In this document: positions 1-64,000 of the stretch, piece by piece
How positions within the stretch are numbered: the first letter of the stretch is position 1
Layout: the number at the start of each line of letters is the position of its first letter
Source: Ascidiella aspersa
Lineage: Eukaryota
NCBI GenBank assembly: GCA_963924565.1
Contig: OZ004610.1
Location: 27,900,001-27,964,000, forward strand
DNA: 64,000 nucleotides
Direction of reading: 5' to 3'
Program-made: the position numbers and the translations under genes
The notes under the pieces: generated by a model
Told to the model about the DNA's origin: nothing
Seen by the model: only the letters and a program-made list of their open reading frames with translations
The model's database searches: none

Positions 1-987
1 AAACATAAATAAAGTGCAAACCTTGACAAATCGAGTCCATCATCCTCTGAAAAGTTTGCGCGGCATTCTTCAACCCAAACGGAGTTCGAAGAAACTCGAA
101 GAGACCAAATGGCGTGATGACAGCGGTCTTTGCGATGTCTGCTTCAGCAACTGGAACCTGATGATAGCCTCGTATTAAGTCTATTTTAGAAAATACGGTA
201 CAACCAGCCAGACGTGCAGTAAAGTCGTGGATATGGGGTATAGAGTAACGATCAGCTTGAGTGGCATCATTGAGGCGACGATAATCGCCACAGGGGCGCC
301 AACCACCCGAGGGCTTCTCTACCATGTGGAGAGGTGCCGACCATGGGCTGGATGACCGGCGCACTATACCTAACTCGAGCATATTTTGAAATTCAGCCCT
401 AGCTAACGATAACTTTTCAGGCGAAAGGCGTCTGACGCGGGAATGTACAGGTTGGCCAGTGGTCACAATATAGTGTTGGACGCCATGCTTAGGCAAGGCG
501 TCGGAAAAACTAGGGATTTTCAGACTAGGAAACCTATCTAATAATCTTTCAAATGGAGAAAGCAACGAATTAAGTGTGTTAAGTTGAGGCGGTGGACAGC
601 GATATACTCTTAACGGGCAAGTAGAAAAAGCATCTGAGTGTACAAGACGTTTCCTTTCAATATCGACTAACAAGCGGTTAGCGCGAAGAAAGTCTGCACC
701 GAGCAGTGGGCGTGAAACGTCTGCCAACACAAACCTCCATTTAAAAACTCCAGCCGGGATGTGGAGTGTAACCATTTTGTAACCGTAAGTGGCGATTAAA
801 CTACCATTTGCAGCCTTAAGAACGGAACCCTTCGGGTTTGTGCGTCGTTCGAGACCGGTAGGTGGAAGGGCACTTACTTGAGCTCCAGTGTCCACTAAAA
901 AGTTACGACCAGAAACCCGGTTCCCAAGAAAAAATAGACTGAAAGCATTGCCGGCTGTCTTCGCTATCACAGGCAGCCGGCCTTGTC
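1..987 (-). CDS. pol: Ty3/Gypsy pol (aspartic protease + reverse transcriptase), runs off the window
   Basis: Manual translation of the -1 frame after the gag slippery site is open to the window edge: FLVDTGAQVSAL (protease), PLLGADFLR, SSSPWSAPLHMVEK, WRPCGDYRRLN, FSKIDLIRGYHQ, TPFGLFEF, PFGLKNAAQTFQR (RT). It is absent from the ORF track because no stop lies inside the window. Confidence 0.93.
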
Positions 988-1407
988 GTTTCCCTGAAAA
1001 GAACACGGTGGGCTGCATTGACGTGCGTCTGCTCCAAAGCGTCTATGGTAGAAACATATACCAGTAGTTTTATCGCTGTTATTGCGAAATTGCTTACCGC
1101 GTTGCACCTTGCTTACAGCAAACTCGTTGTTGCTACTGCGAGAAAGCCATAAAATGTCTGCCTTCAGAGCCAATCGACGAAGATCTGTGGTATCCTCGTG
1201 AGCCAATACTAACCGGATATCCTCAGGCATGTGCTGCAAAAACAAATGTTCAAAAAGAAAACAAGAATGGTGGTCTCCGAGTAGGGCAAGCATCTCGTCC
1301 ATTAAAACAGAGGGTTTCTTGTCGCCCAAAGGAGGCATGTTTAAAAGCTGCGCTGCTCGTTCTTGCTTTGAAAGCGTAAATGACTGCAGCAAGCGTTGCT
1401 TAATCAC
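967..1407 (-). CDS. gag: Ty3/Gypsy gag, C-terminal half only
   Basis: LGDKKPSVLMDEM, LFLQHMP and CFYHRRFG-ARQC-PPC motifs typical of this Gypsy gag family; the N-terminal half is missing. Confidence 0.85.
   Translation of the reverse strand: MIKQRLLQSFTLSKQERAAQLLNMPPLGDKKPSVLMDEMLALLGDHHSCFLFEHLFLQHMPEDIRLVLAHEDTTDLRRLALKADILWLSRSSNNEFAVSKVQRGKQFRNNSDKTTGICFYHRRFGADARQCSPPCSFQGNDKAGCL
988..994 (-). other. -1 ribosomal frameshift slippery heptamer G GGA AAC (gag-pol)
   Basis: X XXY YYZ heptamer in gag frame (CAG GGA AAC) 7 codons before the gag stop; a -1 shift enters the open pol frame. Confidence 0.8.
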
Positions 1408-1415
1408 GTCGGGGT
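1402..1415 (-). promoter_or_regulatory. Remnant primer-binding site complementary to the tRNA-Trp 3' end
   Basis: + strand AATCACGTCGGGGT equals the 3' end of animal tRNA-Trp (...AATCACGTCGGGGTCACCA), lacking only the terminal CACCA. Confidence 0.65.
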
Positions 1416-1938
1416 TGCGAGACGCGTAGATCGAATAAGGGGGTCAGCGCAACACAACACTCGATAAAGCACAACACAAAAAAGGCAAATTGCACGCTTC
1501 GCTAAGCGCGCGCCGACGCGGAACCATGTACGCCACAATATGTTTATTAGGATTGCAGTTTATAAAGTTAGTTGAAGACCAAACTATTTACATTGTTTCG
1601 ACACGAACGAAAAAATTACAATATAGTTACTTTTTATTTGGATTATGGGCAAAGTACCGTAATACAACAGCAACGAGATTTCGTTGGCCCAGTCTGTATG
1701 GTGTGGCAAACACACGCCCAAAATTTTTTTAGGCAAGTTGTGTGCACACCAGATCTCGGTAATTTTTTGCGTAAAGTGTGGAGCACCACAGGTGCTTTGA
1801 AGAACAGACTGGTCATCTGCGAAGAACAAACTTCCTACATGTGTACATGTAGACCTACTTACATTTGTAAACCTTGAGCAAGATTTCACTACCCTGGTCA
1901 AATAAACATTTGTTCCTATTTTTATAGACTAGTTAAAA

Positions 1939-2910
1939 ATTAGTAAACATTGCTGTATTCCTGATTGTGATGGTAAATATCCCGACCAACTTTACCATGT
2001 GCCAGCAAAAAGATTCTGTTTAGGCGAAAATCTCAAGTGGGCAAATGATTTTGGAAAAAAATTATTCTTGGCCTCAGGGCTGACAAAGCAATTGGGGATT
2101 TATATAAACGAGATGTAGTAAAGATATGTGGTCGTCATTTTAAAGCAGAACAGTTTATTCATGGTTAGTTTAAACAGTTAATTCTTAACTATTCTACACG
2201 TGTATTGTATTCCTGGATTGGACCTATGCTGTAGTAGATTTAGTAATGTACATACATGGAAGGAATTTTACATAGAATATTAGAAAAGTTTGTGTATTTT
2301 AGAAATAGTCGTTATATTAGTTTACTTAAAAAACATAAATTGTTATTTATCTCCAGGGCAGAAACGAGATACGTTAAAATTTCGATCAATTCCAACATTA
2401 AACATGCCAGTGATGTTAGCAGCTAGTTTAAAGGTAGCTCGCAGACCAACCAATCCACGGAATCCAGAAAATTATATTGTCTGTAAAACTTTTAGTTCAT
2501 TTCTAAAACAAGCCAAATGTCTTGTTTTAAAAAGTGATACATGGAAATGGAAAATACATCCAAAAGATTTCTCACAAATTTGCAATTCCCAGGTCTCTGA
2601 ATTCGATCAAGAAAAATATAAAATATTTGTTAAAGCAAATTTTCAATTGGACGTGCACTACTTTGGATGGTCTGGTCTCTTTAAAGAAATTTTTGAGTAT
2701 AACGTTTCTAAATCTGTAAGAAATCTTTTAAATTTTATTTCGAACCTACCAATTTGTGGAGGAGTTTCTGTGCTAGCAGATAGAGAAGAGAGCAATATGA
2801 CAGCTTTACATATTGTAACAAAATCAAGTCAAGCGTTTGATCACTGCAAACCTCTTCAATCAGTAACGTTGGCTGTTAGGTGTGTTATACAGAACTTTTG
2901 TAAAATATAG
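1939..2910 (+). pseudogene. THAP zinc-finger domain gene relic (DNA transposon-derived)
   Basis: SKHCCIPDC...W...ICGRHF, intron 2164-2356 (GT..AG), then GQKRDTLKFRSIPTL = C2CH THAP with AVPT-like box. The apparent start codon reads ATT and there is a frameshift near 2050. Confidence 0.75.
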
Positions 2911-3071
2911 TATTTAGATAATATGTTCAAACCTTTTTATTTTGTTTACCCCAAAACAGATAAAATTGGTATATGCATAATTATTCAGTAATCTGGGTTT
3001 ACTGTTATTTAAATATTAAGCACTTACAAATTATTTGATAGTTGGTATGTCCGATAATATAGGATGGTAGC

Positions 3072-3400
3072 CTAAACCTGATGTGATAGTGTCGGTACTC
3101 GCCCGTTGGTATCGGTGCCGATCCGATACCAGTATAATATGTGCTTAACAGCCATATTGGGTACCATCCAAAGAGACATTAATTTATCAATAGTTATGGC
3201 GTCGCATCCCCAAACAACATGCAGTCTATTGATATAAGACTGACGACCTCGTGATGTATAAAAGGATTTTTTACACGATTCGCATATATACTTTTCGTCT
3301 GCTTGGTTTGACGAAATATCGATTTCTATTTCAATAAGTAATTGCTCCAAGGCTTCATCCAACCTTTCTTCGTCATTGAAATTCTCGGTTTTGTCCATAT
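3072..3400 (-). pseudogene. Truncated ORF with acidic N-terminus and degenerate C2H2 finger
   Basis: MDKTENFNDEERLDEALEQLL...YICESCKKSFYTSRGRQSYINRLH; first His replaced by Tyr; convergent with the THAP relic. Confidence 0.45.
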
Positions 3401-3689
3401 TAAAGCACAAGACTAATAGTAACTGTGGTAAAAACATACCAAGTGCGCTAAGAAGTCAACGAGGCGTGGCAAATTCAGTGAAGCGTAACACGGCAGAAGA
3501 ATTTTTGACGAATCGCAGTCGTGTCCAGGCATACCATTGTCATTTCGGCGAAATAATTTTTCATGCTTTTTTTAACATTTTTTACGCCGTTTACCACAAT
3601 TTCACTTTCTTTTGCCTACGACGTATAAAACTGAACTACAATTAAATATGTTCGCGTTTTTTGTCATCAATATAATCAGATTGTCAATT

Positions 3690-4520
3690 CATTCAGATAT
3701 TTACAGCAAAATAGGTTTTCCGTAGCCCATTTGTGCTTAAAAACCAAAAAAAATTAAAGTTTGGGGGTACATTTGGTCGAACTTTTAAAAACTATCCGCA
3801 CATTAAAATTTCCTAAAAATTTACATACAACTACTAGAAAGTATTCTTAACAAGATAAGCATAGTCTCCCACTCTGGTCATTCAGATATTTTCAGCGAAA
3901 TAGGTTTTCCGTAGCCCATTTGTGCTTAAAAACAAAAAAAATTAAAGTTTGGGGGGTACATTTGGTCGAATTTTTAAAAACTATCCGCACATTAAAATTT
4001 CCTAAAAATTTACATACAACTACTAGAAAGTATTCTTAACAAGATAAGCATAGTCTCCCACTCTGGTCATTCAGATATTTTCAGCGAAATAGGTTTTCCG
4101 TAGCCCATTTGTGCTTATAAACAAAAAAAAGTAAAGTTTGGGGGGTACATTTGGTCGAATTTTTAAAAACTATCCGCACATTTAAAATTTCCTAAAAATT
4201 TACATACAACTACTAGAAAGTATTCTTAACAAGATAAGCATAGTCTCCCACTCTGGTCATTCAGATATTTTCAGCGAAATAGGTTTTCCGTAGCCCATTT
4301 GTGCTAAAAAAAAGTAAAGTTTGGGGGGTACATTTGGTCGATTTTTTAAAAACTATCCGCACATTAAAATTTCCTACAAATTTATATACAACTACTAGAA
4401 AGTATTCTTAACAAGATAAGCATAGTCTCCCACTCTGGTCATTCAGATATTTTCAGCGAAATAGGTTTTTGTGCTTAAAAACAAAACAAAAAAGTAAAGT
4501 TTGGGGGGTACATTTGGTTG
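3690..4520 (+). repeat. Tandem repeat, ~189-bp unit, ~4.4 copies (left arm of the TIR element)
   Basis: CATTCAGATAT recurs at 3690, 3879, 4068, 4258, 4440; diverged inverted copies at about 6900-7220. Confidence 0.95.
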
Positions 4521-6629
4521 CATACCTCTCTAGTAGCCTCATTAAGCTTATATGTGGCAAGTAATTTTAGGGTTTCACGTTTATTTTGTGTTAACCAAAT
4601 AATTTTTTTTGTAATATTTTGCAAATGGCGTCAAACGCAAAAATGGTATAACATACCTTGATCCTTTAACGCAGTGGTCGGCAAACTGTGAACCGCGACC
4701 CAAATGTTGGCCGCAGAGCCATTTTAGTGGCCGCGAGTTACTTTTAAATGGTTTATTGTTATCATGTAGTTGTGGGCCGCGTGATAGCCGTGCATTCATC
4801 GCACTTCGTTTTAAAAGTTTATGTGGCTGAGAATTACACTGTCTCAGCCTGGTTCAGGCCCGCGCGCCAAATGTGGCCATGTTCCTCCAACTGAAACCTG
4901 TAGGCGCAATTTTTTGCGTTTCGCGTGATAAATGTGGTTTATTTGCATAATACGTGTTGTTTCTGTTAGGGAAGAACACGTTTCTTAAATTACTTGATCT
5001 ATGACGTTACTTGTGACGTTAATGGTGCGGATTCTTATGTTCTTCTATCAGTTTTACTTTAATCCAGTGTTTCTTAACCTTTTTTGCTTAAGGGCGCACG
5101 TTAGAGACGTATGAAAACGTTGCGGCGCACCTTACGAGCGAAGCGAGCGCGAAATTTTTTAGGTGTACCGGTATTTCTCTTAAATTGTCTTCATTATGCC
5201 AATTTTGATGGTAATTGGCTTTTATGAATTTGTTGCTGATAAAACTACTTTTATTTGAACATTCTAACGTAGTTGGTTTCGGCAAACTTGTGTGTTCGTG
5301 TAGTATCAGCTTCTGTGCTTGCTACTGACCCTTGCTCTCAGTATGTTTTATCAAGTACACATAATAAAAGCACAACGTTTTCAACATCGTCACCATTGCG
5401 TGAAGGAATTTATCCGGGGGAACCAGACCGTAACCCAAAACAACACCATAGACCTTCTCTGGGGCTGTTACTATAGCAACCTCAAGGTCCGTGCGTCACA
5501 CTTGATGGTTTTCCATTGGTTTCCGGCTGAAGTGAAAATTTGTTTCTCTCTCAAGCAACCTAGAGAGTATTGCGTATTAGCTGCATTAGACGCTTTTCTA
5601 GTCGTCGTGTGTTCTAGCTTACTTGTTTGCGTATTTTATCAAAGGGAGCGTTGAACAACTTGCTAGCTGACACCAACCGAATCTGTAATTACAGTAAATG
5701 GAGTTTAATAAGCATATTGCGCAATTTTATCTGCTTTACACAAATTTGCGTAGTTCAATAAATATAGCCTAAAGCGTTCCACAAGCATGTGGCGAAAGTG
5801 TATTTTTTTATAGTGTCTATAAATCAAAACTGTTTTTATTGTCATGAGGAACCGCTGTGTTTGGGATAAGCTGTTTTTTTTCGAAGGTTAACCGAGATAC
5901 GCGACGCCTTTAGTTTAAAACAATTTTAGCAAAATAGGATAGGACATACTAAAAACATAACTCAGATTTTTTCAGTTAAGCGGAAAATACAGCTGGGGGT
6001 GGGGGGGCATGATCACCCTCCCTTGGATACGCCCATGTTTGTCGGTTAGGCCGAAGCGGTTCCGCTTCAATTCAAAGACGAACGTTGGTTCCGTTAAACT
6101 TGAACAAAGCAAGAAAAAAGGTTTGTGAGCGAACAAAGGACGCGAGAGTCTGCATCGCAAGGTTGTCTCGTACTTCGCTCGACATTTAGCACTTGTTGTT
6201 CAACCATTAGCGACTGAAAGTTTGAGATTTTGGTGAAAACCTTCTAAATGTAGCTCAGAAAACAAAAGCATAATTAAGTTCGGTTCAAAATATTTAAAAT
6301 TAATGCCTTTTTATTAGTTTTAATCGTTTTTTTAATTAAATGTTTGCCTTACTGAAGGTTTTGTCAACAAAATTTGTTTACTATGTTTTTGCAAAGTAAC
6401 ATGTCAAAAATTCACGGTAAATCTTGTATTATTTGACAACTTTTTTAGCCGGTTTTGGCGCAAATTTTTATGGTGGACTTACTTTATGACGTCATTAATA
6501 ACCGTTACTATCTGATTAACAGTAAAGACTAGCGAATAATTAAACAATAATTTAATGCCGTTTTGTCTTGGCTTTGTTTATTGTATTTTTGCTATCTTCC
6601 TTTCTAATAAACATACTTAGCCTTGTTGG

Positions 6630-6893
6630 AACAGCTTTGTGTAACTTAAACTTATGAATTCATTTGTCACATACCATAACGCATTACGTCATATATTGTG
6701 ACGTAGTGATATGTTAAGCTTTACATGAACATACCAAGTCTTGTTTGAGCAGCTTTGTGTCAAGTTAAACTTGTAACTTTATTTGTCATATACCAAAATG
6801 CGTTACGTCATATATTGTGACGTAGTGATATGTTAAGCTTTACTTGAACATACCAAGTCTTGTTTGAGCAGCTTTGTGTAAAGTTAAACTTGT
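6630..6893 (+). repeat. Tandem duplication, ~120-bp unit x2
   Basis: TTACGTCATATATTGTGACGTAGTGATATGTTAAGCTTTAC...CAGCTTTGTGT occurs twice in succession. Confidence 0.85.
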
Positions 6894-7996
6894 GCGAGTA
6901 AAATATCTGAATGACCAGAGTGGGAGACTATGCTTATCTTGTTAAGAATACTTTCTAGTAGTTGTATGGATTTTTTTAGAAAAGTTTAATGCGCAGATAG
7001 TTTTCAAAAATCCAGCTCAATGTACCCCCCAAAATCTGTGTTTTTTCCCAAAACCTCTTTTCGAGTTTTCTTTATGTTAGCAAAATCAATGGATTACGGC
7101 AATGCTGTTTCGGTGGAAATATCTGATGGCCTGAGTAGGAGACTATGCTTATCTTGTTAGGGAAACTTTATTGTTGTTACATTGTATTTTTTAGAACTTT
7201 TGGATGTGTGCAAATTCTTTAAAATTTATTCTAAAACAAAGATTTTAGCAGATATATTTAAAAAATGTGTTGTTGTTGTGACAACCTAAATGTATTGATG
7301 ATAATTAAGGCAAATCATCATTTATAAATCAGTTTTGTATGAGTTCAGCAAATGATAATGAATTTATGGTAAGCGGTTCGTAAAAGTGTGAAAAAAAGCG
7401 TAAAAAATTATTTCGCCGAAATGACAATGGTCCAGGCATGTATTGTATAGGTATTGGTATGACCGAAGATCGTGAGTTTGAGACTAGTTGTTTTTCTAGC
7501 CTGGCTTGCTTGAATTTCTTTAATTGATCGACTGATTCGGTTAGTCGGTTAAGACTTACGGCGTTGTGTTCACTTACGTAGTCCGCGATAGCTAGCACCA
7601 GTATGGCAGAATGCTGGCGACTTGGCGACTATGTCGGCCGAAGAATCAGCCAGAAAACCGAAGAAAAAAAAATTTTAAGTAAACAAAAAATTTAAAAAAA
7701 TTTTTTTTGAGTGGTTGTTTCCACACATATTGGCGCTGGTCTAGAATCCTACCACTTTTTTTTTGTTTTTTTTTTGTTTTTGTTTTTTTAGCGTCAGTAG
7801 GTACAGTAGCAAAATTTAGTTTTTTAAATGTAAATTCCAAAGGTAACAATAAAGCTAGTTAGGCTAGCCATATTTTTCCCAAAGGTGAAAGCATTTTCCC
7901 AATAAATTTGTACAGGGGGTTATTATCTTGCAAGTGGCGACACCTGGCGTATTTTATTGAAGGTTCACGGTCATATATGTTTGCATTTTGCCCGAA

Positions 7997-9105
7997 AATT
8001 TAGAATTGTGTAGTTGCCCTTGTGCTGGGTCTACCCTAATGATAAACACACCGTCAGAAAGATCCAACCCTCTTCTGTACAGCGAAAGCAAAAATAAATC
8101 CCTATATGCGTGGTGCGACGCCTAGCGGAACTCTTAGCGTACCCTATATTATAAATCTCTTGCCACTAGGTGGCAGCACAGAAACTCTGGTCGAGTCTTG
8201 AGGTAGCCTTATTCTATTCCTAAAACGTAACTATGAGTGCTTAGTGCATTAGCCTTTCTTTACAGAGTCGATTCTTTGGGTGTAATTTTGATGAAATATC
8301 TACGGCCGCCTAGCATACGAAATTGCATTGACGTGCGCAAGTCTTGAATCCTACCACAATATTTCGGCTTTTTGCCTGAATTTAGAATTGTGTAGCTGCC
8401 CTTGTGCTGGGTCTACCTTAATGATAAACACACCGTCAGAAAGAGCCAACCCCCTTCTGTACAGCTAGAGCAAAAATAAACCCCTATATGCATGGTGCGG
8501 CGCCTAGTGGAACTCTTAGCGTACCCTATATTATAAAATACTTGCCACTAGGTGGCAGCACAGAAACTCCGATCGAGTCTTGAGGTAGCCTTATTCTATT
8601 CTTAAAACGTGACTATAAGTGCTTAGTGCATTAGCCTTTCTTTACAGAGTCGATTCTTTGGGGGTAATTTTGATGAAATATCTACGGCCGCCTAGCATAC
8701 GAAATTGCATTGACGTGCGCAAGTCTTGAATCCTACCACAATATTTCGGCTTTTTGCCCGAATTTAGAATTGTGTAGTTGCCCTTGTAGTGGGTCTACCC
8801 TAATGATAAACACACCGTCAGAAAGAGCCAACCCTCTTCTGTACAGCGAGAGCAAAAATAAACCACTATATGCATGGTGCGACGCCTAGCGGAACTCTTA
8901 GCGTACCTTATATTATAAAATACCTGTCACTAGGTGACAGCACAGAAACTCTGGTCGAGTCTTGGGGTAGCCTTATTCTATTCCTAAAACTTAACTATGA
9001 GTGCTTAGTGCATTAGCCATTCTTTACAAAGTCCATTATTTGAGGGTAATTTTTCTGGAATATCTACGGCCGCCTATAGCATACGAAATTGCATTGACGT
9101 GCGCA
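7997..9105 (+). repeat. 382-bp tandem repeat, ~3 copies (left arm)
   Basis: Marker motif at 8163, 8545, 8927 (period 382); units re-contain the terminal GAATCCTACCAC motif. Confidence 0.95.
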
Positions 9106-9129
9106 AAGACCATCTGCATTTTTATGTTT

Positions 9130-10940
9130 GACGCCGATGTATTAGATTAAAACAGTTGCTGGACCAATCGCGCATACTGGTCATAGAGGTCCTTGGACTG
9201 ATATAGCCAATTGAGAGAAGCGTGGTCAGTCCGCAAAGTAAAACCTTGTCTTAGGAGATAGCAGCGAAATAACTTGGTGGCATAAACGACCGCTAATAAT
9301 TTTTTGCGCCGGGTGGAATAATTTCGTCCTGTTTTAGTTCTGCTGCCATAGGCTATGACATGTTCTTTTCCCTCTTTCCACTGCGCTAACACACATCCAA
9401 TGGCAAAATAAGACGCCGTTCTATGCCATTCAAAACAATACGCATTAGTCGCTGGAAACCAGCAGCGGAATTGCAAAGACCCATTGGCATCACATTGAAC
9501 TCGAACATACCCATGTGGCTCGCGAAAGCGGTCCTTTTCGCGGGAAGTCTTATCCATAGGAATTTGCCAATACCCAGATTTTAAATAGTGTAGGCTACTA
9601 AAATAGGTGGAGTTAGATAAAATATCGAGGCTTCGGTCTACTGTAGCTGTTTTTCTTTGTCACCTCATTTAGGCCCCGATAATCAATGCAAAAACGAGTT
9701 TTATCTGATTTTTCCTCACGAGTACTATCGGGCTCGACCATGAAAATGACGATGGACGTATAAAACCTTGAGCCTTCATCTCGTGGACGATTTCGTCCAC
9801 TTTCTTCTTCTCAGGTGGTACCATCCGACGAAAGGGTTGGTCCACTGGGCGAGCATCTCTGGTGTTAATCACATGTTCGACGAGATCAGTTCGTCCTATT
9901 TCTGCTGAGTGGGTCGCAAACGATCTGTGACCATGTTGCAAAAGGTCTGTATCCGTGCGAGCTCGCTTGTTGTAAGACCGCCACCAATTTCAATTTCGTC
10001 TGTAAAATCCTTGTGGTTTTCTTCAGTTGGGCATACGAAGCTGACGCTCTGTTGGGTAGAGCAAGAAAAGTCCACGCATCCGCGGTCATTACAATAACAT
10101 GGGTGTGTTTAGTTTGTGACCTATTGTGGCATGGGCAAATGACAGGATTTCGGGACACTACGACAGGTTACGTTTAACTTTAGCCTTCAAACAGTTCCAT
10201 ACCTTTCTCGTATGATGGTAACTGCTAAGCCCGTATCAACAAGGGCGCGCACTGACAGGTTTTCTATCATAATATTAACGAAGGAATGAGGCCTTTGACC
10301 AGATGCGATTTGTACGATAGACTGTTTAGGTAAATCACCGAGGTCAAACCTGCTAGCGTCCTGGTCCAGTGGCTGGTAATAGCCGGAGCGAAGGTCGGCT
10401 ACCTCTTGTCGTAAATGGTCGATCGTTTCCATAAAATCCCCTATTTGGCGTTGGAATTCCTTTCGGAAAGCTGTTTTTTTTTATTTTATTTTTTTTTCCA
10501 GGCAAAAAACTCAGAATAAAGTTATACCCATGTCAATGCTTTAAGCTACCGTTTATTTGTTAGAGTGAATATGGGAGAGCTACCACCTCCGGACAACCGT
10601 TTCATCCAATAAGGGAGAGGAACGGAATCCATATAGAGGGGAGGCGCCGGGTTGAATGGGTATAAGACGGGGTCTGCAGAAACACTCTCCGTCGTAGCAT
10701 TATTGCTAATTTGGCCTACATTCTGTGAGGGCTGGCACGCAATTCTGGGCGGCGCTTTAGTAAAGTCGCGCTTTTTTGACACGTTCTTACTAATTGCAGT
10801 GGCGAGTGTTCTGTCGCTCAAGCCGCGCAGTAGAACCATACATAACCTCATTTTTTACTGTAGGCTTGTCGCCGCCGTCTGGGTACGCTTGTTCGCCATC
10901 GTTTCGCAAACGTATTCTCTTATGCTTTCGTTAACCATTT
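9130..10940 (-). pseudogene. Degenerate Gypsy remnant A (protease, partial RT, RNase H)
   Basis: ALVDTGLAVTII; EIGRTDLVEHVINT...IRPSSFSWSSPIVLVRK; AIGCVLAQ...VIAYGSR...FTLRTDHASLNWL; multiple frameshifts and deletions, no integrase or LTR. Confidence 0.88.
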
Positions 10941-10989
10941 GACCACTTTCTAGCAACTGGTCACGTTTATCAACGCTTTGGTAAAGCAA

Positions 10990-13440
10990 GTTCAATTATA
11001 GCGCACCGTATGTCATGCCACGGGTGTTGGCTTCAAGTGACGTACTGCCTCTGAATAGCTGCAAGGCGTGGAGCTTGGTGCAGATGGTACACCTGGTAAA
11101 TCTCCCAGAACTGCGGGTGGGGTACCATATACCAGTTCTGTCGACGACGTGTGTAGGTCCTCCTTTGGAGCGGGTTGTATGCCCAGTAGCACCCATGGAA
11201 GTTGAATAACCCAGTTGAGTCCGTTTAGGCGAGCCATCAACGCAGACTTTAGATGGCGTTGGAATCTCTCGACGAGTCCATTTGACTAGGGATGATAAGA
11301 AGTGGTGCGATGAATTTTCACACCGAGCGTGTTAATTATACTTGACTATAGTTGTGAAGTGAACTGGTGGCGCCACGATCTGATGTAATGTCCGCGGGAA
11401 CACCGAAGCGGCTTACCCAGTTGCTAATAATACACGTGTACAAGTAACGGTCGTTGCGTCTGGCATCAGAACAACTTCCGGCAAACGTTTAAATCTATCC
11501 ACCATTGTTAATAGAAAGCTGTAAACTTGACATAAAGGCAGGAAACCAACAATATATATGTTCACATGATCGAAAGGCTTACCTGGATCTGCATACCTTA
11601 CCAGCGGAGCTGCATTGCTTAGCCCACCAACCGACTTGTTTGTGGAGGCCGTGCCGAACATATTTTGAGGATATGATTTTTCTAGTGGTCCGAATAGACG
11701 AGTGCGATAAGCCATGTTTGACGTCAAAAGTTTGCGGTGACAAGGTTGTAATATAATGGGACGATGATATCCGGTGGACGTATCACATAATAAAACAACT
11801 CTTGACGAGCCAAGCGGAATCTGTTCGATATATAGGCCATAGATAGCTGTTGTGTAAGCTTCAACTTCCGCACATTGTTGTGCCGCACCTAAAGATGCGT
11901 AATCGATGTTAAGTACATCATTTTGACGAAGATTTATGGATGACAAGCGAGAGAGTGAATCGGCCGCACAGTTGTTTTACAAATATGCTGTACATCCGTA
12001 GTAAACTCAGCAATTTCAGAAATATGTCGTTGTTGCCGCGCAAACCATGGATAAGATGCTTTTGCAAACGCGAAGGTTAAAGGTTTGTGGCCGGTAAATG
12101 CGGTAAACCTACGCCCTTCTAAAAAGTACCGAAAATTTTTCGACCGCCTGGTTAAGGGCAAGTATAGTTCCCTGTCGAACATGATGTACCTCGTTTCTGG
12201 TGGCCGCAAATAACGACTGAAAATGCTAACGGTTTCCAAACACCATCAATTTACTGTCCCAAAACGCCGCCAATAGCTTTATCCGAAGCATCCACTCCAT
12301 CCGTTTGATGGTAGATGGTACAGGACATTATCTGATTATTTATACCTTTTGAGGAAGTGGTGCTGCTCCATTCTTGTTGATATGATGCCTTCAAAAGTCA
12401 CTTTCTGCGACTCCGAATATGCCATTGTTTGCGTTAATACCTAACCCATGTTGAGCTAAACGGCGAAACAGTTGTCGCAAATTTTGCCTGTGCTCTTGGA
12501 CAGATGAGCTGGCCACAAGTATATCATCAATGTAGACGAAGACAAATGTCAGGTCTTGGCAAACCGTATCCATAAGACGCTGAAATGCCTGCGCTGATCC
12601 CGAAAGGCATTCGTATGAATTCAAATAAGCCAAATGGGCTTATGTTTGCGGTCTTGGGATTATCTTTCTGTGCCACTGTGCCACTTCAACCTGGTGATTG
12701 TGCCACTGTGCCACTTCAACCTGGAGATACCAGCGTACTAGATCAAGTTTTGAAAATACATTTGCGCCAGACAGGAGCGCAGAAAAATCTTGTAAATGAG
12801 GAATTGCGTAGCGACCTGGTTCTGTGACTGCATTAAGTCGACGATAATCGCCACAGGGGCAAGGGTGATTAACAACCAACAGCTTGCGGAACGCCGAATA
12901 AAATCCATTTCCAACATTTTGCTGAATTCAGCTTTTGCAAGTTGCAATTTTTCTGGTGGCAGTCTTCGTGCTCTTGCGTGAATCGAATGAACTGCGGTAA
13001 GAATATGAAGTCCACACCATGTTTCGTCAATGTTTGTAAAAAGCTTGTAGCCTACAGGAATTCTGAGGAAACTCCATGATTATGTCATTGTAGCTACTTT
13101 TCAACTTTGCTACTGTGTACAATCCTTGAGGCGCTTGTGACGCTGTATGCAAGGCGATGCTAGTGAACGACATAGCATTTACAAGGCGTCGGCGCCGCAG
13201 TTCCCCCAACGTGAGTGAGCTCTGAGAAAATGAACGCCAAAGAGGGGGCGGGAGCCATTCGCTAAAATAAATTTCCAACAAAGTGTGCCTGAAACCAAAA
13301 ACGCGGACACGACGTAGTAATATTTTGTGTCATCAGCAGTTATTCGTTTCAGATCGAAGTGTGCTACGGTCTGCTGAAACCACACGCGCGGTTTGAAGTC
13401 CAGAAAATTGGTAGTTTTAAAGAAAGAGCGTTTTGTTGTT
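10990..13440 (-). pseudogene. Degenerate Gypsy remnant B (gag N-terminus, RT, RNase H, integrase), same broad family as the element at 1-1407
   Basis: LKLPIFWTSN..WF..ITADDTKYYYVVSA (gag start), PCGDYRRLN, FVYIDDILVAS, FLEGRRFTAFTGHKPL, LLTMVDRF, LPWVLLGI; frameshifted. Confidence 0.9.
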
Positions 13441-13442
13441 TG

Positions 13443-14205
13443 GGCAAAAAGCCGAAATATTGTGGTAGGTTTCTAGACTTGCGCACGTCAATGCAATTTC
13501 GTATGCTAGGCGGCCGTAGATATTTCATCAAAATTACACCCAAAGAATCGACTCTGTAAAGAAAGGCTAATGCACTAAGCACTCATAGTTACGTTTTAGG
13601 AATAGAATAAGGCTACCCCAAGACTCGACCAGAGTTTCTGTGTTGCCACCTAGTGGCAAAAGATTTATAATATAAGGTACGCTAAGAGTTCCGCTAGGCG
13701 TCGCACCATGCATATAGGGATTTATTTTTGCTCTCTCTGTACAGAAGAGGGTTGGCTCTTTCTGACGGTGTGTTTATCATTAGGGTAGACCCACTACAAG
13801 GGCAACTACACAATTCTAAATTCGGGCAAAAAGCCGAAATATTGTGGTAGGATTCTAGACTTGCGCACGTCAATGCAATTTCGTATGCTAGGCGGCCGTA
13901 GATATTTCATCAAAATTACACCCAAAGAATCGACTATGTAAAGAAAGGCTAATGCACTAAGCACTCATAGTTACGTTTTAGGAATAGAATAAGGCTACCC
14001 CAAGACTCGACCAGAGTTTCTGTGCTGCCACCTAGTGGCAAGAGATTTATAATATAGGGTACGCTAAGAGTTCCGCTAGGCGTCGCACCATGCATATATG
14101 GGTTTATTTTTGCTCTCTCTGTACAGAAGAGGGTTGGCTCTTTCTGACGGTGTGTTTATCATTAGGGTAGACCCAGCACAAGGGCAACTACACAATTCTA
14201 AATTT
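13443..14205 (-). repeat. 382-bp tandem repeat, 2 copies, inverted (right arm)
   Basis: Reverse complement of the left-arm unit; marker motif at 13641 and 14023. Confidence 0.95.
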
Positions 14206-15129
14206 TCGGGCAAAATGCAAACATATATGACCGTGAACCTTCAATAAAATACGCCAGGTGTCGCCACTTGCAAGATAATACCCCCCTGTACAAATTTATT
14301 GGGAAAATGCTTTCACCTTTGGGAAAAATATAGCTAGCGTAACCAGCTTTATTGTTACCTTTGGAATTTACATTTAAAAATCTAAATTTTGCTACTGTAC
14401 CTTCTGCCGCTAAAAAAAAAAAAAAAAGTGGTAGGATTCTAGACCAGCGCCCACATCTATTTTACAATTGGCATAAATTATTTTTTTGTGTCATTTTGAA
14501 AAAAGTTACGGTAGTATGAAGCACGTTGTTGTCACAAAAAATGTCACAAAAAATTTTTTTAATGTCACAAAAAAAAAAACAAACAGGAATTAGCGCCCAC
14601 AATGTTACGAAAAGACAAAAAAATTTTGTTATCACAGCAAATCATTCAAGGAAATAATTTTATTACAAGCAAAACTTTATTACAAGGAAAATGCCCCGGA
14701 CCCAAGGCGCCAGGTCTCTTAAATAAAAAGTTTCAACAATTTTCGATCAATTTTTTTAGGCGCTACGCGCAAATAAGCTACGTTTTGCACTTACCAAAAT
14801 ACGTGTTTTTAACTTTTTATTTTATTTTATGACGGTATTCCTAAAAGCTTGGATTCCACCCCCGGAATCCTGGATCATACCCTGGTCATCAGTAGCGTGC
14901 TTGTTTTTTGGACTGAGCAGTTGGTAACCCTGGCTATATGGCAACGAAAATATATGTTTATTTGCAACTTGCGATTTTCAGTTTTTTTTTAAGAATTGGT
15001 GCTGGTAAATCTTTCAGGGCTTTTAATTATTACCTCTGAGTATACATTTAACTTATTACCACCAAACACAGAGACTTGGTTAGCAAATGATTTTTTGTTT
15101 AGTAAACATTTTTAACAGATAAACGTAAA

Positions 15130-15849
15130 ATGGAAGATTCGCTGCTCAAAAATGAAGTGGAAGTTTTACCTGGAATAGTTTGTCGGCTGTTGAACGAAAA
15201 CGATTTGCCCGAAATTAACAAATTGGTTGCGGATCATTACAGCTACCAACAGCCAATGAGACAAACGTTTAAACTTACAAAAGAAGACATCGGAGATTTG
15301 GACATTAGAGAGGCAATTGAAAACTTAAAGAGTAATTGTTCGCTCGGAACTTTTGTGAAAAAAACTGGAGAACTCATTGCGGTTGAACTGAATGTAATTT
15401 GTGATATAACGGACAGTAGAAGTGCAAAAAACAGTCCTGTTATGAGCGAAAGGCTTTCGGCTGCAATGAGATACAAAGAATTTGTCCTTGGTGATATTTT
15501 TTCTGATTTGAACACCAAGCGTTATATGTGCGGCCGAAAGGCGTGCGTGAAGTCGGAATATCGTTCCAAGGGGATATTTTCAGCTTTGGAAAATGTGAGA
15601 ATGCAGATTGCCAGATCAAGAGGCTGCGAGTATTTGGCTGCAATATCAGTCAACAAATACACCCAAAGGGCTATGAAAACTGCTGGCTACAAAGTGTTTA
15701 GAGATGTGCCGTATATTGATTACGTTGACCCGAAAACAGGCTTAAAACCAGATTTACAACTATCTCCAATCCACACTTCGTGTCAGATGATATACCGAAA
15801 GGTTCCACTGATTGCTGACACAAATATCCTCACCGAAAGTAAACTTTAA
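15130..15849 (+). CDS. AANAT-like GNAT N-acyltransferase with C-terminal PTS1 (-SKL)
   Basis: Intronless 239 aa; acetyl-CoA motif A CVKSEYRSKGIFSAL, AISVNKYTQRAMKTAGY; ends ESKL-stop; splice acceptor at 15118. Confidence 0.85.
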   Translation: MEDSLLKNEVEVLPGIVCRLLNENDLPEINKLVADHYSYQQPMRQTFKLTKEDIGDLDIREAIENLKSNCSLGTFVKKTGELIAVELNVICDITDSRSAKNSPVMSERLSAAMRYKEFVLGDIFSDLNTKRYMCGRKACVKSEYRSKGIFSALENVRMQIARSRGCEYLAAISVNKYTQRAMKTAGYKVFRDVPYIDYVDPKTGLKPDLQLSPIHTSCQMIYRKVPLIADTNILTESKL

Positions 15850-18800
15850 TGGAAAGATTTTTCTCGCTTTGTCTACACCAATATATTGGAATGGTTTCTC
15901 TGAAATCATGTATTTCATTTAGTCTTCAACCGACTATAACGTTAATTTGGTCTTCAATCGAATCAAAAGTAATTTTAGTCTTAGCCTACATGTTATGATA
16001 AATGTTATAAGTTCATATGTGTTTTCTTTTATTACTAATATGGAAAGCGAATACGCCGATAAAATCGAACATTAATCAAACCTGGCGTACATAAGTTTGA
16101 CCTGCAAATCGCGTTTTCTATTTGAATGAAAAGAAAACGGTCACTATAAATGTACATACACCCACAGGCTTAACTTGTACCCAATTTGTACAAATATAAA
16201 ACTCACCAATCGATTTTCTTCTATAAATATCTCGTTCAATTTAATTATCAGTATCCATCCATTTTTTATCTTTGTTTCTGTATGACAGCCAATACTTGTT
16301 TTGCGTCATGTGTCTTTTGAATTTTCATATACGTAAAAAATTTTGCCCTGCGCCGCAATCCTCATTTGCAGTCCCTAGTCGAGTCCCGAGTCCGGCTCCG
16401 ACTTTTCCAGTCCCGAGTCCGGCTCCGACTCTACAGCCTGTATTTCACTCATAGGTAACTTCAATAAGTTGGATATTCAGCGATCCACTCATAGGGGTGT
16501 CATGTATTAATTCATCCAACCACAATACATGTTTAAAAAATACTCCACTATTTCTATTAAACTTTTACAACTTACAGTTTGCGGCCTTAACAGTTTCGTA
16601 ATTTGGGAAAGCGCACGTGCTTGCCGGACACGGATTCAAGTAGTTTGACTCGAGTAAGTCCCGAGTCCGATTCAACAGCCCCCAAATGAACTGCACCCAA
16701 GAAATATTTGAGTAATTTAAACCTATTCTGAATATCACAACGAGAAACGTGATCTAATTTCTATGTATTTGTTGGTTACATTTCAATAAAATAAAGTAAT
16801 TTCAACCCTAAAGATTAGAACGTAGACTAGATGGATTTTTGTGTGCGTTTTTTGTATATCGTTCACTTTACACAGTGCCTTTTCTGACATAATAATCTTG
16901 GTGTGTTATCTATAGTCAAGGGGACCATCTGCTAAGACTACAAACTAAGCACGCTACTACGAAAACATATGCACATTATACTTATAACTGGGGCGAATTC
17001 AGGATTTTTTTCTAAGGGCATCAAAATATGCTAAAAAATGGTTGTTCTCTTCGCCAAATGCAGCTTAGGCAGCTTAATCGCGTGAACTGCGGAAAATGTG
17101 TTTATTTGGTTGAATTGGCAAAACAATTGTAATACAAAGAAGATGACGCCTTCAGCAAGTGGAAAGGCGTCAATGTAAATGACAATTAAAATACTTAAAT
17201 AGTAAAATTTTTTTAAAATAGTAAAATTTTATCCTAGAAAACGAAAGCTACAAATAAGCTTTGGCGCTGCATGGTCTAACCCTAGAATCCTACCCCATGT
17301 TTTCCAATAACGAAAAATACAGTTACGAAACGCAAGGGAGAAATAAATTTGGAAGAATAGATATTATGATAATATTTGACCAGGAAAACTTAATAGCATA
17401 AAAGCAGTATCTTAACATTCCCATAAATTATTTCAATGTAATTTGTGTAGAGAAAGACGCATGTCTGTTTGTGCTTGTAATTATAGCGTGTTCGCCTGGT
17501 AAAGTGTTAAATATTTCACCTTGATACTCATTTCCTTTCGTGGCCGTTCTGGCAAATCTAGCCGACATTCGACTCTGCTAATCTCCATCGCAGTCGCTCT
17601 TGTGCTATATAGTGTCACGCTGCTGTTGGATTAAACACTACAGTCAACTGATGCATGCCATGCGAGACCCGTTTTTACTGCGCTGTAAGCTCTTTTATTG
17701 AAAGCGAGCTATGCTAAATTATGTGAATGTACAATAAATCTATAAGCGACCTGACAGTATGCACTTTGAAATGCTATGACAGTTTGTTTAGTTTCGATTT
17801 AGTGGAGTTCAGATAGCACGGTGGTCATGTCTAACCTGTTGAAATATACATTTGTGACATCATTTTGGGGTAATTTTTATTTATTAAACGTAATTCGCGA
17901 TTTTAAAGGGGGTAATATAAATCCATTATTTTATTATCAGCGGTAAAACAATATTAAAAAGGTCAAGAACCACTGCTTTAAACTAAAAGTACATGGTTAG
18001 AAAGAAAATATTTGCTATCACGAAAGACAACGCACTGTAGGCTAGTTGTTTTTCGAGCCTGCCCTGCTTGCATCACAAATCAACAGATTCGGTGAGTCTG
18101 TGATGGCTTTCGGTGTACTAATTATACGTAAGCCGTAGTCGTTGGTCAAAAGCAACTTCAGAAGGGCTGGATCTCAGTTGTTAACACACATATGTGTGCA
18201 TGTTTCATTGTTTTATGTTAGACTTAGGCTTGATGGGACCTATAGCGATATTTCTAATGTTCGGCCTTATTTGTGATAAACATCCACTCTTATTTCTTCA
18301 ACTATAAGCCTAATCCAAATAACTACATATATTTCGCCTACAATTTAAGTTTGCGGTCTATAAATATTTTATTTTAATATTTTTTTGATGTAGCTGTAGC
18401 ATTTAGCCTACTTTTACGTCACTATACACGTGACCATTGTCCACTGATGTGTGACCGCTGCGCCTAGCGAATTGCTTTTCCGCATTTGACAATTCATTCT
18501 ACTTACTACGTCTTACTGATTAGCGGCTTGAATCACCGCTATGTTTATCGCTGTATTTCTGAGATTTGTGAATATACTCTAAGAGCAACTATCTACTGAG
18601 TGGATTGTCTTTGCTTAGAGTACAAGAAGTTAAGGACAGGTATTCTAGCGGCCTGCTCCTTTGGAGTCGGATTAAGAACTTGTAAGAGACTTAGGCAGCC
18701 GTCGGCCCTCGTCTACAGGGTCAGCAGCCTTCTTATAGCTCCCTACGAACTCTCCACGCTTCAGTAGCAAACCTATTTTTTAATTTGGTCAACGGAAAAT

Positions 18801-19124
18801 GGGGATGCAAATGATATACATCCTTTATGTAACAAACAATGTGCAAGTTGCTTCAAATGGCGTTATGTTCGTTCAACAAGTCTAATTTAGTCCCAAAGCT
18901 GTTAAAATTGTTTTAACCAAAGCCTTATTTATCTGTAGCCCATCAATGTTAGTAAATAATTGATTTCCACTTTAGTTCTGTTTGTTGGTCCAAAGGTGCG
19001 TTTGTCAAGCTGAGCACTTTATTTGTTTGGTCTAGCTGTGATTTGTCATACACTACTGACATGTCCAGTCAAAGGTTTTAACCTGTTGTGTGAAATCGAT
19101 GGTGCTAGTAACAGTGGAAGCGTT

Positions 19125-22076
19125 ATGGGAATCGAAAACAAACCAATTGTAGCTATCAGAACATGCAGAATGGACGATGTGCCACAAATTAGAAAGTTGG
19201 TTATCAATACAATGTGGTCATTCTACTCGTCAATTTACTGGGAATGGGCTTTCACAAACCCGCGATGCCAGGTTTGCTAAAGCCTAAGATCACGTTCAGT
19301 TAGGATGTGTCAGATTGTGCATAAACCTAATAATAATATCAAAGACAATACTGAAGTAGGTATCATTTTGAACGTTTCGAATAACTCTTTATTGATTTTT
19401 AACATCAAAACGTTCAAAATGCAACCTACTTCTGTATGGGCTTCGATATTTTTATTACGTCTTACTGCGACCTCTAACCATTATGCTCCAAATGTAAAAA
19501 CTTTTTTTATAATAGTTTTTATAATAGTAAGAATATCAAAGGAAGTTCCCACTAGTGTGGTATTGCAAGCAGAAACTGATAAAATTAGAAGTAGTAAGAG
19601 TATCAAAGCCCATACAGAAGGAGGTAGCATGTTAAACGTTTCGAATGTTTCTTTGTGCTTTTAAACATCACTTTATTCATTTTCGATGTTAAAAATAAAT
19701 AAAGATATATAAAAACTCAAGATGCTACCTACTTTTATATGGGCTTTTGTATTCTTATTACGTCTACCTTATCAGTCCCTGCGTGCAATATCGCAATTTA
19801 GTGAATTTATATTTTCCTCATGTTGATTTTTAGGAACATTTTAGTTTATTGTAGCATTTTTTAGCATTTGTATGTCATACTTGTAGTAAAAATCTGTGTT
19901 GGCCTACTTTTTCTAAATCGTTCGAAGGTCCGAATAAATAAAAGTAGCGTCATAGCAAAATGGTAAAAATAAAAGTTTAAAATTAGTTGATTGTATAGTT
20001 AAAATTGCCAAAAAGCAAAACGTTTTAGCTTAAATTTTTCATAAACTGTGCATCTAAGCCCAATTCCTTGTCCAACGTGCAGGTCCTGTTAATCTTTTGT
20101 GGATCTTTCGCGCCTGTGTATCTGGAAGATGATGCCTCCTTTTTCCAAATCTTTAGAACTTTCTTATTTGCCTATACTACAGCATGCATTGCCATGGCTG
20201 TCGTTTGTAAGTAACCGCTATCTAAAGCAACTTGCATGTTGTCGAAACTATGTAGGCCTCTAGTTCTTGTTACGTCAAACGTAATAGGCTTACCTTACAC
20301 TATTTAGAGATAATTATATAATCAACGTTGATGGTATCTCTGGGATCACCAATTTGTAAGAGATATACTTTCATTTCAAAGTGAGAAATTTGCTCAGTGG
20401 GATTTTGTTAGCTATAGTTACGCGAGCGTTGTTTAAAGCTGGATTCGGCGTCGGAGTCGGGGCTAAACGGGGTCGGTTTATTTAGCCGGATTCGGACTCG
20501 AGTAAAACTATACGTAAAACTGCCAGAGACCCGAATACGTCGAAAGCGAGGTGGCTATATAAATTAAAGCTGGAATAACGTATGGTGGGACATTTTCCAA
20601 CCACGTATTGTAAGTGGATTAGTAAGACACCCCTTTAAGACGATTGTTGTATATCAACTATATTTTAGTTACCCAAATGTGTAAAGTATTAAATCTAGAG
20701 TTGTAGACAGACTCGCGACTCAGCAAAATGATACATTTGGTCTGAGTCAGACTCCGAAATCGGGAGTCGGACGTCTTTAAACCTTATAAAGGCTAGGAGC
20801 ATAAGCATTAACTAAGAAGCATTAACTACATACAACTATTACAGGTGCATGTTAAACTCCAATGACTGAATTGTACAACAAATGTAAAAGTTCGTCACTC
20901 GCTTATAATATTTAAACACACCATACAGATTTGTATTAATTGTATTCGAAACGCGTCAATGTATTGTGCTTTGTATAGTGTGTTTGAGTTCGTTGAGACG
21001 CCGTTTAACAGAAAAGCGTCCTCTTTGTTTCACAGTGCTGTGTTTCATGAAATGGAGCTGGATGCCTTTCGAATACACCGAGCTGTCTAACGCGAAAAGT
21101 TTCATGTCTTCCTTCATGGACTGTGGTTCGGACGCTCACTTTTGGGTGGCGGCTGTCGATAAAGAAGTGGTCGCTTCAATTGGAGTGAAGATCTCCAGCA
21201 GACCGTTTCTGGAAAAGGCGGCCGGGCCCGAAGTCAACGTTGGCCAAATGTTTGAAATCAAGGTGTTTTTCAATTGCTTAACAACATTATGCACCTAATG
21301 CTAATGCATGTTACAAAGACTTTATAGGCAGTATTTGTTTTTAGGGTAATTCGTATTGTTTTGGATAAATGACTTTAAAACAAGATCTTGCAATGTTACT
21401 TTAAAGCTTGTTGTTAGAAAAAATGCGAATTTTAAAAAAACCCTTGACTACGCAGTCAAACTTGCGTCCAATGCGTGGCAGTGGACAACAGTTAGATTGA
21501 ACTATGAACATTGATAACCTTATTCCAGGGAGTTTCTATAAAATCGAAATAACCTAAACCCCAATAAAAAGCAACCAAACTATGCGTAAAAATTAACTAA
21601 ACACCTGACTATATAAAATGTATGAAAAGGGTCACTTTTCCAAATCACTTGGGTCACAATCCGATTAATTGTCCATAAGACTTTTAAGTCAAGTCATTTC
21701 GAAACAGTTATTTAAATGCACTCAGTGTTAGCCATCGCAACACCCAAATTCAATTCACTAAAGCATTTTTAACCAATACTATTATACATTAAGAATGATA
21801 TTTGTATATTACACGCAGCGCATGTTCGTCAAAGAGAAGTACAGAGGGACCGGCCTGGCTCAGAGATTGATGCAAAAGGCTTACGCGCACACACGGCAGC
21901 GTCTCGCAAGCGACCAGTCAATCATTAAGAAGACAATTCTGTACACGGCCAACTACCAGTATGCTGCCCTTAAGTTTTACCAGCGGGAGGGATTTGAAGA
22001 ATTGACTCGATACACCACCACATATCTGTTCGGTGTTCTCCGCAACACCCTCTGGGTGGCGCTAAAAGACATGTAA
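19125..22076 (+). CDS. NAT8/camello-like membrane GNAT acetyltransferase, 4 exons (19125-19271, 20083-20206, 21036-21262, 21819-22076)
   Basis: GT-AG introns with compatible phases (0,1,0); IRTCRMDDVPQIRKL, hydrophobic segment in exon 2, HFWVA, EIK|RMFVKEKYRGTGLAQRL, AALKFYQREGF. Confidence 0.85.
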
Positions 22077-22229
22077 AATCACACAAAGCAAGTTGGTGTT
22101 TCTCACACTTTTGCGGCCTAGCACCTAGGGCTAGGCACTATATAGGCAGTGCCGGATTAACCATTGGGATACTAATAGTATAGCCTTAAGCCCTGAAAAA
22201 ATTCGGTTCTCAATTTTTTTCCTAAATTA

Positions 22230-22460
22230 ATGAGAGTTTTTCAAACGTTGATATAGCTATATTTGTGTTTTTGAATCTAATCATGATTACCGATTGTAGT
22301 GAAGAAAGATCTTTTTCCCCTACTTAAACGAGTTAAGAACTATCTACGCTCAACAATGTCAGATGCACGCCTCTCTGCGCTGTCACTTTAAGCATAGAGA
22401 GTGATGTTGGTAGAGGTTTGAATGTCGATCACATCATTGAACGTTTGCTAGCTGTATGGC
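22230..22460 (+). pseudogene. hAT transposase C-terminal dimerisation domain fragment
   Basis: CSEERSFS / LLKRVKNYLRSTMSDARLSALSL / SIES with frameshifts. Confidence 0.7.
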
Positions 22461-23163
22461 TGGGAAAATGTAACTTTAAATATACATTTTAATACACTAT
22501 GAGTCTATGACACTTAGTTACATTTAATACATGTTTTTATGTCATGTTATTTTGCAGTAAATAATTTTAAATTTTCGTGTATGTATATTTATTACTTATT
22601 GGATCCTACTCTAGTAAACAGCTCTTAGGCCTCCTGCGCCTAGGGACGTTTTACAGTTATAATGATTACCTTGGGTACACTATGCACGGTTCTGTAAAGT
22701 AGCTTGATAACAAATTACAAAGCCAAAAGTGTCGATGAGTAGGCTACCTTATTCTTTCAAAAGAAATAATTATTTTTATGTTATGATGAAGAAGTTAGTG
22801 GGAACGATAACTGCGAAACAATTTTGAATTGTATAAAGTTATAATTAGACTATGTCAAATCAAAACAAATGGTATTAGGTGAAAATATTCTCCGTCAACT
22901 GCAGTTGATCGCCACCTGCCTCCCGAGAACGACAATGAGACGGGAGTTGCTTATATACGTGACCCCCCTAGTAAAACAGCTACTTGGTTAAATGTTGATT
23001 CTCGAAAATTATATCTGTCTGCCTTAACTACAACTTTGGGGCGAAAAAGTGGAATTTTTAAAATCAATCCACAATTTGGAAAATATATGAGGGCTTTATA
23101 AAAAGCTCAAAAGTGCTGGGTTCCGAGGCCATTGCTGTGATTAGGCTAGTCCTCTCTTGGTAG

Positions 23164-23487
23164 CAGGGCTGTGGGGTCGGTGAAAAAATTGAACCCGAGT
23201 TCAAATCGTGCTAAATGTGCGATTTCGAGTCGAAAATTCACCCAATTACGTGACTAAAATAAGATGTATTTTCAGCAATCCTCTATAAGGGGTTGTCATA
23301 AAATTCATTCACCTATAAAATACTGGAAAAAATAACAGTTTGCGCCCCTATCAGTTTCAAATTTTGATAGCGACTGTACATGGGCACGTCGGATTCGTGG
23401 CTCGGGTTCTCGAGTCCCGAGTCAGACTACAGCAAAATTAACCGACGCTGTCGAGTTCCGATTTCGACCCAAGACTCCGCATCCCTG
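23164..23487. mobile_element. hAT-type MITE (GACTC-repeat family)
   Basis: CAGGGCTGTGGGGTC...GACTCCGCATCCCTG; TSD CTTGGTAG/ATTGGTAG; relatives near 16370-16690, 20440-20770 and 34438-34786. Confidence 0.75.
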
Positions 23488-24881
23488 ATTGGTAGTCGTG
23501 CAGTCCTGTACGCCCTACAACATGAAATCCAACACTCAAAAAATAAAATGGTACCTCAATTCGACATATAAGATTTAGGTGTTATATCGCTAGTCTAAAT
23601 ATTACCATGACCATGAGCCAAAGTCTTAAAGGCCTATTTTAGTTGTTCGAAATATCGATTTAGCGCTAGAGGTTAGGTATGAAATAGGCCTTTTTCTGAG
23701 AGTAAGCAAATTATATTGATAAATCTGCAACAGAGTACATGACAAACTGCCAACTTGCTTAAAAAAAAATAATTATTTTGACCTATTGTTTAAACAGGTG
23801 TAATTCCTCTGCGATTTTTCTCTTCAGGATTGTATGAGCGGCAGGTGGGGCGTTCGACACTCTATTAAAACAAAATATGTCCGAACTTTAATTTAGGTCA
23901 CTTTAAGCAGGGCTACAAACTTCCTTCTTTATTTGATTATGTGGCGCGTTTGGATTGACAGGCCTTCCAAAAGCCTTATTACTTGAAAAGATAAAGCGTT
24001 TGTAAGCAGTCACAAGATGTTTGACCGCCGCGTAATGTCGCCAACGTGTTACGGATGACGTCTATAAGAAGTAAATTAAGAATCAAAGCGGATCCGTATG
24101 TTTTTAAGTTACAAAGGTTTTGGACACTTGATTACATAACATTTCACATACTGGCATCATGTTTCAGAGGAAAGATTTATTATTCATATAGGCATGGCGT
24201 TTAAAAGGCCGTTTCATTTCGGATTTAAGTGTGGATCTACGTTTAGTTAACTTAAATAATTCTACAAATGCAGATTTCAACTTGCAAGTTGGTAAAAGTA
24301 GTAATTGTGCGGAGTTAGTACGATGTCAATGGCAACAACCGACATATGGGTAAAGTATAAAATAGAAAATACGTTAATTTATGAATTAATGCTATTTGCT
24401 GATGGACAAAACAATTCCGTCCTGAAGCTAAATGGGTCCATGCAATAAAACTTTTTTAAGTTTTGGATTATTAATCAACTATACTGTCCTAGTCGAAGCA
24501 TATTTTTTCTTATTAACTTTCCATGACAATAACACATTTGCAAGCTGGTTTTCCTCAACAATAAATAAGTAAACTTGCTGTACCTCGTTTTTTTTTCATT
24601 TTACTTTTGAAATAAATACATTCTCGACTTGTAGTAATCAAAGTGTACATAACTCGACCACAAGGAAAATGAGAAACAGTTTAGTAAATTAATTATTAAC
24701 ACATATGTGTGCTTCATGACGTTATGCTACCTTGAAGAGAGCAAAACAATCATAAGAAAAGAAGGCTGGTGGTGGTCACAAGACACAATATGATGAGCAA
24801 CTCTTGTTTGCAGAACTGTGGTGAGCTTATAAACACAGTAGCAGTTTGTGTCTATATGGTGTTTATATTTTGAACTGAAAA

Positions 24882-25523
24882 ATGACTACACAGCAAACCC
24901 ACAGTGATTTGACGTTTCGTGTTATGACCATGGAAAATTTTGACATTGCGTATGAATTCGTTCTTAAAAACTACACCTACAATGAGCCTTTGCGTAAAAT
25001 GGTAACTGACCGATTAGAAACACTGCCTAAAATAGACCAAGAACGAGTGAAGTCAAAGCTTAAACATAACTGTTCTATTGGTGTATTTACCAAAGAAAAT
25101 GCTATGGTTGCTGCAGTATTTAATGGCATTTCGACCAAGTGTAATGCATCGTACTGCTGCTTTCATCCCAATATTAAAAAAGGCAATTGGCTCGAACTTA
25201 TCTCCGACCTTGTGAAGTACTTGGAGGGCAACCTTTTCGACGAGTTGGGCGTCAGCAAATTTATGATGACATCAATGCTTGCCGTCCATCCTGACTATCA
25301 AAAACGCGGCCTTGCCACTGACTTAATTCGCAGAAGTGAGGTCTTGGGACAAGACTTTGGGTGTGAATGCATCCTTACTGATGCATCCAGTCATTACAGC
25401 CAAATGGCATACAAGAAGGCAGGCTATACAAAGCTGAAGGAAGCTTTGTATTCTGAATACATTCCTGACTACAAAGCGGTACCCCCACACATGTCGGCTG
25501 CTATTTATTATAAAAACTATTAG
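24882..25523 (+). CDS. AANAT-like GNAT N-acetyltransferase
   Basis: Intronless 213 aa; YTYNEPL, LAVHPDYQKRGLATDLI (motif A), DASSHYSQMAYKKAGY; TATAAA at 24828. Confidence 0.9.
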   Translation: MTTQQTHSDLTFRVMTMENFDIAYEFVLKNYTYNEPLRKMVTDRLETLPKIDQERVKSKLKHNCSIGVFTKENAMVAAVFNGISTKCNASYCCFHPNIKKGNWLELISDLVKYLEGNLFDELGVSKFMMTSMLAVHPDYQKRGLATDLIRRSEVLGQDFGCECILTDASSHYSQMAYKKAGYTKLKEALYSEYIPDYKAVPPHMSAAIYYKNY

Positions 25524-25926
25524 GCCCTTAACTGTTTTATGATGTTCATGCAAAACATTATTATTAGCTTTCTTACAGAAAAAAATGAATTCCAATTCTG
25601 ATTGTTTAAAAGATATTACTGTATTTTATTTGTGTTTTTACTGTAATTGTTAATTGCAATTACACTTTTATAACTGTTTAATTTGATGTTATTTCCAAAC
25701 CCGCCTAGTAGTATTGTAAACAATAGTATATTAGATTACAAAAATACCTCACTCTTTGTCGATGCATTTTTTTAATGACTATTAGATTGTCATGAGTTCC
25801 AGCATCATTGCTGATACAAAGGCAGCATTGGTGTAATTTTGAGTTAAATACTGCCAAAAATGTTTTGAGGCCAAATGATAAATCATGCCTAATGTTTGTT
25901 TATAGATTTAAGTTTTCTTTAGTTAT

Positions 25927-26799
25927 ATGAAGTTGTTTAATTTTCTTTTGGGGTTTGTGATGGACAGCAACAGGAATTTCGAGAAAAGTATGAAGCGCTA
26001 TCAATGCAATTTGTTGCCAGAGCTTTTGGCCAAGGCAGTCAAAGAACTTAACGAGCCAGCATGTAATGACTTGCGTCTGGAAGCGATCGATTCTCTAAAA
26101 TCCGCCTTCGCTAAAACAACAACCGGATCGAAGCTGCCTCTGCAAAGTGATGAAACAGTACTCCGCTTTCTGAGAGCGAAGAAATTTAACCAGGAAAAGG
26201 CACTGGCCATGATGGAAAACTATCACAGGCAGAAAGAAGCATGGTCTGATGTGTTTGAAAAGGTCCGGGACCCAAGTAGAGTTAGAGGAACTTTGTCGGC
26301 AGGCTGCGTTGTTCCACTGTCAAAGCCAGCATTGGATGGATCAGCAGTTTTGTTTGGTTGTTTAGGTCGTCAGGAAAATATGCTCATGGTTGATATGATA
26401 GCCTGTGTTGTTCTAAGCTCGGAAAAGCTCCTCGAAAATGAAGCGACGCAAATTAACGGCATTACTGTTATAAACGATTTAACACACTTTGATTTAAATT
26501 TAGCCAAACAAATGACACCGGCTCTAAGCAAGCGGTTTATATCCCTGATGCAAGATGCAATGCCAATCCGACTTAAAGGCCTAATTTTTGTCAATGAACC
26601 GAAAATTTTTGACATTATTCTGGCTTTCAGCAAACCGTTTATGAAAGACAAAATGAAAAAGAGACTTCACACATACGGCACAAACTTCGTTAAGTTGCAC
26701 AAGTACATTGACAACAATTTCTTGCCAAAGGAGTATCTTGGCCAAGGCCCTGAACTTGATTCACAAAAATGGGTAGATTGCGTTTTCTGTGAATCATGA
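25927..26799 (+). CDS. CRAL-TRIO (alpha-TTP/clavesin/RLBP1-like) lipid-binding protein 1
   Basis: KAVKELNEP, LRFLRAKKF, QINGITVINDL, QDAMPIRLKG, LPKEYLG; the true start may be a downstream ATG (25960 or 25990). Confidence 0.9.
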   Translation: MKLFNFLLGFVMDSNRNFEKSMKRYQCNLLPELLAKAVKELNEPACNDLRLEAIDSLKSAFAKTTTGSKLPLQSDETVLRFLRAKKFNQEKALAMMENYHRQKEAWSDVFEKVRDPSRVRGTLSAGCVVPLSKPALDGSAVLFGCLGRQENMLMVDMIACVVLSSEKLLENEATQINGITVINDLTHFDLNLAKQMTPALSKRFISLMQDAMPIRLKGLIFVNEPKIFDIILAFSKPFMKDKMKKRLHTYGTNFVKLHKYIDNNFLPKEYLGQGPELDSQKWVDCVFCES

Positions 26800-27559
26800 G
26801 TTTCGTTTGATTTTTGTTTGACAGATTTCAACGTTACAGTTAGCAGTCACTGCCTGAAAACAATTTCACTGTGATATTATAACAGCATTTTCTGAAGGTG
26901 TCTAGACCGTTTTGTAAAGATTTCAAAACTACAATTGCACAATATGATAATGGTCAGCAAACAATTTTGTTCATCTTTTTATGTTGTCTATTTTTGGTAC
27001 GGATTGTAGAGGTACAACGTTTTGTGCAAAACTGTTTTTGCAGTGTTAATTCCTGTTTTGCCTCTTTTTCAGTTGGCTATAGTGTTACTTTGTTTAAGTT
27101 CTTTCAAATTAGTGAATTTCTTTTTGCTAAAGTGCTTTATGTACTTAAGAGTGTCATGATTTTGTTTGTTTGCATACACTAAGTCTGCAATTTACCACTG
27201 TTTAAGATTATTTTTCAATTATTTAGTTACCTTTCCATACTTTCTCCTAAGCACCAGCCTTTTTTATTAGGCACTAGCTTTTTACTAATTTGTTTAAAAC
27301 CTAAATTCTGGGTTTTGAATGAGATTCAAATGAAATAAGAAAAGAAAGAAAACAGCAATGAATACAACAATCACATTTTTTTGGACGTAATGTGCAATTT
27401 ACCCTTCTGGTATAGACATGAAGATAATTATGAAGAGGGTTTGCTAACAGACTGAAAAAAAATTTTCCGAAAAGATTGTTCATCATTTTTGACATAAGTA
27501 AGGTAGATAAAAAGTCACAGTCATAATTCCAATATCTTTTATTTCCACAGGTCCTTAAA

Positions 27560-28378
27560 ATGACTAGGTATGAATGTAAATTGTGTCCTGCTGTTCTGGC
27601 CAAGGCAGTTGAAGAGTTAAACGAACCAGAGGATAACGTCGAAAGATTGGCTGCAGTAGACAAGCTTCGTGAGGCATTCAAAGCAAATACAGACGAACTG
27701 AAACTCTTTCGCTCCGACGATGAATTCATTCTCCGCTTTTTGCGTGCGAAAAAATTCGACCAGAAAAGGGCCCTAAAGATGCTGATTAACTACCACGTAC
27801 AGAGGCAGTCGTGGCCAGAGGTGTTCGACAAAGTCAACAACCCAGCGCTGCTTACTCCTCTCATACAAGCGGGCTGCGTTTACGGCATTCGCAACGCTTG
27901 CAAAGATGGCAGCTCACTCTTCATGGGAAAACCTGGGAAGCAAAAAGACATGGTAATGACAGATTTCCTAGCCGGCCTCTTTCTGACTATCGAGAAGCTT
28001 CTAGAAAATGAAGAAATGCAGGTGCATGGCTTGACCGTCATTGAAGACATGTTCTACATGGACATGTCTGTCGCAAAACAGATGGGCCCGACATTTGCAA
28101 AGAGATTTCTTAGCATTTTGCAGGACTGTTTGCCTGTGCGATTGAAGAGTATAAATATGTTAAATGAGCCTACTCTTTTTGACGTCCTTTTCGCTATCGT
28201 CCGGCCTTTCATGAAGGAAAAAACCAAAAAACGTCTTCGCATACTTGGAACGCAGTTTGAGAAGCTGCATGAAAAAATTAATCCCTCTGTCTTGCCAGAA
28301 TCTTACGCTGGCACCGGGCCGGAGCAGGACATTGATGGATGGATGCACATACTTCTTGGTGGAGAAACTAATATTTAA
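27560..28378 (+). CDS. CRAL-TRIO protein 2
   Basis: 272 aa, DDEFILRFLRAKKF, QDCLPVRLKSI, LPESYAG; candidate 53-nt 5'UTR intron 27498-27550; AATAAA at 28407. Confidence 0.92.
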   Translation: MTRYECKLCPAVLAKAVEELNEPEDNVERLAAVDKLREAFKANTDELKLFRSDDEFILRFLRAKKFDQKRALKMLINYHVQRQSWPEVFDKVNNPALLTPLIQAGCVYGIRNACKDGSSLFMGKPGKQKDMVMTDFLAGLFLTIEKLLENEEMQVHGLTVIEDMFYMDMSVAKQMGPTFAKRFLSILQDCLPVRLKSINMLNEPTLFDVLFAIVRPFMKEKTKKRLRILGTQFEKLHEKINPSVLPESYAGTGPEQDIDGWMHILLGGETNI

Positions 28379-28537
28379 ATGTGCATTAATTTGCCTTGTA
28401 CATTTAAATAAAGATTTATTGTCATATAGAACATTTCAGGGACTTGTAGCACATCTTTGTACCAAAGAAATATTTGCACCGCTGTGTAGTGTTTTGTGGT
28501 GTGGTTTTCTGACTTTATGACAGCAATTTATCTAGAA

Positions 28538-28882
28538 CAGCGGTTCTCAACCAGTGGGCCATTGAAACTTTTTCGGTGGGCCACAGACCTATTTAAAAAA
28601 GCTAGATTTGTTGAATAATTTAGTTTAATTCATGACACTATACCTAATTATACAGGGATAATGGCTTGGGGAGGAATTGAGAAGGAATGTAAATGAGCGT
28701 AAATTTATTTTTCAGAAGCAAGCACCTCACTAATGCACGGTCGAATATATAATCTGTTTTGTTATATGCTCTGCTATTTTTTGTTCTAAAACTTTTTTAT
28801 AGTTTTTTTTTTTAAGTTGATTGGGCACAGAATTTTCGTGCAACGAAAATGGGCCACAAAAGAAAAAGGTTGAGAAGCACTG
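28538..28882. mobile_element. Charlie-type hAT MITE, TSD ATCTAGAA
   Basis: CAGCGGTTCTCAACC...GGTTGAGAAGCACTG with perfect 8-bp TSD; absent from the paralogous position near 30930. Confidence 0.92.
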
Positions 28883-29331
28883 ATCTAGAAAATTGACTTT
28901 TTTTAATGCCAATGAAAAGCCTCTCACAAACACTACACATAACAGTAAAACAATTTTGTTTTTAGTTATTTTACCTCCCACAACTTGCACCAGCCATGTA
29001 CTACCTATATTATATATTATATATTCCAGTTAAATTCATCTGGTTTGTCCCCAATCTGTTGTGTCATGATATTACACATTTTTATTCGCCTATATATTTT
29101 CTTTATTCAAATTACTTTTCACCTCAAAATACTAATATTGCTTACTTGCCTTTCCAAAACTTTTAACACACTTTTATGCAAAAAAAGACTTTTCCATCAA
29201 CATACAAGTACTACTTTACTGATAAGTATGAAAAATAATTGATTTATATGTTTGTGCATTTTTTTATATTTATGCGAGAATAATTAGGGTGAATGTTTTG
29301 TCATGTAGGCCGTTCTTTTAGTTTAAAAACA

Positions 29332-29491
29332 ATGGGTTATTTTTCGTTGATAAGTTTCGTTGCACTTTGCCTGGTTTCTTCTGCGTTTGCCTGCACGCCG
29401 GTAAATTGCACTCATGATGACCTAATTGGTACCTGGAACTTTTACTTTTCCGAGGGCGGACATGACAGAACACTGGACTGTTCAAAGCCAG
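29332..29491 (+). pseudogene. Orphan duplicate of cathepsin C exon 1
   Basis: Near-identical to 31288-31447 with intact ATG and donor but DTPANC changed to CTPVNC; no exon 2 follows. Confidence 0.9.
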
Positions 29492-29960
29492 GTTTTTATC
29501 ATTTTGTTTGTTAATAATATTAATATGTGTTTAAAACACCAAATTAGGACATCTGTACAAATTTAAATTTATGGCAATCCAACGTCTATTGAAGTGATAA
29601 AACAATTTAAATGAAAACCAACTTGTTTTTAGTCAAAATAATGCCTATTTTGTTGCTGAAACATTGTATGGAAATATGTTGTAATTTGCAGAAATCTAAG
29701 CGAAATCTATGTTTTTAATGCTCTAAATGAGGTATTGTTTTGTGAATTTAACAAAGTATATATTTCTAATAAATAACCTAAACAATTGTGGGTATAGTAG
29801 GCCAGCAAATATGGGTCTATACCCACTCTAAAATATCATCAATAAGTAATCATGCTATGTATTTTATTATCTGTATCTGTCCATTGGTTTAAATCCAGGT
29901 AAGGTGAATAAAATGTAACAGTAATAATTCCAATATCTTTTGTTTCCTCAGGTCCTTAAA

Positions 29961-30779
29961 ATGACTAGGTATGAATGTAAATTGTGTCCTGCTGTTCTGG
30001 CCAAGGCAGTGGAAGAGTTAAACGAACCAGAGGATAACATCGAAAGATTGGCTGCGATAGACAAGCTTCGTAATGCGTTCAAAGCAAATACAGACGACCT
30101 GAAACTATTTCGCTCCGACGATGAATTTATCCTTTGCTTTTTGCGTGCAAGAAAATTCGACCATAAAAGAGCTCTAAAGATGCTGATTAACTACCATGTA
30201 CAGCGGCAGTCATGGCCAGAGGTGTTCGACAAAGTCAACAACCCAGCGCTGCTTACTCCTCTCATACAAGCGGGCTGCGTTTACATGATTCGCAACGCTT
30301 GCAAAGATGGCAGCTCACTCTTCATTGGAAAACCTGGGAAGCAGAAAGACATGGTATTGACCGATTTCCTGGCTGGCGTCTTTCTGACTGTCGAGAAGCT
30401 TCTAGAAAATGAAGAAATGCAAGTGCACGGTTTAACAGTTATCCAAGACATGTTCTACATGGACATGTCTGTTGCAAAACAGATGGGCCCGACATTTGCC
30501 AAGAGGTTTTTTGGCATTTTGCAGGACTGTATGCCTGTACGATTGAAGAGTGTGAATATAGTCAATGAGCCTACTCTTTTTAACATCGTTTTTACTATTG
30601 CTTGGCCTTTCATGAAGGCAAAAACCAAGAAACGTCTTTCCATACTAGGAACGCAGTTTGAGAAGCTGCATGAAAAAATTAATCCCTCTGTCTTGCCAGA
30701 ATCTTACGCTGGCACAGGCCCTGATCAAGATATTGATGGATGGATGCACACACTTCTTGGTGGAGAAACTAATATTTAA
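29961..30779 (+). CDS. CRAL-TRIO protein 3 (tandem duplicate of protein 2)
   Basis: 272 aa from ATG 29961, closely similar to 27560-28378; acceptor at 29951, donor at 29899. Confidence 0.9.
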   Translation: MTRYECKLCPAVLAKAVEELNEPEDNIERLAAIDKLRNAFKANTDDLKLFRSDDEFILCFLRARKFDHKRALKMLINYHVQRQSWPEVFDKVNNPALLTPLIQAGCVYMIRNACKDGSSLFIGKPGKQKDMVLTDFLAGVFLTVEKLLENEEMQVHGLTVIQDMFYMDMSVAKQMGPTFAKRFFGILQDCMPVRLKSVNIVNEPTLFNIVFTIAWPFMKAKTKKRLSILGTQFEKLHEKINPSVLPESYAGTGPDQDIDGWMHTLLGGETNI

Positions 30780-31287
30780 AAGTGCATAAATTGGCTTTGT
30801 ACATTTAAATATAGATTTATTATTATATAGAACATTTCAGGGACTGTAGCACATCTTTGTACCAAAGAAATATTGCACCGCTTTGACAACATATTTTGTG
30901 TTGTTGTTTCCTGACTTTATAACAGCAATTTTTCTCAAAAATTAACTCTTTTAATGCAAATAAAAAAATCTTCAAAATCAATGCTTTCAAAAAATACTGA
31001 AAACAGTAAAGCATTTTTTTTATGTTGTACCAGCTATTTTACTTTTTTATTTACCTATCTTTTCTATATTTGATATACTTTTCACCTCAAAACACTAATA
31101 TTGTTTCCTTGCCTTTCCAAAACTTTTAACACACTTTTATGCAAAAAAGACTTTTCCATCAACATACAAGGACTATTTTACTGATAAGTATAAAAATATT
31201 TGTTATATATGTGTGTGTATTTCTATATTAATGTGAGAATAATTAGGGTGAATGTTGTTATGTAGGTCTTCTTTTAGTTTAAAAACA

Positions 31288-34200
31288 ATGAGTTATTTTT
31301 CGTTGATCAGTTTTATTGCACTTTGCCTGGTTTCTTCTGCGTTTGCTGACACGCCGGCAAATTGCACTCACGATGACCTCATTGGAACCTGGAACTTTTA
31401 CTTTTCCGAGGGCGGACATGACAGAACACTGGACTGTTCAAAGCCAGGTTTTTATCATTTTGCTGGTTTATAATAATAGATATTGGTTTGAAACACCAAA
31501 TCAGTACACCTTGCAAAAAATTGATTCATGGAAATCCAATGTATATTGAAGTGATAAAGCAATTAAATGAAAACTAATTCAGTTTTAGTCAAAGTAAGTC
31601 TTTATTTTATTCCTAAAACATTGTATGGACATTAGTTAAATTTTGCAAAAATCATAGCCAAATCTGCTTTCTAAATTCTGCCAAAAAGTTATATTTGTAA
31701 TTCATAACCTAAACAATTGTATAGTGGCCAGCAAGTACAGGCAAATGCCCACTTTAAGTTGTCATTAATAGATAATCATGTTATGTATCTCCTTATCTTG
31801 CTCAAAACTGTAATAAAAACATTGCCTAAATTTTTTGTGTGGCATTTTCTGCAGGGCCTGTTGCAACGGTAATCCCTTTCACACTGTCCAGCTATAACAC
31901 TGTGGTTAAAGAGAATGATGGTCAAAGGGGAAACTTTAACCTTGTGTACAACCAGGTTTGCAATAATAATATTAATAAAAATAATTCGGGCCAGTCATAG
32001 AAAATATTTGAAAAAAACTGTAATAATTTTTGTATTTTTTTTTGCAGGGATTTGAAGTAATAGTCGGCTACCGAAAGCTATTTGCCTTCTTTGAGTGGAA
32101 AAAAGTTGATGATAGCAGTTCTGTGTTCTGGTGCAACCGAACCATGTACGGCTGGGCACATGATGTGCTTGGAAACGATTGGGCCTGCTACATTGCCATC
32201 AAGCAGGAGCCAAAAGTACCCGGACAGGAGTTTACAGTGGCAAATTGGAATGGAAACGTGGTCAAAAACGTCTATTCCTCGCCAAGGTTTGCATCTCGCT
32301 GAAATATTTTACAAGTTGTGTTATTTCAATAAAAAAAAATTAGGGTAGTTCAAAAAGTTGTACCATCTACTCTACACAACTGTCCTAAATAATTTAAAAA
32401 TAAAAATGGCATGTTTGTTATTTACAGTGGTATTCCAAAACTTTTTAGTCTTTGACCCTTTGGAACTTCCTAAAACTTTTTGCGACCCTTGTTTAAAATT
32501 AATAAACAAAACATTCCTTAATGTTAAACTGATGTAGCCCTACTCCTAATTTCTCAAACTAATCATACCAACCCCAGTTTGCAAAACCCAGCTGTACACC
32601 ATTGCTTTGTTATATCCCTGACACAATAGAATGAAGCGATTATTTATTAAACAACAAATTTTTAACATATTATGACCATCTTCACGTTTTTCAGTGTTAA
32701 AAGTGTCCTGGAACTTCCCTATGAAAACGATGAAAAATTTATTTCCCAACTCAATGCTGCGCAGAGCTCATGGAAGGCTGGCAACTACCCTGACCTTGAC
32801 AAAATGACCTACAACCAAGTACTTAGAAGATCTGGATTTGGCAACGGGAAAATCAACAAGTAACCTATGTCTTGAGTACATTTAGGGGCAATTTTCACAC
32901 TTAAATGTAAACTGATCAAAAGGAAATTAAAGGTTTTTAAATACATATTTATAATAAATATAAATAAAACATATAAAATATAAACAAAATTTATTTTTAT
33001 TTTGGAGCCAATTTAATGCTTTATAAACTGTATTTCTGTACACCAGGGTTTCCCAAGCTTTTTACGTTGTGGCCCCTTTGAAAACTGGCCAGGTTGGGAA
33101 CCCCTGCTGTACACCATTTTGCGTGTTAAATTCTGGTCTATTTTTAGCTGCTTTTTATCCATTCTGACGAAATACAAGTTGTAAAATGGTTCTAATCTCA
33201 GTTATATAGACTTATATTTTAACTGACTGTCCGATTTTTTTATCACAGGCCAACCCACGTTGAAACGATGACGTTGGCCAAGCAAACTTACATCAAATCC
33301 AAACTTCCAGAGTCTTACGACTGGAGAAAGGTCAACGGAATGGACTTTGTTTCGCCTATCCGAAACCAGGTTAACACCAGTCAAGAAATTTAAAAAAAAT
33401 AATGCACGTAACGTTTGTATAATGGGCGCATCATTTTGCAAGACACGCGACCAAGTGTTTGCAGCTTTAACGGGTCGAAAATCTTAACCTTTAAAATAAG
33501 TCTTATTACTTTGCCTGAGGCGGTCAATTTATAAAATATACCCCTGATTACATCTATAAACAAACTATCGGTTTTTTATTTTGATAAAACATTTGCAAGT
33601 AGCCTTGAAAAAGCGTTTGCAAGCAACTTAACTGACATATGTAAAATGGATATCACACTTGTTGTGCAGGGACAAATAAAATAAGAATGCAATGTTTATT
33701 TATTTAATCTAGGTTACAGAGAACGATAATTCCAACTAATGAGTGTTGTTTAGTGCAATTAATTTTTTTGTGGTATTCACTTAGTATAAAGGCATTCTTC
33801 TGGGACGTTTTATTTGAGCGTTTTCAGACAAAGTAAAACCACATCTGTCAAAATGTAAAACATAGATTTTAATCGTAGAATGAATATGAAAGCCCATACA
33901 GAAGCAGGTGGCATTTTGTGAACTTTTAGAATATTTCTTTCTTTATTTTTAACACAGTGGCCATGATATTCAATCTATCTACATTCAACTACAACCTTTA
34001 GCTATTATGCTTCCAACAGATTTTACTGACATGTCACGTTTAAATACTATTAAAATCTAAAAACGTCAATTTCATTTTGTTGCCAGGCATTGTATCAAGT
34101 ATTACTTTTTATTGTGTTAGAATTAACGAGATTTTAAGAGGAATAACAAACAAACGACAGGCTTCTTTGCACTTGACAGTTTTCGTCACAAAATTTTAAC

Positions 34201-37200
34201 ATATAACGAAAAGCGGCTTCACGTTCGAAGTTTGACCAAATTGCAAATTTCGCCATTCACCTTTAAAACAGGGTTCTTGCGGAAGCTGCTACGCATTCGC
34301 CTCGATGGCAATGCTTGAAGCCAGGATCCGTATTATGACCAACAACACCCAGACACCAGTGTTTTCACCCCAGGAGGTTGTATCCTGCAGCCAGTACGCG
34401 CAAGGTGGGTGTTAAACGTACTTTGTTGTGGCAAAATCAAGGGCTGCGGAGTCAAAGTCGGACTTGGTACTTAAGGAGTCGGTTTGTTTTGCTGGAGTCG
34501 GACTCGAACTTAAGTAAGACCACGTAGAACTAGCCGAGTCCCGAGTCCGACATGCGCAGTACAACATTTTTAAAATTGATGTGGCGGCCAACTGGAAATT
34601 GTTAAGGTGGAACAGCATTGTAAGGTCGAACATTTTCCAACCAAGTATTGTGAGTGAATGAATTATACCACACCTCTATAAGTGAAATGCGGAATTATTT
34701 TAGTTAAGCGTCATGGCTGGACTCTGGATTTACTTTTTTGCCGGAGCCGGACTCGTTATTTGTTTTCAACCGACTCCGCAACCCTGCCGAAAACCACGTT
34801 TGTATTTTAAGCGTGGAACAGCATGTTTGTTATATCCGCACCTAAAACCAATTGCTGGCCACCGAATCCCATTCCTGACCACTTGGTTTTAATGTTGATT
34901 AAAATCAGATTATAAATCTCTAAAATTAAAATAAGGCGGTAACATCAGAAACAGGCTTGACAAAATCTGTAATTAGGATTTTCGTGCGAGCGAGGCTAGA
35001 AAACACACATCAGCTCTGTGTTTGATGTTTTTGTTCTAAAAACAAAATTGTATGGTCAACTGGTCATTTTAGGGGTAAGTGCGATGTATGCAACAGTCAA
35101 CATATTCACACCGTAAAAAGGTGACTCAAGTTAAGTCACTGTAACTGAAAATTTACTAAAATGGGCTGTGATAGAAGTATTATTTAAATATAAATACGTA
35201 AACGCTACAAAAAATATCTAAACGTTAACATAGCAAGGTTATTTTTCTTTAATAATAACCTTTGTAAATGCCTGTATTTTGCTATATAAAGAAAAAATGT
35301 TTTACATTATGACAGGCTTTCGCACAATCGTGCTTGATCAGGTCCAAAGTAAAAATCATTCTAGGCTTGTCAAGATTTCAATAGGTTTTTAATACAAATT
35401 TACAATATTTCAATAGAATCATATAGTGCCAGCTGATTGCACTTTCTTTAATAAGTGATCCTAAACCACAATATTTCCATTTTTTTTCAGGTTGCGCCGG
35501 GGGCTTTCCCTACCTGATCGCCGGCAAGTACGCGCAAGACTTCGGGGTGGTCGAGGAGGGTTGTTACCCCTACAAGGGCGAGGACACCCCCAGCTGTGAG
35601 CCCGCCAAGCCCCACTGCAAGCGGCACTACGTGGCTAAGTACGAATACGTGGGCGGGTATTACGGCGCCTGCTCCGAAGCCAAAATGATGGAGGACCTTA
35701 TCGCTTACGGACCAATGGCAGTTGCCATCGAGGTTGGTGTCTGTTTCAACTTTGCCATAGCTGTCAAATTTTAATCTTACCAATGGCACTTGTCATCGAG
35801 GTTGGCAAATGCGTATTTTTGCTTATGTTTAAGATTGCCTCAGCTCAATAAGGGACTTCTAAAAGTAAGCGACCCAACATATTTTGTCCAGCAGTTCGTA
35901 ATTTACAGCGCCTATAGACACGCATCGAACAAACGTAATTTTGATATCTTGTACCACGTTTAGGTCAATCGCAAAGTGTGTAAAAATCATAACGTTTAAA
36001 TATTACATTTTGATAAAACGCGATACTGATTGCGCCTAAGACAGCGTGCTAGATAGCAGGCAGTGTTTAAAAGACATGGCCCCCAAACTTTATTTCCTAA
36101 CAATCCAATTAATTTGCGTTACGGCGATCGTTAAGCGTTATTGCCGAAAAGCTTACAACCATGTGCCTAGCTACTGCGCAGTACAACAAACAGCAATTAA
36201 TTTAACGATGCTTTATTGGCGATTCGTACAAGGCAGTACTAGACATCAACAGCCCTGTCATGTGACGGTTATCCAACCGTTACCAATGATACAGCCCAAG
36301 TATTACGCAATCACGCGCGATACACAATAAGTAGACGGATGTTTTTTGTTTCCAGTATGTTACGTTTTCCTTATCTGTGGCTCGTTTTAGATTAAAGTTT
36401 AGGCCTGCGTGTGTAGTATTGTTAAATTAGTGCCGCCGTCAAACTATATCTCACACATGCTAAGTAGAAAAATAATATATATTTTTTAAGTCCTGCCACT
36501 TACTAAAACAAATTTTGGCCTTGTAATGCATAACGCGCACCTGGAAATGTCCATTTTTCAAATAAAATTTTAGAAAAATACCTTTCATATCTGTTTAATA
36601 ATAATTTTTAAGATCATATGTAAAAAATGAAAGCACTTGTTGACCAACTTAGTACAGGGTACTACCTGTTTTCTACCGATGATCATAGTGTATGTACAGG
36701 GGCGTATCCAGAAATTCGAAAAGGGGGGGGGGTCCGAATTTTCAACTCAGGGAATTCCCCGTTGTTTTTACGTCGGACGTTAATGACGTCATAAAATAGT
36801 GACGGATATCACGTCATAAAATAGCGATGGTAATGACGTCATAAATAAGAAAAAGATCATCCGAAACAGCCAATTAACGTCCAGCAACTTAAAATTAGGG
36901 ATGCTCAAAGTAGAATATCGAATCCTTGGATTCGAATCCAATTCTGCCATTTATTTCGGGTAATTGGAACCGATATAATTTAATGTTTTACCGCGGATTG
37001 TTGCGCCTAATTGCACAAACGCGTGTGGTAAGTTGGCCTGTCGCCGCGGCGACCAATTTATAGTGCTTGCTTTAAATGTAACCTCGTAGTGCAGTGTCAG
37101 CGTTTTTTCGGGCGACCAATTACCGCGTCTCGCGATAACGTTCGTCTAATAATTAAGTGTCAATCAAGCGTTATTGGGCGAGCGGCTAACGTGTAATGTC

Positions 37201-38800
37201 TGGTGTGGAGTTTGCAATTTCCCTAAATGCGTTAAGTTGCAAGTAACATAGCGTTGCAAAACGTGCTGGCCGTCCACAAAATGCGCTATGGGGTTACTTA
37301 AGGTCAACTTTAGGCCAATATTCAGGGAAGTTATGCAGATATGCACCACGTAATTGTCAAGAATTCGTTATGTCAATAATAACTTTGTCTTCTTTGCGGT
37401 ACATCATATGACTGCATAGCAGATCATGTTAGTCAAAAAAGAAGCAATAATACTTAATAATGCTTTCAAAATCAGGACCGAATTGCTTAAGACTTTTATG
37501 TGCAGTGTTGCATTTGCTCACTTTTGGCAAAAATATAAGTTTTGGACACAACCTGGGCAGTTGACATATTACAGTTTACAGAACGGCTTAAGATGACAGA
37601 ACTTTGTTAAGAATGTTAAACATATGAGAGAGTTTTTTATTATAATGTTCACATGTTAGAAAATTGTTTGGGCTATTTTTTGCTGTGATTGTGGGCCCTG
37701 TAGGGTAGATTAAGATTAACCCCTTCCCCAAACAAAATCGAGGTTAAATAATTTAATAAAAATATACTAGGATTCGCTATTCTGGATTCGTTATTCTAGA
37801 TTCGAAACCTATTATTCTAGAATACCTTGGGATTCTACTTTGAACATCCCTACTTAAAATAGTCAAAAAGTATTTGAAATGAACTCGTGTATAGTTTGTC
37901 AAAGAGGCGACGGGCCCGATGAATTACAGTAGGTTGCCGACCCCAGTCTTACACCAACATCTGATATTAACGCAGACAACAAACAGAGAGCAACATCAGC
38001 ACCGTCTAACTCGAAGTTTTCAGAGAGAAAAAAACGGAAACCGCTTAATTTATATTATTAATTGTCAAACACACACTTGCTGATTAGCCAACCCGAACGA
38101 ATAACGAAAGGCGAAAGAGAAAAACTATCTAGCGTTTACGGTCGACCAAACAAAAGACGAAAAACGGCGTATTGCGTTTGATCTTGGTTTCGCATTAGCT
38201 TAAGACGCGTCACCCAATTACATTATAAAACACGCAGCTTTGGACGGTGAGTTTAAACGCTGAAAAAACGAACAAAAAACGATAATGTCACTTACGAAAA
38301 GGGGGGGTCCGAACCCCCAACCCGTCCTAATTGCAAATCATCGCAGAGATTCTATGTTGTTTGGTATCGACACCTCTCTAGTATCGGACCGCTACGATTA
38401 CCACCCATTTGCGTCGTCGAGTTTTGGCACCGTTGTGATATTATAGGGCATTCCTATCGGTGACTATGCAGAGAGTAAACCAGTCGATCCAAACATCGCG
38501 ATTTTTGTCCAGGTCTACCCAGACTTCCAGCAGTACAAGTCCGGCATCTACCATCACGTGACCAGCGTTGACCAATCGCAGCCCGAGCTTGGCTACAACC
38601 CGTTCGAACTGACCAATCACGCCGTTCTGGTGGTGGGCTACGGCGCTGATCAGAAGACGGGCGAGAAGTACTGGATCGTTAAGAACAGTTGGGGCGAAAA
38701 CTGGGGCGAGGGGGGCTACGTGAGGGTGAAAAGGGGTGTCGACGAGATTGCAATCGAGAGTCTTGCCCAGCAGAGCTTCCCCATACCAGATCTAGAGTGA
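31288..38800 (+). CDS. CTSC: Cathepsin C / dipeptidyl peptidase I, 8 exons (31288-31447, 31855-31955, 32048-32286, 32695-32859, 33249-33369, 34272-34404, 35491-35732, 38513-38800)
   Basis: Signal peptide + DTPANC exclusion domain, [17 protein letters not shown]|GSCGSCYAF (catalytic Cys), [19 protein letters not shown] (His), KNSWG (Asn); all introns GT-AG with matching phases. Confidence 0.97.
33044..33106. mobile_element. 63-bp minimal hAT MITE, TSD CTGTACAC
   Basis: CAGGGTTTCCCAAGC...GGTTGGGAACCCCTG flanked by an exact 8-bp duplication. Confidence 0.85.
36896..37852. mobile_element. hAT non-autonomous element in CTSC intron 7, TSD CTTAAAAT
   Basis: TAGGGATGCTCAAAGTAGAAT...ATTCTACTTTGAACATCCCTA with exact TSD; apparently nested in an older element starting CAGGGGCGTATCCAG near 36697. 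Confidence 0.9.
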
Positions 38801-39828
38801 TTTTTTTTTGTCCGAAAAAGTTCAGAAATCCGCCTCGCTGTCATTTTTTGTTGATCTTTCATTTTTTTTGTTTATGTGAGCATCACTGTTTTTTTTTCGG
38901 CCATTTCACTTTGTGTTACAAAATCCACCATCCTTGCAATATGCGCTCGTATTTTGTCGCTTTTTGAAGACGACAATTCCAACTAAAAACTTTTGATGTA
39001 ATTATCGAAATTCGAGACCTCACCCTAACGCAGCCTAAGCTTTTTAATCGCCGACGACCTAACAATTAAATTTGGATCGCGTTAACCAGGATCGGCACAG
39101 AATTCTTATAGACGAGATAATTAAATGACGTCATAAAAAAACCTAGACTTAACCTGAAAGTTGATGGTCAAACAAATGTAAAACTGAAATTACTTCTAAA
39201 TGCATTAGGTCTTTTTCAATTAAATTATTTTTTTTTCAAACTCTACACCAATATTTTAATTAGGTTTTCATGGACCACCCCCTAAACACCTGGTCCACGT
39301 ACCCCCAATGATGAAACCCAGTTTAATCACCCCTGCTGACGTATTTTTAACATGTTTTCTCAGTTTTGTGATATTACTTGGTGAATTTAGTTCAGATTTC
39401 TGTTTACTTCTCATTTTTTTATTCGCAAGATAAGTTTTGTTGTTTAGAGTTTCTTTACTTGAAAAATACAAGTTCTGTAGAATTAGAAAGAGCATGCTAA
39501 AAAGACGTTTCGATAAAGGCTTATTGGTTTTTGTGTGTTTAAGAGAATAATGTGTAAAGACGATTTTACCGATTGACCAAAAAACATTTGTAATATGTTT
39601 CTATTTTTGTTCAGAATCGGTTTTATTATTTGATTTCATATATAAATATATTTAATCTTGATTTTTTCGAAAAATATTGATCGTGGTGGTCTACAATAAA
39701 ATTTACCACAATCGTGTCCTTCGTTTACATAAAGGGATTGATTCAACCACAATGGCAAAAACACTATTTTAAACAGTGTGTTTATAGTAATAAAAAGCAT
39801 TGATTGATTACTATTGGGGCCTATGATT

Positions 39829-40217
39829 CAGTGTTGTAATGACTTAAGTCGCTGTTTTTAAATGACTTGACTTGACTTAAGTCTTTTGAGCAAATGACTT
39901 TGACTTGGGTTAAAATAAATTGTTTTAATTATAAAATTGCGTTATTCAGCCCAATCTTTGCACATAAAAGAATTTGCTTGTTATATGCTGCTTTTATGTT
40001 ATTTTTAACTTGAGTTGCTCATAATAATCGGAGGAGTTTGCCGGTTTTCATAATTTAAAGTTTTATTTTTTTGACTGGGCTGGACTTGAAATTGACTTGC
40101 TCTAATTATGACTTGACTTGGGCAACCGATGACTGGGACTTGACTTGTACTTAAGTTATTTTACGAATGACTTGACTGGGACTTAAGTCATTTCAAAATG
40201 ACTTGTTTACAACACTG
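39829..40217. mobile_element. hAT MITE with GACTT subterminal repeats, TSD CTATGATT
   Basis: CAGTGTTGTAA...TTACAACACTG; exact 8-bp TSD. Confidence 0.9.
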
Positions 40218-40370
40218 CTATGATTTGACCAAAATGCACACTTGAATTGTTGGAAAGCTAAACTTTCAACAAAATGTTACCCTTATCACACTACTATTCT
40301 CAGAAATTGTAATAAACTTCAGGTAAAATGAAGAAAAAACAACGTTTAAGACACAATGTTCTCTCTAAAT

Positions 40371-40641
40371 CAGTGCTCCCCAACCAGTGGGTCGCGAAGC
40401 ATTTCTCAGTGTTACAGTTTTCCATCAGATCGTGACATTATTGCATTATACGTAACATTATGCTACAATGTAACAAATACGTAAAATAAATGCGTTGCGT
40501 CGCATTAACTGTTTCAGTACGCCAGTAGTAAATATGCAGGTGTTATGTAACTTTATACGTTGGGGCATATCTCATTGTGGGTCGCACAACAAACCTTGCA
40601 TTAAAAGTGGATAGCGAACTAAAAAAGGTTGGAAAGCATTG
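40371..40641. mobile_element. Charlie-type hAT MITE, TSD CTCTAAAT
   Basis: CAGTGCTCCCCAACC...GGTTGGAAAGCATTG; exact 8-bp TSD. Confidence 0.88.
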
Positions 40642-43506
40642 CTCTAAATGCAACAATAACAACAACAAAGTTTCATCCTATATCGCTCTAACAAGGTTCC
40701 CTAAACTACAACCCGCAATGTAATTTTGTCAGCTCTCGACATTCTCCTAACGTATGTAGTTAAATAGTTGATGCAATTCAATAGGAAATATTTAAGAAAT
40801 ATTATACTAAACAAGAATTTCATAAAGTTTGGTACAGCATTCGCTTAACCATAGTCATTTACGTTTGCAAAAATTGTTACTAATGTTACGTGGTCTCAAC
40901 ATGGCTATGGTGGTTCAATGGTAAGCCACAAAGCTAAAAAAGTTCAAGATTTATGAAATTTCAATAAAAAAGTCTAGTTAAAGAACACCGCATTTGACGG
41001 ATTTCCATAAAGAGTGAAATTTTGTTTTGTTGACAGAATTTGGACGAACGACCCGGATATATATTCAAAAAAGATTTTGTTAGTTGCAAAGTTCTTTTTG
41101 GAACAGCACCCAGGAGCTACAAAGACTTATGTCTCATATCCTAAGCACATCTTCCATTGGGAGATGTTTTCAGTTAGCTTATTTCTCTGCAGAACAATTT
41201 TAACCTTACTTGTCACTGTCATAAAATGTGAGTAGCTTGCTTATATTCACAGTGACACTTATACCTATACAACAGTGAAACAATAAGTTTTCGTTACCGT
41301 ACCACACCTATAGCCACTCAAACCTTCGATTAAACCAAATTAACAAATTTTAAAATTAAACAAAACACTCACCACACAATGTTTTTTTACAGATCTTCTT
41401 TGTTGTTTTCTGCTATAAACCGAGACAAACATCTTCAAACTAGCAGTATCTGCCATAAACCAGATACATCTTTTCAATATTTAATCAAAATAAACCACTG
41501 GCATACAGCATGGTTAGCTAAAAAGGTGTTAAAAGCAGTCGCTTGCCGCGCAAATGACGTAAATTGCCAATTAGTTCCGCACCAACAATTTGCAAACTAG
41601 TCGATGCTATGGGACAGGTGTGTAACTGGATTGTAGTTTGTTTTATGGAATAAACTTATATATATCAATTCGCTTGGTATAAGAGTGGCAATCAACTTAA
41701 CAAGGCATGATTTTAACTTTTTCAAAGGGGAAGTTTTTCTCCGTGTTTTTTAAATAAATTATGTCTCAATTCCCAAAGTTTGTATGCGCATTCTGATCAC
41801 ATGACATTCGCCCTAAAATAAATTTAAGTTTATCACATATTCAGAAAAGTAAAAGTGCGCTTTATATTAAAACCTAAACCTAAACAGTTGTTCCTACAAA
41901 ACAGAGACAAAAAGCGCATGTAGAAAGTTTATCAATCATAACGTTGTCTTATTGTAAGATATTCTGCATGCATACAGTTATTAAAGGGAAAGTATTTCCT
42001 CGTTGTGAAAACAATTCGTTTAAGCCAATCATAGGCCTACCTCATTGCAACGCCCAAAAAGAGGAGAAATATTACAATGAAATGGAGTTTTACATAATAG
42101 AATATATCTCTTCTTTTCGAGTAATTGCACACATGCAAAAAATACAGCATATAATGTTCAAAAACAAATAAAAAATTTACCATGAATAATTGGTGTTTCT
42201 TACTTTTTTTATTCTTCATAGGAAACATCTTTAAGAATTAAACTCAAACTGTCGCCGAAAAGTCACGTAAAATTCTGTTAAAACGTTAAGCAAAAACGCA
42301 ATTTGTATTTGGAGGAGTTTGATGCGTTTTTAGTGTCCTCAGAGGGGTGTTCATTTTACTTCGGAAACTAGGGGAAATCCTTCTAAGAAGACGTATATAT
42401 AATTCCTAAAGTATCAACTATATAATTTAATTATTTTGAGTTTCTCTGAATATGTGTAATTTGACGTTTTGCAGCGTTGGACAGTGTTGTTAAGGACAAC
42501 AAAAACCTTTAGGTCGTCAGCATTCATATTTGAAATTTGAGCGTGTGTTATGCGGAAGCTTACTTAACTTAACCACGTGTAAATTCACGTCAGTTTTTAT
42601 TGTCAAAAACTGAACTGCTAAAAATTTACTTGCCTCCTATTTTAAACCGAACGACGGTTTGTTAGCAGACAACACGTTACTGTTTAGCGCCGTGTATAAT
42701 TTAATAATTTTAATGCTAAAAGCGAGATTAAAGGTCTTACAACCACAGGAAATCATTATGTGGTTACACCTTTTTGTGATTCTTGGTCGTTAGCAAACAT
42801 CAAAGCTGAAGCATAATAAAAACATAACACGTAAATATCGAATTGTTGAGAAATTATATTTCACGGTTATAACGCAACATTTATTCAACAAACCACCAAC
42901 GATAAATATAGGTTTGCTAATTACCACCAAACCACATTTGAGGAAATTGAGAGAAGTTGGTTTTATAATACAAGTTGCAATGTAAATCGAACGAAACTTA
43001 ACTCGTTTCAATTTTTTTAACAAGTAAACAACAACAAAAACTACAACAACAACGCTAATGGGTTCAATCTTTTCGGAACAACAATTTACCAAAGGATAGA
43101 GTAGCCTGAGCTCTTTTACAACCGTAGTCCACACTTGACTCTTTAAAGGTGCATTTTTTTTGTTCAGCCTGAATACTATAACAAGAGAACCATGATATTT
43201 CAGGCCATAACAAAGCACCATCATATCATTGAAATTCGTACTTGTCAACCTATGGGTCGCTACTCAAATTTTGTCGCAAGCCATATAAGCTTGGGAACCA
43301 CTGGTTTACGTGGTAAGATTTGTTAAGATTAGTTCTGAGCAAGATTTCTCCAAATTAGAACGAGCTAAAGAAGCAAGAAAAGAAACATGGCCCATATTAA
43401 GTCAAACCTACTTATGCTATTGACTAATTGGAGTTGGGTCGCCAAATCCTTGCCGACTTGTGCTTATTATTTTCGTGCAGTGCAAAAAAGTTCGAGAACC
43501 ACTGTT

Positions 43507-44469
43507 TTAAATGTTCGGCGTGCTTACAGCTTCAACTTTAGCTGCTTGAGCAGTGTGAAAGTTGCGCGGGCCGGCTTTCTTGGCCCGATTGCTGAAAGCG
43601 ACTATTTCCGTCCAATTTTCGAAAGAGAGCACAGCGAACATCACGTGGAGACACATGTCGATACTGTAAATTAAGTTAATATGATGCAACGCGTTGTCAC
43701 GATGCAAGTTGATCATAAACGATAGAGCCACGTCACAAGCTAAACCACAAGCTGTGATCGCTGCTATACGTTTGGCGACGCGCAAAATCTCTTGCGCGTG
43801 TCTGCCGCGCAAATGAGAGCGCAGCGGAAAGAGGAACTGGAAAACCAACGATGCTCGTGCCACCCACATCACACTGACCAGCAAATACTCCGGACAACTG
43901 GAAATCGAAACCGGACCGTCGTCGGTGCAGCCAGTTCCAGAATCTTCAGTCGCATGAACGTACGCGTAATAAGACTGAACCGCGAATATACCGAAAAGGT
44001 ACAGCGACAGTATCGACCATTTGAAAAGTTTCAACAGCGGGTTGATGTCCTGTATAATGGATATGTTTACATACAGGTAATGGAGTCTCAGCCAAAAAAG
44101 CAAGTAATAACATAAAAAGAAATATAGAAAACAAATAACGCCCAAAATGGTGGCAATCCTGCAGTAAACCTGTGACCCAACGCCATGCTCTAGGTCTAGG
44201 TTGAGAACAACTTGGTCAGAAACCAAACCTATTAAGCCGAAAACAAACGTTGAAAGGCTAACGAAGTAAATTGGCCTGCGGGTGACCTTCATCCCGTACG
44301 AAGAGTTCCCAGCCTTTTTCCATTTTCCGCTGCGTATCCCGTAAACCACGAAGCTGCCGATGAGCCAAATTAAGCCGACAATTTCAATAACGTTCAAGGC
44401 CCTTGCTGCTGCATTCCATTCGGGTGGACCCAGTCGAGAAAAATTACCGGACTCGTTTCCTTTCAACAT
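43507..44469 (-). CDS. Orphan intronless 7TM (GPCR-like) protein, copy A
   Basis: 320 aa, about seven hydrophobic segments, N-terminal sequons (NES, NFS), Cys at top of TM3 (YCR) and in loop 2 (GC), TM3 end motif YLLFWLRLHYLY. Confidence 0.85.
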   Translation of the reverse strand: MLKGNESGNFSRLGPPEWNAAARALNVIEIVGLIWLIGSFVVYGIRSGKWKKAGNSSYGMKVTRRPIYFVSLSTFVFGLIGLVSDQVVLNLDLEHGVGSQVYCRIATILGVICFLYFFLCYYLLFWLRLHYLYVNISIIQDINPLLKLFKWSILSLYLFGIFAVQSYYAYVHATEDSGTGCTDDGPVSISSCPEYLLVSVMWVARASLVFQFLFPLRSHLRGRHAQEILRVAKRIAAITACGLACDVALSFMINLHRDNALHHINLIYSIDMCLHVMFAVLSFENWTEIVAFSNRAKKAGPRNFHTAQAAKVEAVSTPNI

Positions 44470-47400
44470 TTCAGGAAGTTTCCAAGGTTGAGAAATGAAA
44501 TCCCAAACAAGCGTTCTTGAAAATATAGTTATATACTGATAACTTCTTTAAGTTGGAAAATTATAGATTATTAAAAAGTAAAGTTGGGTTTGAAATAAAA
44601 CTGTACATTAACTGTAAAATAAAGAGGTAAAGAACACCTTCATAATGCAAAATGATTTATTTCAGACGAAAGTAAACAAGTAGGCTACCTTCACATCTCA
44701 TTTTTTGCAACTTAAATCATATTACAAAGTGTTTATATTATGCAAAACGAATGTTGTGTTTGCATTACCTACTTCGAAAACGTTTGCCGAAACCAGTTCT
44801 GTTGCCGAAACTAGTTCTGTTGAAATATTTTTCTTATACACAATATTTTTTACCATAGCTTTGTACTGCTGACTACAAACCCAACATTATGTCTAAATCG
44901 CTATAGCTTATATACAGCACATAGTCACCAGTTAAAAGTGCTTGCTATAGCAATTTTTACTGCCGTCTAATTAACTACAATACTCTCCTGTCACTTATTG
45001 AGATTCACCTAAGTTAATAACATAGGCATTTATTTCTATATGACAAAATAAAGTGATGCAACACAAATGTAGACTCTTGTGCGTCTTGCAAGTCAAATAT
45101 ATAACATCCTAGATAATTTTTCTATTATTCCCAAAAGCTCTAATCTAATTGCATTTCGGCACTCTTTTAAAAAGAATTACCGTCTGGGCTTTGATACAAA
45201 TATCATGTATTGCCGAAACCTATATTCAATCCCAAACGCCACTTTTCCCAATCATCTTAACGCGCCAGGAAAAATACTACCAGGATGCGTCTGTCTACGG
45301 TCGCGGTTAAATACCAAGAAATAATGGCCTGCGTAAACCCTTTGTGATGTGAAGCAACCAACTCTGCTGGGATTGACATTTCCTGAACATGTTCGCCTTG
45401 GAATACCTGTCCCCGCTCTATAATAGGCTAGGTCAAGTAAAATTTAGGGCGTTGGTCAAGTTAAAAAATATATCTACAGTACATTGAAACTTCGCAAGGA
45501 ATAGCGGGTCGGCAAGATTTTACAAAGAATTCGAAAGTCATTTTGTCCATTGAAAGACAGAGGGAGCAAGTCCAAACCGACATCCTTCTGTAGCTGATCA
45601 ACGGTTCGCAAAATTTGACAATAATTACAGTCGCTCGCCAAATCATCACATTTTAGACTTTGCTGTAGATTATTTTTGACTTTTCCAAGTAGATAAAAAT
45701 TTCCGAATTCGGGAAAACTGCAAATCTAACTAAAATCAGAGACAAAAATTTCTACGCATATAATGTCACTTTTTAGGCTGAATGATTGAACTGCATAGCT
45801 GAACCTTGCTTCCTCTAATAAGAATAAAAATCACCTTTGGACAAAATAGCATTTTGATAAAATTGATTATTAGTAGGGCGATTATTTTTTGACTAGTCAA
45901 AAAAATTACACGTTAGGTCAAAATTATTTCAGGTGAAAATCTTTACAAAATGCACGAACATCATTTACAAAATTAACAAAACTTGTGGTAAAATTGTCGC
46001 TCAAGTTATTATTTTAACAAAATTAGAGTATGCGGTATATGCGAGCAGGCATAATCAACCATGCATGCCTTGTTTATCGCATTAGGTTCAGACCGAACTT
46101 CGTTTTTGCCTCTGATAATTGTGTATTCCTGAATTCATAAAAATGTATTGAACAGTTTTTGATGAGTGTTTTTTCGTTTTTTTTTCGGTATTTATAAATA
46201 TGTTCGGTTTCGAAATTTTTGCTGGTCTTGTTACCTTGTATTTCCACCACACTGCTTTCTGAACAATTTTCTAAAACAACCAACATCTTGTTTTTCTTTG
46301 GTCTAATTGTTTGTTTGTTTGATATGCAAAAAATATCAACTATATAAGCGTTCATAAGTTTTGCATAATCCCAACAAAATATATGATTCGTTAACCACCA
46401 ATCGTCAGTAAAACATCAAAACAAATGACTGACGACGAAGCAATACACTAATTGCAGTACTTTATAGTTTGTAGTTTATACAACAAAGCATTGCTTAAAT
46501 CAATATATGTTTTTATTGGTAAAATTTTTGTCAAAAAAATATATTTATAGGTCCAAAGATAAATTTTTTAGGTAAAAATGTATTACTTTTAAGTCAAAAA
46601 ATAATCTCCCTAAAGTTAGATAGCAACTAAAATTGGAGCACACAATTTACAACTAGTGCTTGACGTCAAGTGACGAAGAATCTGTACTTATGAAGGGGTT
46701 TCCCCACTGAGTGCAGTGATAGCAGCATGGTCGGTGATTGCGGGTCTTTTGCTTTAAGAAGCTTCAGAGAGCCCACAGACCGATAGGACAGGTTAGTTGC
46801 AACAACTGTTTGGTGCTAATTACAAGCAATTCGAAATTGGAACGCACAATCAATTTAACTTGTGATGGTCAAATCGATGAATGACTTTAATGAGTGTCTC
46901 ACTTTACTATATGTGTGATGTATATTAAATACTTTTTTATTGTTTAAAATTACTGTCAAATGCATTTGGGATTATTTTAGTGCAGGAAATATTTAGCAAA
47001 CTGTTTATATAGGAAATTGTAATGCTAGCTATGTTTTTGTAAACTTTACTCTATCATTTTGGCTCCAAGCAATGCATCCCCGCCTTAAATAACTTAACCA
47101 TATAAAAATATGCTGCATAACGCAACGTAAACACCTGTTGTAAAATGTTTGGTAACCCTTGCGTTGGAAGAATTTGCTAAATTTAAAAGAAGTGCCAATG
47201 GGACCATGTTAGTGCGACTGTTACTTTTGACTGGGGAGGATTAACAACCGCTATATCAAGTAAGACAAAGTATTAGTAAAAAAGTTACTTTTTCCTGCTA
47301 AATTTGGAAAGGGTTTCAAAGTTTGCTTCTATATACAAGTTAATGGTGTAATAATTCTTTTAAACGGAATTTATTCGTTATTTATTGGGAATATCGAAAC

Positions 47401-48843
47401 TGTCACATGTTAGTGGCAAGCGTTTTGCGTTCAGCTTCGCTAACCCCTCTACTTTTACCAGCATGCATTTTCACGTTTGTCGCAATAACGCTTTTCCTTT
47501 GTGACCTTATTTGATTCGTGCACCGCTCTAACCCGCTGTTCCGCCTTATTTGCTTGAGATTTTCGTAACCAATCGATTTATCACATATAGCAGTATTTTT
47601 AAATTGATCTTTATTATTGTATTTAGTTTTTAGATTTTTTTTTAAAACATTACTCTTGTTTGGCTGATTGCTTGATTTTTTCATCCAAAGCGTTTTGCCT
47701 CTCGAATTGGTTAAATCAGTCGGATTTAAAGCCTAACAATTTAAGATTGTGATTTTTCTGAATGCGACTTTTCCGTTTTTAGAACGGCGAAAATACACCC
47801 GTCGCAATACTACTGAAAGCTGCGGATGCCACCCTTCTACTGCCCTACAGAAGAAATTACTCTTTTAAGTATTTTGTGAACTCCGTTGTTTTTGTTTTTT
47901 TAGACAGGTTCTCTGTTGCCTTTCAAGATAAGGCTTTTCTACAGTTGCTATATGCTGCAATATTACTCACCAGTAAATATCGAAGAGGGTATCGCGCTTC
48001 GCCAAAAGGTGTACTACTGCGAAGCTTATACGGGCCCTGATTTGAAGTTTTATGTAAGTCTTACTTACCGAATATTGAGTAAAATGTTTTGTTTCTGCCA
48101 AATGCTTATAACAGCTTTACGTTTTTATACATAATACATTGTATAGTAAATCGACCGCTGAAACAGAAATTGTGTGTATGGTAGAACATATGCGCAATAA
48201 ACTTACTATATAATGTGAAGTCATTCGGGTGACGCGTTTGACCGATTTACGTGAAACCTTGAAGCCGCTTGTCGTGAGTGTGCAATAGTTCCGATCGACA
48301 AGTACAACAAAACATTTTTTTCTCTCCACGAATAAAAATAAAGCGCGAATAGTTTTTTGGACTTTTTTTTTTTGGGGGGGGGGGGTTATTTTGCTAAAGA
48401 TGGACTCGTTACTCGGGGAATCTTACTCGTGCGCATGCGCAGTACCAAATTTAGAAAGCGGTCAGCACACAAACTGTTTTTTTTTTCACGATGGAATAGT
48501 TTATAGATAAATATCTTTACCCAACGTTGTATATGCGTGATTATACCCCTTTGAGTAGATTTCTGTAAATCGGCGTTATTTTAGTTGCATAAATGGACGA
48601 AAACACGCTGTAGGCTACAGTCGGAGATTGATTCGACAATTGTTTTTAACTGACTCAACAGCTCTGTGTGCAGCCGGCATTTTTCATAAAATACAAACAT
48701 GTGAGATTTGATTCCGCACTATCACTTGGTTAAACGAAAATATTTTGGTATTTACCATTGCCGATCCTTGTTATAAGGGTAAGATTAAGTCATACTTACT
48801 GTGGATTATCATGCAATGATGTATTCGAAAACAGGTGTGCCGC

Positions 48844-48879
<36 letters not shown>

Positions 48880-50848
48880 TTAGTGTGCCGCAAGCTAAAT
48901 GGTTTGAGAACCAATGCTTTATGTGTTTAATTTGATGATTATTCTAGTTGACCAGTTCTAGTTGGCTGCTGATTCTAATTTAACTTGTGAAATTCTTGTG
49001 TGCTCCAATTTTAGTTATTATCTAACTAACGATTTTATTAAATTGCCCTTACTTTTTTAGTTTTTTAATGGAAACAAGTTTTTAGCAATGTTAGGTCAAT
49101 CATTTAGTCTGAAAAGTGCTAATATAGGAGTGGGAATTTTGTCATTCGTATTCTTAGAAAACAATTTGATTTCTATTGATTGTGAATTGGCGAAACCGAG
49201 CCTGATACTAGCTCAGATTTTTTGTAGTTTTTTTTTTTTTCGAACTTGTCAATTTTAATCTTATACTTAGGAAAACTTGAAAACAATCTACGGTAATTCA
49301 ATGTGATAATTTGGCGATTGGCTATTATTATTAATATAAAATTTTGTAAACCATTGATCAGCTACGGAAAAATGTCGATTTGGGCTTTGCTCCTCCTGTC
49401 TTTAAATTAACAAAGAGGCTTTCAAATTCTTCGCGAAATCTCGCCAACCCGCTATTCCTTGCGAAGCTTCAATGTAAGTATATATTTTTAACTTGGCCAA
49501 AGCCCTTACATGAACTTGACCAAGCCCAGTATAGAGCGCAATTATAGTTCGTTAAAGGCGATCATGTTCAGGAAATGTCAATCCCAGCAAAGTCGCCCGT
49601 TTTTACCGGCCTTAATTTGTGAGCGTTGCATTTTAGTTGCCTTACATCACAAGGTTTAGGTTGGCCATTCGAGAAAATGCATCTCGGTGGAATTTTTCCT
49701 GGCGCGTTAGAAAAGGGGCGCTTTAGGCTGAATATAGGTTTCGGCAATACATTTTCAATTATATCGTCCATCAGAAGCAGTCAGACGGCAACTCTTTTTA
49801 GAGCGATAAAATGCAATTAGATTAGAGCTTTTGGGGCTAATAGAAAAATTAATTATGCACAAAGTTGTATGTTTGGCTTCCAATTCGTACAAGAGTTTAC
49901 TTTAACGTTATATATCATCACTTTATTTTGTCATATAGAAATGAATTCATAAATTTTGTACGGATAATATAAAACCACTTTGCAGTAAAAATGCATAGTG
50001 AAGCTAATTGTTTACTTTTATCTAAAATTAAACATTTGGCACAAAGAACGTAGACTTATGTCAGACTACAGCTATAAGACATATATATAAGAACATCAAC
50101 GTTGAAATAAAACACAGTTCGGAAAAAGACCGAAATCGGACTTCCAGTCGTAATACCGTCCTAATCAGATTAAGTTCGAAATCCGTCGGAATTAGGCGTA
50201 AATGGTCATAATCAGGTCTATGCAGCATTTTACCTAATCCTAAACCCACCCCTAAGCACATTTTTAACTACCCTAATAGTTTTAACCCAAACCCAATATC
50301 TAATCCTCAAAATTACCCCCAAATAACCCCAAACAGGGGAAAATCCGGAGCCAAAAGTGCGGCGCGCTGACGGAGCTGGTCAAACTAGGGCATCCAAACG
50401 TTGACACCAAAAAGACTGATGCCAGATCGATGGCCCCGATTTGGCCATAATTTCAAACTACGCAGTATCAGGTGTCATTTCAGCCACATAGGCCCTATTC
50501 CAATGAATTTAGGACGTATTCCGACAGGTTTAGGTCTTACTAAGACGATTTAGATCTTATTCTGACGTGGATATTACTGATGTGTATTCGGCTTTAATAA
50601 GTCGTTGGTCTTAGTACTATGGTATTATAGATTTTTAGTCTGCTATAGATATTTGTTGTCATGTAGGTCTTATTGTGTGTTCCCCAATTGTGTCCTATTT
50701 TACAAAAAAGAATGCTCTACCCTTTTTATAAATTGCAACTTTACCTTCTAGCATAGATGCAAACTAGCAACTGTAGTAACTTATTTGTTTAACTATTTGC
50801 GATAACGCTTGTTCGGCATTTTATTTACAACCTTGGAAACGTCCTGAA

Positions 50849-51811
50849 ATGTTAAAACAAAACGCATCCGGTAATTTTTCTCGACTGGGTCCGCACGAAT
50901 GGACTGCAGCAGCAAGGGCCTTAAACGTTATTGAAATTCTCGGCTTAATTTCGCTCATCGGCAGCTTCGTGGTTTACGGGATACGCAGCGGAAAATGGAA
51001 AAAGGCTGGGAACTCTTCGGATGAGATGAAGGTCAACCACAGGCCGATTTACTTCGCCAGCCTTTCAACGCTTGTATTAGCCTTTTTACTTTTGGTTCTT
51101 GATCAAGTTGTTCTCAACCTAGACCTAGAGCATGACATTGGTTCGCAGGTTTACTGCAGGATTGCTACCCTTATTGGCGTTATTTGTTTGCCGTGTTTCT
51201 TTTTATGTTGCTACTTGCTGTTTTGGCTGCGACTCCATTACCTGTATGTAAACATATCCATTATACAGGAGATCAGCCCGCTGTTGCAACTTTTTAAATG
51301 GTCGATACTGTCGCAGTTCATTCTCAGTATATTCACGGTTCAGTCTTATTACGCGTACGTTCATGCGACTGAAGATTCTGGAACTTACTGCACCGACGAC
51401 GGCCCGGTTTCGATGACCCAATGGCCGGTGTATGTGGCAATCAGTGTGATGTGGGTGGCACGAGCATCGTTGGTTTTCCAGTTCCTCTTTCCGCTGCGCT
51501 CTCATTTGCGTGGCAGACGCGCGCAAGACATTTTGCGCATCGCCAAACGTTTAGCAGCGATCACAGCTTGCGGTTTAGTTTTCAACGCGGCTCTCACGTT
51601 GGCCGTCGACTTGTTTCTTGACAAAGCGTTGCATCTTTATATCTTATATTACGGTTTCGACATGTGTGTTCACGTGCTTTTCGTTGTAGTCTCTTTTGAC
51701 AATTGGAGGGAAATAGTCGCTTTGAGCAACTGGGCCAAGAAAGCCGCCCCGCGCGAATCTGGCACTGCGCAAGCAGCTACAGTTGAAACAGTAAGCACGA
51801 CGTACATGTAA
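50849..51811 (+). CDS. Orphan intronless 7TM protein, copy B
   Basis: 320 aa, colinear paralogue of copy A. Confidence 0.85.
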   Translation: MLKQNASGNFSRLGPHEWTAAARALNVIEILGLISLIGSFVVYGIRSGKWKKAGNSSDEMKVNHRPIYFASLSTLVLAFLLLVLDQVVLNLDLEHDIGSQVYCRIATLIGVICLPCFFLCCYLLFWLRLHYLYVNISIIQEISPLLQLFKWSILSQFILSIFTVQSYYAYVHATEDSGTYCTDDGPVSMTQWPVYVAISVMWVARASLVFQFLFPLRSHLRGRRAQDILRIAKRLAAITACGLVFNAALTLAVDLFLDKALHLYILYYGFDMCVHVLFVVVSFDNWREIVALSNWAKKAAPRESGTAQAATVETVSTTYM

Positions 51812-53891
51812 GCAGTACTTCTCGACCTTTTTTGCGGCGCACGAAAATACTAAGCACAAGTTTAACGACGAGGCTTTGACGACCCAACCCTCTCGACTGC
51901 ACTCTTTGCAAGTTTGAAGTGAACAAAGCACCAATCAGCCAATAACATCAATAGGCTTGGCTTTTAATTAATATGAGCCATATTTTCGTATTGTTTTTAT
52001 AGCTTTCTGTAAAATTACAGAAATCTTGCTTAGAACTAATCTTAATAAATCTTACAATGTAAACCAGTGGTTTCCAACCTTTTATGGCTTACGGCGCCCC
52101 TACTAGAATTTTCGTAACCTAATTGACTCACTCACAATAAACGGAACTGGAACAACAAACATCAACTCTTACACAATGTAGAAGAATGCAATTTAATTCT
52201 TCATAGTCTAATTATGCACATAAAGTTATACGAAGCTTACCAGTTTAGCAAGAATCAGATTCTTAAATATTGCCGAATATCTCTCGGTACTCTTGAGCAT
52301 TAGAAGTGGCACCCCAGGGTTTCGTGTGTTGATAAGGAGACGGAAATTTCATATTACTATTGTTATATTTTTCAGGTTTAACAAAAAAATTTACACATTC
52401 AGGAGTGAAGAATGGCCGGTTGTGGAAGAACCTAGGCGACAACCCTTTGGTAATTTGTGTTGCCAAAAACCTTACACCAATAATCGTGGTTCGTGTTGTT
52501 GTTGTTGTTTATTAAAAAATATTGACTCACATAAATTTTCGTTCGATTTACATTGCGACTTGTATTGTAAAACCAACTGCTCCTTTTTTCTTTGAATGTG
52601 GTTCAGGGATGATTAGATAAAATTTATTTATCTTTGGTAGTTTGCTGAATATAGGATGCTTTATAACCGTGAAATATAATTTCTTAACATTTTGAAATTT
52701 ACATGTTGTGTTCTTATTATGCCACAGCTTGACGTTTGCTAACGACCAAGAATCACAAAACGGGTCTACCACATAATGATTTCTTGTGGTTGTAAGACCT
52801 TTAATCTTGCATTGAGTATTTAGATATTTTAGTAAACACGGCGTTAAACAATAACGTGTTGTCTGCTAAAAAACCGTCGTTCAGTTTGAAACATGAGGCA
52901 AGTAAATTTTTAGCAGTTCAGTTTTTGACAATAAAAACTGACCTGAATTTGCACATGGTTAAGTTATAAATACCTTTCCGCATAATACATGCTCTAATTT
53001 CAAAATGTGAATGCTGACGACCTAAAGGTTTTTTGTCCTTAATAACACTGTCCAACGCTACAAGACTACCTAATAACACATATCCCAAGAAACTGAAAAT
53101 AATTAACTCCTACTCAGTTGATATTTTAGAAATTATATACGTCTTTCTTAGAAGGATTTGTCCTAGTTCCAAAGTGATATGAATAATCCTTCGTGCACAC
53201 TAAAAATACATCAAAGTCCTCCAACTGCAAATTGTGGTTTTGCTTATCTTTTTAACAGAATTTTAAGTGACTTTTCGGCGACAGAATGAATTTTGTTTCT
53301 TAACGATGTTTCCTATTAAAAATAAAAAAAACGGGGTAAACACAAAATATTCATGGTTAAATCAACAAAAGAAGAGATATATTTCAGTTAAGTAAAACAC
53401 CGTTTTGCATTTTTTGCATTTTTAAGTAAAACACCGCGTAATATTCCTTGGAGCGAAAATTGTCCTCTTTTTGGGCAATGTAAATGTGGTTGGGCAATGA
53501 TAAATTCATTTTGGTGATGCGTCGATAATAGCACGAGAGATTTGGGGGAATATTTAAGAATCTTATTTTGCTAAACTGGCAACTATGCCACGTACAACTC
53601 TTTGGGTACGATTGGACTACACTACAAAGAACCAAACTACTGTTCCTTGCATTATATAGAGTGGATGTGTGACGTGTGTTGTTCCGGTTCCGTTTAATGT
53701 GAGATAAAAGTGAATTACTTCACAAAATATCTAGAAGGGATGCCGCAAGCCATAAAATATTAAGAACCACCGATTAACATGGTAAGATTTACTAAGATTA
53801 ATTCTGAGTAAGATTGCTCCAAAGTTAGATAAAGCTAAAGAAGCAATACAAAAACATGGCTCATATTAATTAAAAATCAACTTTATTTATG

Positions 53892-54980
53892 CTATTGGCT
53901 GATTGGTGTGTTGTTCAAGCTTGCAAAAGCTCTGTCGAGAGAGTTGGGTCGACAAAGCCTCACCGATAAACTTGCGCTTAAAGTATTTTGTGCGCCGCAA
54001 AAAATGTCGTGTTCGGCGTTCGTGTTCGGCGTGCTTACTGTTTCAACTGTAGCTGCTTGAGCAGTGCCAGAGTCGCAAGGGCCGGCTTTCTTGACACAGT
54101 TGCTCAAAGCGACTATTTCCGTCCAATTTTCGAAAGAGAGCACAACGCAAAGCACGTAACCACACTGGTCGATACAGTAAATTAAGATAAAATGATGCAA
54201 AGCGTTGTCACGATGCAAGTTTGTGACCAACACAACAGCCACGTCGAAAACTGAACCGCAAGCTGTAATCGCTGCTAAACGTTTGGCGACGCGCAAAATA
54301 TCTTTCGCTCGTCTGCCGCGCAAGTGAGAGCGCAGCGGAAAGACAAACTGGAAAATCAACGATGCTCGTGCCACCCACATCACACTGCCCAGTAAATACA
54401 CCGGCCAACTGGAAAGCATAATCGGGCCGTCGTCGGTGCAGCCAGTTCCAGAATCTTCAGTCGCATGAACGTACGCGTAATAAGACTGAACCATGAATAT
54501 ACTGAGAAGGTAAAGCGACAGCATCGACCATTTGAAAAGTTTCAACAGCGGGTTGATGTGCTGTATGACGGATATGTTCACATACAGGTAATGGAGTCTC
54601 AGCCAAAAAAGCAAGTAATAACATAAAAAGAAATATAGAAAACAAATAACGCCCAAAATGGTGGCAATCCTGCAGTAAGTGCGTGACGTAATGTCATGCT
54701 CTAGGTCTAGGTTGAGAACAACTTGGTCAGAAACCAAACCTATTAAGCCGAAAACAAACGTTGAAAGGCTAACGAAGTAAATTGGCCTGCGGGTGACCTT
54801 CATCCCGTCCGAAGGGTTCCCAGCCTTTTTCCATTTTCCGCTGCGTATCCCGTAAACTACAAAACTGCCGACAAGCCAAATCAGGCCGACAATTTCAATA
54901 ACGCTTAAGAACTTCGCTGCTGCGATCCATTCGGGCGGAGCCAGTCGAGAAAAATTACCGGGTGCGTTCCCTTTAAGCAT
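53892..54980 (-). CDS. Orphan intronless 7TM protein, copy C, with 42-aa C-terminal extension
   Basis: 362 aa; colinear with A and B up to VSTPN, then reads into former 3'UTR. Confidence 0.85.
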   Translation of the reverse strand: MLKGNAPGNFSRLAPPEWIAAAKFLSVIEIVGLIWLVGSFVVYGIRSGKWKKAGNPSDGMKVTRRPIYFVSLSTFVFGLIGLVSDQVVLNLDLEHDITSRTYCRIATILGVICFLYFFLCYYLLFWLRLHYLYVNISVIQHINPLLKLFKWSMLSLYLLSIFMVQSYYAYVHATEDSGTGCTDDGPIMLSSWPVYLLGSVMWVARASLIFQFVFPLRSHLRGRRAKDILRVAKRLAAITACGSVFDVAVVLVTNLHRDNALHHFILIYCIDQCGYVLCVVLSFENWTEIVALSNCVKKAGPCDSGTAQAATVETVSTPNTNAEHDIFCGAQNTLSASLSVRLCRPNSLDRAFASLNNTPISQ

Positions 54981-56282
54981 TTCTTTAAGTTTCCACGGTT
55001 CAGAACTGAAATCCTGATTAAGCGTTTTTAAAATAGTTATATACTAATAAATTCTTAAAGTTGGAGGATTTCTTCTGCGCTGAAAAGTTAAGTTAGGTTT
55101 CAAGTTAATCTGTGCACTAACTGTGAAATAGAACAGTAAAGATCACATTTGTAATGCAAAATGATTTATTTAGGATGAAATTAAACAAGTTGCTTCACAT
55201 TTGATTTTATGCGAACTAAATCGTATTACAAATTATTTTTTATCTTAACACACCTTATGTTGTGTTTGCATTAACTACTTCGAAAAACCTTTGCCGAAAC
55301 TAGTTCTGTTGTTACCGGTTTAAGATGAAATGTTTTTCTTATACAAATTATTTTTTACCACAGGTGTAAACTGCTGACCACAAAACCAACAATATACGCA
55401 AAGCGCTGAAGCTTATACAGCAGATAGTCACCCGTTGAAAGTGCTTGCTATAGTAATTTTTACTGCCATCTAATTAGCTAGTAGCTACATGCTGACCTGT
55501 CACTTATTCCTTAAGTTTAAGTATATAACATAAGCATTTATTCTATATGACAAAATAAAGTGATGAAATATAAAGGTAGACTCTTGTGTGTCTTGAAAGC
55601 CAAATCTGCAACATCCTGGATAATTTTTTCATTATTCCCAGAAGCTATAATCTAATTGCATTTCGGCGCTCTATCACAAAGAATAACCGTCTGCTGGGCT
55701 CTGATATAAATACCATGTATTGCCGAAACCCGTATTCAGCCCAAAGCGTCACTTCTTGCAGTCCTTTTAACGCGCCAGGGAAAATACTACCAGGATGCGT
55801 CTGTCTAAGGTTGCGGTCAACTACCAAGGACGAATGGCAATTACCTAAAACCTTATGTGATGTTAGGCAACCAAAATGCAACGCTTACAAATTAAGGTCG
55901 GTAAAAACGGGCGACTCTGCTGGGATTGACATTTCCTGAACATGTTCGCTATTATTTCAGGTGAAAATCGTTTACAAAATGCACAAACATCGTTTACAAA
56001 ATTAACTTGGAGAAAAATTGCCGTTCAAGGTATTATTTTGTGAAAATTAAACTAGGCGGTAAATGCGAATCAAAATCTTGTTTTTCATTGGTCATTTTAT
56101 AATTGTTTGTCTTTTTGATATGCCAAAATTGTCAACTACCATTCAAGTGTTTTACATAATCCCAACAAAACATATGATTCGTGAACCACCAATCGTCAGT
56201 AAAACATCAAAAACAAATGAGTGACGACGCAAAACACTAATGCCAGTACTTTATAGTTTATACAAGATCGCATTAGTTAAAT

Positions 56283-56821
56283 CAGGGGTCGGCAACCTGC
56301 GGCCCGCGGCCAGCCAACGAAATTCATCCGGCCAGCCGCCTCTTTGACAAACTAGACTTCTTATACTTTTTGACTATTTGAACTACGTAAGCGCAAAAAA
56401 TTTTTTTGATCTTTCTACATCCAGTTTGTTAACGTTATGAAGCTGTATTTTTAACTAGATCGGCGTTTCGTAACCATTGCGCCGTGGAAGGCTGCCAAGT
56501 ATTGGACAAATATTGGACAGCTATTTTTATTTTTATTTTCGGCTATGTAATAAAAATTGCAGGAAATACCGCTATACCAAAAAAATCGCGCTCGCCAGTT
56601 GCGCCGCCACATATTTCGAGGTTCACGTGCACCCTAACTTCAAAAAGATTAACAAACACTTAACAAGATTAACCATCTAAATTATCGCGTCTCCTCAAAG
56701 TAGTTTTATTACACTTTTCATTAGTATTATAGATGATGACCTGTGGACTCGCAATTTAAACTGCAGATACCTTTCTAAGTTTGGCTTTGGCCCGCGACTA
56801 GAAAAAGGTTGCCGACCCCTG
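56283..56821. mobile_element. hAT MITE specific to the second unit
   Basis: CAGGGGTCGGCAACCT...AGGTTGCCGACCCCTG; empty site GCTTAAAT at about 46493 in the paralogous unit. Confidence 0.88.
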
Positions 56822-57146
56822 GCTTGAATCAATTTATTTCTTATAGGTCAAATTTTTGTTATAGGTCAAGTTAATTTTTTAGTAGAAATTTATTTTTTAG
56901 GTCAAAAAATAATCGCCCTAATTATTAGATAGTAACTAAAATTGGAACACAAAAGCAATTCTCAACTATAGACGGGGGTGCGGTTGTTGTATATTTTGTC
57001 ACGGGGTATATTTTCAGGTCTTGGTGTTTTTTTTTAATTTTTAATTTAAATTTTTTTTTTTTTTTTTTTGATATTTTTGTATTTTGTCTTGTATATTTTA
57101 TATTATATATTTTATATAACTTGTTTCTGCAAGCAAAAACAGATAT

Positions 57147-59289
57147 GGGCCGAAAACTTCCTCACTTAACTTCTGGCTTTGATGCGAAAGGGGTTCAAAT
57201 ATGGCGTCGTAGTATTTGGGAAATGATCGAAACATATATTTGATAAATAGAATTTACGTAGATAATGCGTACGGCCATGTTATTACATTCTGGCCAGCTA
57301 ACATGTTCAAAAAGAAAACATTATCATTTTCTTAAAATGGTTTAGCGCCTATGGTTTCCTATACTTTTGCCAAATTTTACTCGGGAAATTTCTACCAGGT
57401 CTTTGTCCGAGCAATCACTGTTTAAACAGACTTTAAATCTGTTGTTTCGAGCAATACGAAAAACTCTTCTATGTGCCTAATACGCCACCTTTTAAATCGA
57501 ACATTTTGCCAATTTAGACCAAATAAACGCAGTGTTTTTAATACTTAATTTTATAAGGCACCATGTTATGACGTGACTGTGTAACGTCGTCGCTGAAAAT
57601 GCAATAATCTTGAGTATTTTGCTCGCTGCGCCCTTGTACAATTTTAAGTCGTGCAGGCCGGGTGTTGATATGTTTGATTGAAGCAATATACGAAACAGGT
57701 GCAAACTGAGTTGTGTACACTGCCCATTAGGTTTCGCATTTAAATTTGAGACAGTAAAATATGCTGTTCAGTAAGAGCAATAAGTTATTTTGCTAAGAGA
57801 AACCTCTTTTGTAAAAAGCAAGTCGCACGTGCCCACTGTTGCCCCTTCGCACAATGAACGTTGCAGTCGTTGCACGTGTGGGATAATATAAGCGCAGCAG
57901 GATATCAGCCGCCGTCGCTTTGCGAGCTGAATAAAGCAAGTTATATGAACGCTTTTGTTAATTCTCTGTTAAAGTTTTTCTGCCGCTAGATAGGAGTAGA
58001 TAGCTGTAAAGGACTAAAACGATGACGTCATTGTTTTTTGTCCCCCAATTAGAGGTAACTAGGGGTGCGGACTCCAAAAGCACATGTAACCCTTCTCTTA
58101 AAACTTGATTTAGACTATACATTCGAAATTATTATAAAATTTAATGTTTTTTGTTTACATCGACTAAACATTTTATATTTACAATAAAAATTCTCAACCC
58201 CCCCCCCCCGCGTCAAGTCACCCTTTACCACAGCATTTTATGTTTCTCATGCGTCCTGCGGTAACAAACTAAATGCGCACCCGAGCGCTAAACGCTCGCT
58301 CACCCAATAACACCCTATTGACACTTGATTATTAGGCAAAGCTTATCGCGAAGTAATTGGTCGCCCGAAAAAATGCTGACGCCGCATTTAAAGCAAGCAT
58401 TATAAATGTGTCGCCGATATTCTGCCTTCAACATCCCTACCCGAAATGCTTCCCTGCGTTAATTGTACGGTGGGTGAAACTTTATTCACGCCTTACCTCT
58501 TTTTGTAATACCGCGACAATACGATGAAATACGATTTGAAGAATATTTAAAAAAATCGTATTTGGAGAATATTTGCTATTTGCACCTGTATAGTAAGTTA
58601 CTCCAATCCAAAATATCAACACACAATTTTAAGTTGTGTAGGCCTGGTGTTGATATGTTGGATTGGAGTTGCCACCAGATTTCGCATTTAAATTTGCGGC
58701 GGTAAAATAAGTTGTTTCTTAAGAGCATTAAGTAATTTTACTAAAGAGAAGCCTTTTTTTAAAATGCAAGTCGCACGAGCCCAGTTTTGGACGTGCCACT
58801 TCGCACAATGAAAGTCTCACGCGCGGGACAATAAAGCGCAGCAGGCGGTAAGTCGCTTCGTCACTTCCCAAGCTGGACAAAGCAAGCGAATATGAACGAA
58901 TTCTGTATGAAAGTTTTTCTGCTGCTAGATGGCAGTCGTTAGCTACAAAGAGCTAAAACGCAATATTTCAGGTTTTTGCCCCCCAAGCAAAGGCCCCTGG
59001 GGGTGCAGCCTCATAAACTTCTACAAAGCACTTACATACCACTCTACGCCATGTCTGAAAATTTGAAGGTTCTACGATGTATACTTTTTCTATAAAGCTT
59101 CGGAAAAAATCGGTCTGAAACATGCCATAGGAAACCATAGGAAACCATAGGAAATCATAGGAAACCATAGGAAACCATAGGAAACCATAGGAAACCATAG
59201 GAAACCATAGGAAACCATAGGAAACCATAGGAAACCAAAAAAGAATAGCGGCAAAAACAAGATATGTCCCGAAAATAAATTTTCGGCCC
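57147..59289. mobile_element. Non-autonomous TIR element (GGGCCGAAAA termini, ATAT flanks), superfamily uncertain
   Basis: ATATGGGCCGAAAA at 57143 and TTTTCGGCCCATAT ending 59293; the region is absent from the paralogous unit at about 46652. Confidence 0.7.
59125..59237 (+). repeat. Decamer minisatellite (GAAACCATAG)n, 10 full copies plus partials
   Basis: Directly visible; one variant GAAATCATAG. Confidence 0.97.
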
Positions 59290-62200
59290 ATATAACTAGT
59301 GCTTGACGTCAAGTGACGAAGAATCTGTAGTTATAAAGGGGTTTCCCCACTGAGTGCAGTGATAGCATGATCGCGAGTCTTTTGCTTCAAGGAGCTTCAC
59401 AGAGAGCACAGACCGATAGGACAGGTCAGTTAAAACAAGTGTTTGGTGCTAATTACAAGCAATTCGAAATTGGAACACACAAGCAATTTAAATTAACTTG
59501 TGATGGTCAAATCGATGAATGACTGTAGTTGAGTGTCTCACTTTACTATATGTGTGTATATCACCTGTTTGTTTACTAATTTAGTTTAAAATTACTATCA
59601 AATGCATTTTTATTTAGTGCAGGAAATATTTAGCAAACTGTTTATATAGGAAACTGTAATACAATCTGTAAATTTTGATTAAACTTTATTCTATCACATT
59701 GACTTTAAGCAATGCATCCCAGCCTTAAGTAGCGTAACGTAAACACTTGTTGTAAAATGTTGGTGACCCTTGCTTTAGAAGAATTTGCCAAACTTATAAG
59801 ATGTGCCAATGGGACCATATTAATGAGACTGTCACTTTTGGCTGCAGAAGATTAACGGCCGCTATATCAAGTAAGTGTGGTCATCAGTTTCTGTAAGTTT
59901 GGACTGAGAAAAATGAAAATACTAACAAGCGAGCGTTGGTAAAAAAGTTGCTTTTTACTGCTAAATTCGGAAAGGGTTTCAAAGTTTGCTCCTAATCCCA
60001 ATTTAATAGTGTAATAGTTGTTTTGAACGTAATATGTTCGTTATTTATTTGAAATATTAAAACAGTTCAATGTCAGTGCCAAGCGTTTTGCGTTCGGCTT
60101 TGCTAACCCCGCAACTTTTACCAGCATGCATTTTTACGTTTCCGCTCCATTTGCTTGAGATTTTGGTAAACAATCGATTTATCACTTAGCAGTATTTTTT
60201 AATAAATTCTTATTATTGAGGAAAAGTTTGATTTTATTAAAAAAACATCACTCTTGTTGTGCTGATTGCTTGATTTTTTTCATCCAAGTTTTATAACCAA
60301 AGTGTATAAGTTACTTTTATATACTTAGGTTCTCGCAATTGTTTCAGGTTTACGTTGGAATACTGGTAACAAAAATGTACTTTAGGAGTTTTGCCTCTTC
60401 AATAGGCTGAATCAGTCAGATTTAAAGCCTAACAATTCAAGATTGTGAGTTTTCTGAATACGACTTTTCCGTTTTTACATCGGCGAAAATAAAACCCATC
60501 GCAATACTACTGAAATCTGCAGATGCCACCGTTCTACTGCCCTACAGCGCCAAAGAAATTACTCTTCAAAGTACTTTTGTGGACTGTGCTGTTTTTGTTT
60601 TTGGAGACAGGTCTTCTGTTGTCTTTCAGGATTAGACTTTTTCTACAGCTGCTATATGCTGTAATATTATTTTCCAGTAAATATCAAAGAGGGTATCGCG
60701 CTTTTCCAAAAGTTGTACTACTGCTAAGCTTATACGGCCCTGATTTGAATTTTTATGTAAGTCTCACTTACCGAATATTAAGAAAAATGTTTATTTCAGG
60801 CAAATCGCTTATAACAGTTTTACGCTTTTATACACAATATTTTGTAATAAATCGACCAATTAAACTTCTAGGATTGAAAAGCAACATTGTGCATGAGTGT
60901 GTGGGATAGAATATACAAATCATTAACACTTGCGCAATAAAGCATATAATGATGACGTCATTCGGGTGACGTATTTGATCGATTTTCGTGAAACCTTGCA
61001 GCCGCTTGTCGTCAGTGTGCAATAGTTCCAATCCACAAGGATAACAAAACGTTTTTTTTCTTCTCGAATTAAACTAAAGCGCCTAAATCGCGTACCGTAT
61101 GTTTTTGAATTTTTTTTCGTTTATATAAATATATATATATAAGTTCCCCATTGTGAACTTGGCGCGTTTTGGCGTTTATTGTTATATTTTTGTTTCTGTT
61201 TGTTATACCCTTGTTCGTGTTTTATTGTATTGTTATCATTGTATTGTATTGTATTTAGTTATCATTGTAATTATTGTATTGTATGGCAAAGGTGCCATTC
61301 ACAAATTGTGCCCCTTCTGTCGCTTGTTTTGCACCGTTGCCCTTTTGTTTTTTGCTGTTTGTTTGTACCTCTTTTTGTTTTGTTTTTCCACAAAGATTGT
61401 TCACTGTTACAGCAGCCACTAATGTGGCCAAAATTATGTTGTTTCATTGTATTTAATTGTTTTTTAATGATTTAATTTGCCGTACCTGTACATGTATTCT
61501 GATTATATTGCGGTCAGGGAGCGGCTGACTTTGATGACCTAACGGTCTTTCGCTGCTCCCTGGGAATCTACTTCCCTAACAATAAACATATCTATTTATG
61601 TTATATTATAAAAACACACTTCCTCGCTTTTTTGTTTGATAATTTGCAAATCGGTTTGAATCCAATTGACTCCCATCGCTTCCAAGTGTATTTAATGACA
61701 AGATGTTTTTTTGCTTGTCTTAATGCCATTTTTGAAGGGTTCGAATTATACAAAAAAACACTGAGCTTAAGCCAGACACTGATACGTTTGCTGTGGTTTT
61801 GACATTTTAAAATTTATGCTTTGTATACGACCCAAAGATATCCTTTCGAATTTGCTCGCTAACTGTATCCACAAGTGATCTTGAGTGTTATAAATGTAAC
61901 GTTTAAAACTGCTGTAAACTTCAAAATAAGTTTTTTGTCAGACCAGTCAAGTAACCTCCCAGCTGGTATAGCGATTTGCTAACCGGTACGAATTTCGTTC
62001 GTCCCTTCGTTTTGTTCTTTTTCGACTTTTCTTTATAGAATAGTTCTCCCCTCTTTTTTACGCTGCACATTTAATTTGCTGCTCGCTGTTAGTTACTCGA
62101 AAACAGGTGTACCGCCATATTTTGTTTAGATATTTTTGGTGTGCCGCAAGCTATATGTTTGGAAACCAAGCTTCGTGTGTTCAATTTGATAATTATTCTA

Positions 62201-64000
62201 GTTGACCAATTTTTAGATATATAGCGATTGGCTGCTGATTCTAATTTAACTTGTGAAATTCTTGTGTGTTCTGATTTTAGTTATTATCTCATTACCGATT
62301 TTATCAAAGTGCCTTTATTTTTTTTAGCTTTTTTAAAGGAAACAAGTTTTTAGCAATGCAGATCAATCATTCAGCCTGAAAAGTGCCAATATAGGCGTAG
62401 CAATATTTGTCATTCGTATTCTTAGAAAACAATTTGATTTCAATTAATTACGAATTATTGAAAACAAGCCTAATTCTAGCTAAGATTTTAGTTTTTTTGC
62501 ATTTTTTTCAGAAATCGTCAACTTTGATCTACTTTGGAAAATATAAAAACAATCTACAGTAATTCAATGTGATAGTTTGGCGATTGAATAGTATTATTAT
62601 TGTCAAATTTTGCAAACTGTTGATCAGCTACAGAGATATGTCGATTTAGACCTAGCTCCCTATGTCTTTCAATGGACAAGGGGACTTAAAATTCCTCGGA
62701 AATCTCGCCGACCCGCTATTCCTTGCAAAGCTTCAATTTATAAATTAACTTATTAACTTTACCAAGCCCAGTATAGAGCGAAGACAGGTCTTGTTCGGCG
62801 AACATGTTCAGGAAATATCAATCCCAACAGAGTCGCCCGATTTTACCGACCTTAATTCGTAAGCGTTGTTTTTTGGTTGTCTCACATCACATAATGTTTA
62901 GGTAGGCCATTCTTACTTTGCATTTGGCCGCGATCATCGACAGATGCATCTCGTTAGCATTAAGTGGTGTTTTCCCCCTGACGTGTTAAAATGATTGGGA
63001 AAAGGGGCGCTTCCGGCTGAAATACATTGTCATTTATATGAAAGCCCATCAGAAACAGTTAGAGGGTAACTCTTTTTAGAGCGCCGAAATGCCATTAGAG
63101 AGCTTTTGGGGATAATAGAAAAATTAATTATTTATGATATTGTATAATATTTGACTTCCAAGTCGCACAAGAGTTCACATTTACTTTATATATCATCACT
63201 TTATTTTGTCATATAGAGATGAATTCATAAATTTTTTATGGAAAATAAAAAAACACTTTCTAGTAAAAATGCGTAGTGAAGCTAATTGTTTACTTTTATC
63301 TAAAATTAAACATTATGCACAAAGAACGTAGACTTCTGTCAGACTACAGCTATAAGACCTATATAAGAACATCAACGTTGAAATAAAAAACAGTTTGGAA
63401 AAAGACCGAAGTCAGACTTCTAGTCATAATACCGTCTAAATCAAATTAAGTTCGAAATCCGTCGGAATTAGGCGTAAATGGTCAGAATCAGGTCTATGCA
63501 GTATTTTACCTAATCCTAAACCCACCCCTAAGCACATTTTTAACTACCCTAATAGTTTTAACCCTAACCCAATTTCTAATCCTCAAAATTACCCCCAAAT
63601 AACCCCAAACTGGGGAAAATCCGGACACAAAAGTGCGGCGCCCTGACGGAGCTGGTCAAACTAGGGCATCCAAACGTTGACACCAAAAAGACTGATGCCA
63701 GACCGATGGCCCCGATTTGGCCATAATTTCAAACTACGCAGTATCAGGTGTCATTTCAGCCACATAGGCCATATTCCGATGAATTTAGGACGTATTCCGA
63801 CAGGTTTAGGTCTTACTAAGACGATTTAGATCTTATTCTGACGTGGACATTACTGATGTGTATTCGGCTTTAATAAGTCCTTGGTCTTAGTACTATGGTA
63901 TTATAGATTTTTAGTCTGCTATAGATATTTGTTGTCATGTAGGTCTTATTGTGTGTTCCCCAATTGTGTCCTATTTTACAAAAAAGAATGCTCTACCCTT

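Follow-up and report, generated by a model that had tools for sequence, protein, structure and literature searches.

A Merlin-type transposon family of Ascidiella aspersa carries tandem CTCF-consensus sites in long inverted arms

The window, a stretch of 64,000 nucleotides from the ascidian Ascidiella aspersa (GCA_963924565.1, contig OZ004610.1, positions 27,900,001 to 27,964,000 of the forward strand), contains a non-autonomous DNA transposon of the Merlin superfamily, the inverted arms of which are built of tandem 382-bp units that each carry a word resembling the consensus binding sequence of CTCF. The element and the nearest host open reading frame comprise the following features (window coordinates):

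7724..7731, plus strand: left copy of the 8-bp target-site duplication, worn, with 6 of 8 bases identical to 14452-14459
7732..14451, no strand assigned: whole non-autonomous Merlin-type DNA transposon, 6720 bp, recognised by its tips and arms; member of a dispersed family with the transposase in longer copies
7732..7755, plus strand: 24-bp terminal motif starting with GG, from its sequence a likely transposase site; the tip is common to MITEs of about 200 bp
7986..9106, plus strand: left array, 2.9 units of 382 bp
8163..8176, plus strand: CTCF-consensus site, no mismatches
8342..8357, plus strand: copy of the terminal motif inside the unit, a candidate extra transposase site; one per unit, with a low count of parsimony changes
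8497..8510, minus strand: second word like the consensus, weaker and oppositely oriented, one per unit; two mismatches here, three in most units
8545..8558, plus strand: CTCF-consensus site, no mismatches
8927..8940, plus strand: CTCF-like site, two mismatches
9107..13438, minus strand: interior, broken pieces of a Ty3/gypsy-like pol, without transposase
13442..14215, minus strand: right array, 2.0 units of 382 bp
13643..13656, minus strand: CTCF-like site, one mismatch
14025..14038, minus strand: CTCF-consensus site, no mismatches
14428..14451, minus strand: right 24-bp terminal motif
14452..14459, plus strand: right copy of the target-site duplication
15130..15849, plus strand: neighbouring host open reading frame outside the element, a GNAT-like paralogue (25% identical, at E 1e-19, to the open reading frame at 24879 that has PF00583)

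The inverted arms of the window copy are about 1 kb long and about 95% complementary to each other, with a strict tip of 24-33 bp, and the arrays of 382-bp units that a first-pass annotation had described are present in both of them (2.9 copies on the left, 2.0 on the right), every unit being closed by a copy of the terminal motif. The ends GGCGC...GCGCC are found in the window copy and in nine of ten other two-ended copies, and the tenth has a single change at its right end. The 8-bp target duplications of 11 two-ended copies are perfect in six, match at 7/8 positions in one and at 6/8 in the window copy, and are poor in three. The 382-bp period approximates two nucleosome repeat lengths, which may be coincidence. 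Each unit also contains a TATA-like stretch directly before the CTCF-like site and a TGACGT word. Profile matches in the interior identify gypsy-like domains (RT_RNaseH at 9150-9659 and 11937-12245; RVT_1 at 12394-12639) with no intact gene among them, the family transposase was not found there by blastn and tblastn, and several other family copies have the same interior at about 96-98% identity.

The 382-bp unit has at least 117 matches in the genome (40 of 90 candidates were scored), and the family copies examined possess 1-8 units per arm and arms of about 0.6 to 3.3 kb. The same tip occurs at 2369 places in the genome (G000), as opposed to none for the reversed control, often in pairs about 200 bp apart that constitute short same-tip elements (MITEs). 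Longer copies with the same arms have exons adjoining one arm that match PF12762 (DDE_Tnp_IS1595) above the cut-off. In one of these (G000 C4:2206024-2207539 = L071:231-1746), five GT-AG exons form a 303-codon frame with no internal stops, which contains three acidic catalytic motifs; an open five-exon model was obtained in one of the five copies tried, the same anchors yielding none for the other four. This transposase is the likely source for the long-armed family as well as for over a thousand short same-tip elements, and a longer copy would supply it in trans to copies such as that of the window. Exon 1 of the model includes a stretch of the CxxC type that a zinc-ribbon profile matches weakly (E 0.009, below the cut-off). 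An assignment to MULE or hAT was rejected, PF12762 having been found within family copies. Two truncated copies (L048 and L050, at 14.34 and 14.57 Mb of G000 C3) lie about 230 kb apart and have one flank in common, oppositely oriented, and so form a segmental inverted duplication.

The Merlin superfamily, as described in PMC8101967, is defined by GG tips, duplications of 8 or 9 bp and a DDE_Tnp_IS1595 transposase, is known from ascidians, includes several families with internal tandem repeats, and has terminal inverted repeats of 24-462 bp; the members described there are without the zinc finger of IS1595. The present element is assigned to Merlin because it has GG tips at its 5' ends and 8-bp duplications and because longer copies encode a DDE_Tnp_IS1595 domain, and it has internal tandem repeats in common with members of the superfamily. 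It differs in its arms, which with 1-8 units exceed the described range of terminal inverted repeats, and is a structural variant, non-autonomous and with long arms of the Foldback type; no Merlin arms of this length were found in a record-level literature search. Long, internally repetitive inverted arms are shared with Galileo and similar Foldback-like elements, and the tandem repeats in the long arms of Galileo hold further transposase sites (PMC3688188). By analogy, the terminal-motif copies of the present units may likewise be transposase sites, and tandem amplification of the unit would probably have brought in extra sites of this kind. Galileo is, however, a P-element with a THAP domain, whereas the present element is a Merlin with candidate transposase sites predicted from its sequence.

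Five CTCF-like sites had been proposed in the arms, and all five were recovered when the 14-mer CCASYAGRKGGCRS, the consensus given in the first-pass annotation, was scored by IUPAC matching: those beginning at 8163, 8545 and 8927, and two reverse sites for which the annotation had given the starts of 16-mers (13641 and 14023), the 14-mers beginning at 13643 and 14025. Three are perfect, the reverse copy said to have one substitution has one mismatch, and one site has two. The fit to the consensus is as close as had been claimed and is beyond chance, a perfect match having arisen in 1 and a match with at most one mismatch in 7 of 3000 dinucleotide shuffles of the unit; the five sites count as one event because all are copies of one site. 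Invertebrate CTCF orthologues prefer a 3' terminal cytosine (10.64898/2026.10.19.759930), and the 14-mer, which ends in G (position 14) and is followed by C (position 15), may conform to this preference depending on the register. The site is also a near-palindrome, TGCCAC-3-GTGGCA, and its opposite strand fits the consensus with three mismatches. It might accordingly be read as the site of another, dimeric protein, with an incidental match to CTCF, and the arms of the palindrome are indeed perfect over 6 bp in the form of the site that has C at motif position 1; but the palindrome is broken in the older form with T at this position, the site shows no excess conservation, and it does not resemble the transposon tip, so that this reading is very improbable.

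The perfect consensus occurs 349 times in 309 Mb of the host genome, compared with 12 occurrences of the reversed pattern and 43 of the pattern with the central AG swapped, and at least 64 of the 349 fall in the Merlin family. Among 40 dispersed sites sampled outside the family, 38 have sequences of their own, although a few resemble the ends of other repeats, and an alignment of the 40 contains nothing strong beyond the 14-mer except one column inflated by three repeat copies. By these counts, the host genome has a genuine signal of the CTCF type; given the genome-wide enrichment, the arm site is probably recognisable, and its binding by CTCF is plausible. The proposed spreading of CTCF-consensus arrays by a mobile family is supported, the consensus being enriched outside the family also. 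No locus could be called as the host CTCF gene with six degenerate zinc-finger patterns and two Pfam searches (candidate loci from four of the searches and 30 of the 95 matches of one pattern were translated), which is no evidence of its absence.

The element that carries the gypsy insulator of Drosophila is an LTR retrotransposon; its sites are those of Su(Hw), and it has been proven to block enhancers. Like it, the present element is mobile and bears an array of sites for an insulator protein, but it is a Merlin and not an LTR element, and its sites are predicted. Among DNA transposons, CTCF binds the hAT-Tip100 repeat 274 and hAT-Charlie of the lamprey (PMC5504073) and non-autonomous elements of the zebrafish (PMC7182764). 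In these cases, as in the present one, a young family spreads canonical CTCF motifs throughout the genome; the lamprey and zebrafish families, in contrast to the ascidian family with its predicted sites in tandem arrays in both arms, are vertebrate and backed by ChIP. A literature search, mostly at record level and without figures or bioRxiv supplements, returned no description of CTCF sites for Merlin elements or for the transposons of ascidians.

Conservation of the site was assessed in 107 units found by a whole-unit search that disregarded the motif (L050, a duplicate of L048, and two misaligned units were omitted), with expected parsimony changes derived from base-matched columns. The 14-mer has undergone 31.0 changes versus 31.4 expected (P 0.52), positions 2-14 lean to fewer changes than expected (22 versus 28.7, P 0.21), and the rare variants of the motif number 14 versus 14.2 expected; a separate run, in which 9 of 110 units were left out and one unit with a misaligned motif was kept, agrees in finding no conservation of the motif. 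Within the 107 units, the terminal-motif copy has 14.8 changes versus 32.3 expected (P 0.008) and is not conserved by the rare-variant measure applied to the whole set (P 0.85), and the outward-facing weak word has 19.1 versus 35.6 expected (P 0.017), its rare variants likewise showing no conservation. A larger but biased set gave conservation of positions 2-14 (P 0.005 with 131 units) and 26 motif-breaking changes versus 42 expected (131-133 units), and was set aside because the added units came from an exact motif search. Since the copies are young (92-98% alike), the test has low power; at that power, purifying selection on the motif relative to its flanks was not detected in these alignments. 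A motif that stands out no further than the remainder of its unit was among the outcomes that the first-pass annotation had named as refuting its insulator model. Units that deviate from the consensus make up 46 of 110.

At motif position 1, 76 units have C, which gives the perfect match, and 56 have T. Divergence within the T-form units is 8.2%, compared with 5.6% within the C-form units, and two relics at 77-79% identity have the T form; the perfect match is therefore likely derived, and an ancestral site with one mismatch would have become perfect through a T-to-C change in a younger subfamily. Only three columns, including base 1 of the motif, have different majorities in the two groups, one of the three by definition. 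Arms with a majority of C units average 2.74 units and those with a majority of T units 1.74, some loci being incomplete at their ends, and the C form and the longer arrays are a single lineage event. A single-copy fragment of about 100 bp (L124:1480-1580, at G000 C3:3155480), 77-79% identical to the unit and with the T-form motif intact, is either an old relic or a host source of the site; because it was found via the motif, the intactness of the latter is not independent evidence, and a search with the fragment retrieved only the known family.

The element is a non-autonomous Merlin with long, internally repeated arms, in which we consider the CTCF-consensus site likely to be a passenger, one that host CTCF may bind but that probably forms neither loop nor boundary. 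Selfish recruitment without loops would give the site a greater role: the arms would bind host CTCF repeatedly, the ends or the transposase gene would be kept open or shielded from silencing, and long copies would be helped to move. In keeping with this, the perfect site is fixed in three copies bearing transposase (L031/32, L037/38 and L045/46) and almost fixed in a fourth (L039/40), the younger subfamily, with its longer arrays, is marked by the perfect form, the consensus is a real signal in the host genome, DNA-transposon families of lamprey and zebrafish are occupied by CTCF, and sea-squirt CTCF is described as retaining a regulatory role apart from folding (10.64898/2026.10.19.759930). 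The unbiased set of 107 units, however, shows no excess conservation, the T-to-C change is one event, and the short same-tip elements are far more numerous, yet all six of those checked have no CTCF-like word within two mismatches, so that recruitment is an unlikely explanation, if one to be kept in mind. A fuller version holds that a Foldback-like Merlin evolved arm arrays of host CTCF sites, perfect in the youngest subfamily, as protection from silencing through the recruitment of CTCF, and is now the source of about a fifth of the perfect CTCF-consensus sites, a mobile supply of convergent pairs in the sister group of the vertebrates, where CTCF binds without looping; this we regard as distinctly unlikely. 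If the arms do recruit CTCF for protection, CTCF would be shown to serve a selfish element independently of loop extrusion.

The convergent CTCF sites that anchor vertebrate loops reportedly include some derived from transposons. The motif pairs of the present family have the same forward-reverse orientation, the sites of the left arm pointing right and those of the right arm pointing left, and they face inward in 16 of 16 two-armed copies in which each arm has units, as well as in two further copies. Convergence, which the first-pass annotation had emphasised, is thus an accurate description of the sites, but it is dictated by the inversion of the arms and is no evidence of function: since both arms are the same sequence in opposite directions, each copy will hold any directional motif as a convergent or a divergent pair, and the 18 inward-facing copies amount to one observation with even prior odds. 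No convergence beyond this structural constraint was found.

The inward-facing sites had suggested a mobile insulator cassette, the convergent arrays of which would anchor a loop round a cargo and separate a repeat nest from a gene cluster. The gene cluster does start about 680 bp downstream as proposed (ATG at 15130, 679 bp beyond the element end at 14451), and the left flank is the more repetitive, 25% of it having repeat matches against 0.84 Mb of fetched loci versus 12.5% of the right; repeat fragments lie on the gene side as well, however, and no boundary is shown. The interior bracketed by the arms is decayed retrotransposon sequence that contains neither the transposase nor any other intact gene, and each unit also carries the weaker outward-facing word. 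Convergence matters where CTCF blocks cohesin. Lamprey loops provide further convergent CTCF anchors in vertebrates (10.64898/2026.10.19.759930), and vertebrate anchors need this block, which tunicate CTCF fails to provide in the assays of two preprints, both on species other than the present host: TADs are absent from Ciona Hi-C, and the CTCF of sea squirts binds many vertebrate sites but does not insulate (10.64898/2026.10.19.759930); tunicate loop and insulation scores are at baseline, and Styela CTCF does not rescue loops (10.64898/2026.10.19.760054). The spacing signature of convergent sites is reported to be retained in tunicates (10.64898/2026.10.19.760054), which speaks for a cassette. 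With an orientation forced by arm symmetry, a site without excess conservation, and other tunicates without CTCF-dependent loops or insulation, the case for a mobile insulator is weak, and we judge it highly improbable.

With the site most probably a passenger of the Merlin arms, the result is a modest one: a long-armed Merlin family, and a transposon of a non-vertebrate chordate that seeds CTCF-consensus sites, the source of no fewer than 64 of the 349 perfect ones, the spreading of such sites by transposons being already known from the DNA transposons of lamprey and zebrafish. Inverted-repeat elements of this kind can distort motif-only statistics on convergent CTCF sites, and the family offers a natural test panel for the effects of tunicate CTCF once bound, with 1-8 sites per arm and two alleles of the site.

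The open reading frame at 15130 had a read depth of 0 in the bin 15311-15874, which covers most of its length, in one RNA run (about 6% of the reads), and a homologue search with it found none; the one named homologue of a gene flanking the element is from Phallusia mammillata (57%). RNA reads matching the arm number 60, on both strands and none at least 99% identical, and are not assignable to the window copy. The arm (window 7790-8370) is matched, mostly at 90-99% identity, in runs X4, X6 and X8, which bear three other organism labels; relatives, mixed samples or horizontal transfer could account for these matches. Three small contigs (G000 C11, C52 and C54; L064, L065 and L117) have, as judged by eye, IS-type transposases beside Rho- and SecB-like open reading frames and look bacterial, probably derived from a symbiont or a contaminant; C54 also has a long C2H2 zinc-finger open reading frame. 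Elsewhere in the window, three related open reading frames of about 345-380 codons with no Pfam match (43507-44547, 50780-51811 and 53892-55043) lie in inverted and direct duplications, and a cluster of long single-frame genes at 24879-30779 includes one GNAT and three CRAL-TRIO open reading frames. Just left of the Merlin element, at 3689-7227, lies another element with inverted arms and tandem units of 189 bp.

What the first reader, a model, noticed from the sequence alone, without database searches (positions are those of the whole stretch)
27498..31800. Tandem duplication left CRAL-TRIO-3 without its own promoter, behind a captured cathepsin C first exon
Seen: the duplicated unit is CRAL-TRIO + CTSC upstream + exon 1 + part of intron 1 (about 27498-29872 versus 29899-31798). 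Copy 3 is therefore preceded only by CTSC-derived DNA, yet its ORF is intact and diverged. Splicing the orphan exon (donor 29492) to acceptor 29951 gives ...KP-G-P-stop, with TAA A ATG placing the CRAL-TRIO start 1 nt after the stop. Inference: promoter capture with a secreted 55-codon uORF and re-initiation, or expression by trans-splicing.
Basis: partly seen in the sequence, partly recalled or inferred. Interest (0 to 1): 0.7.

Follow-up and report, generated by a model that had tools for sequence, protein, structure and literature searches.

The report
Ascidian duplicated cathepsin C first exon
In a sea squirt, a tandem duplication copied a lipid-carrier (CRAL-TRIO) gene together with the first exon of its neighbour cathepsin C; the new carrier gene is transcribed, likely by ordinary spliced-leader trans-splicing, and the spare exon likely gives cathepsin C a second start that lacks its substrate-anchoring Asp1.

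Summary
The duplication is real: a contig from a public run bridges the breakpoint. The genome is an ascidian's, with 573 copies of the Ciona-type spliced-leader (SL) exon. Copy 3 is intact (dN/dS 0.21) and transcribed. It is not preceded only by cathepsin C (CTSC) DNA: it kept 27 CRAL-TRIO-derived bases, a donor-like site and its own acceptor. The stop-start motif is inherited, since copy 2 has it too. RNA depth is 0 over 29492-29797, 0.04 up to 29950, then 10. No orphan-exon-to-copy-3 junction reached the 3-read listing limit. Instead 3 reads join the orphan exon in frame to CTSC exon 2, against 8 for the normal exon 1. Best reading: copy 3 is cut from read-through RNA at its acceptor, likely by SL trans-splicing, and the orphan exon is likely an alternative CTSC first exon with Asp1 changed to Cys. 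Limits: no SL-bearing read was seen, only 6% of one RNA run was read, the 3 reads may be misplaced (the last 61 exon bases are identical), and a minor chimeric mRNA is not excluded. The uORF and re-initiation model is not supported. The mechanisms are known; the case is a lineage-specific curiosity.

The parts
27498..27550 (+). 53-nt segment before CRAL-TRIO copy 2: donor-like GTAAGG to acceptor; short 5'-UTR intron or end of an outron
   Evidence: sequence; RNA depth 0 over 27350-27502 and 3.8 over 27503-27655
27560..28378 (+). CRAL-TRIO copy 2, one coding exon, 272 aa
   Evidence: RNA depth 3-15
28407..28439 (+). AATAAA and likely main 3' end of copy-2 mRNA at 28439
   Evidence: 5 molecules of depth 12 begin at 28439 on the antisense mate; AATAAA; reading it as a poly(A) site is inferred
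28538..28882 (.). MITE with terminal inverted ends and 8-bp target duplication, in unit A only
   Evidence: 39 other genomic matches listed at 80-87% among the 40 scored of 1480 candidates; hAT label is recalled
29057..29321 (+). Copy of the stretch between the CRAL-TRIO 3' end and CTSC exon 1; ends in an unpaired acceptor-like TTTTAG
   Evidence: 11% divergent from 31023-31277 against 20% for the intron copy; acceptor context
29322..29491 (+). Duplicated ('orphan') CTSC exon 1, ATG at 29332; likely alternative first exon of CTSC; changes S2G, I10V, D21C (mature Asp1), A24V
   Evidence: Pfam CathepsinC_exc; RNA depth 3.16 over 29339-29491; joint to CTSC exon 2 in 3 reads with 3 starts; open 482-aa frame when joined to exons 2-8
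29492..29871 (+). Copy of the first ~350 nt of CTSC intron 1; 73% A+T; possible outron of copy 3
   Evidence: RNA depth 0 over 29492-29797
29872..29898 (+). 27 nt of CRAL-TRIO-derived upstream sequence; the duplication breakpoint lies at its left end, likely at a 4-nt microhomology
   Evidence: 23 of 27 identical, by eye, to the letters that run X2 has before copy 2 (table 5c; window letters)
29899..29951 (+). 53-nt segment before copy 3: CAG|GTAAGG donor-like site to acceptor AG at 29950-29951; likely trans-splice acceptor
   Evidence: RNA depth 0.04 over 29798-29950, then 10 over 29951-30103
29961..30779 (+). CRAL-TRIO copy 3, one coding exon, 272 aa, expressed, under purifying selection
30780..31277 (+). 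Copy-3 3' UTR and stretch up to the CTSC acceptor-like TTTTAG; RNA in every bin (8.9, 7.2, 2.5, 2.2)
   Evidence: AATAAA at 30959
31278..31447 (+). Normal CTSC exon 1, ATG at 31288, mature N-terminus Asp-Thr-Pro
   Evidence: joint to exon 2 in 8 reads
31855..38800 (+). CTSC exons 2-8 (31855-31955, 32048-32286, 32695-32859, 33249-33369, 34272-34404, 35491-35732, 38513-38800); 482 aa, open
   Evidence: model built by hand from GT-AG sites; exon 1-2 joint and exon 3-4 loose end seen in RNA, the other joints not tested

Best explanation
A tandem duplication copied a one-exon CRAL-TRIO gene together with exon 1 of the neighbouring cathepsin C gene; the new CRAL-TRIO copy kept its own splice acceptor and its RNA begins there, likely by spliced-leader trans-splicing from a read-through transcript, while the copied exon likely serves as a second first exon of cathepsin C rather than as a leader for CRAL-TRIO. 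Steps: (1) Shown: a unit running from 27 nt before the CRAL-TRIO donor-like site to about 350 nt into CTSC intron 1 was duplicated head to tail; the 4-nt microhomology at the break is inferred. (2) Shown: both CRAL-TRIO copies and the spare exon are transcribed on the + strand, and the intron copy between the spare exon and copy 3 has no reads. (3) Inferred: polymerase starting at or before the spare exon runs through copy 3. The donor of the spare exon then either splices to CTSC exon 2, removing copy 3 as part of a 2363-nt intron (3 reads), or the acceptor at 29951 takes the 16-nt leader and yields copy-3 mRNA, so copy 3 needs no promoter of its own. (4) Predicted: the alternative CTSC is full length (482 aa) with Cys in place of Asp1, and would have weakened or altered dipeptidyl-peptidase activity. 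Odds by part: trans-splicing as the main 5' end of copy 3 about 0.6; spare exon truly spliced to CTSC exon 2 about 0.65.
For: Duplication and anatomy; bridged by an X1 contig. SL genes: 573 matches (up to 1 mismatch) v 1 control, many at a 584-bp period. RNA edge at the acceptor in both copies: 0, 0, 0.04 then 10 for copy 3; 0 then 3.8 for copy 2. Joints listed: 29488-31852 GT..AG, 3 reads, 3 starts; 31444-31852, 8 reads; none to 29952. Subtracting bins of the two lays gives about 29 letters (depth about 2) on 29339-29352, in the part of the spare exon that differs from normal exon 1, and no X7 read was counted as fitting two places, so the spare exon itself is transcribed. X7 shows two alleles at normal exon 1, so the spare-exon type is a third type, which needs a second locus if the run is one animal. 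Only two copies of the exon exist in G000. In Ciona about a fifth of genes are in SL-resolved operons, 60% of operons start with a one-exon gene (PMC2760879), and trans-splicing is frequent at the first cis acceptor (PMC11155486). Asp1 anchors the substrate's N-terminus and is conserved in all sequences of a 58-sequence survey (PMC8836896; PMC11337848); query residue 22 aligns to residue 2 of the human exclusion domain.
Against: No SL-carrying read was shown: X7's 3 loose-end rows lie elsewhere, and 16 rows were hidden. Both lays read the same 6% of one RNA run. The 3 joint reads have a shorter side of at most 50 nt and carry the flag 'between: not known'. The last 61 nt of the two exons are identical, about 37% of junction reads would be ambiguous, and the reads could be misplaced normal-exon reads. 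Up to 2 reads joining 29491 to 29952 would not be listed. The donor 53 nt before copy 3's acceptor is strong (CAG|GTAAGG), and in Ciona strong first donors go with less trans-splicing. Copy 2's main 3' end (28439) is about 880 nt before the next acceptor, and RNA depth falls to 0 at 29172-29185, so this is not shown to be a zero-gap Ciona-type operon. Whether D21C is fixed in other animals was not resolved.
Confidence: 0.45

Rival explanations
1. Copy 3 has its own short start: transcription begins within about 30-80 nt of the acceptor, in or near the 27 co-duplicated bases, and the 53-nt intron is cis-spliced or the short leader is unspliced.
For: The 27 nt and a strong donor came with the copy. 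A first exon under about 30 nt would not show as depth or as a joint in these lays. The 6 letters in 29798-29950 fit one unspliced read or three CAG-matching spliced reads. A GGTT(T)AA motif lies 75 nt before copy 3's ATG and 118-129 nt before three tandem paralogues (4 of 11 upstream regions; 5-13% of shuffles each).
Against: Upstream of those 27 nt lies only a CTSC intron copy. No 29898-29952 joint reached 3 reads. The motif is weak and three of the four carriers are tandem relatives.
Confidence: 0.25
2. One reading: the spare exon is spliced to 29952, and copy 3 is made by re-initiation behind a secreted 55-codon uORF.
For: The junction is a valid GT-AG splice and gives the stated uORF. The spare exon is transcribed and no read runs into its intron. 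The shortfall of junction reads is not significant (P 0.06-0.35).
Against: No such joint was listed. Depth on the spare exon (3.2) is about half the mean depth on copy 3 (6.3 after removing a five-fold duplicated fragment), and part of it is assigned to CTSC exon 2. The stop-start motif is inherited from copy 2.
Confidence: 0.12
3. The spare exon is a transcribed leftover with no stable product, and the 3 joint reads are misplaced reads of the normal exon 1. This concerns the spare exon only and can hold beside either account of copy 3's start.
For: 76 identical bases span the donor (29431-29506) against 11 differences in the 99 before them (Fisher p 0.003), which points to gene conversion rather than selection. 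Shorter side of the joint is 50 nt or less. Asp1 is lost, which would be tolerated in a dead exon.
Against: Signal-peptide-like N-terminus, frame and donor are intact. 5 non-synonymous v 6 synonymous differences (dN/dS 0.23, p 0.02); a neutral copy would show 10-16 non-synonymous differences (P 0.002-0.08). The letter total on the exon (547) fits three fragments, each with a spare-exon mate and a junction mate (my arithmetic; not unique).
Confidence: 0.33
4. The duplication is an assembly artefact (two haplotypes laid in tandem).
For: Ascidian alleles are divergent; X7 shows a normal-exon-1 allele with 5 changes in about 50 nt.
Against: dS 0.26 and 20% intron divergence; an X1 contig spans the breakpoint; DNA depth is even over both units; RNA reads match each copy at 99% or more in most cases.
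Confidence: 0.02

Closest known systems
Ciona SL-resolved operons and genes trans-spliced at the first cis acceptor (PMC1488885, PMC2760879, PMC11155486)
   Same: Same 16-nt leader in the genome; one-exon upstream gene; acceptor-like AG 9-10 nt before each ATG; RNA running from the CRAL-TRIO stop towards CTSC exon 1; a first donor-acceptor pair in the 5' region.
   Different: Zero intercistronic distance is not shown; no SL read was seen; here one donor would choose between a cis partner 2.4 kb away and loss to trans-splicing, after a recent duplication.
Drosophila Sdic (AnnX-Cdic chimera; PMC3395120, passages)
   Same: Duplication of two adjacent genes leaves a middle unit whose upstream region is built from an exon and intron pieces of the parents, with both parents intact.
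   Different: In Sdic the fused pieces made a new promoter and N-terminus for one chimeric gene. Here the two halves appear to stay in separate mRNAs, and a leader would supply the 5' end.
Alternative first exons from partial tandem duplication; nested genes (recalled, from no call)
   Same: A duplicated exon 1 spliced to the shared exon 2, with a whole gene inside the longer intron.
   Different: The nested gene is on the same strand and was duplicated in the same event; support is 3 reads.
Cathepsin C / dipeptidyl peptidase I (PDB 1K3B; Pfam PF08773)
   Same: Normal form has signal peptide, Asp1 exclusion domain and the catalytic Cys and His motifs.
   Different: The predicted alternative form has Cys1 and Val4; Asp1 was conserved in all sequences surveyed in PMC8836896.
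Tunicate one-exon alpha-tocopherol-transfer-protein-like CRAL-TRIO genes
   Same: Pfam CRAL_TRIO and CRAL_TRIO_N; best named hit Phallusia mammillata at 65%; 11 such matches in G000, mostly in tandem clusters.
   Different: Nothing of kind; copy 3 has R59C and E220A at columns that are R in 23 and E in 21 of 28 homologues.

Membership tests
Ciona-type SL-resolved operon | Organism has SL RNA genes | tested here: met
   573 matches to the SL exon plus GT v 1 control, in tandem arrays; motif from PMC1488885 Table 1
Ciona-type SL-resolved operon | Downstream mRNA carries the leader at its acceptor | tested here: inconclusive
   RNA edge at 29951, but no loose end with leader letters listed at 29952, 29322 or 31278 (16 rows hidden)
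Ciona-type SL-resolved operon | Upstream mRNA 3' end abuts the downstream acceptor (zero or under 100 nt) | tested here: inconclusive
   Main copy-2 end at 28439, about 880 nt before 29321; low RNA depth continues to about 29171; every bin from copy 3 to CTSC exon 1 has reads
Ciona-type SL-resolved operon | Unresolved polycistronic transcript seen | tested here: inconclusive
   Short reads only; the 29488-31852 joint would imply transcription across copy 3 if the 3 reads are rightly placed
Chimeric gene from adjacent-gene duplication (Sdic type) | Tandem duplication with a breakpoint inside one of two neighbours, parents intact | tested here: met
Chimeric gene from adjacent-gene duplication (Sdic type) | Mature mRNA joins pieces of both parents | tested here: inconclusive
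   No 29491-29952 joint at 3 or more reads; fewer would not be listed; P 0.06-0.35 under the chimera-only model
uORF with re-initiation | uORF and main ORF on one mRNA, with ribosomes re-initiating | not testable with these tools
   No Ribo-seq; the mRNA itself was not seen; the stop-start motif is shared with copy 2
Alternative first exon of cathepsin C | In-frame GT-AG splice to exon 2 | tested here: met
   Open 482-aa frame; joint listed with GT..AG ends in 3 reads
Alternative first exon of cathepsin C | Junction reads carry letters specific to the spare exon | tested here: inconclusive
   Read-level letters not shown; shorter side 50 nt or less; 61-nt identical tail
Dipeptidyl peptidase I (spare-exon form) | Asp1 at the mature N-terminus | tested here: not met
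   Cys at the position that aligns with Asp1; the signal cleavage site is inferred from that alignment
CRAL-TRIO / TTPA-like (copy 3) | CRAL_TRIO and CRAL_TRIO_N domains above Pfam cut-off, open frame | tested here: met
   79.4 v 22.6 bits and 30 v 23 bits

The most novel reading that the evidence does not exclude
One duplication built a splice-choice switch in a chordate: a single pre-mRNA yields either CRAL-TRIO copy 3 (leader trans-spliced at 29951) or a selected cathepsin C isoform that skips it and has lost Asp1. That isoform would be a natural cathepsin C with changed or relaxed N-terminal specificity, made from the same gene as the normal enzyme.
Probability: 0.2. Interest if true: 0.6.

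Novelty: new member of a known kind. Interest (0 to 1): 0.32.

Why it matters
If true, it is a small, testable example of how trans-splicing lets a duplicate that lost its promoter stay expressed, and of how the leftover half of a neighbour can be kept as an alternative first exon. The Asp1-to-Cys form would be a natural probe of the residue that makes cathepsin C a dipeptidyl peptidase. The processes themselves (tandem duplication, SL trans-splicing, alternative first exons) are known, and the case appears confined to one lineage, so the general interest is modest.

Tried and rejected
No listed holder was on record as RNA; the RNA evidence comes from X7, added by species label. The second lay with X7 alone read the same 7,793,684 records, so it gave finer bins but no more depth. 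The pile-ups 'end 30011' and 'begin 30376' (5 each) look like one duplicated fragment and were not read as a start site. Synteny in relatives: 0 of 78 metagenome loci with a CRAL-TRIO relative held a CTSC or GNAT match. None was a close orthologue (best 55%) and many are short, so this says nothing on the age of the arrangement. A TATA-like box at 31189 that is altered in unit A was rejected as evidence: 56% of shuffles have one. A shared 53-nt 5' intron in the other CRAL-TRIO paralogues was not found: 2 of 8 have a GTAAG within 170 nt, at other distances. The GGTT(T)AA motif is weak. The supplements of PMC1488885 had no hit for cathepsin, tocopherol or CRAL (2 files searched, file 2 not searched); that unseen file could bear on whether the gene pair is a Ciona operon. 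Literature searches for a like case: one search gave 0 papers; others (2 listed; 15 listed; 4 listed) showed none on this locus or arrangement by title and abstract start; (12 of 605 listed) showed nothing on this species group. Earlier scan notes: none. No fold or complex was predicted.
Full report
Observation. The window lies on contig C4 of a 308.6-Mb, 75-contig genome. The best named relatives of copy 3 are from Phallusia mammillata (65%), Ciona, Clavelina and Styela, so the animal is an ascidian. A MITE at 28538-28882 with an 8-bp target duplication interrupts unit A only. Copies 2 and 3 are open 272-aa CRAL-TRIO genes with dN/dS 0.21. No column on which all 28 other aligned homologues agree is changed in copy 3, but R59C and E220A hit well-kept columns. 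The proposed splice gives the 55-codon uORF and TAA-A-ATG as stated. A contig of run X1 spans 29477-29976, and raw DNA reads of X6 cover the junction evenly, so the duplication is real.

Run X2 has 37 extra letters in front of copy 2's GTAAGG (table 5c). By eye, with the two flanking A's, they match 29872-29898 at 23 of 27 positions, and X1 carries a change at 29882 that adds a 24th. The duplicated unit therefore began at about 29872. Copy 3 kept 27 nt of its own upstream DNA, a donor-like CAG|GTAAGG, a 53-nt segment and its acceptor. The window's copy-2 allele has likely lost 39 nt. Both parents show CTTG at the break, which suggests a microhomology-mediated event (inferred). The stop-start motif is present unchanged in copy 2, where no uORF precedes it, so it is inherited A-rich start context.

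Trans-splicing background. The 16-nt Ciona leader (PMC1488885 Table 1, passages) followed by GT matches G000 573 times with up to one mismatch, against 1 for the control, much of it in 584-bp arrays. In Ciona about a fifth of genes are in operons and 60% of operons begin with a one-exon gene (PMC2760879, passages and section 10). Trans-splicing is frequent at the first cis acceptor and is favoured by a weak first donor (PMC11155486, abstract and Results parts 1-2 of 3). Predicted outrons average 438 nt (PMC4691747, passages). Both copies of CTSC exon 1 have an unpaired TTTTAG 10 nt before the ATG.

RNA. X7 is a stranded RNA-seq run; both lays read the same 6% of it. Copy 2, the spare exon, copy 3 and CTSC all have + strand RNA. 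In 153-nt bins the depth is 3.16 on the spare exon, 0 and 0 on the intron copy, 0.04 on 29798-29950 and 10 from 29951; copy 2 shows 0 then 3.8. Copy 3 is thus expressed, and its mRNA starts or is joined at its acceptor. Joints are listed from 3 reads. Two GT..AG joints appear: normal exon 1 to exon 2 (8 reads) and spare exon to exon 2 (3 reads, 3 starts, skipping 2363 nt that hold copy 3). None joins the spare exon to copy 3. Bin subtraction puts about 29 letters on 29339-29352, in the part where the two exons differ, so the spare exon itself is transcribed. X7 has two alleles at normal exon 1, so the spare type is a third type; G000 has only two copies of the exon.

Results against this reading. 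No leader-bearing read was shown. If every copy-3 mRNA carried the spare exon, 5-6 junction reads would be expected; P(2 or fewer) is 0.06-0.10, and 0.35 at the lowest local depth. The chimera is therefore disfavoured as the main route but not excluded. The 3 reads to exon 2 have a shorter side of at most 50 nt, the last 61 exon bases are identical in both copies, and about 37% of junction reads would be ambiguous. Copy 3's local donor is strong, which in Ciona goes with less trans-splicing. Copy 2's main 3' end (28439) is far from the next acceptor and depth drops to 0 at 29172-29185, so a zero-gap operon is not shown; CTSC may have a compact promoter that was copied with the exon. The stretch before exon 1 is better kept (11% divergent) than the intron copy (20%), which fits either a promoter or a 3' UTR element.

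The spare exon's product. Joined to exons 2-8 it gives an open 482-aa cathepsin C with S2G, I10V, D21C and A24V. Residue 21 aligns with Asp1 of the human exclusion domain. Asp1 anchors the substrate's N-terminal amino group (PMC11337848, passages) and was conserved in all of 58 sequences surveyed (PMC8836896, passages). Altered or weakened dipeptidyl activity is predicted, not tested. The exon pair shows 5 non-synonymous v 6 synonymous differences (p 0.02), fewer than a neutral copy would give (P 0.002-0.08). A 76-nt identical tract over the donor (p 0.003) points to gene conversion, so selection on the spare exon is not established.

Mechanism. Shown: duplication, retained acceptor, expression of both copies and of the spare exon, RNA edge at 29951. 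Inferred: read-through from at or before the spare exon; leader addition at 29951 as the main source of copy-3 mRNA (about 0.6); cis-splicing of the spare exon to CTSC exon 2 (about 0.65). Rivals: a short local start with a cis-spliced 53-nt intron (0.25), the uORF chimera (0.12), a dead spare exon with misplaced reads (0.33, not exclusive of the others), artefact (0.02).

Comparison and verdict. The locus works like a Ciona SL-resolved unit, but membership as an operon is not shown. In origin it resembles Drosophila Sdic (PMC3395120, passages), but a chimeric mRNA was not seen. Alternative first exons from partial duplication are a known class (recalled). Searches (listings only) showed no report of this locus or of an ascidian cathepsin C isoform. 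Relatives gave no synteny information (0 of 78 loci). Interest 0.32.

Noticed in passing
window 27497 (run X2, table 5c): A 39-nt indel polymorphism just before copy 2's donor-like site; the window's allele is the short one. It removes the stretch that copy 3 kept.
   Followed up: partly
window 28538-28882: MITE with an 8-bp target duplication and many genomic copies (1480 candidates), inserted in the stretch after copy 2; + strand RNA continues through and beyond it at depth 2-5.
   Followed up: partly
window 28407-28439: Five RNA molecules end exactly on a TTTCAG at 28439, 27 nt after AATAAA: a poly(A) site, or an operon-type end on an acceptor. In copy 3 this AATAAA is changed and another lies at 30959.
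   Followed up: partly
window 29431-29506 v 31387-31462: 76 identical bases across the exon 1 donor in both copies, likely gene conversion.
   Followed up: partly
window 29898-29899: CCAG|GTAAGG is at once acceptor-like and donor-like, so a recursive two-step splice from 29491 to 29952 is formally possible; no read supports it.
   Followed up: no
window 31306-31356 and 32099-32128: Run X7 carries a divergent CTSC allele (5 changes in exon 1, at least 5 in exon 3), including signal-peptide changes.
   Followed up: no
window 15130-15849 and 24882-25523: Two one-exon ORFs; the second matches GNAT acetyltransferases and sits 467 nt before CRAL-TRIO copy 1 on the same strand; the first had no Pfam match.
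   Followed up: no
window 43272-55874 and on to 64000: Nested duplications holding three one-exon ORFs of 320-362 aa on the - strand (43507-44469, 50849-51811, 53892-54980) with many hydrophobic stretches; the one scanned had no Pfam match.
   Followed up: no
window 7732-9106 and 13439-14451: Inverted repeat of about 1 kb built from roughly 384-bp tandem units, around reverse-transcriptase- and integrase-like ORF fragments (resemblance recalled, not tested).
   Followed up: no
G000:C3:5218799-5450447: Large arrays of SL RNA genes at a 584-bp period on both strands, with further copies on C1 and C2 that differ after the donor.
   Followed up: no
L089 (G000:C6:10262500-10270500): Three tandem CRAL-TRIO paralogues each have a near-palindromic GGTT(T)AAT-N-TTAAC site 118-129 nt before the ATG, resembling an HNF1 site (label recalled).
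   Followed up: partly

Follow-up and report, generated by a model that had tools for sequence, protein, structure and literature searches.

What are the proteins encoded by a group of similar single-exon genes in the sea squirt Ascidiella aspersa, and what might they sense? The window analysed here, a 64,000-nucleotide stretch (assembly GCA_963924565.1, contig OZ004610.1, positions 27,900,001 to 27,964,000), contains three of these genes, termed A, B and C. A preliminary description regarded them as an expanding, lineage-specific family of candidate chemoreceptors without an assignable class. Our analysis suggests that A, B and C are the newest tandem copies in a large ascidian family of seven-helix proteins, predicted to be G-protein-coupled receptors (GPCRs), with a probable origin in class A and a probable role in sensing external chemicals. 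We assign this reading a probability of about 0.5.

The predicted receptor genes and their tandem duplication

The coding regions of A, B and C (Table 1) are uninterrupted in the open reading frame check and share 73-81% pairwise identity. Each protein has seven hydrophobic segments, with the first transmembrane helix (TM1) beginning at residue 15-18. The three seven-helix paralogues initially described are thus borne out, and "intronless" is correct for their coding regions, to which we limit the term. Gene E (locus L003), a near-twin of C just past the window edge, stops at codon 321, and we therefore regard C as a 320-residue receptor that lost its stop codon.

Genes B and C lie in the first copy of a tandem duplication, and the second copy carries gene D, 95% identical to B, and gene E. 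Next comes F, a sixth copy that is broken by stops and frameshifts. The cluster thus extends by three members beyond position 64,000, giving five intact genes and one broken. A further member of the window clade, also open, is located 2.7 Mb away from the five local genes.

Table 1. Features of the window and of the gene B protein (positions in the window unless given as residues)
Feature	Position	Strand	Remark
Receptor gene A	43507..44469	-	320 aa, single coding exon, 7 helices
Receptor gene B	50849..51811	+	320 aa, single coding exon; structure-modelled protein
Receptor gene C	53892..54980	-	362 aa, of which 320 form the receptor and the rest a read-through tail
Gene C tail, 42 codons	53892..54020	-	Stop codon lost at short 13-bp tandem repeat
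Tandem duplication, first copy	48867..56921	+	8.1 kb, 94% identical; bears genes B and C
Tandem duplication, second copy (start)	62120..64000	+	Runs on past window; bears D and E
Cys103, start of TM3	51155..51157	+	Class A 3.25 equivalent; invariant in family
Arg128 of W-x-R-[Q/L]-x-x-x-Y	51230..51232	+	Cys103+25, class A 3.50 register; contacts G-alpha C-terminal helix in complex model
Cys181, loop-2 G-C motif	51389..51391	+	Invariant; putative disulfide partner of Cys103
Gene B helices	Residues 15-46, 65-90, 98-139, 144-174, 192-217, 223-255, 261-281; short helix 286-290		From the model

A tunicate family with one localised member

Relatives of the window genes occupy about 155 places on nine contigs of this genome, many of them broken and 116 of them in arrays (less than 50 kb from another). 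The figure counts matches of three single-protein searches merged within 1.7 kb (145-160 with other gaps). Fragments and pseudogenes are counted in, and the figure gives a minimum for the reach of the family, not a number of genes. With about 155 places, the family is comparable in size to fish olfactory repertoires. Public data hold 934 clusters of relatives. Of 30 clusters looked up, four have names, all ascidian (Ciona, Phallusia, Clavelina and Styela), and 26 have none, as is the case for most of the 934; Chordata are the commonest Atlas neighbours. The size, the GPCR-type fold described below and the exclusively ascidian origin of the named relatives support the lineage-specific expansion proposed at first. 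A word-based homologue search returned nothing for gene B or for a 23-sequence alignment, which marks a sensitivity limit of that search because relatives exist.

The statement that the family could not be assigned was too strong. It corresponds to the tunicate-specific seven-transmembrane (7TM) family of Ciona KH.C3.516, which one paper treats in passing and puts forward as chemoreceptors, short of functional proof (Johnson et al., 2020; PMC7397655). KH.C3.516 is reported there to be specific to the axial columnar cells of the palps and to sit at their exposed apical tips. Within the freely accessible literature searched, this paper was the only one found to treat the family. The family has thus already been noticed but has no name, Pfam entry, ligand or structure.

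The connection was drawn stepwise through members in the same genome: gene B finds L030 (E 1.2e-24), and L030 finds L074 (E 1.2e-11) and L079 (E 2.7e-9). L074 matches Ciona KH.L25.4 at about 89 of 111 residues, and L079 and the C6 arrays resemble KH.C3.516 motif by motif, both comparisons being by-eye readings against the printed Ciona sequences. This final link to KH.C3.516 and KH.L25.4 is not a computed alignment, and for KH.C3.516 it remains by eye because a search with L079 residues 172-296 retrieved one unnamed protein at 44% and not the Ciona protein. The nearest named relative of the window clade is Ciona XP_078491754.1 (LOC100180121).

The same proteins could be GPCRs for internal or immune cues, such as microbial metabolites, allorecognition or gamete signals, acting in blood cells, gut or tunic much as FPR or MRGPR do. 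We consider this unlikely, even though the structural and evolutionary evidence fits it equally well, as immune receptor families likewise expand in arrays and diversify outside. The conserved, intron-containing L074, L090 and L099 have apparent one-to-one Ciona counterparts and suggest fixed internal ligands in part of the family, and the published expression found covers a single distant paralogue. However, this sole localised member is reported at palp-cell tips exposed to the environment, and tunicates reportedly lack the known chemoreceptor families, so that the role of chemoreceptor stays vacant. One source reports that tunicates, which are sister to the vertebrates, respond to chemicals while lacking OR, V1R and V2R orthologues, and treats the receptors used as an open question (PMC7776563). 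Palp axial columnar cells respond to chemical cues, according to another report (10.1101/2023.07.03.547492). We favour the sensing of external chemicals.

Predicted fold and sequence comparisons

The AlphaFold model of gene B, built with 150 sequences, has a pLDDT of 85.3 and a pTM of 0.85 and contains seven helices and one short helix. Of the 50 Foldseek matches listed, two are microbial rhodopsins and all others class A, B or C GPCRs (best E 1.2e-3), so that the GPCR-like fold holds in the model. By structural Z-score, TMEM87A ranks top in both models (16.8 and 17.0; for the latter, rmsd 3.7, 234 aligned, 5% identity), ahead of microbial rhodopsins (16.4), TAS2R14 (16.0; rmsd 4.4, 258 aligned) and the best class A receptor (14.4), the first three being tied within 1 Z unit. 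The top structural Z-scores belong to 7TM proteins that do not couple G proteins, with TAS2R14 tied.

Sequence profiles gave less. No member passed any Pfam cut-off (0/3, 0/23 and 0/68), the sub-threshold match of one relative (P0064) to 7tm_1 reaching 21.1 bits against a cut-off of 30.5, and PDB sequence searches with both profiles gave no meaningful match. Neither Pfam nor PDB sequences linked the family to TAS2R, for which the tie is in fold only. Comparison with the profile of 12 class A receptors of the same genome gave 11% probability (E 0.0027), collinear from TM4 to helix 8. Residues 261-283 of A, B and C contain no lysine that could correspond to the retinal-binding lysine of microbial rhodopsins. 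By language-model features, the nearest named clusters are the fungal 7TM proteins of DUF7703 (PF24802), a lead only, at an Atlas score of 0.86 (125-130 of 256 features) that lies under the 0.9 mark. The DUF7703 HMM found nothing above cut-off in this genome, and no paper using the term was found in the literature searched. The available part of a study of the choanoflagellate GPCR families RSF and GPRch describes no tunicate family (PMC12716839).

Conserved residues and the register of Arg128

The cysteine pair of TM3 and loop 2 stood up well, as neither Cys103 nor Cys181 varies in any of the 150 aligned members; the two form a putative disulfide bond. The N-terminus before TM1 comprises about 17 residues, with a glycosylation sequon in 132 of 150 members. 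FWLRLHYLY and FPLRSH, described as invariant, are so among A, B and C because the three are recent duplicates; family-wide they occur in 5 and 6 of 65 open reading frames of this genome, respectively, and in none of 150 public relatives. The family-wide motif is W-x-R-Q-x-x-x-Y, which reads W-L-R-L in the window genes.

The absence of DRY and NPxxY is literally true of A, B and C, which also lack CWxP, and the patterns CWxP and NPxxY each occur anywhere in only 1 of 65 own open reading frames and 3 of 150 relatives. The arginine of DRY is nevertheless retained in register, Arg128 lying 25 residues after Cys103. Of 215 sequences, 13 lack the motif; in 199 of the other 202, a cysteine precedes the motif arginine by 25 residues. 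The motif position holds arginine in 89-90% and lysine in 8-10% of members. The identical spacing is found in 4 of 12 class A receptors of the same genome, namely in every one with a cysteine there. No report of this register, of G-alpha docking or of the rate contrast described below was found in the freely accessible literature searched. The wider family also conserves a polar core at the positions of Arg81, Asp108, Gln205, Asp246, Asp269 and Asn275, and in the window clade five family-conserved intramembrane polar residues are replaced.

Modelled docking of a G-alpha subunit

Intronless Gi-like alpha subunits are expanded in this genome, with six in one array and divergent C-terminal tips. 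The complex model of gene B with the Gi-like subunit L151 of the same genome scored 0.64 against 0.44 for the best of three controls, a lead of exactly the required margin of +0.20. Among solved complexes, 51 of 78 reach the mark, as do 2 of 108 mismatched pairs (39 of 65 and 2 of 126 for eukaryotes). Runs agreed in at least 81% of contacts, with a partner pLDDT of at least 73. The modelled interface joins G-alpha residues 341-357, 33-34 and 195-196 to receptor residues 128-141, 219-231 and 282-285, and gene B is predicted to dock the C-terminal helix of the alpha subunit on Arg128. There, Arg128 touches G-alpha residue 353, which by numbering offset is residue 351 of Gi1 and which we take to be the canonical contact of Arg3.50. 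The score may reflect likeness to solved complexes because many GPCR-Gi complexes are solved, and the model is silent on which G protein would bind.

The fold and the docking model bear on a further alternative, that these are 7TM proteins without G-protein signalling, namely trafficking or lipid-handling proteins like GOST/TMEM87, or channels. Their top-ranking TMEM87A match, the conserved polar core and the DUF7703 lead could all be read in this way. We consider it distinctly unlikely, as the GOLD domain of GOST proteins (TMEM87/GPR107/WLS) is absent and the N-terminus before TM1 is short, TMEM87A is tied with rhodopsins and TAS2R14, arrays of about 155 members with pseudogenes are unexpected for housekeeping trafficking proteins, and the conserved cytoplasmic face accepts a G-alpha helix in the complex model. 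Predicted GPCRs remain our preferred description.

Variation and selection

Variation among A, B and C was initially placed in TM2, in the post-loop-2/TM5 region and in TM6-7. It is indeed highest in TM6 (14 of 29 columns), ECL3 (3 of 5) and TM7 (13 of 23), but average in TM2 (8 of 27) and TM5 (7 of 27), and the outer versus the inner half of the bundle is the better description. In the six-gene clade, omega is 1.25 in the outer half and 0.62 in the inner half (p 8.5e-6). The contrast has the same direction and is significant in three of five clades, the other two showing no difference, and column entropy across the family is 2.85 outside and 2.28 inside (p 5e-7).

A diversifying ligand pocket, as had been proposed, is therefore borne out only in so far as the extracellular half evolves faster. 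Outer-half omega does not differ significantly from 1 (p 0.14), and the site models are borderline (M1a/M2a p 0.12; M8a/M8 p 0.04). On the polar, inward helix face, neither variable sites (29 of 47 versus 25 of 51 on the other face, p 0.23) nor radical changes (18 of 47 versus 11 of 51, p 0.08) are in significant excess. Site-level claims of positive selection were dropped, as the NEB list flags every variable site. The evidence thus falls short of positive selection in the window clade, in tests that ignore gene conversion among paralogues. The overall M0 omega of 0.88 also fits relaxed constraint.

Least likely of all, the family would be functional and the six-gene clade a set of redundant duplicates drifting to decay under relaxed constraint, for which the M0 omega, the broken copy F, the lost stop codon of C, the long branch (0.92 substitutions per site) and the lost family-conserved residues can be cited. 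Against it, five local genes and the sixth 2.7 Mb away have kept some 320 codons open at dS values of up to 0.27, purifying selection acts on the inner half, and the invariant class takes in 26-33% of sites.

A proposed mechanism

Under the preferred reading of A, B and C as external chemoreceptors, the ligand would bind among the outer helix halves, beneath loop 2 with its predicted disulfide tie. On the cytoplasmic side, the conserved face consists of W-x-R-Q-x-x-x-Y in TM3, Y/F-P-L where TM5 ends, an arginine where TM6 begins and S-F-x-x-W at the turn from TM7 to helix 8. This face would then open and let in the C-terminal helix of the Gi-like alpha subunit, Arg128 doing the job of the arginine of DRY. 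From the distant Ciona paralogue and from birth-and-death evolution we infer that the genes are expressed in exposed sensory cells and act in chemosensation, for example in settlement or siphon sensing. KH.C3.516 is remote from the clade on the tree, so the clade may well be expressed outside sensory cells, and two read runs are uninformative on expression because they cover genes and spacers alike. The ligands of the clade likely differ from those of the rest of the family, since this fast, derived branch replaced the five conserved polar residues.

A wider proposal, possible but doubtful, is that the family supplies the chemoreceptors that tunicates seem to be missing. More than 150 receptors, derived from class A as an independent lineage, would have taken the place of the lost olfactory receptors, would have retained nothing of DRY but its arginine and would signal via tunicate-specific intronless Gi-like alpha subunits. 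If the chemosensory role of the family is true, a chemoreceptor repertoire would have had a further independent origin within chordates, and the receptors could serve as targets when the settlement of fouling ascidians is to be controlled. A testable mechanism for the family is provided by Arg128 and the G-alpha helix, and young paralogue sets that differ on the outer face are material for deorphanisation.

Comparison with known receptor systems

With the KH.C3.516 family, the window genes share length and 7TM topology (about 300-400 residues with no other domain), tandem arrays and motifs: the TM3 cysteine, L-W-x-R-Q-x-x-x-Y, the G-C of loop 2, L-x-P at the end of TM5, an aspartate in TM6 and N...S-F at TM7. 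The window clade differs in forming a separate branch with replaced polar residues. GOST proteins (TMEM87A, WLS) share the helical bundle, but are few, conserved genes rather than a large variable family with the GPCR-type cysteine pair and arginine register.

Class A GPCRs share the seven helices with helix 8, the cysteine pair, the arginine at Cys+25, the short N-terminus with a glycosylation sequon and the predicted G-alpha docking geometry. Unlike them, the window genes do not reach the Pfam 7tm_1 cut-off and lack an acidic residue in front of the arginine as well as CWxP and NPxxY, and the best class A structural Z-score is lower than those of TMEM87A and TAS2R14. The vertebrate TAS2R, V1R and OR and the nematode serpentine chemoreceptors have no detectable sequence relationship to the family, with TAS2R14 among the tied best folds. 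As functional analogues, they share with it the single coding exon, tandem arrays, pseudogenes, lineage-specific expansion and a variable outer half.

RESULTS

The three open reading frames of the preliminary description, genes A, B and C, were recovered where it had placed them; their proteins share 73-81% identity, and each contains seven hydrophobic segments, in agreement with the seven-transmembrane (7TM) topology claimed for them. A Pfam search with A, B and C returned no match even at E 10. Gene C encodes 42 residues more than A and B because its stop codon was lost, and its twin E terminates where A and B do. The cluster extends beyond the window with genes D, E and F, of which D is 95% identical to B and F is disrupted by stops and frameshifts. 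D and E arose as a copy of B and C through the 8.1-kb tandem duplication. The contig bears one further intact gene of the family, L006, at a distance of 2.7 Mb. The non-coding block shared by A, B, C and D (70-74% identity), 0.6-1.6 kb upstream of each gene, may include promoter sequence or a first exon that is not translated.

Features of the window (1-64000) and related loci of the same genome
Feature	Position	Strand	Remarks
189-bp tandem array	3689-4518		
382-bp tandem repeat	7732-9106; 13439-14451		two inverted copies, 94% identity
GNAT acetyltransferase genes	15106-15849; 24879-25523	+	single-exon; Pfam Acetyltransf_1, E 0.01 and 1e-6
CRAL/TRIO genes, tandem	25912-26799; 27527-28378; 29928-30779	+	single-exon; alpha-tocopherol-transfer/retinaldehyde-binding-like
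Receptor gene A	43507-44469	-	ORF confirmed
Receptor gene B	50849-51811	+	ORF confirmed
Receptor gene C	53892-54980	-	ORF confirmed
Upstream non-coding block	45028-45737; 49235-49946; 55541-55949; 62484-63224		
Tandem duplication	48867-56921 vs 62120-70153		94% identity, by sequence comparison; extended coordinates
Deeper family member L064	G000:C5:32453000-32456400		
KH.C3.516-like arrays	contig C6, 24.33-24.37 and 25.11-25.16 Mb		L073, L075, L076, L097, L098, L131-L136
Gi-like G-alpha genes L151-L157	G000:C1:4766040-4782372; G000:C8:11045917-11046831		tandem array of six; one on other contig

The second and third CRAL/TRIO genes share about 90% DNA identity, and the GNAT genes may resemble arylalkylamine N-acetyltransferases. 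Dozens of class A receptor matches on many contigs of the genome each fall within one open frame of 900-1900 codons and probably reflect an expansion of intronless LGR/LDLRR-type receptors.

The suggestion of a lineage-specific, expanding family held up. Searches of the own genome (308.6 Mb) with three single proteins gave 57, 120 and 96 matches, which merged into about 155 places on 9 contigs, a lower bound in which fragments are counted; 116 of these have a neighbour within 50 kb, and the biggest array holds 29. A profile of 23 paralogues matched 934 cluster representatives among 1.84 billion public proteins (E up to 0.001). Four of the 30 clusters looked up were named, all uncharacterised ascidian proteins (Ciona intestinalis, Phallusia mammillata, Clavelina lepadiformis, Styela clava), spanning the three ascidian orders; the window itself is accordingly ascidian DNA. 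In a tree of 106 sequences, the branch leading to A-E and L006 is long, at 0.92 substitutions per site, and has support 1.0; it is nested in a genome-specific expansion, to which Ciona XP_078491754.1 is the nearest named relative. The expanded members mostly have a single coding exon, and introns split several deeper members (L074, L090, L091, L093, L095, L099). Third intracellular loops are long, up to about 250 residues, in the deeper members L064, L065, L066, L074, L091 and L093, several with an intron inside this loop; intron-bearing members have close Ciona counterparts, and expanded clades have short loops, mostly without coding introns.

Protein B (320 aa) was modelled by AlphaFold with pLDDT 74 from 23 sequences, and with pLDDT 85.3 and pTM 0.85 from 150, showing seven helices, with TM7 followed by one more, short helix. 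Class A, B and C GPCRs were among the matches listed by Foldseek, and no listed match had an E below 0.001. The full structural scan placed TMEM87A (Z 17.0, rmsd 3.7, 234 aligned), microbial rhodopsins (Z 16.4) and TAS2R14 (Z 16.0, rmsd 4.4, 258 aligned) as tied, with class A at Z 14.4 and lower; repeated scans ranked similarly. GOST membership was rejected because the GOLD domain is missing, and microbial rhodopsin identity because the retinal Lys is missing. The model thus makes a 7TM fold of the GPCR/rhodopsin arrangement almost certain, as had been proposed.

Among the six intact clade genes, pairwise dN/dS ranged from 0.22 to 0.97 and M0 omega was 0.88, with borderline site models (p 0.12 and 0.04). 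When sites were divided beforehand by topology, omega was 1.25 in the extracellular and 0.62 in the cytoplasmic half (p 8.5e-6), with 70 of 130 and 44 of 134 columns variable, respectively. Two more clades showed a significant excess outside (0.37 vs 0.22; 0.84 vs 0.44); the asymmetry was absent in two older clades. Across the whole family, variability is higher in the outer halves of the helices.

DISCUSSION

The preliminary description had left the family without an assignment, whereas the sequences connect it to a 7TM family already in print. Gene B matches the family locus L030 (E 1.2e-24), which matches L074 (E 1.2e-11) and L079 (E 2.7e-9). By eye, about 89 of 111 residues agree between L074 and the printed KH.L25.4, and the motifs of KH.C3.516 recur helix by helix in L079 and in the contig C6 arrays. 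The C6 arrays, about 14 genes, diverge most in loop 2 and TM5, and appear the best place to seek palp-expressed orthologues. According to the accessible text of Johnson et al. (2020; PMC7397655), KH.C3.516 has no BLAST hits outside tunicates, is expressed specifically in axial columnar cells of the larval palps with enrichment at their exposed tips, and belongs to a family of possible tunicate chemoreceptors. It serves as a marker alone in the available part of a 2024 paper. Within these sources, the window genes are new members of a family flagged once and never characterised. The portions consulted of a review (PMC7776563) state that OR, V1R and V2R orthologues are missing from tunicates and that proposed 7TM substitutes lack established function; those of a 2008 Ciona GPCR census (PMC2396169) list no olfactory or TAS2 receptors.

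We propose that the receptor would couple to a G protein through Arg128, while its variable outer half would take external chemicals. External chemical sensing, with this proposal taken as a whole, has a probability of roughly 0.5, on the strength of one distant paralogue's localisation, the birth-and-death pattern, and palp cells answering chemical cues, as described in the accessible part of 10.1101/2023.07.03.547492. That these are instead immune or internal receptors seems unlikely to us.

Coupling through Arg128 is, as a prediction, quite probable. The fold alone neither selects a class nor proves G-protein coupling, and 7TM proteins not acting via G proteins are a rather improbable alternative. 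The own genome carries six intronless Gi-like alpha genes in one array and a seventh elsewhere; the array genes are 65-86% identical to L151, with strongly divergent C-terminal receptor-binding tips and some altered P-loop or switch residues. They may serve expanded receptor families as dedicated transducers; intronless copies of Gi-like genes have been described in tunicates (PMC5896119). Residues 10-300 of B modelled with L151, the most conserved Gi-like subunit, scored 0.64 against 0.44 for the best control, a margin exactly at the mark, in a setting where GPCR-Gi complexes abound among solved structures. Among solved complexes, 51 of 78 reach this mark, as do 2 of 108 mismatched pairs (39/65 and 2/126 in the eukaryotic set), and passing it does not name the true partner. 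Runs had at least 81% of contacts in common and partner pLDDT of at least 73. In the model, the G-alpha C-terminal helix sits in a cavity bounded by TM3, TM5/6 and the turn from TM7 to helix 8, loop 2 contacts G-alpha residues 33-34 and 195-196 at the intracellular face, and Arg128 contacts residue 353, by numbering offset the counterpart of Gi1 residue 351, which we take to be the textbook class A contact.

The suggested ligand-pocket diversification stands in part: the outer half evolves faster, but its omega does not exceed 1 significantly (p 0.14) and variable outer sites show no significant enrichment on the polar helix face. Such asymmetry is expected where a receptor's intracellular partner is fixed and its ligands vary; relaxed constraint on the outside would yield the identical picture, and decaying duplicates are the least probable of the alternatives. 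What the analysis adds is a proposed GPCR mechanism, concrete enough to be tested, and an estimate of the size of what is at present the best candidate for the tunicate chemoreceptor repertoire.

The motifs bear on its ancestry. FWLRLHYLY and FPLRSH, described as invariant, are so among A, B and C, but occur in 5 and 6 of 65 own ORFs and in none of 150 public relatives. CWxP and NPxxY are absent from the family motif set, the latter as reported before. Cys103 and Cys181 are invariant in 150 members, and Trp126, Arg128, Tyr133, Gly180 and Phe283 are conserved in 90% or more. The window clade retains the Cys pair, Trp126, Arg128, Tyr133, Pro215, Arg234 and Phe283, and has replaced family-conserved polar residues at 81 (Arg), 108 (Asp), 205 (Gln), 269 (Asp) and 275 (Asn). 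Comparing profiles against class A gave a weak match (11%, E 0.0027), and class A ancestry is predicted as somewhat favoured. With the 13 of 215 sequences that lack the motif set aside, 199 of 202 have a Cys exactly 25 residues N-terminal of the motif Arg; at any other spacing of 20-30 residues a Cys hardly ever occurs. The modelled Arg128 contact agrees with this independent argument. Classes B and C have their conserved charged residue at other distances. Four of 12 own-genome class A receptors have the 25-residue spacing; of the other eight, one had its motif mis-picked and the rest lack a Cys at that place. In class A receptors, the same 25 residues separate Cys3.25 from the DRY arginine.
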